This document shows, piece after piece, positions 1 to 64,000 of a stretch of 64,000 nt of DNA (the stretch's first letter is position 1; each line of letters begins with the position of its first letter). The stretch is from assembly GCF_006345805.1 (NCBI RefSeq), contig NC_043001.1, positions 64,294,001-64,358,000 of the forward strand, given 5' to 3'. A program made the translations under genes and the position numbers. The notes below the pieces were generated by a model that had not been told where the DNA came from, did no database searches, and worked only from the letters and a program-made list of their open reading frames with translations. Source of the DNA: Octopus sinensis (lineage: Eukaryota).

Positions 1-314
1 TACCCCCTTTACATCTCCTTATATCTCTTTATATCTTTATGCTCTACATTTTTATATTTTTCTATACTTACACTTTTTATACATTTTTTATCCATCGTCC
101 TGAATTCTCGCCCCTCCATCTTCACGTATATACATGTATTTATTTATTTACATTACTTCAACATCCATTTTTCCTCATCCTACATTGAGAGAAGAAAGAG
201 ATGGACGCTTCAATTCTATGCTGCTGCCGCATTATGTCGTACGCGAATGGGAGGATTTGCATCCCCAACCAAGAATTTTTGATGTAACACATGTCCTTGT
301 GGAAGCTGTTGTGC

Positions 315-392
315 GCGGCTGAAGAAGGCCACAGACATACATTATGCATTGTTATAAATCTGTCTAATAAAGGCCCGAAACATATGTACCGC
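315..392 (+). ncRNA. Minimal type I hammerhead ribozyme
   Basis: GCGG(315-318)-CTGAAGA(319-325)-A-GGCC...GGCC-C-GAAAC(377-381)-ATAT-GTA|CCGC(389-392). Stems I and II pair, inner ACAGA/TCTGT stem, palindromic short stem III; predicted cleavage after 388. Confidence 0.8.
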
Positions 393-428
393 TGAATCCT
401 TCGCATCATGTTTTTATTTTGATCAATT

Positions 429-454
429 TATATATATATATATATATATATATA
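429..454. repeat. (TA)n microsatellite
   Basis: Direct reading. Confidence 0.95.
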
Positions 455-619
455 CGTTTAAATATTTGTTGTGCAAGATTTTTTATGTGAAGTCGTGTGT
501 TGAAACAGATATTGTTATATTTCGGAATGGTCATTTTGCCAGTTTAGCCAATAAAAACACACGCACTATATATTTGCTTCAGTGTTATTTATTTTTTACA
601 TTAATCTTAATCTTATTTC

Positions 620-664
620 GGCCAGAGTTCTTTCGTCACACTCCTGTGACCGCATCAGTGGTCC
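620..664 (-). ncRNA. Hammerhead-like motif with variant core (CUGAUG-CG)
   Basis: Minus strand: GGACCA-CTGATGCG-GTCACA-GGAG-TGTGAC-GAAA-GAAC-TC|TGGCC. Perfect 6-bp stem II, stem I CCA/TGG, A9 position non-canonical. Confidence 0.6.
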
Positions 665-669
665 TTTGT

Positions 670-1233
670 TAATTTAACCTTTAAAGGTATTTTTTAATAT
701 GCTGGCCATTGATAAAATTTTTTTTCGAAAAAATGTTATCCTACATTAGATATAAATTTAATAGTGTTCACTTCCGGACTCTCCCACTCTGTGAGTGCCT
801 CAATTCAAATCGCACGTGTCTTGAATGGGCTGGAGTATTTCTATTTTGGATTTATTTGGGCTACTTAGTTGTGCTCGTGACTTAGTGTTTGCTTCTTCCA
901 TGGGTATGAGTAAGTATCTCATTTTCTTCTTTGCCACATGTATCACTGACGAAGGGAGGGTTCTTTTTGAACTAACCCTGAAATCGGTCCGATATGGTAA
1001 TAATGGAATTTTTTAGAGATTTCTGTTGACCTTTTTATCGAGTAGCGTGCGTACTAGGAAAAACATTATATGGTAAATGGACAATATGTCCAATTTTTCG
1101 GCATATTTGGCATTAAAAATTTTTTCGTTTGCCCTTATTTATAAGTTGTTTATAATTTAACCTTTAAAGGTATTTTTTAATATGCTGGCCATTGATAAAA
1201 TTTTTTTTTTTCGAAAAAATTTTATCCTACATA

Positions 1234-1240
<7 letters not shown>
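670..1240 (+). mobile_element. Non-coding ~483-nt unit with terminal direct repeat (PLE pseudo-LTR / retrozyme-like)
   Basis: ~85-bp direct repeat 670-754 / 1153-1240 (TAATTTAACCTTTAAAGGTATTTTTTAATATGCTGGCC...) enclosing an intact hammerhead. Confidence 0.65.
941..999 (+). ncRNA. Type I hammerhead ribozyme, intact core
   Basis: TATCA-CTGACGA(946-952)-AGGG..GGTTC-TTTTT-GAACT..CCCT-GAAA(980-983)-TCG-GTC-CGA-TA|TGGTA. All three stems pair; AUA cleavage triplet, cut after 994. Confidence 0.85.

Positions 1241-1280
<40 letters not shown>
1236..1280. repeat. (TA)n microsatellite
   Basis: Direct reading. Confidence 0.95.
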
Positions 1281-1281
<1 letters not shown>

Positions 1282-1289
1282 TAAGCAAT

Positions 1290-1775
1290 AAGGGTTTAGC
1301 AACGAGTTGCCTTACCACATACCGAATTTAGAAACAATGCGCTCTCTTATTTAAAATCTTTGTGCTGATGAAGAGAATGGTAGAATGAAGATGTAATTCT
1401 TGCATCTCCATATCGATCCAACTCACAAACGCGTCCACAAGTAATCAAATGCCGAGTGAATTTTTGTTATTTTTTCCTCTATGCCTACGTGAATTGTTTT
1501 TGAGTATACGTTGTCTGGGAGAGTCTTCTTATAGTGGAAGAAATAGCTAAGTTCTTTGGCTGCTATTTCTAAAAGCTCGGTATGTGGCAAAGCAAATATT
1601 TTTGCTGAACCCTAATTATAATTGTACTCATAATTATAAAATGTAATGTTTAAGTTTACCGTAAATGGTCCTTTTAACATGCTGAACACTACTTGGTGGA
1701 ATTATTAATTACTAATTAATTAATTAATTTTACCCTTTATTATCATTGATAATATAATTCTCTCCCCGATAATAA
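1290..1775 (+). mobile_element. Hammerhead-bearing non-coding repeat with inverted terminal segment (same family as 6344-6935)
   Basis: 1290-1334 is the inverted copy of 1566-1613; 1440-1745 aligns to the minus strand of 6344-6447 and 6710-6935. Confidence 0.6.
1360..1440 (+). ncRNA. Hammerhead ribozyme, probably inactivated (G12>C)
   Basis: TTGTG-CTGATGA(1365-1371)-AGAG...AGATGTAA/TTGCATCT...CTC-A-CAAACGCGTC|CACAA. GAAACGCGTC is the typical PLE hammerhead 3' half; here it reads CAAAC. Confidence 0.7.
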
Positions 1776-1942
1776 ACTACAGTTTTTTTTTTCTGTAGGA
1801 ATTTGTTGCTCAACAACACACATGGGTGGGTTAAGGAGAATAGAAAGCCTCATTCGTATGTTTTGAATTCGTTGGTACTGGATGTTGGATATAGTTTGTC
1901 TGATGTTACTTGAATCAGATGGGTATGTTCAATTCTTCGGCC

Positions 1943-2456
1943 TTTCTGTCTCTATCTATCGGCCTTTCTATCTCTACCTATCGGCCTTTCTGTCTCTTAA
2001 TTCCTAGCCCATGGCTTGTCGTGTCCCCCCTCTCTCTTATCACTATGTGCCTCTCTCTCTACCGACCGCCGCTCTGTCTGTGTCTATCCTCACTCTCTTT
2101 CGTCTCTACTTCCTACTTCCCCCCCTCCACAACTTCCTCCTCCCTACATAAACCAATGCACGCTGCTTGACCTTTATTTTTGACTTCGATACCCTGGCTG
2201 TAAACACGATCCTGAGGAGATGAGAAATCAGTTAAGATTCTTAAGTTTCCGACCTGCCATTTCTTTCATTGTATTTTTGCGTGTATTATCATCATAAGCC
2301 CTTATTATTTTCTTACTATTCTGCCTTCTCTTTAATTTGGAACATATTCTTTCACTCATGAAAATTTATCACACGTTATCTCAGTCTTCCGTCTCTATCT
2401 ATCAGTCTTTCTGTCTCTATCTATCGGCCTTTCTGTCTCTTAATTCCTAGCCCATG
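1943..2456 (+). repeat. ~443-nt unit with direct repeat (pseudo-LTR-like)
   Basis: TCGGCCTTTCTGTCTCTTAATTCCTAGCCCATG at 1981 and 2424; truncated CTGAGGA-stem motif at 2212-2250. Confidence 0.5.
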
Positions 2457-2459
2457 TTT

Positions 2460-5400
2460 GCCAGTTCGCGAGTTCGCCTGCCCTCTTACCCCTCCACCTG
2501 TACAGGAAGTCCCTATGTCGTCCTCCTTTGCTTGTCTCCCATGAACACCTAAAGGCCTTACGCCAACCCCACCTCTACTATATAAGGTAGTGATCATATA
2601 GTGCAAAACATGATAGTTTAGTATAAGCAGGTTGAACTTAAGATCATTGTTTGCTTATGAATTCTGCCAAATGCGAGTTTTCTTTTCAGGTACATGAAGC
2701 TACTGTCCACTGTCCCAGGGTCTCTAGGGCCCATACCTCCCACACCCTCAGGGTTAGCACTCTCAACGTCGGCACACTGAAAGGTAGGTCTGGTGAGATT
2801 GTTGAAATGCTTGAACGGAGATGTGTTGATATGTGCTGTATCCAAGAAGTAAGGTGGAGAGGAGGTTCTGCTAGGTTCCTTACAGACAAAGAACACAGGT
2901 ACAAGATTTTCTGGGCAGGGAACACTGACGGGGTTGGGGGTGTGGGTATACTTCTTGCGGAGAAATGGGTAGATAAAGTAATTGAGGTAGTCAGAGTATG
3001 CGACAGAATACTTAAGATTAGATTAGTGCTCCATCATGGGTTAGCAACGACTATCTCAGCCAGGGCTACCGATGGACAGAAAGACTGATTCTATGACACC
3101 CTCTTGCAGACTACTGCGTTGACGAATGACAGGGACCTTCTCTTTGTGGCTGGCGACTTCAATGGACATGTTGGACAACATACAGGGGGCTTCCATGGCA
3201 TACATGGAGGCTACGGTTTTGGCTCTTGCAATGAGGAGGGAACCAGGCTGCTGGAGTTCTGTGATGCAAATGATCTTATGGTTTGCAATACTAACTTCAG
3301 GAAACCTGCCAGCCACCTAGTCACCTACCGCTCTGGCAGACACACTAGTCAGATCGACTACATCCTCACCAGAAAAAGGGAAAGATGGCTGCTTATAAAT
3401 GCGAAAACCTTCCCAGGCGAAGAATGTACCCCACAACATAGACTAGTAGTTAGTGACTTCAGGATCAGGGCTAAATGGATGCCCAGAAGACGATCAGCAA
3501 GAAGGGTCTGGAGACTTAAAGATCCTGCAAATGGACAGAGATTTAGAGACATATTACTCGAAGCCTTTGACGAAATAGAAGGAGGTTCCTACAGGACAAC
3601 CTACAAAGGGCCACCAACCAGATCTGTGGATGGTGCAAAGTCCCCTCCCGACCCAAAATAACGTTGACAGGGCTATTAGACAAAAGAAACAGGCTTGGAA
3701 GGACGGTGGTAGCAGGGAAGTGTATCAAACTGCTAGGAGGCAGGTTTATTTAGCCAGAGGGGAAGCAGATAAGAAAAAAATTGCCAATGTTCTGCGCCGT
3801 GAGGACGAAAGACTTGAGGTATTCCGTGTTGCAAGACAGTGTGTGAGAGAGAATCGTGACGTGGTAGGTTAGAAATGTGTTCGCATGGATGATGGTTCTT
3901 TTGCACTGAATGAGGATGAAAAGAGAGAGGTTTGGAGACACCATTATGAAAGGCTGCTGAATAAGGAAAATGAATGGGATAAAGAGTCTGCTGAATATCG
4001 ACCCAACAGAGAGACCAGCTATCCGAGTTGACAGGTCGTTAGTAGTTAAGGCAATTAGAAGCATGAAGACAGGGAAAGCCCCAGGCCCATCAGGAATTAC
4101 TGCAGAGATGCTTAAAATATCTGGTAGTGTCAGTTATAGCCTAGTCACCCATATAGTTAACCAGGTGATACACGAAGGAGTCATACCCAATGACTGGTGT
4201 AGCAGCATAATAGTCAACTGCTACAAAGGTAACGGTGACGCTTTAGATACAAATAATTACAGAGGTATCAAGCTGTTGGATCAGGTAATGAAGGTTATGG
4301 AAAGGGTCATAGCCCAACTGATTAGGGAGAGAGTCAGCTTGGATGAGATGCAGTTTGGTTTCATGCTAGGGAAAAGCACCACTGATGCCATATTTCTGGT
4401 AAGACAGCTGCAGGAGAAATACCTAGCCAAAGATAAGCCCCTGTGCCTGGCTTTCATTGACATGGAGAAAGCCTTTGATAGGGTCCCCCAATCCCTTATC
4501 TGGTGGTCAATGAGGAAACTAGGGATTGATGAATGGTTAGTGAGAGCTGTGCAAACCATGTATAGGGACGCTGTAAGTAAGGTGAGGGTTGGCAACGAGT
4601 ACACTGAAGAATTCAGGGTAGTTGTAGGGGTCCACCAAGGTTCAGTCCTCAGTCCCCTCCTATTTATCATAGTCCTCCGGGCAATAATGGAAGAATTCAA
4701 GACAGGATGCCCCTGGGAGCTCCTATATGCTGATGACCTTGCTCTAATTGCTGAGTCACTATCAGGACTAGAGGCAAAGTTTCAAGTGTAGAAACAAGGA
4801 CTAGAATCGAAGGGCCTTAGTGTGAACCTCAATAAAACCAAAGTCCTAATATGTAGGAAGGCAGGCAAATCACAAACGCCTTCAGGTAGATGGCCCTGCT
4901 CGATCTGTAGAAAAGGCATAGGTAGAAACTCTATAAGATGCACCAAGTGTAAGCTATGGACACATAAGAGGTGCAGCAATGTCAAAGGAAGGCTAACTAG
5001 GAAGATAGTTTTTGTATGTGGCAGATGCTCAGGAGCAATAAACACTGAAAATGTGCAGAGACCAACTTCCGCCACATTCCAGGGAGAAAAACTTGAAATA
5101 GTTGATAGCTTCTGTTACCTAGGTGACCAAGTCAGTAGCTGGGGCGGATGTGCTGAAAGTGTAACTGCTAGAATAAGAATAGCCTGGGCAAAGTTCAGAG
5201 AGCTCTTACCTCTGTTGGTGTCAAAAGGCCTCTCGCTCAGAGTAAAAGGCAGACTGTATGACGCATGTGTATGAACAGCCATGCTACATGGCAGTGAAAC
5301 ATGGGCCGTGACTGCTGAGGATATGCATAAGCTCACAAGAAATGAAGCCAGTATGCTCCGATGGATGTGTAATGTCAGTGTTCATACTCGACAGAGTGTA

Positions 5401-6210
5401 AGTACCTTGAGAGAAACGTTGGACTTAAGAAGCATCAGTTGTGGTGTGCAAGAGAGACGTTTGCGCTGGTATGGTGATGTAGCGAGAATGGATGAAGATA
5501 GTTGTGTGAAAAAGTGCCACACCCTAGCGGTTGAGGGAACCTGTGGAAGAGGTAGACCCAGGAAAACCTGGGACGAGGTGGTGAAGCACAACCTTCGAAC
5601 TTTAGGTCTCACCGAGGAAATAACTAGAGACCGAGACCTTTGGAGGTATGCTGTGCATGAGAGGACCCAGCGGGACTAGTGAGACCATAACCCGTGGCCT
5701 CTACCTGGGATGTAGCTGGTCCACTTATGCATACCTTTCCTTCTTGGGACACAAAACTCTACTTGTGAAGACCTGTTGAGGCAAGTGAAAATCGAAATCG
5801 ATCAACATCAATGGAAATTGTAGTTGTGATACCATTGGCATGTAAGAGAACCAACTGAACTTGGCCGTTGCCAGCGCCGCCCTGACTGGCCTCCGTGCTG
5901 GTGGCACGTAAAATGCACCATCCGATTGTAGCTGTTGCCAGCCTCGTCTCGCCTCCGAGCCAGTGGCACATAAAGCGCACCATCTGATCGTGGCCGTTTG
6001 CCAGCTTCGTCTGGCACCTGTGCTGGTGGCATGTAAAAAGCACCCACTACACTCACAGAGTGGTTGGCGTTAGGAAGGGCATCCAGCTGTAGAAACTCTG
6101 CCAGATCAGACTGGGCCTGGTGCAGCCTTCTGGCTTCCCAGATCCCAGTTGAACCGTCCAACCCATGCTAGCATGGAAAGCGGATGTTAAACGATGATGA
6201 TGATGATGAT
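2460..6210 (+). mobile_element. Near full-length RTE-clade LINE (APE endonuclease, RT with PHD insert), disrupted
   Basis: TLNVGTLKG, CIQEVRW, GDFNGHVG, QIDY (APE); NYRGIKLL, QFGF, HQGSVLSP, LYADD (RT); GRGRPRKTW; 3'UTR tandem repeats and (GAT)n tail at 6193-6210. Confidence 0.95.
2657..5679 (+). pseudogene. RTE polyprotein, broken by frameshifts and stops
   Basis: ORF pieces 2651-3088, 3104-3661, 3630-3872, 3970-4791, 4822-5274, 5281-5679 are collinear. Confidence 0.9.
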
Positions 6211-6343
6211 ATATATATATACACACACACACATATATATATATGGAAATAGAACTTCTAAAATTGAGGGCTCAGACGAATGAAGAGATCAACCAAGAAA
6301 TTAACAAAATGACTCAAGGCCTCGACTTAGAGATCTCCAAACT

Positions 6344-6935
6344 GGAGTTAAAAATTCCTTTTCTACTACTATAAGAATCTCCCAGACAGTAACACATTTT
6401 TTTACGTAGGCAAAGAAAAAAATAATGAATTAACACGACTTCGATTAGCTATAGACGCGCTTTGAGTTTAAAGTATTTAATTTACTTACTTCCTGTCATC
6501 AGTGTAGCATTTCCATTATAAAATTTGAAAGTGCTAGGGTTAAATACACACACGATCAAGCAATATTGTGCAACAGATATCCGACCAACACTTCCAAAAT
6601 TTACACAGCCGAATATGAATACATATTTATCCCTTGTACCCACGTGTATGTTACGAGCAGTACCGCAGAAAACTGTAATATTCAATCATGGAGTAAATTA
6701 TAATTAAAAATGAATAATAAAAGGGTAAAATTAATTAATTAATTAATCAATCAATTAATTAATAATTTAACCAAGTAGATTGGTACATTAAAATAGCCTT
6801 CATAGGTAAAATCTATAATTAGGTGAAGCTAATTGCTTCACCGCATACCAAATTTAGAAATAGGAGTTAAAAATTCCTTTTCTCCTACCGTAAGAATCTC
6901 CCAGACAGTAACACACTTTTTTACATAGGCAAAGA
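6344..6935 (-). mobile_element. Non-coding ~519-nt unit with 73-bp direct repeat, containing a hammerhead
   Basis: Direct repeat 6344-6416 / 6863-6935 (GGAGTTAAAAATTCCTTTTCT...GAATCTCCCAGACAGTAACACA). Confidence 0.65.
6448..6508 (-). ncRNA. Degenerate hammerhead ribozyme
   Basis: Minus: GCTACA-CTGATGA-CAG...CTC-AAAG-CGCGTC|TATAGC. Stem I pairs 5/6; GAAA box mutated. Confidence 0.6.
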
Positions 6936-6971
6936 GATATATATACACACATATATAAAATATATATATAT

Positions 6972-7606
6972 AATAAATAATATTAGGGTAATAAAAATTA
7001 TAGAAATTATTATTACCAAAAAAATAGTCAATAGACAATATATTATTCACATAATAATGTGGCCATGGTCAAGGAACTAAATTAGATGGTAAACATTTTT
7101 AATTTTCAATCCTTTCGAGAATTTATCCATAATTAGTGGTTTGAGTTTTCTACTGCTCTTTCTAGCACAAGGCTTTCCTATTTGGAAGCCTCTTAATGTG
7201 TTCTAATGTCCACAATATTTTTATGTGAATAATATATAGTCTATTAACTATTTTTTTGTGCTAGGCCACTGGTAATAATAATTTCGATAATTCTTATTAC
7301 CCTAATATTATTTATGTTTAAATATTTTTTGCTAGATTTGTTCAAAATTTTTACCGGCATCCTCTCTGTCGCCAGAAATAAACTGCATCGATGCGGTTGT
7401 TTTGAAAAATTAGGATAATTTTTTTACTGGAATGAGTTAGAAACCATGGTCTAGGAACTAAATTAGATGCTAAACGTTTTCAATTTTCAATCCTTTTGAG
7501 AATTTATCCATAATTAGTGGTTTGAGTTTTCTACTGCTCTTTCTAGCATAAGGTTTTCCTATTTGGAAGCCTCTTAATGTGTTCTAATGTACATGATATT
7601 TTTATG
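6972..7606. repeat. Tandem plus inverted repeat unit (381-nt period)
   Basis: Direct repeat 7063-7225 / 7444-7606; ~6972-7062 is the inverted copy of ~7209-7315. Confidence 0.7.
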
Positions 7607-7612
7607 CATATA

Positions 7613-8720
7613 TCATCATCATCATTTAACGTCAGTTTTCCATGCCAGCATAGGTTGGACGGTTCGACCGGGGTCTGGTAAGCCATGGAGGCTGCACCAG
7701 GCTCTAGTCTGATTTGGCAGTGTTTCTACAGCTGGATGCCTTTCCTACCACTCGGCAAGTGTAGTGGGTGTTTTTACGTGCCACCGGCACAGGGGCCAGT
7801 GCAGGCTGGCAAACGGCCACGATTGGTTGGTGCTTTTATGTGTCACCAACACGGATGCCAGTCAGGCAACACTAGTATCTGCCACGTTCGGACGGTGCTC
7901 TTTACATGTCACCAGCACGGGTGTCTTAACTAAAATTTCCATTTGAATTTTTATTTTGATGTTGACGTACTTGACTCAACAGGTCTCCTCAAGAACAGTG
8001 GGTCACTCTATGATCCAAGGTTAGCACAGCAGGCCGTCCTACGGGCATGAACTCGCTTCATTTGTTGGGTCTTCGAATCCTCAAGAACAGCGGGTCACTC
8101 TACGATCCAAGGTTAGCACAGCAGGGCGTCCTGCGAGCCATGAACTCACTTCATTTGTCGGGTCTTCACAGTCACAGCATATCTCCAGAGGTCTCGGTCT
8201 TTCGTCATAGCCTCTGTGAGGCTCAAAGTACGAAGGTCATGCTTGACCACCTCGTCCAATGTCTTCCTGGGTCTACCTCTACCCCGGATTCAACAGTTTG
8301 GGAGTGGCACTTCTTCACACATCTCTCATCCATCCGTAGTACATGATCATACCAACGCAATCGTCTCTCCTGCATGCTGCATCCAATGCTTCTTATGCCC
8401 AACATTTCTCTCAGGATGCTTACACTCTGTCGTGCAAGGACACTGACATTACACATACAGCGGATCATGCTAGCTTCATTTCTTTCAAGCCTACGCATGT
8501 CCTCAGCAGTCACAGCCCATGTTTCGCTGCCATGAAGCATGGCAGTTCGCACATATGCATCGTACAATCTACCTTTCACTCTAAGCGAGAGACCCTTTGT
8601 CGCCAGTAGGGGGAGAAGCTTCCTAAACTTTGCCCAAGCTATTCTTATTCTAGTGGTAATGCTCTCTGAGCATCCACCCCTGCTACTAACTTGGTCACCT
8701 AGCTAGCAGAAACTATCATC
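7613..8720 (-). mobile_element. 5'-truncated RTE LINE
   Basis: KGRLYDAYVRTAMLHGSETW ORF 8223-8579; 3'UTR motifs; (CAT)n tail at 7613-7625. Confidence 0.9.
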
Positions 8721-8724
8721 TTCT

Positions 8725-9381
8725 ATGCTTGGGTGACCCTCAACTGTATTCGTCTTTGCTTAGATAAAATGACAAAATTGTGGGTGTTAAGTCCCCATGA
8801 AGGTGTCTTTCTAACTTGTAAGATGAAATTTTTGTTTGTATCTAATATTAAAATTTCATTAACAGCAAAAATATATGAATTGTCATGGGGATTTTGGCCC
8901 TTATGCATAGAATATAATTTCCAAATTTCATAAAGATCCATTCAGTATTTTTGACTTAGTTTTGGATCATAAAAGAAATTACTAAAATTTGGGAGTTAAG
9001 GCCCCCATTAGGATGTCTTAGAATCCTCATGTGAAGTGGAAACTGAGAATACTTCTTGATGTGTGTCAATGACCCATGGTTGAAATTTCTTCAACATTGA
9101 AAATTTATTAATTTTCATGGGGGTTCTTCCCCCTTTAAGCCATCTGAAATTCAAGCCTAACGTATTTCATTATACCTGCCCTTATGCATTGAAGCTAAGT
9201 TTCAAATGTCATAAGGATCCATTCAGTAATTTTGGTCCATGAAATTGTATGAAACACACAGCATTACCCTTCTCACTAGGCTAGGATTTTGTGTTCCAAA
9301 TTTCATTATGATTGGTGCAGCAGTTTTCGAATGTATAAGTAATGCACAAACACATTAAGACATTGTCTTTGATATAATAGA
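8725..9381 (-). mobile_element. Non-autonomous Helitron-like remnant
   Basis: Minus 5' end A|TCTATTATATCAAAG...ACCAATCATAATGAAATTTGG; internal repeats; 3' end not seen. Confidence 0.45.
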
Positions 9382-9399
9382 TATGAATGTGCACATATT

Positions 9400-9942
9400 C
9401 ATAAAGAGTCTGCCAAATGTTGACCCAACTGAGGGATCAGTAACCTGGCAACCAATATAGTTAATCAGATTGTCCACGAGGGAGTCATACCCAACGATTG
9501 GTGTAACAGCATTATAGTCAACTGCTACAATGGCAAAGGCGATACCTAAGACACAAATAATTACAAGGGCATCAAATCGCTGGACCAGGTAATGAAAGTT
9601 ACAGAAAGGGTTATAACTCAATAAATTAGGAAAAGAGTTAGTGTAGATGAGATGCAGTTTGGATTTGTGCCTGGCAGGAGCACAACTGGTGCTATATTCC
9701 TGGTTAGACAACTGCAGGAGAAATATTTAGCCAAAAAGAAATCCCTGTACCTATCTTTTGATGATATGGAGCAAGCCTTTGATAAGGTCTCCCACTCCAT
9801 TATCTAGTGGTCAATGCAGAAGCTAGGGATAGATGAGTGATTAGTGAGAGAGGTACAAGCCATGTACAGGTTTGCTGCCAATAAGGTAAAGTCTCCAATG
9901 AGTACAGCAATGAATTTTGTGTACAAGTTGGTGGTCACACTT
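9400..9942 (+). mobile_element. RTE RT fragment
   Basis: Encodes NYKGIKSL, QFGFVPGRST, LQEKYLAK with stops. Confidence 0.85.
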
Positions 9943-12295
9943 CATCATCATCATCATCATTTAACGTCTATTGTCCATGCTGGCATGGGTTGAACAGTTT
10001 GACTAGGCTGCACCAGACTTCAGTCTGATTTGGCATGGTTTTCTATGGCTGGATGTCCTTTCTAATGCCAACCACTCTGAGAGTGTAATGGGTGCTTTTA
10101 CATGTCACCAGCATGGATGCCATTTGCTTGACTCCGGTATCTGTCACGACTGTGATTTTGCTCAGTTTGATGGGTCTTCTTCTCCAGCATGACATAATAC
10201 CAAAGGTCTTGGTCATTGCCTCCGTGAGGCCTAACACTCAAAAGGAACTCTGTCACTTTGCCTCCATGAAGCCCAACACTCGAAAGGAACTCAGCCACTT
10301 TGCCTATGTGAGGCCCAACATTCAAAAGTTGATATTTTATGTCCCACCAGCATGGGTGCACTTGACTTGATGGGTCCTCCTAAGCAGAGCACATCACCAA
10401 AGGTCTCGGTCACTAATCATTGCCTCTGTGAGGTTCAAAGTTCAAAGATCATGCTTCACCACCTTGTCCCATGTCTTCCTGGGTCTACCTCTACCACAGT
10501 TAGAGATCAGCACTTCTTTACACAGTTGTCCTCATCCATATGCATCACATGACCATACCAATGCAGTCATCTCTCTTGCACACCACATCTGATTCCTCTT
10601 ATGCCTAACTTTTCTCTCAAGATGCTTACACTCTGTCAAACATGCACATCCAGCGAAGCATACTGACTTCATTTCTCTCAAGCCTACACATGTCCTCAGC
10701 TGTTTTAGCCCATGTTTCACTGTCATGCAGTATATCTCTTCGCACATGGGCATCAAACAATCTGCCTTTCACTGTCAGAGAGAGGCCCTTTGTAGCCAGT
10801 CAGGGTGGGAGCTCTCTGAACTTTGTCCAAACTAATTTTATTCTCACAGCTATGCTCTCAGAGCATCCACCTCCACTACTAACCTGATCACCTAGAACCC
10901 AAAATCTATCTACTGCCTCTAGCTTGCCCCACTGGCTGTTCATGGAGTCTATTTCCTGCACATGTTCAGCATTTATTATGTCTGTGCACATAAGTTAGTT
11001 TCTCTGTTAAATCTCCTTTGATGTTACTGCACCATTTGTGTGTCCAAAGCTTACACAGAGTGCATCTTATGGAGTTTCTACCTACACCTTTTCTACAGAT
11101 TGAGCAGGGCCATCTACCAGAGGGGATTTGGGATTTGTCTGCCTTCCTACTTACTATGACTTCGGTTTTTGCTAGATTAACTCTAAGGATCTTTGATTCT
11201 AGACATTGTTTCCATACCTGGAACTTCTTCTCTAGTTCAGGTAGTGATTCAACTATAAGAGCAAAGTCATCAGCATTGAGGACCTCCCAGGGGCATCCTG
11301 TCTTGAATTCCTCTGTTATTGCCTGGAGGTCTATGATGAACAAGTATGGGTTGAGCACCGATCCTTGGTGAATCTCTACTTGTACCCTGAATTTTTCACT
11401 GTACTTATTGCCCACCCTCACCTAAACGGTAGCATCCCTGTACAAGGCTTGTACAGCTCTCACTAACCATTCATCTATCCCTAGTTTCTGCATTGACCAC
11501 CAGATAAAGGAATGAAGGACTCTGTCAAAAGCTTTCTCCAAGTCAACAAAAGTCAAGTACAGAGGTTTATCTTTGGCTAGGTATTTCTCCTGCAGTTGCT
11601 TTACCAGAAATATAGCATCGGTCGTGCTTTTCCCTGGCACAGAACCAAACTGCATCTCATCTAGACTAACTCTCACCTTGATTAGTTGGGCTATTCTCTC
11701 TCCGCAACTTTCATCACCTGATCCAACAATTTTATACCTCTGTAATTATTTTTATCTACGGCATCACCTTTGCCTTTGTAGCAGTTGACTATGGTTACAC
11801 CAGTCATTGGGTATGACTCCTTCATGAACTACCTGATTTACAATACAGGTGACTAGACCATAACCCACACTGCCAGATATTTTAAGCATCTCAGCAGTGA
11901 TTCCTGATGGGCCAGGGGATTTCCTTGTCATCATATCCTTAATTGCTTTATCTACCAGGGTATTGTCAATATGGGTTGCTGGTCCCTCAGTTGGGTCAAC
12001 ATTTGGCAGACTCTCCTCCTATCATTCATTCTCCACATTCAATTTTCTTTCATAATGAGTCTTTCTTTGCAGACTCATTAAAAGCAAGAGCACCATCATT
12101 TATGCAGACACATTTCTCTCCTATGACATCACAATTTTCTCTTACACTCTCTTGCAATCTGAAATACTTCAGTTTGTTGGTCCTCACCATGCTGAACATA
12201 GGCAAACTTCTTTTCTGCTTTTCCCTTGGCTAGATATACCTGTCTCCTAGGTTCACTTCTGGCTATCTGATACAGTTCCCTGTTGCCCCCACTTT
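9943..12295 (-). mobile_element. 5'-truncated RTE LINE, decayed
   Basis: ORFs 11422-11676, 10966-11421 (RT, PHD), 10800-10991; (CAT)n tail at 9943-9960. Confidence 0.92.
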
Positions 12296-13355
12296 TTGAG
12301 GCCATAACAGAGAAATTCAGACTGGTACCCCTGGGAGCTCCTCTACACTGATGATCTTGTTCTTATAGCTGAATCATTACCTGACCCAGTGAAGAAATTT
12401 CAGGTGTAGAAGCAAGGTCTGGAATCTAAGGGCCTTAGAGTTAATTTAGCAAAGACCAAAGTCTTAGCACATAGGAAAAAATCATAAGCCCCTTCTGGGC
12501 GATGGTCCTGTTTAATGTGTAATATGGGTGTTCATAGAAACTTCATACCTTTTACTCAGTGCAAGCTTTGAACACATAAGAGGTATAGTGGTATCACGAG
12601 CAGGTTAAAGAATATAGTTTTTGTGTGTGACAAATGTGTAGGTACAATAGACATTAAAAATGCTCAGACAACAGATTCCCTCAAATGCTCAGAGAGATCA
12701 TTAGAAATAGTAGACAGCTTTTGTTATCTAGGTGACCAAGTTAGTAGTGGTGGAAGAAGTTCTGAAAGTGTTGTTGCTAGGATAAGAATGGGCTGGGCAA
12801 AGTTCAGAGAGTATCTACCTATGTTGGTAATTAAGCGCTTCCCCTCAGAGTGAAAGGCAAATTGTATGGTGCCTGTGTGCATACAGCTATGTTACATAGC
12901 AGTGAAACATGGGCTTTGACTACAGAGGATATGTGAAGGCTTGAAATAAATGAAGCTAACCTGCTCTGCTGGATGGGTAATTTCAATGTGCATGCACAAC
13001 AGAGTGTAGAGGATTTAAAAAGAAAACTATGTATAAGAGGCATCAGATGTAATGTGCAAGAGAGAAGACTGTGCTGGTTTGGTCTTGTGACGTATATGGA
13101 TGAGGACAGCTGCATAAAGAAGAGCAAAGCTCTAATTGTGAAGGGTACCTGCTGAAGTGATAGACCCAGGAAGAGGTGGGATGAAGTGGTGATAAAAGAT
13201 CTTTGGATGCTGGGCTTCACTGAGGAAATGATAAGGGACTGGCAGGTGTGGCAATTTGCTGTACTTGATAAGATGCATCAAGCTAAGTAAAATCACTGTC
13301 TTCCACACATACAGGCTTGTCCTTTAAGGTGATGGTGCCACTTAAAAAGCACCTG
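12296..13355 (+). mobile_element. RTE C-terminal fragment (diverged subfamily)
   Basis: PWELLYTDD, FCYLGDQV, QERRLCWFG motifs. Confidence 0.85.
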
Positions 13356-13364
13356 TACCACTGA

Positions 13365-13937
13365 AAGACAATATTCACCCTCACTTATAGACAAGGGAAT
13401 TAAGCATGCCAAGAAATTAGACATAAAAACACTAAGGAAAACAAAGCATAACACCACACCTCATCTCAAAACATCACTGTTTATATCAACCCACAACCTT
13501 AGAAACAGTGAGGCATACAAAACTATTGTGCAAAATCTCCTAGAGATCCAAAAATGAACATCCTGAAAATGCATAAACTCATCAAATGCAAAAAGCAACA
13601 CAAATCGCTAAAGAGACTTCTAACAAATGCGAAGCTTTACAAAACAATCACGAAGCCAACGGTTAAAAAATGCAGATGCCCAAACTGTGGAACATGCCCC
13701 AACCTACTTGAAAGCTCAGATTTTCTTTTCAAACAAGGAGAGTGGTTCACAAATAAAACCAATTTCACTTGTGCCTCTGAGAACCTAATTTATGTAATAA
13801 CCTGCTCAGGTTGTGGACAACACTATATTGGACAGACAAGTATGATTTTGAGACCGAGAACTATTCTACATAAAGAGCAGATCCAGTTCCCACAATACAG
13901 ACAAATTCCTCTAGGTGAACACATTGAGAAATTCTAA
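13365..13937 (+). pseudogene. Penelope-like element linker zinc motif plus GIY-YIG endonuclease fragment
   Basis: KCRCPNCGTC...FTCASENLIYVITCSGCGQHYIGQT...LHKEQI. Confidence 0.85.
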
Positions 13938-14461
13938 CCATAAAACATCCTGTCTTGGTGAAGTTTTACGAGGTCTACCAGTTTTGGGTTTAGCATCTGT
14001 TGATCCTGATGACTTAAAACAATTCGTTGTACAACACTTCTAGACCTTCCTACAATAGTTGCTATCACAGGTAAAGGCACACAGTCCTTTGTTTTTCATC
14101 ACAGGACACTGGTCGTCTCTCACAAGCTGCCATGTTGACAGTTGAATGTGCCAATAATGTAAGATCATAAGAAGTAACTGTTAGCTCATTAACAGTCTTC
14201 TGAACTACAACTACCTCAGTCAGTAGTACATTTTTTCTAAGTGACCCTTAACTTTTGACCATTGCAATATGGAAGACTGTTTGTTTACTTCATCATAACT
14301 TACGAAATATTTATTCCATTCACTTGAAATTTTCACGAAAGATAGATATTAGATGTATCTAAATATGTGTAAAATATCTAGTCTCAACGTTTTGTTAATC
14401 TTCTATAATAATTACTTCAATACACTTGTTCTTATTGACCCTTATATTATGGCCGCTACTG
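13938..14461 (-). mobile_element. Tc1-like transposon 5' fragment
   Basis: Minus end TA|CAGTAGCGGCCATAAT; HTH linker FKSSGSTDAKPKTGRPRKTSPRQD. Confidence 0.7.
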
Positions 14462-14599
14462 TATGTACATATGTATGTATGTATGTACGTGGCAGTTTGA
14501 AAATACCACCACTGTAATGTTATCCGTTGGGTATTGGTTTAACAAGTTGTTCTCACGTCAGGTTGACTCCATAATTGTTGGGTGAAGAGACAATGTCGG

Positions 14600-15130
14600 C
14601 GATGGTAGTTGTTGATAGCAGTGTGTAGCAGACAGATGTCACCCACTGTGTTCGATAGCAGTTAGATGGCTGTGCAGTAATATTCAACTCAACTTTTAAG
14701 ATTTTAAAGTTTGTTGTAGCAGTGGGTTACATACAATGTTAATGTCTTGTATAAGATTTCTGTAAAGAAGTAAGTTGTGTTTTATAGAGATGTCTATAGT
14801 GTGATAGCAGTGTATGTGTGAGGACAATTGATGTACTTTGTGTATATAGAAAGAGACTTGTTAGAAGTGTTTCTAGAAAAGCTTGAGAGATGATGGCATT
14901 GAGTTTGATCGATTCTGCTGTCACACGTGGAAGAAGGGTTGTTCTTGTGTGTGGGACACCAGTGCAAATGTGATAGAAGCAAACTACAAACCAGGAGTCC
15001 TTTAGAGAAACAAAGTGAAAGGAACTCGATTAAACATGACCGCAGCCACATTATATAAGTGACAATCAAACATAGTTGAGAGAGCCTGATCACATATAGT
15101 AGAGGGAGCCTATTTATTCGGCCAGTCACA
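14600..15130 (-). mobile_element. Possible PLE N-terminal ORF remnant
   Basis: YIMWLRSCLIE...FSKGL resembles the HxxFLxxC...PKG N-terminal motif of PLE ORFs; weak. Confidence 0.3.
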
Positions 15131-15231
15131 GACCGAACAGAGCTGTAGACTTAGTGTCGTTTGAGCCTACCTTGAAGATTAGAAATGTATGTTTTAAACC
15201 AACGCTAGTACAGACATGCTCCATATATATA

Positions 15232-16068
15232 TCTCTATATATATAAAACTGAGAATGTGTGTCTGTCTGTGTGTTTCCCTAAAACTTGAGAACTACACAA
15301 CCAATTTCATTCAACTTTTACACATGCCTTACTTAAGGTCCATGTAGTTTCATGGGCAAAAAAAAAATGTTCAACTTCTTGCCATAGCAATATCATATCT
15401 TCTCCACTATTTCAGTATTACGTGTTAAAAGTGAAACAAAAACATTTCTCTATTTTATGTCAGATACTTTCACTTTAACAATAAAAATAATAATAACAAT
15501 TGAATTATATGTAGTAAGTAATAATTAAAATCAAACTAAAGTATAATATAATCGCAACATAACAAAAGTAAAAATAGCAATTGGTATAAAATAGCATCAA
15601 TGACTTGAACTTGAATAAGTGGTTTCACATGAATGGGAATAAATTAAAAATAAAATTCGAAAATTGTCTTGGTAAATTTGCCACAATAGAAGCAAGGTTC
15701 GAGTCAACGGTTGCAAAGTGAAAATATTTTATTTTTACCTTTATATTTGGGACGTAGGACGTCCCGGATAAAAATTTAAAATGTCCTCCCAGAAGTAGAG
15801 GTAGGCTGGATAGTAGCCACACTTCTATACAAGAGGGAGGACAAGATACAATTGATCGAAATTGCAAGAGATGGGCCTACAATTCCAGTCTGTTATATAT
15901 TTTGAGTATTGTTATCACTAGCGATATCAAGATATAACTTTGTATTTTGTATTTTATGTGTAGATGTATATATATAGATGTACATGTAATATGTATACAT
16001 ATATATATACACATATATATATATATGCATTAGCACTATGACCCAGCAACGACGGGTCATAATGCTAG
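15232..16068 (+). mobile_element. Non-autonomous Helitron
   Basis: A|TCTCTATATATATAAAA 5' end; 3' hairpin TAGCACTATGACCC/GGGTCATAATGCTAG|T; second copy at 38639-40239. Confidence 0.85.
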
Positions 16069-16103
<35 letters not shown>

Positions 16104-16143
16104 TAGTGGAGTAGGCCGGTTTATGGGGTTGCTTTGGAAAGGA

Positions 16144-16420
16144 GTCCCGGATAGGAGATACGTGACATCACTGGCCAGCCATATCTGGCAATTACGAGAT
16201 GAGGAGATTCCATATTTGATCGCATGAAAAATACTCGAGAATCTAGGCCCCTACCTAAACGGGACAAAACGGTGCAAATTATGCATTGCTGAGTGCACAA
16301 GGATCCTTTTGGACCACTGCCCTTGCTTTTTTGTCTGAAGATGTTAATAGAGGTATGAGATACCTAAAAAATTGTCATTCCACAGGATCCATCTTAAGCC
16401 GAAGTGTTGCTCATATACTT
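16144..16420 (+). mobile_element. PLE GIY-YIG C-terminal remnant and 3' end
   Basis: TSLASHIWQLRDEEIPYLIA*KILENLGPYLNGTKRCKLCIAE; followed by CTGAAGA...CGAAG hammerhead-like remnant. Confidence 0.7.
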
Positions 16421-16497
16421 TGTTAGTGGCTCATCAATGAAGAGTTCATCAATGTTATTTGTAGCTACAAGAATTCCTTTATAACTTGTGTGTTGCT

Positions 16498-16928
16498 CAA
16501 GAGAGACGATTGTGCTGGTATGGTCGTGTGGTGGGAATGGATGAGGATAGCTGTGTGAAAAAGTGCCACACCCTAGTGGTTGAGGGAACCTGTGGAAGAG
16601 ATAGACCCAGGAAAACCTGGGATGAGGTGGTGAAGTACGACCTTCAAACATTAGGCCTCACCGAGACAATGACTAGTGACTGAGACCTTTGGAAATATGT
16701 TGTGTGTGAGAAGACCCGGCAAGACAAGTGAGACCATAACCTGTGGCCTTTACCAGGAGTGTAGCCAGCCCACTTACGCATACCTTTCCTTTGGGCACAA
16801 AACTCTGCTTACAAAGACCTGTTGAGGCAAGTGAAATCAAAATCGAACCAAATTCGACTAGCACCCATATCAACCTTCCTTCATTGGACACTAAACTCTG
16901 CTTGGAGCAAGTGAAATCAAAATTGAAC
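16498..16928 (+). mobile_element. RTE fragment duplicated from 23913-24343
   Basis: Gap-free 431-bp match, about 11 mismatches by eye, shared stop codon, no tail. Confidence 0.85.
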
Positions 16929-16942
16929 AGCGCTACGGAAAA

Positions 16943-17360
16943 TGGGATTTTTTTCTAGTGGTGTCAAATGAAAATGTCACCCATAATTATAACCCTAGTA
17001 TCGATCTATTGAATTTCAATCTATTTTAGATTTAGGGTTAGAATTAGGGTTAGGGTTAGGGGTGGGGGAAGGGTATCTTTTTATCTTCGCAAATGTAAAT
17101 AAACCCAATCTGTTTCTTAAACGAGGGACATATTCATATAGAACGGAATGTTTTCACCCCAAATGGAGGTCAGCGATTGGTTAAAATTGCCGAAATGCTT
17201 GAAATTAAAGTGGAAATATGTTACAACATATAGAATTTTCTCAATAAAGCCAAGAAAAAATGATGTTTTATAAACACATTCTACCAGTATATGAAGTTTA
17301 AAAGTGTTTAGTTAACTAGTAATTGTGTTGACGCGTGCCGTTCAAAAGGAAAAGATCCCA
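16943..17360. mobile_element. Small MITE-like element containing TTAGGG repeats
   Basis: TGGGATTTTTT...GAAAAGATCCCA short inverted ends; TTAGGG copies at ~17031-17061. Confidence 0.5.
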
Positions 17361-17529
17361 GTTATGAGAGCGTCCCCAACTTTTCAACCCAAGGTGGTGA
17401 ACTGTTGTTTTTTTCTTTTTCGTTTTTCTTTGTAATTTTTTCAATTGTGTTCTGTTTTGACGTCCAATTTTCTAATTTAATTTTGTAAAACGGTAAACAC
17501 TGTGAAGGCAATACAGTACATCTCTCTCT

Positions 17530-19938
17530 CTCTCCATACGTATATATAAAACAGTCCTTGGACGAAAATTGTATGCACATTTTGCTTTGACGGTTATTGG
17601 CGGCTAAACCGAAGCTAGGATCGAGCTGAAAATTGGTAGGGATACTAAATGCATGGTGAGGACGAGACCCGCGATGGTTAAAATTCGCAAGCTATAAAGA
17701 TGTGGTTGCTATGGCAAAAAGACCGATTTTTTTTATCGATTCAAGGGGGCCCAGAACCCCTCTAGGTATGTGCGATTGGCTTTTAATGCTCAGCGGCATG
17801 CACTGCAGGCTGTTTGTCCTTAATAAACATACATTTTGTCGCGAAATTCCGGCTACCAGTAAACGATTTTTCATTGTGAAAAAACGAGTGCTTTTTGCCC
17901 TCATTTAAAAAAAATCTTTTTATAAAAGTGAAAGGATTTCGTCTATTTCTGCTCTCCACTTACAATGGTGGTTCAGTTGACTAGGAAAACTATACGTGAT
18001 GAATATCCAATACCAAACTATCTTAATCTACACATTGAAACTGCATTAAACTTTGGCAAGCTTACCTTTACCTATTCTGAGTTCCCTTCCCTCTCTTCTG
18101 ATTGTTGATACCTTATTTTTTTACCTTTGATACCGTTGCTTCACTTTAAGGATGCTTCTTTACCCAGACATTATGATATTTCGACTGCTGTCCATTGTTT
18201 CAAATAAGTTTTAGTATTGTCATTCTTGCCTTTTTTGAACACATATGATTCATCCCAAAGAATCAACCTTTAAATAAGAGTTTTGCTTCTACTAGCGAAA
18301 GCTATGCGTATCTTTCAGGAAGCTCCATACCAATTTAACTTCATGCAGCATTCGCTGTGGGAAGATAGAATAAAGGGGCTTTTGTTAGCTTTTCTCTCTG
18401 AAAGAAACAGCCCCCTTTGCTGTTGAAAAAAATAAACTCGCAGAGGGGAAGTTTCAACATCTTCCTTCAATTTCCTTACACCATTTATGTGGCTGTTTCT
18501 GACAAGAAATTTCGCTTTCATGTAAAACAACTATATTTTGTAGTCATTATCCATAATCTACTCCCAAAACACTTCAGTAGATCTACTTTACATGGCTTGC
18601 AAACTTATATGCTCTATGATAATCAAAGTGCAACGACCTCCACAATAACCAGCCTTCAATTTGATTTTCCGTTCCTAGTATAAAAAATAGGATCACATGC
18701 GGTCGTATCGTATAGGGAATACAATCGCACGCGACCCCATTCTTAATGATTTATTACTGACCATATAATACATACAGCGGCAAAACACAAGTAGAATGAC
18801 AAACAGATTTCTTTTTGAGATATATACATTATTTATTTTACATATTTTACAATCATGCTGGTTGGAAATTTGTAAGTGTTAGCATGTTTTTGTGTGTGTG
18901 TTCGTGAGGCATAAAAAGTACTGACCAGAGGAATAACAATGGAATTTGGTTCACAGTTCATGTTGTTGGTATCAGCCTAGCAACAGGTAGTAGCAGATGG
19001 CTTAAGGTAGTTCTTAGAAGAACTAGGACTCAAGACAGATAATTGATTTACCGTTTATGAGGTACACGGAGGGTAAGAGTTCCATATCAAGATGTTGCAT
19101 CTCGTAGTTGAGATTAATTGAATCACTTGTTGTGTTTATCTTTCTCTTGATATGAATATACTTCCAGATATATTAACTGTAGCCGTTTTTCCCGTGGTGA
19201 TATTTTCACCTAACTGCTATAGTTGAATCTGTAGTTGTCTTGTGTACAAATTAAACCTTAGTAGATAGAGACGATGTTTGGCGATGAGTTGTGTCTGTCG
19301 CTTGGTTTTTGCTGCGTCTTCATTATATATTCTGCTTGGTTATTTTTCTCTAGTTATAGATATCCTGTGACCGTTCTTTTCATGGTGATATTTTCACACT
19401 AACAGTATGAGAGGTATCTGTAACATCTTGTATTAATGGTGGTCGCCTGCCTTTCGAACTGGAACATGGTCGAGTATGCTCTGTGTGGTCAGAGGTTAGC
19501 CCTGAGAAGGACTTGAACCAAAGACGGATATTTGTCTGAGAACCCTTCTTTATATAAAGTTTATGTGACTCAAAACGAACTTCAGAAATGGAAAGCTTTG
19601 ATTGGCTGTTTGGAACAATGGCGCGAAAATAAGCGGAGGCAAATCGCGTCACGTGACAACCAGCGGTGCGAACGTAGTAGAGACCATGTGTCAGCCAATC
19701 GAATTAGTGTTTACAACAATGTTAAACTAGCCGAAGATGTTTGTAATCTCGAACGAGATTATTCTTAATACTTTCCTCAAACAGTGAAGACAGCAATGAG
19801 GGAACGATATTGCTACACTAGGTTAATCGGAAACAGATTGCCACTCTACACATAAACCATCTCGGTAGTTCAATTATTTGGTGAAAAAATACTACGAAAG
19901 CAACTTAAACTGCCCAAAGGACGGGTGCGTTTGCTAAT
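17530..19938 (+). mobile_element. Possible non-autonomous Helitron (~2.4 kb)
   Basis: Helitron-like 5' (TC..TATATATAAAA..GATCGAGCTGAAAATTGG) and 3' (CCCAAAGGACGGG..TGCTAA|T) ends; whether the two ends belong together is inferred. Confidence 0.4.
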
Positions 19939-20199
19939 ATATATATATATATATATATATGGTTGTTATATTTTTTTGATAACATAATAGGTTAGATAGG
20001 ATGCTGTCTATATTACAATAATAATATGTTGTGCATGTATAGTAATATTACGATCATGAAATTAGCATTAGCCTATCCCACTGTTTCTCGCGGAACCCCC
20101 AGGAACCTTTTGCGGAATACAGGTTGAGAAACGTTGGTGTAAGGTGTTTCAGTCTGTGCATGCCATGAATTGTCAGTAAATGACTATTATTTGTCTTAC

Positions 20200-20520
20200 C
20201 TAAATTGAATAAAAAGGTTTCTTTTCACCTATGTGCAGTCATAAATTGTGTAAAGTCATGTGCTACCAGTTAATTATTGACTTAAAATATTTTTGCTTCA
20301 TTACTTTAATTATAGTATTTAAACAGAAGGTGACTTTTTCCAGTGACTATTTTCTGTGAGTTTCCTTCGGAACATCGTACCAGATTTGGGTCTGATCGAA
20401 ACTCGTTTTTAAACTGGTAAAAAGAAAGAAAAAAATACTAGAATGTAAAAATTAATGTTTTACCGTCAGTATTGAAAAAGTACTTTCAAACTGATCACGT
20501 CAAAAATGCGACAGGACTTT
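20200..20520 (-). promoter_or_regulatory. Candidate non-coding first exon / promoter of a minus-strand gene
   Basis: AG|GTAAGA donor at 20200/20199; CpG-retaining unique sequence; TCACGTCA at ~20495. Confidence 0.3.
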
Positions 20521-20560
20521 CTTCTTATACTTTATACACACATATAAATTCTATTTTCAA

Positions 20561-20753
20561 CAGGCACAAGGCCTGAAATTTTATGGGGAGGGGACTAGTC
20601 AATTATATCAACCCCAGTTATCAACTGATACTTATTTTTATCGCTCCCGAAAGGATGAAAGTTGATCGCAGTGGCATTCGAATACAGAACGTAGAGCAAG
20701 AAATGTCGCTAAGCACTTTGACCGGCTCGATAACGTTTTTGCCAGCTTGCCAC
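20561..20753 (-). mobile_element. tRNA-derived SINE
   Basis: Box A/B-like motifs; body CTTTCATCCTTTCGGG..GATAAAATAAGTA; 3' AAATTTCAGGCCTTGTGCC; related copy at 21445-21570. Confidence 0.7.
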
Positions 20754-21239
20754 TTGCATACAAATATAAATTCTTATCATTTAATGTATACATTATTTAA
20801 AATAAAAGATTCTCATATTTTCTTGCCATAAAGACACAAATTAAGCAGATTTATTTAACGTGTCTTGTGTCTCCAAGCAATCCAGATGTAAATTCTTATG
20901 TACAATCAGAATTGTTTAAAAAGAATTATCATCTTTAAGCAAATGTAAAGTTTTGTTTTCATTTGTGTTTAAATTCAATAGTTGTGATTTATTTATTTTT
21001 CATCTAAGAAGTATTTTCAATATTCGCAAGCCATTACAACAGCATTCTGATTTATCTCCCATGTTAAAAAAAAAAGAAATTGCTTTTTAAATAAATATCT
21101 TACGCTTCAAATCTTCATATTTAGCAGTATTCCGGAGAATAAAAAATATATATAAATCTCAGAATATAAAAAAATTAGAGGAAAAGTTGTGTGTGAGTGA
21201 GAGAAAGAGTGTGTGTGTGTGTGTGTGTGTGTGTTCATA

Positions 21240-21366
21240 TCACGTGATTAAAGTTAACGTCTGCTTTGTTGAAACATTTTTCTGTATATTGCGCGTGTAT
21301 CCGAATGTTAGTGAATAAGATTGACTTACACGAAGCGCTCCGCGAGAAGAAAAACTGACTGTAAGT
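21240..21366 (+). promoter_or_regulatory. Candidate promoter / non-coding first exon of a plus-strand gene
   Basis: E-box TCACGTGA 21240-21247; CpG cluster; donor ACT|GTAAGT at 21360/21361. Confidence 0.4.
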
Positions 21367-21444
21367 TTTGGTCTGATGTATATTTTAAAAGTTAATGAAA
21401 ATAATTATAATTTTAGGGTTCACTAAATTTGATTTTACTTTTGC

Positions 21445-21570
21445 TTCGTTCAAATTCCGCTGGGTTCGACTTTGCCTTTCGTCCTTTTGCAGTCGATAAA
21501 ATAAATATCAATCGAGTACTTAGACCCCCCCCCCGTAAAATTTAGGGCCTTGTGCTATAGTAGAATTATT
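21445..21570 (+). mobile_element. SINE fragment
   Basis: GTTCAAATTCC box B, CGACTTTGCCTTTCGTCC body, GGCCTTGTGC end. Confidence 0.65.
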
Positions 21571-21584
21571 ATTTATTGCTTGAA

Positions 21585-22302
21585 GCGGGGCTAATGCAGT
21601 TTCGCACCTCTCCTTGAAAAATGCATTTTTTAAAAAAGTTTTTTTTTTTTCAGATTCCTACGTTTTAGATGTCGGAGATAATAAATATGCAAAGCGAAAA
21701 AAAAAAATGTTACCCCCCCCCCCAACCACTACCACTACTCCCCCCTCCCATTTAAAATTTTGAACTTTTTCGAAATTTTTCCCCTTGTGTTTTAGATGAC
21801 TGGAGACTCCGGATATGCAAGAAACTACGTTTTGAAATTTTTTAATTCAATAAGCATATAGATAGGTGTATAAAGAGATAAATATGTCTTCCTGGGGCTA
21901 AAAACAACTATATATATGAAAAAGTTCAAAATTTAAAATTGGGGGAGGGGGTGAAATTTGAGCCTCTTAATAAACTCTATAACATAATTTTTAAATATTG
22001 TTTGTTTCTCATAAAATGGTGTATATTTAATTTACATCATATTATTTATGATTATTTAAGGCAAACACAAGTAAAACGCAAATTCTTTTCACTTTAATGT
22101 TGTGATTTCGATTTGCATATGTTCGTCAATTCGCTACGATATCTTCAAAGTAAAAATCAAAAATTTAAATTGGTGGTGGTGGGGTGAAATTTTTTTTTGT
22201 ATATTCTTAATCTCCGACACCTAAAACGTAGGAACCTGAAAAAAACAAAACAAAAAAAAAACGCATTTTTCAAGGAGAGGTGCGAAACTGCATTAGCCTC
22301 CT
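21585..22302. mobile_element. MITE with long TIRs (Kolobok-like, degenerate TTAA TSD)
   Basis: GGCTAATGCAGTTTCGCACCTCTCCTTGAAAAATGC... inverted at 22263-22298, pairing continues >100 bp; flanks TGAA / CTAA. Confidence 0.8.
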
Positions 22303-23141
22303 CTAAGCTACGTATTCCTTACATTAAAATAATTTGTTCCGATTTTGAACACTCGTACTTAATATTTCACGACTAGGACACAACTGTATTTTGCAGTGAA
22401 AGGTATCGTTATGAAGACCTATCTTTCCTTGTTAGTAATTTGATTGAAAAAAAAAATTGTCTGAAACACCCACTCACCACACACATATATGAAACAAAAA
22501 TAAGGCACTCTACGTTTGTATCATGTACTGATAATTAAATTTGAAAGTATACGTTAACGAAACTAAAGTAGTTTCAGCTTTTGGTACAAGCTTAACGAAT
22601 TTAAGACAAGGGAGCCAATCGCATGCTCAAAAGGCCAAGTCGACTTCGGTCGATTGTGAATAAGTGAGTAATTACTGCATTAGACTTCAATTTTAATGTG
22701 TGATGTTAAGCCTGAAATATTTAGTGTACCTAAGTACTCTGCAGTGAATTCTGAAAAGGTAGGGGATGCTATTTAAATTTTTTCTATCTTTTTGGAGAAT
22801 CCCTGAAAAGTTTTGGTTAGTGTCACAAAACAACGATATAAACTTTTTGCGATTTCGATTTTGGCAACCCACCAAAATAGGGGTAAATACTAATTTAGTC
22901 AATTTAAAACCACATAGTGTATGTAAATATATATAATTTTAGCTTAGCATGAGTTTTTTAATACGCTGAATTCAAAAATAGCATTAATTTTGCAAGTTGA
23001 TTTTTCCAAGATGGCGGCGAAAATACAATTTTTTAAAGAATGTCATGTGATATGTCTTTATATATGTTTTTGATGTCATAGAACACGAATTTGATGTGCA
23101 ATAAACAGTTTAATAACAAATAATTAATTTAATTTTACCGT

Positions 23142-24810
23142 GACGTCGTAGGAGAGAAATCTGTCCGCATGGATGACTGTTCACTTGCACTAAACGAGGC
23201 TGCAAAGAGAGAGGTTTGGAGACGCCACTATGAAAGGTTGCTCAATAAAGAGAATGAATGGGAGAAAGAGAGTCTGCCGAATATCGACCCAACAGAGGGA
23301 CTAGCTATCGATTTGACAGTACCTTGGTAGATAAAGCAATCAAGAGTATGAAGGCAGGGAAAGCCATCCCCCCCACCGGCCCATCAGGAATCACTGCAGA
23401 AATGCTCAAAATATCTGGCAGTGTTGGCTATAGCCTAGTTACCCAGGTGATACATGGAGGAGTCATACCCAATGACTGGTGTAGCAGCACCATAGTCAAC
23501 TGCCACAAAGGTAAAGGTGATGCTTTAGATACAAATAATTACAGAGGGATCAAGTAATGAAGGTCACGGAGAGGGTCATAGCCCAACTAATTAGGGAGAG
23601 AGTCAGTTAAATGAGATGCAGTTTGGGTTTGTGCCAGGGAAAAGCAGCACTGATGCTATATTTCTGGTAAGACAGCTACAGGAGAAATACCTAGCCAAAG
23701 ATAAACCTTTGTACCTGGCTTTTGTTGACATGGAGAAAGCCTTTTGTTGACATGGCAGTGAAACATGGGCTGTGATTGCTGAGGATATGCGTAAGCTCGC
23801 AAGAAATGAAGCCAGTATGCTCCGATGGATGTGTAATGTCAGTGTTCATACTCGACAGAGTGTAAGTACCTTGAGATAAATGTTGGACCTAAGAAGCATC
23901 AGTTGTGGTGTGCAAGAGAGACGATTGTGCTGGAATGGTCGTGTGGTGGGAATTGATGAGGATAGCTGTGTGAAAAAGTGCCACACCCTAGTGGTTGAGG
24001 GAACCTGTGGAAGAGGTAGACCCAGGAAAACCTGGGATGAGGTGGTGAAGTACGACCTTCAAACATTAGGCCTCACCGAGACAATGACTAGTGACTGAGA
24101 CCTTTGGAAATATGTTGTGCGTGAGAAGACCCGGCAAGACAAGTGAGACCATAACCTGTGGCCTTTACCAGGAGTGTAGCCAGCCCACTTACGCATACCT
24201 TTCCTTTGGGCACAAAACTCTGCTTGCAAAGACCTGTTGAGGCAAGTGAAATCGAAATCGAACCAAATTCAACTAGCACCCATGTCAACCTTCCTTCACT
24301 GGACACTAAACTCTGCTTGGGGCAAGTGAAATCGAAATTGAACCAAATTCGATGACTGGCACCTGTGCCAGTGGAGTGCTAACAGCTCTATCCAAGTGGG
24401 ATCACTGCCAGAGCAGCTGTCTGGCTTCCGTGCCAGTAGCATGTAAAAAGCACCATTTGAGCATGATTGTTACCTGTGTCGTCCTGCTGGCACTTGTGCC
24501 AGTGGCATGTGAACAAAGCATTTGAGCGAGGTCATTGCCAGTGCCGCTGGACTGACTCCTGTGCAGGTGGCACATAAAACACACCATTTGTGCGTGGCCG
24601 TTGCCAGTACTGCCAGACTGGCCCTCGTGCTGGTGGTACGTAAAAGCACCCACTACGCTCTCGGAGTGGTTGGCGTTAGGAAGGGCATCCAGCTGTAGAA
24701 ACTGCCAGATCAGATTGGAGCCTGGTGCAGCCATCTGGTTCGCTAGTCCTCAGTCAAATCGTCCAACCCATGCTAGCATGGAAAGCAGACTTTAAATGAT
24801 GATGATGATG
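23142..24810 (+). mobile_element. 5'-truncated RTE LINE with internal deletion
   Basis: RT N-part 23258-23745 joined to C-terminus at duplicated TTTTGTTGACATGG; (GAT)n tail at ~24797-24810. Confidence 0.92.
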
Positions 24811-24849
24811 AAAAGAGAACATTTCCTGAGTTCTGTAATTTATATGATG

Positions 24850-26600
24850 CAATAATACTTTTACAACCATTATGACTTCAGAACCTCACACCAAGTCATC
24901 CGATGCATGATTGAAATCAATAAGGCTTACATCTGTCTTGCAACTCACATTATCTAAGTAAGTTTGCAAATTTATTGCATAGTGCATTGACAGTTTTTGA
25001 TAATTTTGTTTAAGACGAAAATGTTGCTGGTTTTTGGCACAAAAAGGGTAGTTTCTCTGGTACATCTGATTTCTAAATACAGTCTGACCTTTTCTTTATC
25101 TAGTATATCTGTCATGAGATAGGTGTCTACCTCATTGCTGCTAGTAAACGGTCCACCATGATTTTTCAAAATATCCAAGTTGGCTGTTTGTTGTCTATCC
25201 ATGCAATGTTAGTGATTTCCTTCTTCTCCAGTCCCTCCACCATTAACTGCTGCTGGCAGTTATCCCATTTTTTAATGATGTCAGGCATTCCCCCCACTAT
25301 CCTTCAGGTTTGGTGAGTTTGGTATATTGCCTAAATGCCTCAGGCTCTTGACATTCAATCATAGCAGCCATCTTGGATTTAACTTTGGAAGAAGATACTT
25401 TGAGTTGCTTGGCACTTCAACGACTCAACTCATAGTTGATAAATTCTACACTGTATTCTGAGTCAAGATTGTGAATGGGAGCTCTCTCTATTTTAGCTAA
25501 GTCCATGTTTGCCAGAGCATGGTGAAACTTTTCAATGATGTTTCCAAAACCAAACAGAACTCCCTTCTGGTTCTGGAAATCATCCACTAACTTTGGAAAA
25601 AGTCTCATCAGTACTTTTAACACCTCTGGCTTCAACTTGATTGCAATTGCTTCAACAGCTCAGCATATATCTTCATCATATCTGGTTTCCTGGAATCTGC
25701 TAGAAGATACAAAACTGAGTGCATGACTATACATTTAACAATTGGTTTGGATCCACTGTGAAAAGATCATCATAAAGTTGTTTGAAAGCAGGTTTTGAGT
25801 AAGTTGTGCTTGTTGAAATGGTGAGCAAGAGGAATGGTTTGACAAGGTGCAGTCCAATCAGCGCTCCTGAGTAATACAAGACTGAGGAACTCCAGATCTA
25901 TGAAACATCATACAATACAAGCCAGTTGGTTTGTAACATGCTCATATTTCACCAAATATGATGCCACATCATCCAGGTGGTACAAAGTTATTGCACAAGT
26001 CAAAGTGAGCCGGTTAAAATGTTCATTCTTCAGGACAACAAATTTATCAACCCATGGTTGAATGTGCTTGTTGAATTCACTGGCTTTGTTCCATGACTTG
26101 TGATCAAAATTATGATTGATTACTCTTGTTATGCAGTCAAGAGCCTGTTCAGTGACACTAGATGAGCTTGATGTTGCATTTACAAGAAAACTCAGATCTT
26201 GTCTTATCCAATTGCATTCTCGATGTTACTCTACTGTTCAGTTATTACTCAATTGAACATAAGTGAAGGGTGCACATTGCAAAACCCATGTTGTTCTGTG
26301 CTGAGATTTTCTGCTATGATCTCTTCAACCACAACATTGTGTGATGTTTGGCTTGAGATAAGAAAATCAATTTTTTCAAATAGTGTTTTAATTGGGATAT
26401 TACTTGCTGCTTCTAATAACGGAAGTACAGCCACTTTCAAGTCAGCCAGGTTATTTCTTGCTTCTGGTGCTACAAGCAGTTGGCAGAGGTCTGTAATGAC
26501 CATTAATAGTCAACCCTTGGACTGAGAAAGATCCAGCTCCCTGCTTTTTAGATCCATCATCAGAATACGTAATGACTAATTGATTGCTTATAAAATGTGA
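24850..26600 (-). pseudogene. Decayed DDE transposase with CxxH motif (superfamily uncertain)
   Basis: VITYSDDGSKKQG, IDFLISSQTSHN, FCNVHP, APIHNLDSEYSV, HGGPFT motifs in order. Confidence 0.65.
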
Positions 26601-28172
26601 AAAATTTTGTGGTGGTACATCTAAAACCTTGCCTAATATTTCTCATCCAACTTGACAAAATAAGCGGTATTGTTCAATTTTTGAGATAAAATTGATTTGC
26701 AAAGAGCATGCCTTATGTTATTTTATTGCACATTGTGTTATTTCACCCCTAAGTTTCAACTCTTTTTGTGTCAGTTTTTGAGAGAACAGAGACTTCCCTA
26801 AGCATTTTTGTGCCTTTATTTAGTTGCAGTTTCTGTTTGCCTGTCTATTGGGTGATTAAAACTTCCATTTATATTTTTATTCAAAACTAACGTTACTTAT
26901 CCCATAGTTCTTACCACTATGCCAGTAAAAATTGAAATAAAATATGTAAAGCAACAGTTGTCAAATGCAAAAGCCAAAGAACAGTTTATTAAATATCACT
27001 TGGAATATTCACTTTGGAGATAAAACAGCGTTCAGTCTGATGTATAGGTGTGAACATGAGGTATGTACTATGGAAGAGTACATTGTGAAAGTGTTTGAGT
27101 GCAAAAAGTTTAAGGTTAATTATAATGTCCAATTCCACTGGAAGTTGTATATATTGTGGGCTGAACAGCTTTCCTTCATTTTATTGGCTTCATGACAATT
27201 TTGAAAAGGTTCACTGTTAAGATTCACTATCAATCAATTTTCCTTATTTAGAAGAAACAGTCAACAGTTTTAATGTCTCAGGAATCTTTAATCTCCTAAC
27301 CAAAAGTAACAACCCCATACAATCACCAAACATCTTCACAACTTAACACTGTCGAAGTTAACCTTCTTCACCTATACAAACCATCCAATGGTATATATTA
27401 AAATGTAATTTTTTGCCATTTTGTAGTGTTATCAATCTTCAAGGGGTATGTACAGGGGTTATTGTATTCAGTTTGCAGAAATGTTGGCTTTGAGGCAATA
27501 TTTGGACCCAACCACAACTTTTGAGGGATCATCCTGATGCAAATATTGATCATCATTAAACTTCTGGAAAGAGTTTCAGTATTTTCTCATCGATGAAATA
27601 TTTTTGGGTGCTAAAACAACAATTTTTGAAAATCTTTCTTCATTGCTGTATGACATTTCTATTGAGAACCAAGGAAATGAGGTCATTGAAATCATGAACA
27701 ATATTACATCCCAAGGGTATAATAATTTCACCACTTCTTATATGAAGTGTAAAGTTGTTTGAATTGAATTTGGTTGTTTTTATTTTCTGAATTCTGTGCA
27801 TATGATTTTAATCGCATATTTTCCATCAGTTGAATTTTGTTTACATTTCAGCAGGTTGCTTAGTGTGTCTCAAGCACTGGTATAATTACAATTTCTTGAT
27901 TGGAATGAGTTGTGTATAAACAGTGAAAAGAAATACCAGAAAATGAGTTGTAATTAAATGTTAAGTTTAAGTCAGCCACTAAATGACAATTCATTTAGTG
28001 GTTGAATAAAATAATATGTATAAGCTAGAAAGGGAATTTGCTGTAGGCTTTGGCGATAGGTTAGATGGGTAGAACACATCTCGGATTTAAACCAGCTGGG
28101 TAGTCGACACTGAGAGGTAGGTGAATTGCACTTTGTTCCTTATATTACAAGCTATTTCAGTACTCATATATT

Positions 28173-28703
28173 ATCATCATCATAATTTAATGTCCGTTTT
28201 CCATGTTGGATGGTTTGACTGAGGGGCTGGCAAGCCAGTAGGCTTTGCCAGGCTCCAATCTGATTTGGCAAGGTTTCTACAGCTGGATGCCCTTCCTAAC
28301 GCCAATCAGAGTTAGTGGGTGCTTTTTAAGTGCCACCAGCACGGGCGCCAGTCAGGCAGCACTGGCATTGATCACATTCGGATGGTGCTATTTATGTGCC
28401 ACTGGCACAGGAGCCAGTCGGGCGGAGACTGGCATTGACCACATTTGGATGGTGCTTTTTATGTGCTACTGGCATGGGGTGCCAGTCAGGCAGCACTGGC
28501 AATGACCTACGCTTGAATGGTGCTTATTATGTGCCAGTCAGGTGGTACTGGCATTGGCCACAACTATAATTTCCATTTTGATTTCGATCTTAATTTGCTT
28601 TTGATTTTTGATTTTACTAGACTCAGTAGGTTTTCTCAAGTGTAGCATATCACCCTGTGATTCAAGAGAACTTTTAAAACGGGCTGGCTATGCGACACTG
28701 GTA
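28173..28703 (-). mobile_element. RTE 3'UTR fragment
   Basis: CAGCTGGATGCCCTTCCTAACGCC motif, tandem units, (CAT)n tail. Confidence 0.85.
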
Positions 28704-28741
28704 TGTGTGTGTGTGTGCTTGTGTGTATATTTTTGTTGTTG

Positions 28742-29603
28742 ACAGCGAAACATGGGCTGTGACTGCTGAGGACGTGTAAACTTGCAAGGAATGAAATCAG
28801 CATGTTCCGCTGGGTGTGTAATGTCAGTGTGCAACATGATAGAGTGTAAGTGCCCTGAGGGAAAAATTGGACTTAAGAAGCATCAGATGTGGTGTGCAAG
28901 AGAGACGACTGCACTGGTATGGTCATGTGTTGCGAATGGATACAGACAGCTGTGTTAAAAGTGTCACATTCTAGCAGTTGAGGTAACCTTTGGAAGAAGT
29001 AGACCTAGGAAGACCTGGAATGAGGTGGTGAAGCACAACCTTCGAACATTGGGCCTCACCAAAGCAATGACAAGTAACTGAGACCTTTGGAGATATGCTG
29101 TGCTTAAGAAGAGCCGGTAAGCCAAATGAGACCATAACCATGGCCCATGCCAGTGCAGTATAAACAGCCCATTTAAGAGTACCCTTCAATCATTGGACAA
29201 TAAACTACGCTTGCAAAAACCTGTTGAGGCAAGTGAAATCATTGTCATGGCTGATGATAGTACTGCCTGACTGGCACCTGTGCCAGTTTAACGTTAAAAG
29301 CACCATTCGAGCTTGATCATTGCCAGTTCTGTTGGACTGGCTCCTGTGCAGGTGGCACATAAAAAGCACTATTTGAGTGTGGTTGATGCCAGTATTGTCT
29401 GACTGGCCCTTGTGCCGGTGGCACATAAAAGCACCCGCTACACTCTTGGAGTGGTTGGCATTAGGAAGGGCATCCAACTGTAGAAACTTTGCCAGATCAG
29501 GTTGGAGCTTGGTGCAGCCTTTTGGCTCGCCAGCCCTCAGTCAAACTGTCCAATTCATGCCAGCATGGAAAGCAGACGTTAAACGACGATGATGATGATG
29601 ATG
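28742..29603 (+). mobile_element. 5'-truncated RTE LINE
   Basis: SETWAVTAED...QERRLHWYGH, 3'UTR, (GAT)n tail. Confidence 0.9.
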
Positions 29604-29624
29604 TTATCCTCTTCCACAAACAAA

Positions 29625-30140
29625 AATAAGAATCAGTAGTGATGCTGTCAGACCTTTCTGTGGCAAGGGAGATGTTATCACTTGGATCTGGAAGATCAAG
29701 GTGGTGGCCAGGCTACAAAGCATTGAAGATGTAGCAGGTCTCATAGCTCTGTATCTGGAGAGAAATGCATTGGTGCTGGACCTCAAAATGGATGAAACAG
29801 ACCAACTGGATGTAGAGAAAATTGAATAGTGCCTAAAGGATGCCGTTACAGAAGGATCGTATGCTGCATTTGCCAAGCTAGGATAGGTCAGGTGGACAGG
29901 AGACCAGGTGGATGTGTATGCACTAGAATTTCAGAGATTGGCCATGCTATCTGGTTTTATTAGAGAGGGACTAGAAAAGGCAGCACAATTGGCTTTTGTA
30001 AATGATTTATTTCCCTAACAACATATTGGTGCGGTTGTGAAGCTGCCGGGTAGCGAGAAGATGGCCATGAATGAACTTGTTGCTCAAGCTCATATATCAA
30101 CGGAAAACATTGGGCAGAATGCAGTGGCAATGGCAGCTGC
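29625..30140 (+). pseudogene. Gypsy-like gag remnant
   Basis: RPFCGKGDVITWIWKIKVVARLQSIEDVAGLIALYLERNAL...WTGDQVDVYALEFQRLA, with stops. Confidence 0.7.
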
Positions 30141-30149
30141 GGAAAACCA

Positions 30150-33100
30150 TTGGAAAGTTAGGTTGCAAAAAATGAGGAAATATGAGAGGAGGACAAGAGA
30201 ACAAGAACGTGATAAAGAAATAAGATTGCAGAGAAAGAAGGAAAATTACAGAAATAAAAGAGTACATGAAAATAAAAAAGACAAATACGATTGCAAAAGA
30301 GAGAAAAAGATAGAATAGAAAACAAGAAAGTGAAAGCGACTAAAAAGGAGAAAGCTTTTCAGAGAAAACCAGCTAAATAAGTATAGACAATTTCAATGGC
30401 AAGGTGTAACATTTAATTATGATCCTAATCGTAATTATGCATCTGAAAAATTTGTCTTCCTGGGCTCTATGTGCGAAATATGTGGAAAGTGTGGTGCTAG
30501 GAAGTGGGACAAGAAATCATTAGGTATGTGTTCTAAAGGTTAAGTCCATTTACAAATAATTGAGCCTCCAGAACTTATAAAACATGCTCTTTTGGATATC
30601 ACTTCAGAATCAAAACACTTTCTTAGAAATATTTGAGCATACAATTGTACTTTTCAAATGACATCATTTGGGCAAAAATTATTAGGGAAAGTGGGTTTAT
30701 GCCGACTTTTAAAGTGCAAAGACAAATTTATCACAGAATTGGCTTTCTTAAGCCTTTACAGAATAAAGATCCACAATTTATTCAAATATATTTTATAGGT
30801 GACATTCAAAAAGAAGCACAGTGTCGCAGCGAGAATTGTTCAGGTACAAGATTAGAACTTATTTTTAAGCTGCCAGAAATGCTTCACGAAAAGAATTCTT
30901 ATGTGAGAAGCTTTCAGTATGCTTTAGAATATACTTCAACAGTGGACTTTCAAATTATCATCGATGCCAACAAAAGACCAATTGGAGAACATGTCCATTG
31001 ATTCAATGTTTCTGAATGTAATGAAGTGGCTAAATTATTATGGTTGGAGAACACATAGTAAACGAGATAGTGTTTTGAAATATTGTGACAATACTATTGT
31101 CATGATATTTCATTCATGTTCATAAACGAAACTCATCATTCATATGATGCTTTACAATATCCTTTGCTTTTTGCTAATGGAGAAGATGGATAGCACTTTG
31201 GTATACCACAAATTGGAGGAATCACTTCCAAAAGAACTGTATCCTGTATGGATTATTATGTTCATCATTTGATGATTTGAAATAATTCGTTTAATCATCT
31301 TCACTATTGCCAAGATCTTTTTCACCAGTATGTTGTTGATATGTATACCAAAACAGTTGGAGAGGTTGTGCTACATAAAAATGCACCAAAAGATCTACGT
31401 TCAGAATTGTGCACTTACAAGATGGCATTAACAATGATATTGCTGGGACAGAGCTTGGACAACTTTGTATTCTCCCAACCAGTTTTACAGGAAGTCCAAG
31501 ATATACGAACGAGAGGACACAGGATGCCATGACTTATGTGCATAATTATGGACGTCCTGATCTTTTCATCATTTTCACTTGCAATCTCAAATGGAACAAA
31601 ATCCAAACTGAACTTTTTCCAGGACAGTTATACATTGACAGACATAACCTAATTGCAAGAGTTTTTCATCTCAACATTTCGAAATAGATGGATTTCATAA
31701 CCAAGTTTTACATATTTCAACCAGTATGTTGCTACATGTATACCACTGAATGGCAGAAAAGAGGCCTACCTCACACACATATATTAATCTAGCTTTTCCA
31801 GAAAATTCAAACTGATGAGATTGATTCTATGATCTCAGAAGAAATTCCAAACTCCACAAAAGACAAAGAACTTTATGAAATTGTAAAATCGAACATGGCT
31901 CATGGCCCATGTGTTAACCTCAACTTAACTGCACCTTGCATGAAAGACAAGAAGTGTATGAAATATTATCCTAAAATTTTCATTAAAGGAGCACAAATGG
32001 GTAATTCTATAAAATCAGTTAAGTACATTTGTAAATATGTTGATAAGGGTTCTGATGCTGCAATGTTCACCTTTCAACAACAGACATTTCAAGATGAAGT
32101 GACACACTTCCAAATGGGGCAGTATATTTGCAGCAGTGAGGCTTTTTGGAGAATATTTGGCTTTCCTATTCATGAATGATATCCTCCAGTAAAACAACTC
32201 TCTGTTCATTTAGAGAATGGGCAAAGATATATATACCTACAGAAACTGCTGCTCAGCAATCCCTAGCTCCAAGAGAAACTACATTAACAGCATTTTTCAA
32301 ACTTTGCCAGAAAGACTCGCTAAAACCCTTTTGTACTATCAATTACCATTATATTATACATGGAACAACAAACAATGGAATCACAGAAAAAGAGGTTGAT
32401 GCTTATCCTGATATCTGATTTGACAGTGTTCTGGGAAGAGTTTATACTGTGCATCTAACTCAGCAGGAATGTTTTTACTTACGTTTGCTTCTCCATGAAA
32501 TTCGTGGTGCCACATCTTTTATCGACCTTCGAACAGTTGGTTATGTTTTTGCTTTGAATAGAGAAGCAGCTTTTAGGTTAGGTTTGTTACAGGATGATAG
32601 TCATTGGATGGCAGCTATGTGAGAGGCTTCTGTGTCTTGCAGAGGAGGCAATTTAAGAACATTGCCATTCTCCTTAAATACTGTGATTTAGGGGATCCAG
32701 GATCAATATGGATAAGATACAATTATCTTGTGGAAGATTACGAGTACCAGATTCAATTGCAATGTACTGGCACAAAAATAGAATACAGTGACAAAATCTA
32801 CAATGCCACATTAATTGCCATTGAAGACAAAGTTGTTTCTATGAAAGAGAATGAATAGCATGAGTATGGACTTCCTCATACCAATTGTTCTGAATTTGAT
32901 AGTTCAACAACATATTAAATGAAACTTCCTGCGACATGGAAGACCTCTCAAGATATGTTAGTGAAAGTGAACTGAAATTGTTGCTTGAACAAAAAGTATT
33001 CTACAATACTATACTAGAAAAGGTTTTTGATCAAATGGGAGGGCTTTTTTCTTGATGCTCCTGCAGGAATGGGCAAAATATTTGTCACTAAGCTTTTACT

Positions 33101-34465
33101 TGCCAAAATGCAACAAGAGAAAAAAATAGCTTTGGCTGTTACTTCTTCAGGTATAGCTGCTACTTTACTCCCAGGAGGAAGAACAGCTCACTCTACTTTC
33201 AAATTGCCCTTGAATATAGCTAGCATTAGGACACTAGTTTGTAATTTTATGAAAACATCTGGGATGGAACAGATACTAAAGGAGTGTCATCTCATTATTT
33301 GGGACGAATGTACAATGGCCAACAAAAAATCTTTGGAAGCTTTGAATTGAAGCTTGCAAGGTTTAAGAAATTCTAAATTATTAATTGGTGGAGTTACCAC
33401 TGTACTCTCAGGAAATTTCGTCAGACTTTGCCTGTAATTCCAAAGGGCACTAAGGCAGATAAGTTAACAGCATACTTGAAGTCCTCCTATTTGTGGAGAC
33501 ATGTAACAAAAATGAGCCTAAGAACATGAGCGCCATTCTTTCGGGCGGTGTTTTGACTGAATAACTTGCTCAAAATTTATGGAAACTTGGAGAAGGTAGG
33601 GTACCCCAAGATGAAAATAATTGTTTAAATATATCTCTAATTAGTATATCAGTTTCATTTCTTGATGAACTAAGTGTTTTTCCAAATTTTCAAGACCGCC
33701 AACAAAACCATAAGTACTTACGTGAAGAGCAATATTTGCGCCATAACATATCAATCAACACCATAAAAAATAAGTTATTGGACTGCATTTCAGGAAATAC
33801 ACTGACCTACAAATCTACAGATTCAGTTCCAGATCCTGCAGAGGCTGTCAGTTGTCTTGTTGAATTCTTAAATTCTTTGGAACCTTCTGGGCTTTCACCA
33901 CACCGGCTTCTCATGTTACTACAGAACCTTGATCAGCGTCGGTTGTGTAATGTTACTAGACTGGTAGTTAAAAAAATTAATACATCATATTATTCAGGCT
34001 ACTATTTTGACTGTGTGTTTTATAGGAGAAGAGGCACTTATACTGAGAATACCTTTGAGTCCATCTGACACAGAAATATCTTTTGTATTCAAAAGATTAC
34101 AATTTCCAGTGAAACTCAGCTTTGCTATGTCTATAAATAAATCACTGGAACAAGTGTTATCTGTTGCTGGGTTACAACTCGAAGAAAATTATTTTTCTCT
34201 TGGGCAACTGTATGTAGCATGTACAAGAGTTGAAAGTCCATGCAATCTTTTTACATATGCTCCTTCTGGAAAAACATGTAACATTGTTTATAAGGAAGTT
34301 CTAGATTTAGAATAAATAGTAAATAAGATGAACAAATAACACAATTAAGGGGTGAAAGAACATGGGCTGAAAGTAGGGATCTTAGAAATGAAATGTAAAA
34401 ATGTATTTAGCATGGCAAAACTGTCATATGGCAGTTGGCTCCTGAAACACCAGGCAACCCTGACG
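30150..34465 (+). mobile_element. Degraded autonomous Helitron (Rep/HUH-Y2 plus PIF1 helicase)
   Basis: ILPTSFTGSPRY, YGRPDLFIIFTC, EWQKRGLPHTHILI, SVKYICKYVDKG; helicase LDAPAGMGK, IWDECTM, RLQFPVKLSFAMSINKS, GQLYVACTRV; many stops and frameshifts. Confidence 0.95.
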
Positions 34466-34659
34466 TGTGTGTGTGTACTTCTCCATGTTCTATGTTTTAA
34501 ATATCAGATATTACAATTCTGAAAATGAAAAGTTTTTCAAAATTGCAAGTGCTTATCACTTTTGTCCTTAATTTTAAAGTTATGTACCATAACTATTTTA
34601 ATGTTCCTGATTTTTTTTTAGAAGTTTATGTTTCAAACTTAGGAGATCATGATTCCACA

Positions 34660-34860
34660 CGAAAATTAGGAGTAGCATTGGGTGTTGGGTTTAGATTTAA
34701 TACTAGAGTTAGTATTGTAGTTCAGATTTTAGGGATAAAAGTAGGATTAGGATTTTGAGTTAAGTTTTAAGGTAAGAGTTGAGGATTAGCATTTAATGTT
34801 ATGGTTTCTTGTTAGCATTTAGGATTACAATTTTGAGTTAAGATAAGGATTAGTTTAAAC
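34660..34860 (+). repeat. Degenerate TTAGGG-like hexamer array
   Basis: TTAGGA, TTGGGT, TTAGAT, TTAGGG, GTAGGA variants with 6-nt period. Confidence 0.5.
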
Positions 34861-35578
34861 AGAAACAGAAAAAGGGATTCAAAAGATTTGAATTCGTGTA
34901 CAAATTTTTACAGAATTGAACTTGCATATGTTTGGAATATGGATATCAAACTATATTCTTAAAAGAAGAAAAATTAAAAGGTCTACAAATTGTTCTTAGT
35001 CTGAAATTTCATTGAGTGTTTTATTTTTTCTTTGAAAATATTTACTGAAAGTTAGATAAAGAGCTTTGTGATGTTACTGTTAATTCTCTGAGTTATTAAC
35101 TTGGGTTGTTCCAGGTATTTCAGCTAGTAACTTATAAATTTGTAATGGTAGAGTGGGCTATTTTTGGATAAAATGTAAAGGCTGTAAGAGTGTTTGTGTG
35201 AGAGAAATGAGGTGGCATAGGGAGAGTGGCTGATATTAGGGAAGCGAAGAACAGAGTTGTGTAAAGACAAATATGGCGTGGGATGGTAATGCTAATACAA
35301 CTGTCGTTCAGGGATGCACATGCTTTCAATCAGTTTACAAAGCCAAGTCATAGCAGACAAACAATAACTAATGAAAATAGTGTTTGTATGTATCTGTTAC
35401 ATGCTATCACCTTTAAGAAAATGATTTAGACCAAAAGTTTACTCTATTAACATACGTACACATACACTTATGACATTACGCACACAAATGGAACTTAATC
35501 CTAAAACAACTATATTTGTGATTAAACCAAACCCATTCTTTTTCTCATCCCTCCCCTTTCTCTCTCTCTCTCTATGCC

Positions 35579-38500
35579 TCATCATCATTGTTTAATGTCC
35601 GCTTTCCATGCTAGCATGGGTTCGATGATTTGACTGTGGTCTGGCGAACCAGATGGCTGCACCAGACTCCAGTCTGATCTGGCAGAGTTTCTACAGCTGG
35701 ATGCCCTTCCTAATGCCAACCACTCCGAGAGTGTAGTGGGTGCTTTTATGTGCCACCGGCATGATGGCCAGTCAGACGGTACTGGCAATGGCCACACTCA
35801 AATGGAGGCCAGTTTGTTGCTCTGGCAACGATCACGCTCGTATAGTACTCATGGCGCTCCACTAGCATGGATGCCAGTCATCGAATTTGATTTTGATTTC
35901 ACTTGCCTGAACAGGTCTTCGCAAGCAGAGTTTAGTGTCCAAGGAAGGAAAGTTATGCATAAGTGGACTGGTTATACCCCTGGCATAGACCACAAGGTTA
36001 TGGTCTCGCTTGCGCTTGCCGAGTCTTCTCAAGCACAGCATATTTCCAAAGGTCCCAGTCACTAGTCATTGCCTCAGTGAGGCCCAATGTTCGAAGTTCA
36101 TGCTTCACCACCTCATCCCAAGTCTTCCTGGGTCTACCTCTTCCACAGGTTCCCTCGACTGCTAGGTTGTGGCACTTTTTCGCACAGCTATCCACATCCA
36201 TTCTTGCCTCATGGCCATACCAGCGCAGTCGTCTCTCTTGCACACCACATCTGCTGCTTTTCTCTCAAGGCACTAACACTCTGTCGAGTATGCACACTGA
36301 CATTACACATCCATCGGAGCATGCTGGCTTCATTCCTTGTGAGCTTACGCATGTCCTCAGCAGTAACAGCCCATGTTTCACTGCCAAGTAGCATGGCTGT
36401 TTGTACACATACGTTGTACAGTTTACCTTTTACTCTGAGCGAGAGGCCCTTTGTCACCAGCAGAGGTAAGAGCTCTCTGAACTTTGCCCAGGTTATTCTT
36501 ATTCTAGCAGCTACACTTTCAGTGCACCCTCTCCGGCTACTGACTTGGTCATCTAGGTAACAGAAGCTATCAACTACTTCTAGTGTTTCTCCCTGGAATG
36601 TGGCGGAAGTTGTTCTCTGCACATTTTCAGTGTTATTTATTGCTCCTGAGCATCTGCCACATACAAAAACTATCTTCCCAGTTAACCTTCCTTTGATATT
36701 CCTGCACCTCTTATGAGTCCATAGCTTACACTGGGTACATCTTATAGAGTTTCTACCTACACCTTTTCTACAGATCGAGCAAGGCTATCTACCTGAAGGA
36801 ATTTGTGGTTTGCCTGCCTTCCTACTTATCAGGACTTTGGTTTTATCGAGGTTGACACTAAGGCCCTTCGATTCTAGTCCTTGTTTCCACACTTGAAACT
36901 TCTCTAGTTCTGATAGTGACTCAGCAATTAGAGCAAGGTCATCAGCATAGAGGAGCTCCCAGGGGCATCCTGTCTTGAATTCCTCCGTTATTGCCTGCTA
37001 TGACCCTCTCCGTGACCTTCATTACCTGATCCAACAACTTGATACCTCTGTAATTATTTGTATCTAAAGCATCACCTTTACCTTCATAGCAGTTGACTAT
37101 GGTGCTACTACACCAGTCATTGAGTATGACTCCTTCGTCAACATCGGCAGAGACTCTTTCTCCTATTCATTTTCTTTATTGAGCAACCTTTCATAGTGGC
37201 GTCTCCAAACCTCTCTTTTTGCAGCCTCGTTTAGTGCAAGAGAACAATCATCCATGCGGACACATTTCTCTCCTCAACTTCACAATTTTCTTTCACACAC
37301 TGTCTTGCATCACAAAATTCCTCAAGTCTTTGGTCCTCGTGGCGCAGAACATTGGCAAATTTTTTCTTAGCTGCTTCCCTTCTGGCTAAATAAACCTGTC
37401 TCCTAGCTTCCCTTCTGGCAGTCTGATACAATTCCCTGCTACCACTGTTCTTCCAGTCCTTCCAAGCCTGTTTCTTTTCTCTAATAGCCCTGTCTACAAC
37501 ATCGTTCCTCCACCACGTTATTTTTGGTCGAGAGGGGACTTTGTACCATCCACAGATCTGGTCAGTGGCTCTCAGCAGGTTGTCCCTAAGAAACCTCCAG
37601 TTGTCTTCTACACTGTGTGAACTGTATCCCCTTCTATTTCGTCAAAGGCTTCGAGTAATATGTCTCTGAATCTCTATCCATTCGCAGGATCTTTAAGCTT
37701 CCAGACTCTTCTTCTCCATGCTGGTCGTCTTCTAGGTGTCCACTTAGCCCTGATCCTAAAGTCACTAACTACCAGTCTATGTTGTGGGGTACATTCTTTG
37801 CCTGGGAAGGTTTTGGCATTTATAAGCAGCCATCTTTTCCTTTTTCTGGCAAGGATGTAGTCAATTTGGCTAGTATGTCGGCCAGATCGGTAAGTGACTA
37901 GGTGACTGGCAGGTTTCCTGAAGTTAGTATTGCAAACCATAAGATCATTTGCATTGCAGAATTCCAGCAGCCTGGTTCCCTCCTCGTTGCAGGAACCATA
38001 ACCATAGCCTCCATGTATGCCATGGAAGCCCCCTGTATGTTATCCAACATGTCCATTGAAGTCACCAGCCACAAAGAGAAGATCCCTGTCATTCGTCAAC
38101 GAGGTAGTCTGCAAAAGAGTGTCATAGAATTGGTCTTTCTGTCCATCGGGTAGCCCCGGCTGAGGGGCACAGGCCGATATAGTGGTTGCTAACCCATGAT
38201 GACGCACTAATCTAATCTTAAGTATTCTATCGCATACTCTGACTACCTCGATTACCTTATCTACCCATTTTTCTACAAGAAGTATACCCACGCCCCCGAC
38301 CCCGTCAGTGTTCCCCACCCAGAAAATCTTGTACCTGTGTTCTTTGCCTGCGAGGAACGTAACAGAACCTCCTGTATCTCCGTTCAAGCATCTCAACAAT
38401 CTCAGTAGCTCATGTACCTGAAAAGAAAGCTTGCATTTGGCAGAATTCATAAACAAACAATACAATGAATAGCCTTCAGTTCAAACAATACAATAGTAGG

Positions 38501-38602
38501 GGTGGGGATGACGTAAAGCCGTTAGAAGTGTTCATGGGAGACAACCAAGGATGACAAAGGATAGGAACTTCCGGTACAAGAGGAGAGGTGGGAGGGTGGC
38601 CG
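35579..38602 (-). mobile_element. Near full-length RTE LINE with internal deletions
   Basis: 5'UTR homologous to 2465-2700; APE ORFs 38040-38465, 37674-37940; RT/PHD remnant; C-terminus 36209-36622; (CAT)n tail. Confidence 0.95.
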
Positions 38603-38638
38603 CATATATATATATACATATACATATATATATATATA

Positions 38639-40239
38639 CTAGCATTATGACCCGTTGTTGCCGGGTCATAGTGCTAGTGCATGTATATATGTGTATATAT
38701 ATGTGTACATATTACATGTACATCTATATATATACATCTACACATAAAATACAAAATACAAAGTCATATCTTGATATCGCTAGTCATAACAATACTCAAA
38801 ATATATAACAGACTGAAATTGTAGGCTCGTCTCTTGCAATTTCGATCAGTTGTATCTTGTCCTCCCACTTGTATAGAAGTGTGTCTACAATCCAGCCTAC
38901 CTCTACTTCTGGGGGGACATTTTAAATTTTTATCCGGGACGTCCTATGTCCCAGATATAAAGGTAAAAATAAAATATTTCCACTTTGCAAGGTTCGAGTC
39001 AAGTACTCCCTTGCATGTTCTGTTGACTCAAACCTTGCTTCTATTGTGGTGAATTTACCGCCTCTGGTTAGATATCTTTCATAGTCGCACCAAGACACTT
39101 TTCGATGGTGCTTTCCTCCGGGTGTTCAAATCTTTTTTTTTCTCTACATTGTATACTTTATAGACAATAGTCTTTTCTTTAATTTAATTTTTTATTTCAT
39201 TTGGTGGTGTTATCCTAGATTCACCGTCTTTGTTGGTGATCTATCCGAAATAGGTTTGTATTTCTTCCATTTTAATTTTAATGAGTTCGCGCCAGCTGAC
39301 GGCTGCAGCGAAATTCATTTTTGGACTTTCTTCTATCGAAGGCATTCTAACAAAAATGCTTCCGTGTAAATGGTGAAAATATTGTCAATTTCCCCAAACA
39401 GGGACACAATTCAATTTTTCAACAATAACCAAAGCTCCTTCTCCCAAAGGGGGAGGGTTACAGTTTACAATTATTTAACAAATGCAACACAACAACGTTT
39501 CCCTTACGAGGAACCAACAAACGTGATAACAATAATTAAACAGTAATAATAATAACAACAAACCTTACGGTGAATCAAAAGGCAGTACGCAGTTGAAGCT
39601 ATAGTCCTTTATGTATAAGAAGTAAACCAACAGCAGTACTCAATAGAAGCGGCTGTTCGAGAAAACAGACAGTACATACAGCCAAACTTCATATAGATAC
39701 TTAATGCTAGCTAATTAGCAGATAATCTAATGTAAAAGCCGTGGTAAAGGGTATGTGCACAGCTCCATCTGGACTATTCCATTTCTGCGCATTAATTTTA
39801 TTTTTAATTTATTCCCTTTCATCTGAAACCACTTATTCAAGTTCAAGTCATTGATGCTATTTTATACCTATTGCTATTTTTACTTGTTATGTTACGATTA
39901 TATTATACTTTAGTTTGATTTTAATTATTACTTACTACATATAATTCAATTGTTATTATTATCTCTAATTTTTATTGTTAAAGTGAAAGTATCTGACATA
40001 AAATAGAGAAACGTTTTTGTTTCACTTTTAACACGTAATACTGAAATAGTGAAGAAGATATGATATTGCTGTGGGGTCGCCCTAGGGAAAAAGTTAAAAA
40101 ATTGTTTTTGCCGATGACACTCCCCGGACCCTAAGTAAGGCATGTGTAAAATTTGTATGAAATTGGTTGTGTAGTTCTCAAGTTTTAGGGAAACAGACAG
40201 ACAGACAGACACACATTCTCAGTTTTATATATATATAGA
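38639..40239 (-). mobile_element. Non-autonomous Helitron, longer copy
   Basis: Minus 5' A|TCTATATATATATAAAACTGAGAATGTG; 3' palindrome at 38638-38678; shares both ends with 15232-16068. Confidence 0.85.
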
Positions 40240-40500
40240 TAATATACATATATACATACATACATGTATATACGCATAGTGAAACTATCAAAAGTCAAAC
40301 AATATAAAAGAATAAAAGTGAAACTATAACTGTTACTCTTTGGAAATAACATTGTAAACACAGCACCATATGTATATGTGTGTGTGTATATATATATACA
40401 CAGATATACCTATGCATATATACACACATATACATATATACACACACATATATATACACACATACACACACACATATATTATATAATATATATTGAATAT
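40240..40500. repeat. TA/CA compound microsatellite
   Basis: Direct reading. Confidence 0.8.
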
Positions 40501-41384
40501 ATATTTTTTGTACTATCTCTTAATCCTTCCTATTACTATGGGCTCTTGTGCTATTCTCTGCTACTCTCTTTGCTATTCTCTACTACCCAGGGCGAAAATG
40601 CTCATTCATAATGTCCACTTCCTGTCGTAGCATATATATATATAAATACCTTTCTCATATGTTTCCCTTCTCAGATTTTCATGCAACTCATTCAAGTGTT
40701 GGTATCGATTGGCACCTAGTTATGCCCTGGAAAGCTAAGATATTCTCTTGTTTTTTCAATCTTATCACTCATTCATTCAATATTAATATGCATTATTTAT
40801 TAATATCTACTTTCGTAAGCTAATTATTTAAATTGACTCTTCAATATATAACTTCCTAACCTCCCTCTCTCAGCCTTAGTTTTCTCCTTAATTCTTTATG
40901 TAATTTCCAAATGAAATCTCTCCGATACCCTTAGTTCTCCTTCCCTCCTGTGTTCCCAAGTTGGCTACATATTTTTTCGTATTGTCTCTTACATTAACCC
41001 TTGCTTGTTTATGGTGCACCCCCTCCTAATCCTGGATATCTCTCTTCTCTCACTGGAAACTTCCTCCCTCACTGGTAGTATCCTCTATCATACCTGCAAT
41101 TTCGCCTCCCTTCTCTCTCTCTCCCAGGACAAACGCAACTAGTCTAGCGGCCCACCTACAAAATCTAACATTGGCATATTGATATTCATATTTACTTTTA
41201 TCAATTTTTATTTATGTATACTTATATCTGCATCACCAGTAAAGCTTAAATTTATGATATTTATAACGCTTATACTTACAACATCGCTAATACTTACACC
41301 TACTCCTGGTAGGGGCAAAAATTTTAACATGCTTGAATGTTTGAACGATGACAGGTCAAAAGTGAGAACAGGTGTAGCATGACT

Positions 41385-44300
41385 ATCAAACAAACATGGA
41401 GACCTTTTTTTCAGGCACTGAATAACATCTCCCCTTCCCATGCCTCCTCCTACATTCCTTTCCCAGTTTTTAAAGTTGGCACTGTCAATGTAAGCACATT
41501 GAAAGGTAAGTCTAGTGAGATTGTAGAGATACTTGAGTAGAGTCATGTTGATGTATGCTGCATACAAGAGGTAAGATAGAGAAGAGCTTCAGTCAGGGTC
41601 CTCACAGGCAAGGCACATAGGTATAAAATCTTCTGAGAAGGTAACAGTGATGGAGTAGGAGATGTAAGCATACTCCTTGCATAGAAATGGGTAGATAAGG
41701 TCATAAAAGTAGTCAGGGTATGTGATAGAGTGTTTAAGCTCAAGCTAGTCTTGTAGAATAGTATAGCTACAATTATCTCTGCCTATGCCCCATAAGTGGG
41801 CTTACCAAATGATCAGAAGGACCAATTTTATGACAGCCTTCTACAGGCTACCTCAAAGATAAGTGGCAATGACCTCTTCTTTGCTGCTGGAGATTTTAAT
41901 GGGTGTGTCTGACAGCAACCTGGTATCTTCTATGGTGTTTATGGGGGTCATGGAATTGGTTCCTGAAACAAAGATGGAACTAGGCTCCTGGAGTTCTGTG
42001 ATGCAAGCAACCTATTGATCTGCAACGCCAAATTCAGGAAGCCAGACAGCCACCTGATAACCTATCAATCAGGCGACTCTGCTAACCATATTCATTTCAG
42101 CCTCACTAGACTGTGGGATGATTAGTTACTCTGAAATACAAAGACCCACCCTGGTGAAGAATGTATCCCCCAGCATAGACTAGTCATTATTGACTTTAGG
42201 CTTGAGGCCAGAAGGATGCCAAAAAGCCAACCAATCTAGAAAAGAAAGATTTTGAAGCTAAAGAACATCACATGATCAACGATTTAGGGACATTCTCATT
42301 GAGAAATTTGATGTGAGAGAGGAGGAGCTACAGACTTTGGATATAGAGGGTAACTAGAAATTCCTACATGACAGCTTACTGAGCACCACTGACCAAATCT
42401 GCAACTGGTGCAAAGTCCCTTCCAGACCTAAGGTAACATGGTGGTGGAATAATATGGTAGACAAGGCTATTAGAGCAAAGAAACAGGCCTGGAAAACCTG
42501 GAAGAGTGGGGGGTAGCGGAGAACTGTACCAGATACCCAGAAGTGGGGCTGGGAGACAGGTATATATAGCCAAGGGTGAAGCAGAAAAGAAATTTGCCAA
42601 TGTTTAGTGATGTGAGTATCAAAGAACTGAAGTATTTCCGATTGCAAGACAGTGTGTGAGAGAAAATTGTGATGTTACAGGAGAGAAATGTGTCCGCATG
42701 GATGGTGGTGCACTTGCTATTGATGATTCTGTAAAGAAAGAGGCTTGGAGATGTCATTATGAAAGGCTGCTGGATGTGGGAAATGAATGGGAGGAGGAGA
42801 GCTTGCCAAATGTTGACCCAGTCGAGGGGCCAGCTACCTGAATCGATAGTACCCTGGTAGATAAAGCAATTAAAGATATGAAGTCAGGAAAAGTCCCTGG
42901 TCCATCAGGAATCACTGCTGAGATGCTTAAAATATCTGGTCATATGGGTTATGGTCTAGTCACATATATTGTAAATCAGGTAGTTTACGGAGTCATACCC
43001 AATGACTGGCATAGCAGCACCTTAATCAACTGCTACAAAGGTAAAGGTGATGTTTTAGATAGAAATAAGTACAGGGGTATCAAACTGCTGGATCAGGTGA
43101 TGAAGGTTATGGGGAGGGTCATAGTCCAATTAATTAGGGAGAGAGCCTGCTTAGATTAGATGCAGTTTGGTTTTATGCCAGGTAGAAGCACCAGTGATGC
43201 TATATTTCTGGTAACTGCAGAAGAAATACCTAGCCAAAGATACTTGGCATTTGTTGACTTGGAGAAAGCATTTGACAGGGTCCCCTGATCCCTAATTTGG
43301 TGGGCAATGTGGAAACTAGGAATAGATGAGTGGTTAATAAGGGCTGTACAAGTATGCTCTCAGTAAGGTAAGGGTTGCAAGGAGTATAGTGAAGAATTCT
43401 TGGTTGAAGTAGGGGTTCACCAAGGATCGGTCCTCAGACTTCTCTTATTCATCATAGTCCTCCAGGCAATAACAGAGGAATTCAAGACAGGCTGCCCCTG
43501 GGAGCTCCTCTATGCTGATGACCTTGCTGTCATAGCTGAATCACTACCAGAACTAGTGAAGTGAAGAAATTTCAGGTGTGGAAGCAAGGTTGGAAATTGG
43601 AGGGCCTTAGAGTCAATGTTGCAAAAAACCAAAGTCCTAGTAAGTAGGAGGGCGAACAGATCACAAACCCCTTCAGGTAGATGGTCCTGCTCGATCTGTA
43701 GAAAAGGTGTAGGTAGAAACTCCATAAGATGTACCCAGTGTAATCTATGGATGCATAAGAGGTGCAGCAACATCAAAGGAAGGTTAACGGGGATGATAGC
43801 TTTTGTGTGTGACAGATGCACAGGGGCAATAAACACCGAAGAGGCGCAGAAAACAGGTTCCATCACATGTTTGGGGGAGAAACTACATGTAATTGAAAAT
43901 TTCCGCTACCTAGGTGACCAATTCTGCTGTGGGGGTGGATGCTCGGAGAGCGTTGCCACTAGAATAAGAATAGCCTGGGCAAAGTTCAGAAAGCTCTTAC
44001 CTCTACTGGTCACAAAGGACCTCTCACTCAGAGTGAAAGGTAGACTGCATGTGTGTGTACGGCAGTGAAACATAAACCTTGACTGTTGAGGACATACATA
44101 GGCTTGAATGAAATGAAGCTAGTATGATTCGCTGGAAGTGTAATGTCAGTGTACACACACAACACAGTGTAAGTACTCTGAAAGAAATGTTGGACTTAAG
44201 AAGCATCAGATGTGGTGTGCAAGAGAGATGACAGTGCTGGTATGGTCATGTGCTGCATATGGATGAGGTGAGTTGTGTGAAGAAGTGTCACTCCCTAACA

Positions 44301-44955
44301 GTTAAAGGAACCTGTAGAAGAGGGAGACCCAGGAAGACATGGGGTGAGGTGGTGAAGCACACCTTCCAACGTTGGGCCTCACAGATGCAATGACAAGAGA
44401 CCAAGACCTCTGGAGATATGCTGTGTTGAGGAGACCCAGCAAGTAAAGTGTGATCACAGCCATAGCCTATACCAGTGTCGCATAACCAGCACACGTATTT
44501 GAATCATCGGACGACACTCTGCTTGAGGAGACCTATTGAGTCAAGTAAAATCAAAATCAGAATCTCAATCAAATTGAAATCAAAAATGGAAATTTTAGTT
44601 GTAGTTGCTGCCAGTGCCACCTGACTGGCTCCTGTGCTAGTGGCACACAATAAACACCATTCATGCGTGGGTCGTTGACTGACTGGGTCCCGTGCTGGTG
44701 GCACGTAAAAAGCACACACTACACTCTCAGAGTGGTAGGTGTTAGGAAGGGCATCCTGCTGTAGAAATATTGCCAGATCAGATTGGAGTCTGGTGCAGCC
44801 TCCTGGCTTGCCAGTCACCAGTCAAACTGTCCAACCCATGCCAGCATGGAAAACAGACATTAAATGATGTTGATGATATATATATATATACCGTCCAACC
44901 CATGCTAGCATGGAAAACGGACGCTAAACGATGATGATGATGATGATGATGATGA
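41385..44955 (+). mobile_element. Full-length old RTE LINE (second subfamily), heavily decayed, with duplicated 3' end
   Basis: VGTVNVSTLKG through GDFN, RT 42878-43560, PHD 43682-43820, 3'UTR; tails at ~44865-44877 and 44930-44955. Confidence 0.93.
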
Positions 44956-45185
44956 TATACACACACACACACATACGCATATATATATATATGTATATAC
45001 ACACACACATATATACATACATAGATATATTCACACACGCATATATATATACATATATATACACACACACACACACGTATGTATATATATATATATATGT
45101 AATATAAATAATATATAAATATATATGCATATATACATACATATATGTACATACTTACATACATATGTATATACACTTACATATA
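44956..45185. repeat. TA/CA compound microsatellite
   Basis: Direct reading. Confidence 0.9.
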
Positions 45186-45863
45186 TGGGCACAGGATACC
45201 AGAATGTAAACATAAAATACAAAATAGGAAAACATGGAATGCGAACTTTTTTGTGAACAACAAAAGAAACAAATAGAAAACAAGACAAGCAACATAAAAA
45301 AATGACCCTTCATCAGTTGTTGGCTGTCTTTCTACTATTTTGAGAAATTCATGACAAGATATGTTTTTGACAAAACAGCTGTTCCCGCAAGGCAAATTAA
45401 ATAAAATTTGGGATTTTGCGGAGGGTCAAAGTTGGTAACAAAAACAGGACGGTGAAAACAAAGAGGGGCAGTTAAGGCTGAATGAGGTAAGTTGGTGAAC
45501 GCGGAGGAACAAGCTCTGACAGGTAACAGACAAGAATGCATCTTATCCCTGTGGCTGATCACAAAGAAAGAAATTCAAGTTAGGAAAAGAAAGATGGCTG
45601 ATGGTCACGTGCGAGCAATCAAAAGAGCAATGGTAGAAGAGAGAAGGACAGACAGAGAACAGTGAAGTGGGGAGGAAAAGAATTAGAGAAGGGATGAGAG
45701 AGAAAAATATGAAAGGGGGAGAAGGAGAGATAAAGCAAATTAGAGAAAGGAAGAGAGAGGAAATGAAAGAGGAGAGGGAAAGAGAAAAAGAAAGAGATAG
45801 AAAGTGTCATCAAAATTATTAAGATAAAACTTACTTGGAAATGGATGCGTGGCACAATCAATC

Positions 45864-46024
45864 ATATAATAATATAAATAATATATAAATATATATGCAT
45901 ATATACATATACACGCATATATATATATATACATACACATATATACACACACACATATATATATATACATACATATATATATATATACATACATACATGT
46001 GTATATATACAAAGATATACATAC

Positions 46025-46100
<76 letters not shown>

Positions 46101-46212
46101 GCATACATGTGCATATATACATATATATATATATGTAATATAAATAATATATAAATATATATACATAGATACATATACACGCATATATATATATATATAT
46201 GTAATATAAATA

Positions 46213-46253
<41 letters not shown>

Positions 46254-46277
46254 GCATACATGTGCATATATACAAAT

Positions 46278-46309
<32 letters not shown>

Positions 46310-46381
46310 CATATGCATACATGTGCATATATACAAATATACATATATATATATTCATATACATATATGTATTTATATACA
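45864..46381. repeat. TA-rich compound microsatellite with higher-order units
   Basis: Recurrent TAATATAAATAATATATAAAT and CATATGCATACATGTGCATA blocks. Confidence 0.9.
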
Positions 46382-46631
46382 TGGTGAAACTATTAAAAGT
46401 GAAGCAATATAAAAGTGAAACTATCTATAACTATTAATCCGTTGAAGGTTTCACTTGTATTCTTCAAGCTTTGAGACGTAATACGGAACTATTACCAATG
46501 TTGTATTGTTTTAATAAAAAAAAATTATATGTTGACACTCTTGGGGTGTGGTAGTATTACCATGTGAAATTTGATTGAGCCGTTTTAGAATGCATTGGGA
46601 ACAGACAGAGATACAAAGGATTTTATACATA

Positions 46632-47557
46632 CAGGGTGTCCATAAAGTCTCTTTACAATTTTAAAATTTTATTACAAAGGTTGACAAGATATCTTAACCA
46701 GATTTGTTTTATTGTAATAATTGTTTATTAAAGTTTTTTTAACTGTTATTTAATAGACCTCAATATGGGCACCATTAATTATGTGAAGCACATCAAGATG
46801 GTACTTGATTTCTTGCTATGTTTGCTGTAGATAGCCTCATCAACAGTGGCAATGACATGACGAATCCTTTGCTTCAAGTCAGCAATGTCCCAAATCTTTG
46901 TTTGATACACAATATCTTTTACATAACCCCATAAAAAGAAGTCTAAGGGAGTGATATCTGGCGAACATGGTGGCCTTGGAATTGGCTCACCCCTTCCAAT
47001 CCATCGGTCTGTAAATGTTTGATTCAGGAACTGACGAACATGCCGTCCCCAATGTGGTGGTGCACCATCCTGCTGGAAAATGATGGTTGGTTGTAAATCA
47101 GTCAGTTGTGGTGCCACATATTCGGTCAGAAGGTCGAGGTAAACATCTGCAGTAATTGTTGCCTCATTGAAGAAAAATGGACCAATTGTTCGATTGCACG
47201 TGATTCCACACCACACATTCACTCTCTCCATAAATTTCTTGTGCCATGCACTAATTGAAGGACACGATGGTGGATCTCTTCCATACTTAGTTCTGTAGTT
47301 TCATTGAGTCTGAACATCCAATTTTGTCTCAATAAACCAGGATACACATTGTTCCTTTTCATGAGGAGTAGCCATTTTATAGGGGTTCAGTGAATCAGTT
47401 CCCTTCCATCAACAGAGTATCTGAAACACAAAAAATTTAATATCAATAAAAACTTTAATAAACAGTTATTAAAATAAAACAAATCTGGTTAAAATATCTC
47501 ATCAACTGCCTTTGTAATAATTTTTTTAAATTGTAAAGAGACTTTATGGATACCCTG
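46632..47557 (-). mobile_element. Tc1/mariner DD41D (rosa-type) transposon, internally deleted
   Basis: ~105-bp TIRs CAGGGTGTCCATAAAGTCTCTTTACAA, TA TSD; FQQDGAPPH-x-SPDITPLDFFLWG with 41 residues between D and D. Confidence 0.9.
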
Positions 47558-47834
47558 TATATAGCAACTTGTAATGAAAATTACACCATTATATTTTGAA
47601 AACCTGCCACCCATTGAAATCTAAATGCTTATTCGTTGATTTGAATTATATTACATAACTTTATATTCCATGTACAATCATGATATTAATTCAGTATTCA
47701 TAACAACTGCCCGATGAACAGGAACATGAAATTCTGAGAAACAGTTTTATGAATATTTTGCAGCTTTAATAAAAGCAAATTACTCTATTCGAGTACTATT
47801 TTTTCCGCCTATTTTGCATTTTTATGTGCTTACT

Positions 47835-48052
47835 TGTGTGTGTCTTTGTGCCTATGTTTGTCCCCACCATTGCTTGACAACCAGTGTTGGTTTGTTTACA
47901 TCCCTGTAAAATAGCAGTTTGGCAAAAAGAATAAGCACCAGGCTAACAAAAAAATTAGTAAAAAAAATAATTCATTCAACTAAAATGTTCTTCAAGGTGT
48001 TGCCCCAGCATGGCTGCAATCTAATGACTGAAACAAGTAAAAGATAAAAGAT
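47835..48052 (+). mobile_element. SINE 3' half
   Basis: GCTTGACAACCAGTGTTGG...CCCCAGCATGGC...ACTGAAACAAGTAAAAGATAAAAGA; homologous to 49360-50030. Confidence 0.7.
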
Positions 48053-48303
48053 TAATAGTAAGTATAATCATGACAAGAGCTATTGCTTATTTTAAGCAAA
48101 TGTCCTAATTGACTGTTCCTTCTAGTATCAGCTGATAAAATATGTAAAGTGAATTTAAATTTTAAAATTATATGCACCAATAAAACACTTTAACTATGTA
48201 TTCATTTCACAATAGTGAAATGCATTTATTTATTTTTATTATATATTTTCACTTTCAGAACATATAAGTTGATTACTCAGTGGTATCAACAAGTCCAGAT
48301 ACA

Positions 48304-48345
48304 ATGACAACCCTCACTGCTGTAAAACAAGAAAAGACAGGCCTG
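48304..48345 (+). CDS. Candidate first coding exon of an unidentified host gene (MTTLTAVKQEKTGL...)
   Basis: Exon 48259-48345: acceptor TTTTCACTTTCAG|, donor CTG|GTAAAG; ACAATGA start with upstream in-frame stop; other frames closed; non-repetitive flanks. Confidence 0.5.
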
Positions 48346-48379
48346 GTAAAGCAAACTTAAAATATTGTTTCTAAATTAT

Positions 48380-48535
48380 GTGCATGCATGCACTCACTCA
48401 CACACACAATTACACATACACATGCGCATGTGTACACACACACACACACACAATTACACATGCGCATGTGTAACACACACACACACACACACACACTCTC
48501 TCTCTCTCTCTCTTTTCTGCACATGCACACACACC
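48380..48535. repeat. (CA)n/(CT)n microsatellite
   Basis: Direct reading. Confidence 0.9.
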
Positions 48536-49189
48536 TTTTATTTGAGGGGAAGCAGGACCTATGATCTTTGCAGTCTTTCCTAGTCTGGTGAGGTAGATAT
48601 GTAAGTTAACATCTGCAGAAAAATATTTGGGTAGGTAAGTGATTTTAGAGATTTGCTGTTCTGATTAGTGAAACACAATAGAGATGACATGGAAAGAGAG
48701 GCAGTTGTGTCAAATGAATCTGGTTGGTGGCAAATATGTAACTAGTTACTTCGGAGTCTGTTGTAATAGTGGGAGAAGAGAAATGAAGAAGAAACATAGC
48801 ACCTGGAAGCCAGTGGTTGTAGTTTCTTTGCCAATCTCAGTTGAATTTTACCCTTCTGTGTGTAATAAAGCAAAATATAAATGAAAATGGTTTTCTGAAT
48901 AAGATAAAATGATATTTATACGCACACACGTGTATGTGAATGTTGTTTATGCAAATATAGATGAAAAATATGACGAGAAAATCATTTTTACAATCTTATT
49001 AAGAGTAAATTAAACTGGCCACTAATAATTTCTAACTGAATTAAATAATTGAGAACAGATTTTAATTTATTATGTATTAAAATAGGAAAATTATATTTTA
49101 AACATCTTCCATATATCACTTTCTGAGTTCAAATTCTTCTATAGTTAATTCATGATATTTTACAATGTCTTCATTGTTTTTCATTTTCA

Positions 49190-50030
49190 TTGTGTTAAAA
49201 AGTTTGCTTCCTGACCACATGTTTCTGGGTTGAGTCCACTGTGTAGCACGTTGGACAAGTGTCTTCCGCTATAGTCTCAGATCCACCAAAGCCTTGTGAG
49301 TGGATTTGGTAGAAGTAAATTGAAAGAAACCTTTCATAAATGTGTGTGTGTCTCACCACTACTTGACAACCTGTGTTGGTGTGTTTACATCCCTCTAACT
49401 TAGCAGTTCAGCAAAAGAGACCAACAGAATAAGTACCAGAATTTAAAACAATACAGTAATGCCTCAATATACGAGTTAATTTGTTCCCATAGTAGCAATG
49501 TTATAAATCGTAATTTATTCCCAGAAAAATATTTTATCTATAAAATTTATAATACTCATGAATGAATGGCAATAAAACAACAGTAAAGAATATTTTATGT
49601 AAAGTAAAAAGAATGTCAAGATCATTTATAATAAAAAATATTATTCTAATCATTTTCTGAATTACTTTCACTTGCACTAGACTCATGCACGCTATTACTT
49701 GTAGACGTGATTGCCAATTCACAAGCTCTCATCGATCGACTGGTAGATTTTTTTTTTAAAAACAAGTCTAGAGTTGTTTGCTTAGAAAAAACTTTTTTCC
49801 ACTCTATAAATTTCTTGGTAACATGGTGAAGCATTTGTTATAATAGTAGAAACTTTTGCACTTTTATTAAAATTTAGATCTTCTGCTTGAAAAATGTAAC
49901 TTGTAAACCTGGGGTCTCATAAAGTGAAGTATTATTGTACTGAGTCATTTTGTTCAGCTAAAATTATTGAAGGCAGAGCCCCAGCATGGCCACAGTCTAA
50001 TAACTGAAACAAGTAAAAAATAAGAGATAA
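49190..50030 (+). mobile_element. tRNA-derived SINE split by a pogo/Tigger element
   Basis: Head GTTTGCTTCC..CCACATG..GGGTTGAGTCCACTG, body CAAAGCCTTGTGAGTGGATTTGGTAG, 3' part resumes at 49940. Confidence 0.7.
49454..49937 (-). mobile_element. pogo/Tigger-like deletion derivative
   Basis: TA-flanked imperfect TIRs CAGTAATGCCTCAATATACGAG / CTCATAAAGTGAAGTATTATTG; KQTTLDLFLKK C-terminal motif. Confidence 0.7.
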
Positions 50031-50039
50031 TATCAGGTT

Positions 50040-50830
50040 CCTGGAATGGCATGAATTATTGGCACCTCACAATAGCTGTTCCACTTTGAATTGTTTACAG
50101 GAAATCTGCAGTCATCTCTCAATAACCATTGCGCATTTCATTGTTCATAGGAAGTTTCTTCTTCAAATGGATCTGCTGTCCTGGACACATGAAGGTAATG
50201 ACATCTTTGGTTGTTTCTTCTGCAGTTTCTTTCCACTGTTGATTAGAGCCATTTGGTTCTCTGCAGCATTGAAGAGGATCTCAAGAACTAGACTGTGTCT
50301 CCAGGTATATCTTCCAGTGCCAGTGAAGACTCTGAAAGAATATGTTCCAGTGTTCCTACTTCACCACATCTGCATTTATCATTCTTTGATATGTTCCATC
50401 TCACCAGGGAACAGCAAAGTACCATAGGATGAATTAATAAAAAAAAACTTAGTTGTGATTGCACCATTTCCATATTCCATTGCAACTTATTTTTCTCTCA
50501 ACTTCTATTATTTTAGATTTCATTTCTTTCTGTATTTCCTTAATAAATGTCGGACTGCATAACTTTTTTGCTCTGAACTGCATCCTTGACTACTTTATTA
50601 GCTTGTCTAGCCTTGAAATGGCATTCTGCATGATCCACTTATCTATAGATAGAAGTATCAGATTAGCCATGAAGGCTTTTGTAGGTGACTGTATATAGGC
50701 CATTTGTTCTGAAATGTCTGTTGCTTTCAAAACCATCACTGTGGCTACAATAAACTATGTGACATATTGTGCAGCCAGCAGCAATGCTGGTCTCTAGGCA
50801 GTGCCAGTCTGTTGTGAAGTTACGAAATGC
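50040..50830 (-). mobile_element. HERO-like (RLE-type) non-LTR retrotransposon remnant
   Basis: LVRWNISKNDKCRCGEVGTLEHILS..ALE..YTWRHSLVLEIL zinc-knuckle region. Confidence 0.6.
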
Positions 50831-50855
50831 AAAATTTGAGTTCTTCATTTGTGTA

Positions 50856-53333
50856 CTCTTTGTGTACTATTTCCATTGATATTTATTTCGATGCTCATGT
50901 ACTTGACTCAACAGGTCTCCTCAAGCACTGCGGGGTCTGGGAAGCCAGGGGCTGCACCAGGCTCCAGTCTGATCTGGCAGTGTTTCTACAGCTGGATGCC
51001 CTTCCTAATGCCAACCACTCCGCGAGTGTAGTGGGTGCTTTTTACGTGCCACCTGCACAGGTGCCAGTGGGGTCTGGCATCGGCCACGATCGGTTGGTGC
51101 TTTTAACGTGCCACCGACACGGAAGCCAGCCAAGGCAGCGCTGGCATCAGCCACGTTCGGATGGTGCTTTTTATGTGCCTCTGGCACAGAAGCCAGTCGA
51201 GGTGGCGCTGGCATCGGCCACGTTCGGATGGTGCTTTTTATGTGCCACCGGCACAGAAGCCAGTCGGGGCGGCGCTGGTAACGGCCACGTTCGGATGGTG
51301 CTTTTTATGTGCCACCGGCACAGGTATCACAACTACTATTTCCATTGATATTTGTTTCAATGTTCATGTACATGCACTTGACTCAACAGGTCTCCTCAAG
51401 CACAGCGAGATGTTCTGGGATCCAAGGTACTTTGAATGGGCAGGGGCTATGCGGAACTGGTGCCGGAAGCATCCCGGGTCTTTGCAGTCACAGCACATCT
51501 CCAAAGATCTCGGTCCTTCGCCATTGCCTCAGTGAGGCCCAACGCTCTGAGGTCATGCTTGACTACCTCATCCCATGTCTTCCTGGGTCTACCTCTCCCC
51601 CTGATTCCTTCAACTGTTTGAGAGCGGCACTTCTTCACACATCTCTCCTCATCCATCCGCAGTACATGACCATACCATCGCAAGCGTCGCTCTTGCACAC
51701 CACATCTGATGCTTCTTATGTCTAGCATTTCTCTCAGGGTGCTTACACTCTGTCTTGCATTCACACTGACATTACACATCCAGCGGATCATGCTAGCTTC
51801 ATTTCTTTCAAGTCTACGCATGTCCTCTGCAGTCACGGCCCATGTTTCACTACCGTGAAGCATGGCAGTTCGCACACATGCATCATACAATCTACCTTTC
51901 ACTCTGAGTGAGAGACCCTTTGTTGCCAGTAGGGGTAGTAGCTTTCTAAACTTTGCCCAGGCTATTCGTATTCTAGTGTTGACACTCTCTGAGCATCCAC
52001 CTCCACTACTAACTTGGTCACCCAGGTAGCGGAAACTATCAACTACTTCTAGTTTCTCCCCCTGGAGTGTGATGGAATCTGTTTTCTGAGTATTTGTGGT
52101 GTCTATTGTCCCTGTGCATCTGCCACACATGAAAGCTATCTTAGTTATTTCTATCTAGAGCATCACCCTTACCCTTGTAGCAGTTGACTATGGTGCTGCT
52201 ACTACCTGGTTTACAATACGGGTGACTAGGCCATAGCCCACATAACCAGCTGTTTTAAGCATCTCAGCAGTGATACCTGATGGGCCGGGGGCTTTACCTG
52301 GTTTCATACCCTTAATTGCCTTAACTACAAGGGAGCTGTCTATTTGGATAGCTGGTCCCTCTACTGGGTCAACATTTGGCAGGCTCTCCTCCTCCCATTC
52401 ATTCTCCACATTCAGCAGTCTTTCATAATGGCTTCTCCAAGCCTCTTTCTTTTCACCAACATTAAAAGCAAGTGCCCCATCATCCATGCGGACACATTTC
52501 TCTTCTGTAACATCACTATTTTCTCTCACACACTGTCTAGCAATCCGAAATACCTCAGTTCTTTGGTCCTCACGTCGCTGGACATTGGCAAACTTCTTCT
52601 TTTCTGCTATATCTTTGGCTATGTATACCTGCCGCCCAGCCTCCTTTTTGGCTACTTGGTACGGTTCCCTGCTACCCCCATCCCTCCAGACTCTCCAGGC
52701 CTGTTTCTTTGCACTAATGGCTTTGTCTACTGCACTATTCCACCACCACGTAACTCTAGGTCTGGAAGGGACTTTGCACCATCCACAGACTTGGTCTGTG
52801 GCACCCAGCAAGCTGTCCTGTAGGAATTTCCAGCTACCTTCTATGTCCGACGTCTGTAGCTCTACCTCCCTCTCATCAAATTTCTTGATGAGGATGTCCC
52901 TAAATCTCTGACCATGTGAAGGGTTCTTTAGCTTCCAAATCCTTCTTTTCTGGATTGGTCTGTTTCTTGGAGTCCTTCTGGCCTCAAGCCTAAAGTCACT
53001 AATGATTAGCCTATGATGAGGGATACACTCTTCACCCGGGAGGGTCTTTGTATTTAAGAGCGACCCTGCATCCCGCTGTCTGGTGGGGATGAAGTCTATT
53101 TGGCTAGCGGAGTCTCCTGACTGATAAGTTATAAGGTGGCAGTCAGGCTTCCTGAAGTTAGTGTTGCAGATTAAAAGGTTACATGCATCACAGAATTCCA
53201 GTAGTCTAGTTCCCTCATCATTTCTGGTGCCAATACCATGGCCACCGTGTACCCCAGTGAAGATACCCGATTCCTGCCCAACATGCCCATTAAAGTCTCC
53301 ACCCACAAAGATGAGGTCCTTGCTACTAGTCTT
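50856..53333 (-). mobile_element. RTE LINE with RT core deleted
   Basis: ORFs 52188-53306 (APE-linker) and 51447-52130 (C-terminus); four 3'UTR units; tail replaced by a copy of 51335-51402. Confidence 0.93.
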
Positions 53334-53383
53334 TAAATATGTATATGTATAAATGTAAGTATGTGTATATACGTATGTATATA

Positions 53384-53429
<46 letters not shown>

Positions 53430-53659
53430 GTCTGCTAATGAAATCCAGAGATTCTCAGTATAGAAGACACTTGGTAGTGCTCAAAAGATTCAAACTTAGA
53501 CTCCGATATCTTTACAGGTGATCGATTCCACAAGGTAAAGAATGGCTATAAAAGAGATCAAGTTGAGGTGATATGGAGGTAATTATGTGGATAAACAAAT
53601 TAGATACATTAAATATATTAAATATAATAGTTAGGGGATGAAATACAAATATGGATATA

Positions 53660-54892
53660 CAGGGGTTGGACAAAATAATGAAAGCACCTAGCATCATAGC
53701 ATCTTCATTTTGAAATATCTATCAAAAGCTTGTTTATTTTTATGTTTTTGCATTTATTATTAGTGTTGCTTAATATGTTTTGCTAAAATTACTGTTTCTT
53801 TTCAGATATCATCAGAAAAAGGTAATTAAAATTCATTAAAATGACAGATCTATCGGACTTTCAAAGAGGTCAAATTGTTGGTGTTCATATGGCATGTGCT
53901 AGCATAATGAAAACAGCTAAAATGTTTGGTGTATCAAGAAGTACTTTCTCGAAAGTACCTTTGAGAAAGAGGGTAAAACCACCTTGTCAAAACAAAAACT
54001 CTGGAAGAAAACCAAAAACTTTCAGATAGGGACCATCAGACTCTTACGCAAATTGTTAGAAAGGATCACAAAAATACAGCACCCAAATTGCTGCAGAGCT
54101 TAATGACCACCTTGAGAACCCAGTTTCCACAAAAACTGTTTGCCAGGAGCTGCACAAAGCTGGATTTCACGGGAGGGCTGCAGTCAAAAACAAATGTTGC
54201 AAAGCATTTAGAGAGGAATGAAAAACCTACAGACTTGGTCCCAAGAGCAATGGAAGAATGTTGTTTTCTCGGATGAGTCATGCTTTACCTTATTTCCGAC
54301 CATCAGCCAAGTATACATATGGAGACAGCCAAAAGAAGCATTTGACCTAGACTGCCTTCTTCCAACATGAAGGAGGATCTGTGATGATGGGGTGGGGTTT
54401 TTTTGTGGGGGCTATATCTTGGAAATATGCCAGCCCAGTGGTTTCCCTTCATGGCAGAATTAATAGTGAAGAGTATTTAAGCATTTTATCTTATCAAATT
54501 CATCCTATGGTTGTAGAACTGTTTCAGGAGGGAAACACAATCTTTCAGGATGATAATGCACCAATTCATACAGCTAAAATTGTTACTGAATGGCACGAGG
54601 AACATTCTAGTGAAGTTGAACATCTTATCTGGCCACCACAGTCCCCAGATCTCAATATTATTGAGCATTTATGGTGCATTTTAGAAAAACAAGTAAGGAG
54701 TCGCTATCCTCCACCATCATCACTACAAGAACTGGAGACTGTTTTAGCTGAAGAATGGACAAAAATTCCTTTGGAAATAATTCAAACTTTGTAGAATTCA
54801 AGCTGTAATTACTGCCAAAGGCAGTCCTACCCTATATTAAAATAAATTTGTTTGAAATTTTAAGGTATTTCCATTATTTTGTCCAACCCCTC
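53660..54892 (+). mobile_element. Tc1-family transposon with DD36E spacing, frameshifted
   Basis: TA|CAGGGGTTGGACAAAATAATG...CATTATTTTGTCCAACCCCTC|TA; MTDLSDFQRGQIVG HTH; FSDES; FQDDNAP-x-SPDLNIIE with 36 residues between D and E. Confidence 0.92.
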
Positions 54893-57277
54893 TATGTAAA
54901 ACAAGAAATCAAAAGGTAGAGACTTTCAGATGATCAGTTTTTAAGTATAAATATATAGATATGTATAGTAATAGATCCAACTTCACAGAGTACAAATGAT
55001 GAAGAAAATTGAAGAGGTGGAAGAACGGTATTATAAGTCCAGCTGTTTCTGGGGACTCAGAGAGCCATAGCAACGTTGGTAGATGTAGTTCACCAGAATA
55101 TGCAGCCATAATTGGATAAGCGAAGCCTCTGTCATCTGGGTAGAGAAGATCTTAATGCAGAGCAGTTCAAAGATGGAATGATTAAATTTGGAGAGCTAGC
55201 TGAGGGGGGGGGGGTGTAGGAAGGTGGAGGATTACGAGGGAGGGGGTATTAAGACAGGGAATGGTGAGAGGAGAATAGATAGTTCAAGAAGTGTGAGGAT
55301 ACTAAGGGAGGTGGAGAGTTGGGAAATAAATAGGTGCAGGATTGATAATATTTGAATGGTAAGCAGTTGTGTTGGGTTTGTGTCTAGGTGTCAAAGTTTA
55401 GGGATAATAGCTATAGATTTATTGGAAGTTAAGGTAAGGAGAATAGGAATGGCAATTATTTGAAGGAGGTAAAGTGTCTAGTTCAATGGTAGAGGGAGAT
55501 TACTAAGGTATAAGAGAAAATAGAGGGAGGTGGACAGTGGGAGGGTTAGGTGGTGGCCAAGATAGCAGTGGTTAGTAGAATAATGAATGTAGGTTGGTAC
55601 TGGAGGGGAAGTTCTGAGGTATGCACAGGTGTATGAAATTGAATGGAGGGAGGGAGAGAGAGGATGATAGGTTAATCCAGTTGAGTGGGGTAGTATTAAG
55701 TGCTTTTGGTTGAAGAGGAGAAATGCGAGAATGGAAAGTGTACCACTTGTGAGGTTGGGAAGGCTATGAGGGAGGTGGATGTGATAGGTTAGAGGATTTG
55801 CAAAGGTAACAATGAGAGGGAATAGCTCAATAAGAAGGGTGGTATTACTTGAGATTGTAAGTTGCTAGGTTGACCTTGTACCTTAAGGTTAATTTTAATT
55901 AAGGATAATTATAGTTATAGGATTATATAGATTTAATAAGATGGACAAATAATGAGTAGAACCTGTGTTTACATGTGAGAATCTATTAAGTAATGAGGGG
56001 TTGTGGTGGCGGAGGATGGTTAGTAATTGCCTCACGATGAACTAGGATAGGGTATGGGGAACATTTTGTGATTTGAGGTTGTATATATAAATTGCTGAGG
56101 AGGTAGATAATTTAGAATTTTAATTGGAGAAATAATTCATGTGTGCACAGTAGCAACACTTAAAATCAACAATGCCATCAATATAGACCCTTATTTGATG
56201 GGAGCCTGGTGTTATAACACAGCATTTGTAGACTACATTTTCACACAGACAGAAACTTCTAAGAGGGTGGAATTGAGATACTCAACAATTGCAAGTTTTC
56301 CTACCTGCTCTGCAGTTAGAACTTACTGCTAGGGAGGTCAGGTTCCTATGGTCCATTATTAGTAAAGAACTGGAAGTATATCCAGTATCAGGAGGGGATC
56401 TAGGACTGTCCACCGTACAGATATTTTGCCACAAGGACCTTTGTAGTAAAGCATAAGAAGAGAAGGATAAAAAAATAAAAATAACGAAGGTCATACACTT
56501 TACTTAAACAGTTAAGCTCCTTTGATTTTGATTGTAACCTCTGACAATGCTTAGTATGCGCTTATAAACATCTTTGTATTTTTTCTTGGGTCGGTTTCTC
56601 CCCTTGCTGCATTGAATAACCTTCTTTTTAGAAAGAGATTCTTCATTTCTCAAGATATTGATAAGTTTCCATAAATTTGGATGAGTATTTATAACAGATG
56701 CATGTAGCACATTATGGAGACCTTCTACTCCATTGTTAGTGTTAGTCAGCTGATTTAGGGTTCTTTCATACATATTCCAAAGACTGATAGGAAAAGTAGG
56801 AGGAACTCTACATCTACAAACTCCCCTGCCTCCTCTCTCCCCACCAATGTAATGCATTTCAAAATATGCCACAAGTTCTTGTGGCTGGTCAGTTTCATCC
56901 ACAAGCTCTATAAATGCATTGATGGTGTTGGGAGGCAGGATGAATGCAAGTGCCATAAAGCACTTTACTTTTGTGTTAAAACTACAATCAGTTTGATATC
57001 ATACCTTAAGCCCAATATCTGTCATCTTTCTGTAAACAATTTTACAGAAGTGAAAAAAAAAAAAAAAGCCTGTTACATTTGCAGATGGAAATTTGTCAGA
57101 AAAACTTTGAAAACTAGCTTGTTCAAACCAATCATTAGATTTTCAGGTCTTAGGGACCTGAGCAAATCTTTAACCTTTTGAAAATACTCATTGTATGTGT
57201 CAAGAGTCTTATTTAGAAGGAAACCATAAATTTGTGGGATGCATGCATGTCCTATGTTGTCATGTAGAGTATATTAA

Positions 57278-57500
57278 CCCTTTTGTTACCATATTTCTGT
57301 TAAGATGCTCTGTGTTTCTTTCAATTGATTTTAAATATAACAAAGAATTTAGTAAAATAACTTAGTTATCATTAAGCTAGTGTTAGGAACATAAATTGTG
57401 ACTAGGGTTTGGTGGAAGACTTTAATTCAAAACTGATGAAAACAAAGACATTTATACTACAGTGCCAGAGGCGGTTTTGGCCGGGTTGGTATCAAAAGGG
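57278..57500. mobile_element. piggyBac-like MITE
   Basis: TTAA|CCCTTTTGTTACC...GGTATCAAAAGGG|TTAA. Confidence 0.9.
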
Positions 57501-58309
57501 TTAACTGATTATAAATTTCAAGACAAACCTTAAATGTTCTATTGCATGCCCAATTCTTAGGTATTTCTAGATTGTGCAACCCTGCATTCATACCAAAAAA
57601 ATCAACATTCTGTTTTTGATTCCATCCCACTATTGTAGAATTAAAATCTTTCTCTGTTTTGGAGACATGTAAATTCTTCAGGAATTACATAGCTAATTCT
57701 TGATTTAGGTTTAGGAGGGACCTTTTCTTCCTTTTGTCTCCATCTTCTAATGTTTCTTGATAAATTTGAAGTTGATGGCATAAGTGAGCATCCTTCATCC
57801 TCTAATTCCCTACATGTAGCACCAATCAAAGATCTTGAAGCTAACTGGGATTTAAATGCCTTTTCTTTCATAATTGCTATTGCTTCTTGCATTTTTGGTT
57901 GGCTAGGATTAGATGGATGTGTATGCTCACTTACAACTTTACAAATACAAATCACTTCACTATTCAGTTTTGTATAAACTCTTGCTTTACAGTTTGTATT
58001 AACACACTTCCAATAGACCTTGCCTCCATATTTTCTTTCTTGCCTATAAATAAAGTTAGAATCATCTATGAGCTTATCGCAACCACTGACAATAGTGTAC
58101 AGCATCGTAAGGGTTTAATAGTGTACAGCATCGTAAGGGTTTAAGGTTCAACTAAAAGAAAAAGAATGTAAATGGTTGCAGCAACCTCTCAAAACAAGCT
58201 TTTTGCTTTGAATTTTCAAGGTTAGATTGTTATTTTTAAATAAATGTAAAACAACCTTTCTACTTTTAAATTCTCATTTCAGTAATTAATGATGCAGTTT
58301 CAAATTTAA

Positions 58310-58530
58310 CCCTTTTGATACCAACCTGGCTGAAACCACCTCTAGCTCTGTAGTACAAATGTCTTGTTTTCATAAATTTTGAATCAAAATCTTCCAACAA
58401 ACCTTACTCACAATTTATGTTCTTAACATTAGCTTAATGATAACTAAGTTAATTTACTAAATTTTTGTTATATTTAAAATTAATTGAAAGAAACACAGAG
58501 TATCTCAAAATAAATGCGGTAATGAAAGGG
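58310..58530. mobile_element. piggyBac-like MITE (opposite orientation)
   Basis: TTAA|CCCTTTTGATACC...GGTAATGAAAGGG|TTAA; inserted in a ~59-bp tandem repeat. Confidence 0.9.
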
Positions 58531-59932
58531 TTAAACAACCTTTCTGCTTTTAAATTCTCATTTCAGTAATTAACACTGCAGTTTCAAATTTAAACGATCT
58601 TTATGTTTTCAAATTATCATTTCAGCAATTACTGAAAATGACTGCTGTAAATACTATTCCTTTATCTACCTTATTTAATTAACAATGCAATTTCAAGTTT
58701 CTAAGCTTTATGGCAAAATGTCCTTGCAGTGAAATATCCATACGGCAAATTGTCTTATGGTGAATAATACTATGGCCAATTGTCCTACAGCAAATTGTCC
58801 AGTCACCATTAGGAGGGAGTATTGTTGCTAGTATATGTGCTCACATGGGTAGTATTGTGGAAAGATGCTGTGAGTCTGTTATTATTTAGCTGAGGAGAGT
58901 TACTGTGGGTTGTATGATTGCCACTAGGTGGGTTAGAGTGGGACAAATTTCAGGTTCCAAGGATTGGCGTTGTAATTTGCATCTGTTCAAAGAGGTGATT
59001 ATGGATCTCAAACAGATGATTTATGAAATATAGGGTAGTACTTATGCTGTGATGGAAAGTAAGTGTTTAGGGTTTTAATGAAAAGTTTGGGTAGAGATTT
59101 AAGTTGGAGGGAGAAAGGTGGTACAAATCATAGGATCTCCTGCTTCCTGCCCTTAGAATGTTTAGAGCATGTGGCTATAGTGGGTGGATCAAGATAGGGA
59201 GGCTTATAGTTATTATAGGCTTGCGGTGGCCAGTGCTATGTGTATGAGGTTTTTTTTGAGAGTTGATGGATGTTGAGTGGAAGAAAGATTTGTGGATTTG
59301 GGGTTATTATTGAGAGATCTGTAATTTTTGTTTTAAGCTTAGTATTGGAGATATAGGAGATATTTTCATGGGCGTCACTTATCTGGAGAGCCTGATTATA
59401 ATACAGGACATAGTTGTTAAAAATTTCTTCATTAGCTGATAAGTTGGAGAACTGATAGAAGTACCTGTGACTATACTACTAAGGGTAAGTTTAGGATGAT
59501 CTGATTGGAGGTTGGTGTACTGTAATCGCTGATTGGATTTATGGAATGGGTGATATAAATTTGTATTTAACTCCAGAGTAATGTCTAAGAAATTGGCCAC
59601 CTTAGTGTCCATTTTTTAATGTGACACTTAGGTTATAGTTTTTAAAAAGTTAATGTAGGGCTTTCTTGGTGCATTCCGCAGAAGGTTGAGATAACCCAGT
59701 TGCTGTAAGGAGTGCATCATCACTGTAGAGTCGTCTGGAGAGGTTAGGGAAGTATTATTTAATTTGGGAAAGAAAGAATAGGCCAACTAGGTCAGTAACC
59801 TGGGCTGAGTAAGATGCGCCCATGGTTATATTGAAGAAATCGGTAGATGAATTGTTGGTCCAGTAATTATACTTAAAGTAAAGTTCTCCTAGCAACCAGG
59901 ATGATATCAATGTCAGAGTTAGATTTATCAAG

Positions 59933-60230
59933 GTCTTCAGTAGAAAATCCTTCGAATTCTGACTCGCTGCTTGATATAATGAAATTCGTATCCATTTTTT
60001 GTCAGAATTACAAATTTTGAAAACACAATAGGAACAAATTTCGGAAAAAAATCTCCCAAAATTCACGGAATTAAAATTACACTTCGATTATTGTACAAAA
60101 CTGTAGATGAACTGTTTACGAAGTATAATACGTGTTTTCACGAATGTACTAAAGAGATTTGCTCTGATATTCTCATTTAAATATGAATAGGTAAATACGG
60201 GCGGGTTTGGGCGGTTTGGTAACGAAAGGG
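59933..60230 (-). mobile_element. piggyBac 5' end with truncated ORF start
   Basis: Minus TTAA|CCCTTTCGTTACC; ATG at 59995 gives MDTNFIISSSESEFEGFSTED. Confidence 0.75.
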
Positions 60231-60672
60231 TTAAGGGCATTCTTATGTGCATGTTTATAATTTGCATTAAGTTCCTTTGATATAAAGTTGGCATACATTT
60301 CCATGGGGAGGGAATATAGATTTCCAGTTTTGTCATAAAAGACATGTAGGTGTGGTTAACTCCTTATTTTAGATATAATTCTGGATAGGTCCTTTTGGAA
60401 AGAATTAGTTTTATTAGAGAACTTAATGTCTTTTATCATATGAAGTAAATCTTTTTTAAAGTTGGCTAATGCATGCTTGTCTTACCCAGTGTTGATTGCA
60501 TCCATTATAGCCACATATTGTGGTGAACTACATCTACCAACATTATTATGGATCTCCAAACTCCCCAGAAACAGCTGTTGGACTTTAACACCTTTCATCC
60601 ACCCTTTTAATTTTCTCTGTCATTTGTACTCAAAATTGATTATCTTGAAGTCTCCACCATTTGCTTTCTCTC

Positions 60673-60703
<31 letters not shown>

Positions 60704-60707
<4 letters not shown>

Positions 60708-61080
60708 CTTAAGTAACCAGAAGATGGATTTGGTATTAATCTTTTTGTACAACAGTTGTTTTGACCCATCCTACTTGCAACATATCCTGTGTCTTGCTAA
60801 AGATCCTGAGTTTTGTCTGTCATGTTATTATATGCCTGTCTAGTTAGGGATTTCCTAACCAGATGAGCATATAACAATATGGTCTCTAGTGATCTCAGAA
60901 TCTTTAGCAAGACAAACTTTATGTGTGGATGTACCTGATGAGATCCAGACTACAAAATGGATGCAACACAACTTGTTGAATGGAGTTACACCCATAAGAG
61001 ACAGTAACAGAATGGGTCAAAATGACCAATGTACAAAATAAAGATTAATACTAAATTTGTCTTCTGGTTACTTAAGAAAT
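60704..61080. repeat. Nested fold-back element
   Basis: ~70-bp outer IR (first 21 bp perfect), inner 125-nt hairpin 60790-60914, three small hairpins in 60943-60995. Confidence 0.8.
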
Positions 61081-61489
61081 TGTTATTATTATGTCAACTA
61101 ACACTGTAGAGTTCCTGACATAGATCCAACAGAAATATACCCCGACTGTGGATGACACCGGGTGGCCCAAACTGTGCCAGCACTCTTCTCAACGCTTCAA
61201 CACACTAATCGACATATACGCATTAGTCCAAAATAGCATTCTCATTAGTCTAATATGTATGTATGTGTGTGTGTTTTTGTTTACATATGTAGGTTGTATC
61301 TGTATAAGTTTATATTTTGTACATCTGTGTGACCTCGTGAGTACCACTGGCTATTTTTTTCCTCTGTCTTCCCTTCTCGGGATCTTTCCTTCTCCTATGT
61401 TTCCGACGAAGAGCTCTGCTTCCCTTCTTTCCTGAGCGTCCTCGCATTGTTATGTTTTTTTGTTTTTTTGTGTTTTCTTGTTTGGATTA

Positions 61490-61524
<35 letters not shown>

Positions 61525-61526
<2 letters not shown>

Positions 61527-61910
61527 CTGGCCTCCGTGCTGTGGGCATGTAACAAACACCATCCGATCGTGGCCGTTCGCCAGCCTCATCTGGCACCTGT
61601 GTCGGTGGCATATAAAAACACCATCCGAGCGTGGCCGTCTGCCAGCCTCGTCTGGCACCTGTGTCGGTGGCACATAAAAAACACCATCCGAGCGTGGCCG
61701 TTCGCCAGCCTCATCTGGCACCTGTGTCGGTGGCACATAAAATCACCCACTACACTCTCGGAGTGGTTGGCGTTAGGAAGGGCATCCAGCTGTAGAAACA
61801 CTGCCAGACCTGACTGGCCTGGTGCAGCCTTCGGGCTCCCCAGACCCCAGTTGAACCGTCCAACCCATGCTAGCATGGAAAGCGGACGTTAAATGATGAT
61901 GATGATGATG
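61525..61910 (+). mobile_element. RTE 3'UTR with ~61-bp tandem units and (GAT)n tail
   Basis: Three near-identical units, then GGTTGGCGTTAGGAAGGGCATCCAGC and CCATGCTAGCATGG. Confidence 0.9.
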
Positions 61911-62027
61911 TATCAAAGTATCAATTAGAGACAGAAATCCCCATAAAATTCAACAAATCAGAATATAAATTCAACCATGTCATAGAATATTATATTTAAT
62001 ACTTACTATTCGTGTTCAAAGTTTTCT

Positions 62028-62119
62028 ACTACACGTGTTTCATGAGGTTGTATACTATGTTCCTGAGACACACAGTCTCTTACAAAACCTCCCCTTATAT
62101 ACAACCCCAATCTTCAGGT
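62028..62119 (-). ncRNA. Hammerhead ribozyme with intact core, long stem II and weak stem I
   Basis: Minus: AC-CTGAAGA-T-TGGGGTTGTATA...TATACAACCTCA-T-GAAA-CACGTG-TA|GT; 12-bp stem II, palindromic stem III. Confidence 0.65.
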
Positions 62120-62439
62120 CCACCTATCTCCTGTTTATAATTTTATCTATCATTTTATATTCCAACGTAAAAGTATATCAAACTAAACAGATGTATAAAT
62201 AAATTCCTAGTATGTCAAAACATATAAATGAGTAAATAAATTCATTGAACCCTGCAGTTTAAGCAAGTATTGCTAAAATATGTATAAATTAGTTTTCTGA
62301 ATGAACTCTTATTTCACATAATATCTATCTCTCATTGAATGTGTTCCTGTAATTTCATTAGCATATCATATTTGAAGCAAAGTACAAATACATAAACAAC
62401 ATATCTAAATTAGCCAAAATAGAGTAAAATCTATTTGCC

Positions 62440-63329
62440 AACATAAAGCATCGGTTTTCCTGGGCATTTGATAGCCTTTTGTAATTGCCTCAGCATTAAT
62501 GATGTGAATCTTTTGAAGATGCTCAAGAAACACAATGCCTTTTGCATCCCAAAAAACTGAGGCCATCACCTTCCCTGCTGATGAAATGGCCTTCGCCTTC
62601 CTTGGGGCAAATGCAGAGGGGTGTTTCAACTGTGTGGATTATCTCTGTCTCTGACTCAAAGTGACGAACCCCACACTCATTCTAGGTTAGGAAATGTTCA
62701 AGGAAACCAGCTGGATCTACCTCAATCAATGTCAGATTTTCCTATGTTGTGATTAGCCTGATGTGCTTTTAATCAGGTGTCAGAAGACATGGCACCCACT
62801 GAGCAGAAAGCTTCATCGTGCCAAGTTCATTGTGCAGAATATTCTCAGTTTTCTCATGGGATATGTTAATAGCATTGGCTATTTGATTTATAGTCAATCA
62901 TCTGTCATCAATCACCATGTAGTGAACATGATCAATGTTTTCCTCAGTGGCAGCAGTTGCAGGGCATCCAGATGTTGGGTCATCTCCAAAATTCTCCCTT
63001 CCCCTCAAAAATTCAGCTACCCTTTTTGCTCTGTTGATAAAGCTAGTGTCATCCCCTAATGTAGCAACTATGTCAGCATGAATGTCCTTGGAGACTAAAC
63101 CCTTTTTCTGCAAGTACATGATAACATCACAATGCCAAGTGTTGTTGATTTTCAAGAGAAATCACTACTAGTCACTTTTGAAGTGTTCTTTAAACAGTCA
63201 GATGTCAGTTTAGCTGGAAAGAAACAATGCAGTTATTCATAAGAAGAGTTGAAATTAATGCATGTAACATTTTACAACTCTCACATCACTCTTTCGTAGT
63301 CACCCTATCAGCTTTTCAGCCCACCCTCA
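62440..63329 (-). mobile_element. mariner transposon, decayed
   Basis: TA|TGAGGGTGGGCTGAAAAG end; DDPTSGCP; SAGKVMASVFWDAKGIVF. Confidence 0.88.
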
Positions 63330-63331
63330 TA

Positions 63332-63830
63332 CAAGGTGCATTCCAGAAGTTTTGATACTTTTTATGTGAGACACTTATAACTGCCCTAGATTATTGTAAT
63401 TTTAGTACACCATTATTAAACATCTAATAATCTGACCTGCCAACTTTTGTTATTCTTGATTGAAGGAGATGGCTGTAACAGCCTACTAAAAACTGCTTGT
63501 CACAGCTGACGAGTTTTCAGAATACAGTTGGGATGTGAAGACTATTTAGAAGCTCGTTATGTCAAAATTTTGTGTTAAACTGGGCAAAAATGATACAGAA
63601 ACTTATGAAATGCTCCAGACTGCTTATGGACTGAGCTTCTGTTTTTTGCTGGTACAGGAAGCCAAGCAATGCAAGTCCACCAGGAAGCTCATGATGATCC
63701 CCTTTTTCAGCCACAAGGGCATCATCTACTGAGTTCCTGCTGGTCAGCCAGTCAACAAAGAGCACTTTGTAGAAAAGGTCAGGGTATCTGCACCAAGATA
63801 ATTTATCAGTCCACATTTCCATTCTGGTAA
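63332..63830 (+). mobile_element. Second mariner remnant
   Basis: KLGKNDTETYEMLQTAYG; STRKLMMIPFFSHKGIIY; shares the TA at 63330-63331 with the neighbouring mariner. Confidence 0.7.
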
Positions 63831-64000
63831 CCACCTATTTGACAGAGATGATCATCAAAACTGTCCTTCACACTGATTTCCAGAAAATGATTCTAATTTT
63901 GAATAATGCTTGGAGGTTAAAAGTTCTCTTGTGTTAATGCTGAATCATCATATGAAAAAATTTGTTTACACTTATGTATTCTTAAATCACATTTACATCT

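Follow-up and report, generated by a model that had tools for sequence, protein, structure and literature searches.

The first 7.6 kb of the window, which is the whole 64,000-nucleotide stretch of DNA analyzed here, is made up of two Penelope-like element (PLE) 3′ stubs, one LINE whose 5′ end is repeated, and four short families that are non-coding and carry hammerhead motifs. The short families are probably non-LTR retrozymes, copied from circular or uncut RNA by a PLE reverse transcriptase (RT) acting in trans. A preliminary description had treated the cluster as one replicon system. We found instead that it consists of six insertions into TA-rich DNA, which are unrelated or only loosely related. 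They lie close together because all of the families enter TA-rich DNA and because older PLE copies tend to receive new PLE insertions within or next to them (PMC6765202).

Hammerhead motifs and repeat units

The 64 kb were searched with a type I hammerhead descriptor, using an exact core or one core mismatch, and 60 block shuffles served as the control. The exact core resulted in a single match (946-994, plus strand), against a shuffle background with a mean of 0.23 per window and 0 in the first 7.6 kb. When one mismatch in the core was allowed, the folds at 658-625 and 6502-6454 on the minus strand were also returned, at a background of 4.1 per shuffled window. The motifs at 315 and 1360 (plus strand) are absent from the descriptor output; they were read by eye and confirmed on family alignments. 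An Rfam scan (E ≤ 1) resulted in microsatellite matches only, and no hammerhead or other ribozyme. All five motifs of the preliminary description are present, but the one at 941 on the plus strand is the sole fully canonical hammerhead motif in the window. This motif (motif 3, 941-999, predicted cut after 994) has an intact core, three helices, and a near-palindromic helix III strand. In motif 4 (1360-1440, plus strand), G12 is changed to C at 1426, and motif 5 (6448-6508, minus strand) is also damaged. The damage is confined to the window copies, and GAAA is kept in most family copies. In the family alignments, the core and helices I and III are intact in 21/33 rows for motif 3, 14/23 for motif 4, and 20/28 for motif 5.

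The four partial tandem units described earlier do exist as two-copy direct repeats, with spacings of 483 (670-725/1153-1208), 443 (1944-2013/2387-2456), 519 (6339-6424/6858-6943), and 381 nt (7063-7225/7444-7606). The last two spacings are not true periods; the families have units of 537-546 and 471 nt, respectively. The units spaced at 483, 519, and 381 nt behave as independent, as had been claimed, while the 443-nt unit belongs to a LINE. The 483-nt family occupies 670-1246 (plus strand) as 1.2 units, with its 3′ end running into (TA)n. In the 2.72-Gb animal genome that contains the window, two motifs of this family have 461 and 1079 exact matches, and controls have 0. The 589-nt unit around motif 4 is a fifth unit, absent from the preliminary description. 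It lies at 1287-1937 (plus strand), as an inverted piece (1287-1334) followed by about one unit (1341-1937). The ~540-nt family, with the 519-nt period in its window copy (6339-6943, minus strand), is 74% alike to the 589-nt family over 237 nt. The 471-nt family (6957-7606, plus strand) consists of an inverted piece (6957-7058) and a direct stretch (7063-7606). A 90-nt deletion in this copy gave the 381-nt spacing and removed the 5′ half of the hammerhead; the 3′ half remains at 7440-7451. The hammerhead is otherwise intact in copies of this family, which has 83 exact motif matches.

A type I hammerhead motif was thus found in each of the four units, those of motif 4, motif 5, and the 471-nt family being damaged in the window. 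The units are 471-589 nt long, with a GC content of 31-34% and no LTR structure. The earlier statement that they encode no convincing protein is upheld: their longest ATG ORFs are 49-63 aa, with 63 aa the longest on any circularized unit. Circular folds of the units are more stable than those of shuffled sequences (z −2.4 to −5.1; one copy each, 40 shuffles). Helix II of the 471-nt family is preserved by a paired change, with eight G-C rows, 12 A-U rows (three of them duplicates), and none mixed, which is probably one event. Palindromic or near-palindromic helix III strands occur in motifs 1, 3, 4, and the 471-nt family, with self-pairing energies of −7 to −14 kcal/mol; the strand of motif 2 does not self-pair (+1.4 kcal/mol). 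For the motif 3 monomer, an inactive fold is favored by an estimated 4.9 kcal/mol. A palindromic helix III together with an inactive monomer fold fits the dimer model of PLE hammerheads (PMC4209133). Head-to-tail dimers, in which two or more motifs follow each other, were found in the 483-nt (L193, L205, L208, L022), 471-nt (L139, L135), ~540-nt (L035, L041), and 589-nt (L069) families, and multimers or arrays above about two units were not seen among the sampled copies.

Copies of the short families and their template

Each family has hundreds to thousands of loci, of which we sampled 15-30. Rows were sampled by motif for the 483-nt (n = 30), 471-nt (n = 30), and 589-nt (n = 17) families, of which 6, 5, and 2, respectively, were set aside as second views or duplicates; the ~540-nt family was sampled only by best match (25). 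The copies are dispersed over many contigs, and each has its own 5′ end. In the motif-sampled loci, the 3′ ends of each family are concentrated at two or three points and mostly run into (TA)n. These points are mostly 160 or ~249 nt past the cut site, followed by (TA)n, in the 483-nt family, and 168 or ~258 nt past it in the 471-nt family. An inverted copy at the 5′ end is present in 17/24 (483), 14/25 (471), and 5/15 (589) rows once duplicates are removed. Copies range from 0.3 to 2.06 units, the longest also being the longest direct run. None of the 64 motif-sampled rows of these three families has a joined PLE ORF, the upstream sequence being the unit continuing round, and none was found among the 25 best matches of the ~540-nt family. 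Same-strand motif pairs are 454-498 nt apart, which is one unit, and never 2-6 kb, among the first 100 of 461 matches of the 483-nt family and all 83 matches of the 471-nt family, save for one 1180-nt duplication. No 2-6 kb pair occurs among the 17 loci of the 589-nt family. PLEs characteristically form partial tandems, carry inverted copies at the 5′ end, and target (TA)n (Craig et al., 2021, bioRxiv 10.1101/2021.04.23.441226). The claim that the short families are non-coding, hammerhead-bearing, independent units stands, with PLE-type insertion marks added to it. The 483, 471, ~540, and 589 families are probably non-autonomous PLE-type elements.

The preliminary description had also proposed a circular RNA template. 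The sampling motifs lie downstream of the predicted cut site, so the site does not bias the sample. Of 42 segments that come within 30 nt of the site, 38 passed it and one stopped at it. In the 483-nt family (26 distinct segments from 30 rows), seven segments end well short and all 19 that reach the first site pass it by at least 57 nt. In the 471-nt family (28 distinct segments from 30 rows), five end well short, three stopped 12-16 nt short, one stopped at the site, and 19 passed. In neither set of segments do 5′ ends accumulate at the cut site. The main template is therefore not a monomer that was cleaved and left unligated. The read-through supports the proposal and fits a circular or uncut template without proving a circle, as from DNA alone a circle is inseparable from uncut multimers or template jumps. 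We lean slightly toward a template that is truly circular. At the second cut site, four segments of the 483-nt family end 16 nt short, 4 nt short, 13 nt beyond, and far beyond; stops near this site could reflect linear templates that start near the hammerhead. Six duplicated loci (L006-L012) share an inverted segment of the 483-nt unit, which ends on its 3′ side just 2 nt away from the predicted cut site (position 1091 in L006), beside non-TA DNA. This end could be due to priming at a cleaved RNA end.

Subfamily variants are common to both repeats of a locus in 12, 15, 18, and 11 cases. No alignment column splits upstream from downstream repeats in sets of 19, 11, and 6 loci, and a 3-locus set gave three noisy columns. 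Repeats of the 483-nt family are about as distant within a locus (0.078) as between loci (0.085), and a repeat's own partner is the nearest in 0/19 cases; thus the repeat comparison has little power in this family. Repeats within a single locus differ by 5-8%, which indicates that the insertions are not recent. Contigs of three presumed RNA runs and of one run of unknown kind were compared; one-unit-back joints occur in presumed RNA runs and, for the 483-nt unit, also in the run of unknown kind, and such joints are what genomic tandems would give.

It is possible, though we think it rather unlikely, that the short units are PLE derivatives that are never circular and arise by linear read-through of dimeric loci or by RT template jumps, with the hammerhead as a recognition or processing signal. 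Some long copies do end within ~25 nt of the second cut site, the longest direct run is limited to 2.06 units, the motif 3 monomer is predicted to fold inactively, and PLE hammerheads are reported to cleave poorly in vitro (PMC4209133). However, linear templates alone would shorten in each round, and the variants common to both repeats suggest that length is regained. Just one of the 42 segments stops at the cut site, and circles have been shown for mussel, coral, and axolotl retrozymes (PMC7229834).

The retrozyme reading starts from short units (483, 471, ~540, and 589 nt) with one hammerhead motif each, no ORF, and dispersed copies. A locus with two motifs would be transcribed, the motifs would cleave as a dimer via the palindromic helix III, and the monomer would be ligated into a circle. 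Judging from the copy ends, a GIY-YIG nick in (TA)n may prime reverse transcription at a few internal TA-like sites in the RNA. Copying would pass the cut site and stop at scattered points to leave 0.3-2.1 units, which is the pattern seen in the copies, and a second, inverted copy would often be added from the other end of the target.

Protein-coding PLEs, the LINE, and other elements

The first insertion in the window (1-428, plus strand) is the 3′ end of a Hydra-type PLE from a young, protein-coding family, identified by its family matches and by an ORF in other loci. The window copy is 5′-truncated, ~1.6 kb plus an inverted piece, lies mostly to the left of the window, and has no ORF. The 40 best matches to 130-428 are 98-100% identical. 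In 4/9 loci examined, an ORF with RT plus a GIY-YIG domain at its C-terminus lies upstream of this end. Pfam gave no match on the Hydra-type ORF; Atlas neighbors of the element have RVT_1/GIY-YIG in part of the members. By motif reading, the element ending at 428 has the features of the Hydra clade: RT with C-terminal GIY-YIG, DKT, CxCX5C, a hammerhead, and a (TA)n target. The DKT and CxCX5C linker motifs, read in L172, L175, and L176, match the definition of Hydra PLEs given by Craig et al. The 3′ non-coding region is ~1.9 kb, longer than the total length of <3 kb cited for the clade would suggest. The family (window 1-428; L172, L174, L175, L176) is very young, and L175 has a long open RT-GIY-YIG frame. 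It is a possible source of the enzyme for the (TA)n-targeted insertions. Its hammerhead, motif 1 (type I, 315-392, plus strand, predicted cut after 388), has a full core, a palindromic helix III, and an A·C pair at the base of helix II that is fixed in the family, and it is nearly invariant across 30 aligned rows.

The second insertion (455-670, minus strand) is the 3′ stub of a Neptune-like PLE, also from a protein-coding family. Seven of 25 loci continue into RT/GIY-YIG sequence with a CX4CxxC linker. The GIY-YIG domain and linker were read in L113 and L108 (Pfam GIY-YIG E 5e-4, below the cut-off), and the core RT was not recovered. For the element ending at 455, we tentatively use the clade label Neptune/Nematis-type, based on the CX2-5CxxC linker definition. 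Motif 2 (622-661, minus strand, predicted cut after 625) has a non-canonical C at core position 9, as do most family copies; CUGANGA is present in 2/30 rows. The C at position 9 is a trait of this PLE family, and together with a poorly self-pairing helix III it makes motif 2 a putative hammerhead variant. Four of the 25 stub copies (window 670; L110, L118, L126) have an end point in common, ~11 nt upstream of the hammerhead core, which is possibly a transcription start or a strong stop.

Motifs 1 and 2 both join PLE ORFs in other copies and are PLE 3′ ends. Full-length copies attached to a PLE ORF, set beforehand as the finding that would count against independent replicons, exist for these two of the five motifs. 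By extension, all five could be plain pseudo-LTR stubs from protein-coding PLEs, the long copies having been missed in sampling, and PLE protein remnants do lie ≤1.5 kb from some copies of the short units. We consider this improbable for the short families. A period of 471-589 nt is incompatible with the stub of a multi-kb element, copies continue upstream of the motif into their own tail, and the nearby remnants inspected are set apart by other DNA or (TA)n or are differently oriented, except in L212. That the units are satellite-like repeats, born from a PLE end and spread at the DNA level by unequal crossing-over or segmental duplication, in line with the local amplification proposed by Li et al. 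(bioRxiv 10.64898/2026.07.22.740005), is highly improbable: there are a few segmental duplicates (L006-L012, L133/L134), but dispersed copies with their own 5′ ends, 3′ ends fixed in (TA)n, and inverted halves largely refute it, and arrays of more than about two units were not seen.

The 443-nt partial repeat (1937-2456, plus strand) precedes a broken LINE with an AP endonuclease, RT, and a 3′ region (2457-6209, plus strand), identified by its ORFs and Pfam matches (RVT_1, E 5e-25; Exo_endo_phos_2, E 2e-5). From the appearance of its ORFs, we take the LINE to be of the RTE type. The 443-nt unit continues into the LINE in 14/20 loci (including two redundant pairs) and does not in six; in some loci it is tandem. 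Judging by these junctions, we interpret it as a module from the 5′ untranslated part of the LINE that is present in repeated form. The type I descriptor scan found no hammerhead motif in the unit, which, lacking a motif and joined to a LINE, does not qualify as a retrozyme. A CUGAGGA in the unit is present in L152, absent in L155, and forms no motif, and we rejected it as a hammerhead. The LINE is unrelated to the hammerheads, and the Rfam scan (E ≤ 1) found no HDV-like ribozyme in its 5′ region. Tandem repeats of 62-67 nt are found in the 3′ regions of LINE copies and in related short repeats (5889-6044, 24512-24645, 28318-28536, 51034-51323, 61550-61747).

Elsewhere in the window, fragments at 30627-34315 resemble a Helitron Rep/helicase ORF, and ORF pieces at 46779-47300 and 53977-54794 resemble Tc1/mariner-type transposases. 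A FLYWCH zinc finger ORF with a neighboring ORF (56504-58114, minus strand; Pfam E 2e-8) is probably the remnant of a Mutator-like transposon. Further hammerhead motifs of other families are found in DNA flanking sampled loci (L212 2886 and 3618; L213 2679 and 4285; L214 718); the genome holds many more hammerhead families.

Candidate helpers and comparison with known elements

PLE remnants had been reported in the window as plausible helpers. We confirmed a Neptune-like GIY-YIG domain (13545-13928, plus strand; tblastn 57% identity, E 2e-44), the C-terminus of a Hydra-type endonuclease (16165-16308, plus strand; tblastn E 5e-5), and a Hydra-type RT (59344-59883, minus strand; tblastn 31% identity, E 6e-16), with a weak match at 56.1-56.3 kb (E 0.09). 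All of the confirmed remnants are decayed PLE fragments. With six PLE protein pieces searched against the sampled loci, no autonomous partner with the hammerhead and tail of a short unit was found. For seven loci where a short unit has PLE remnants close by, more flanking sequence was included, and in these no PLE ORF leads into the hammerhead of the unit.

At window 670, L072, and L212, a short unit directly abuts a different PLE family, with no (TA)n separating the two. In the window, the 429-1280 block consists of (TA)n, the Neptune-like stub and the 483-nt unit joined 5′ to 5′, and (TA)n again. In L212 (4205-4592), an inverted piece of the 483-nt unit is fused, again with no (TA)n, to a second Hydra-type PLE at its endonuclease end; this PLE has its own hammerhead, and the fusion arose possibly as a result of a template switch. 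These junctions could be mixed insertions. As the end of the 455-670 stub is common to 4/25 loci, the stub may predate a 483-nt unit added at its edge. It is conceivable, yet doubtful, that the families are circular RNA parasites and that priming by the PLE enzyme takes place at TA-like sites inside the circle, copying continues across the ligated junction, and two different RNAs can be joined in a single event. If so, the mixed insertions (the 429-1280 block, L072, and L212) would name the helpers that are still absent from the retrozyme model. No description of mixed PLE insertions was found in the literature searched.

Animal non-LTR retrozymes have already been proposed to be non-autonomous PLE derivatives that move via circular RNA (PMC7229834; bioRxiv 10.64898/2026.07.22.740005). 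They are also known from a mollusc, the mussel, with units of 350-390 bp (Cervera and de la Pena, 2020, PMC7229834). The circular template is likewise in print (PMC4209133, PMC7229834), and the model of a circular template copied for more than a unit was stated by Cervera and de la Pena (2014, PMC4209133). In Xenopus, 8/9 dimers did not cleave in vitro (Li, Clavereau and Pollet, 2026, bioRxiv 10.64898/2026.07.22.740005). For the giant squid genome, 235 hammerhead-1 loci are counted and families are not described (PMC6962438). Our searches of the literature on octopus and cephalopod hammerheads, retrozymes, and Penelope elements, which covered largely open-access papers, found no account of the families described here.

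Like animal non-LTR retrozymes, as these sources outline them, the short families have short, low-GC, non-coding units with one type I hammerhead each, are dispersed as monomers and dimers, and co-occur with PLEs. Their unit size of 471-589 nt is within the 51-972 bp of Li et al. and above the 170-400 nt of PMC7229834. Unlike non-LTR retrozymes, they have PLE-type motifs with an extra base before helix II. The long tandem arrays described as typical of published retrozymes were not seen here, and these families are known from DNA alone. EN+ PLEs of the Hydra and Neptune clades carry pseudo-LTR hammerheads, and motif 1 and, by its tentative clade label, motif 2 are such hammerheads. With EN+ PLEs the short families have in common a (TA)n target, partial tandem copies, and an inverted copy at the 5′ end, but they have no ORF, and their duplicated 3′ overhang is 80-250 nt with several priming points, compared to one 30-40 bp tail in published accounts. 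They also resemble MRC1 of Chlamys (Craig et al., 2021), as non-coding PLE derivatives that have pLTRs and are arranged head to tail. The non-autonomous PLEs of Chlamys are described as mostly without hammerheads and with 3′ ends that resemble those of autonomous partners, whereas no partner was found here.

By the features that can be compared at the sequence level, the short families appear to belong to the animal non-LTR retrozymes and are likely parasites copied by PLEs. Until now, retrozymes have been linked to PLEs by their co-occurrence and by pseudo-LTR similarity. With dispersed copies that have clear ends, priming sites, cut-site read-through, and helper identity can be tested directly. 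The window adds four families of retrozyme type and two of PLEs from a further animal genome, and indicates no new kind of system.
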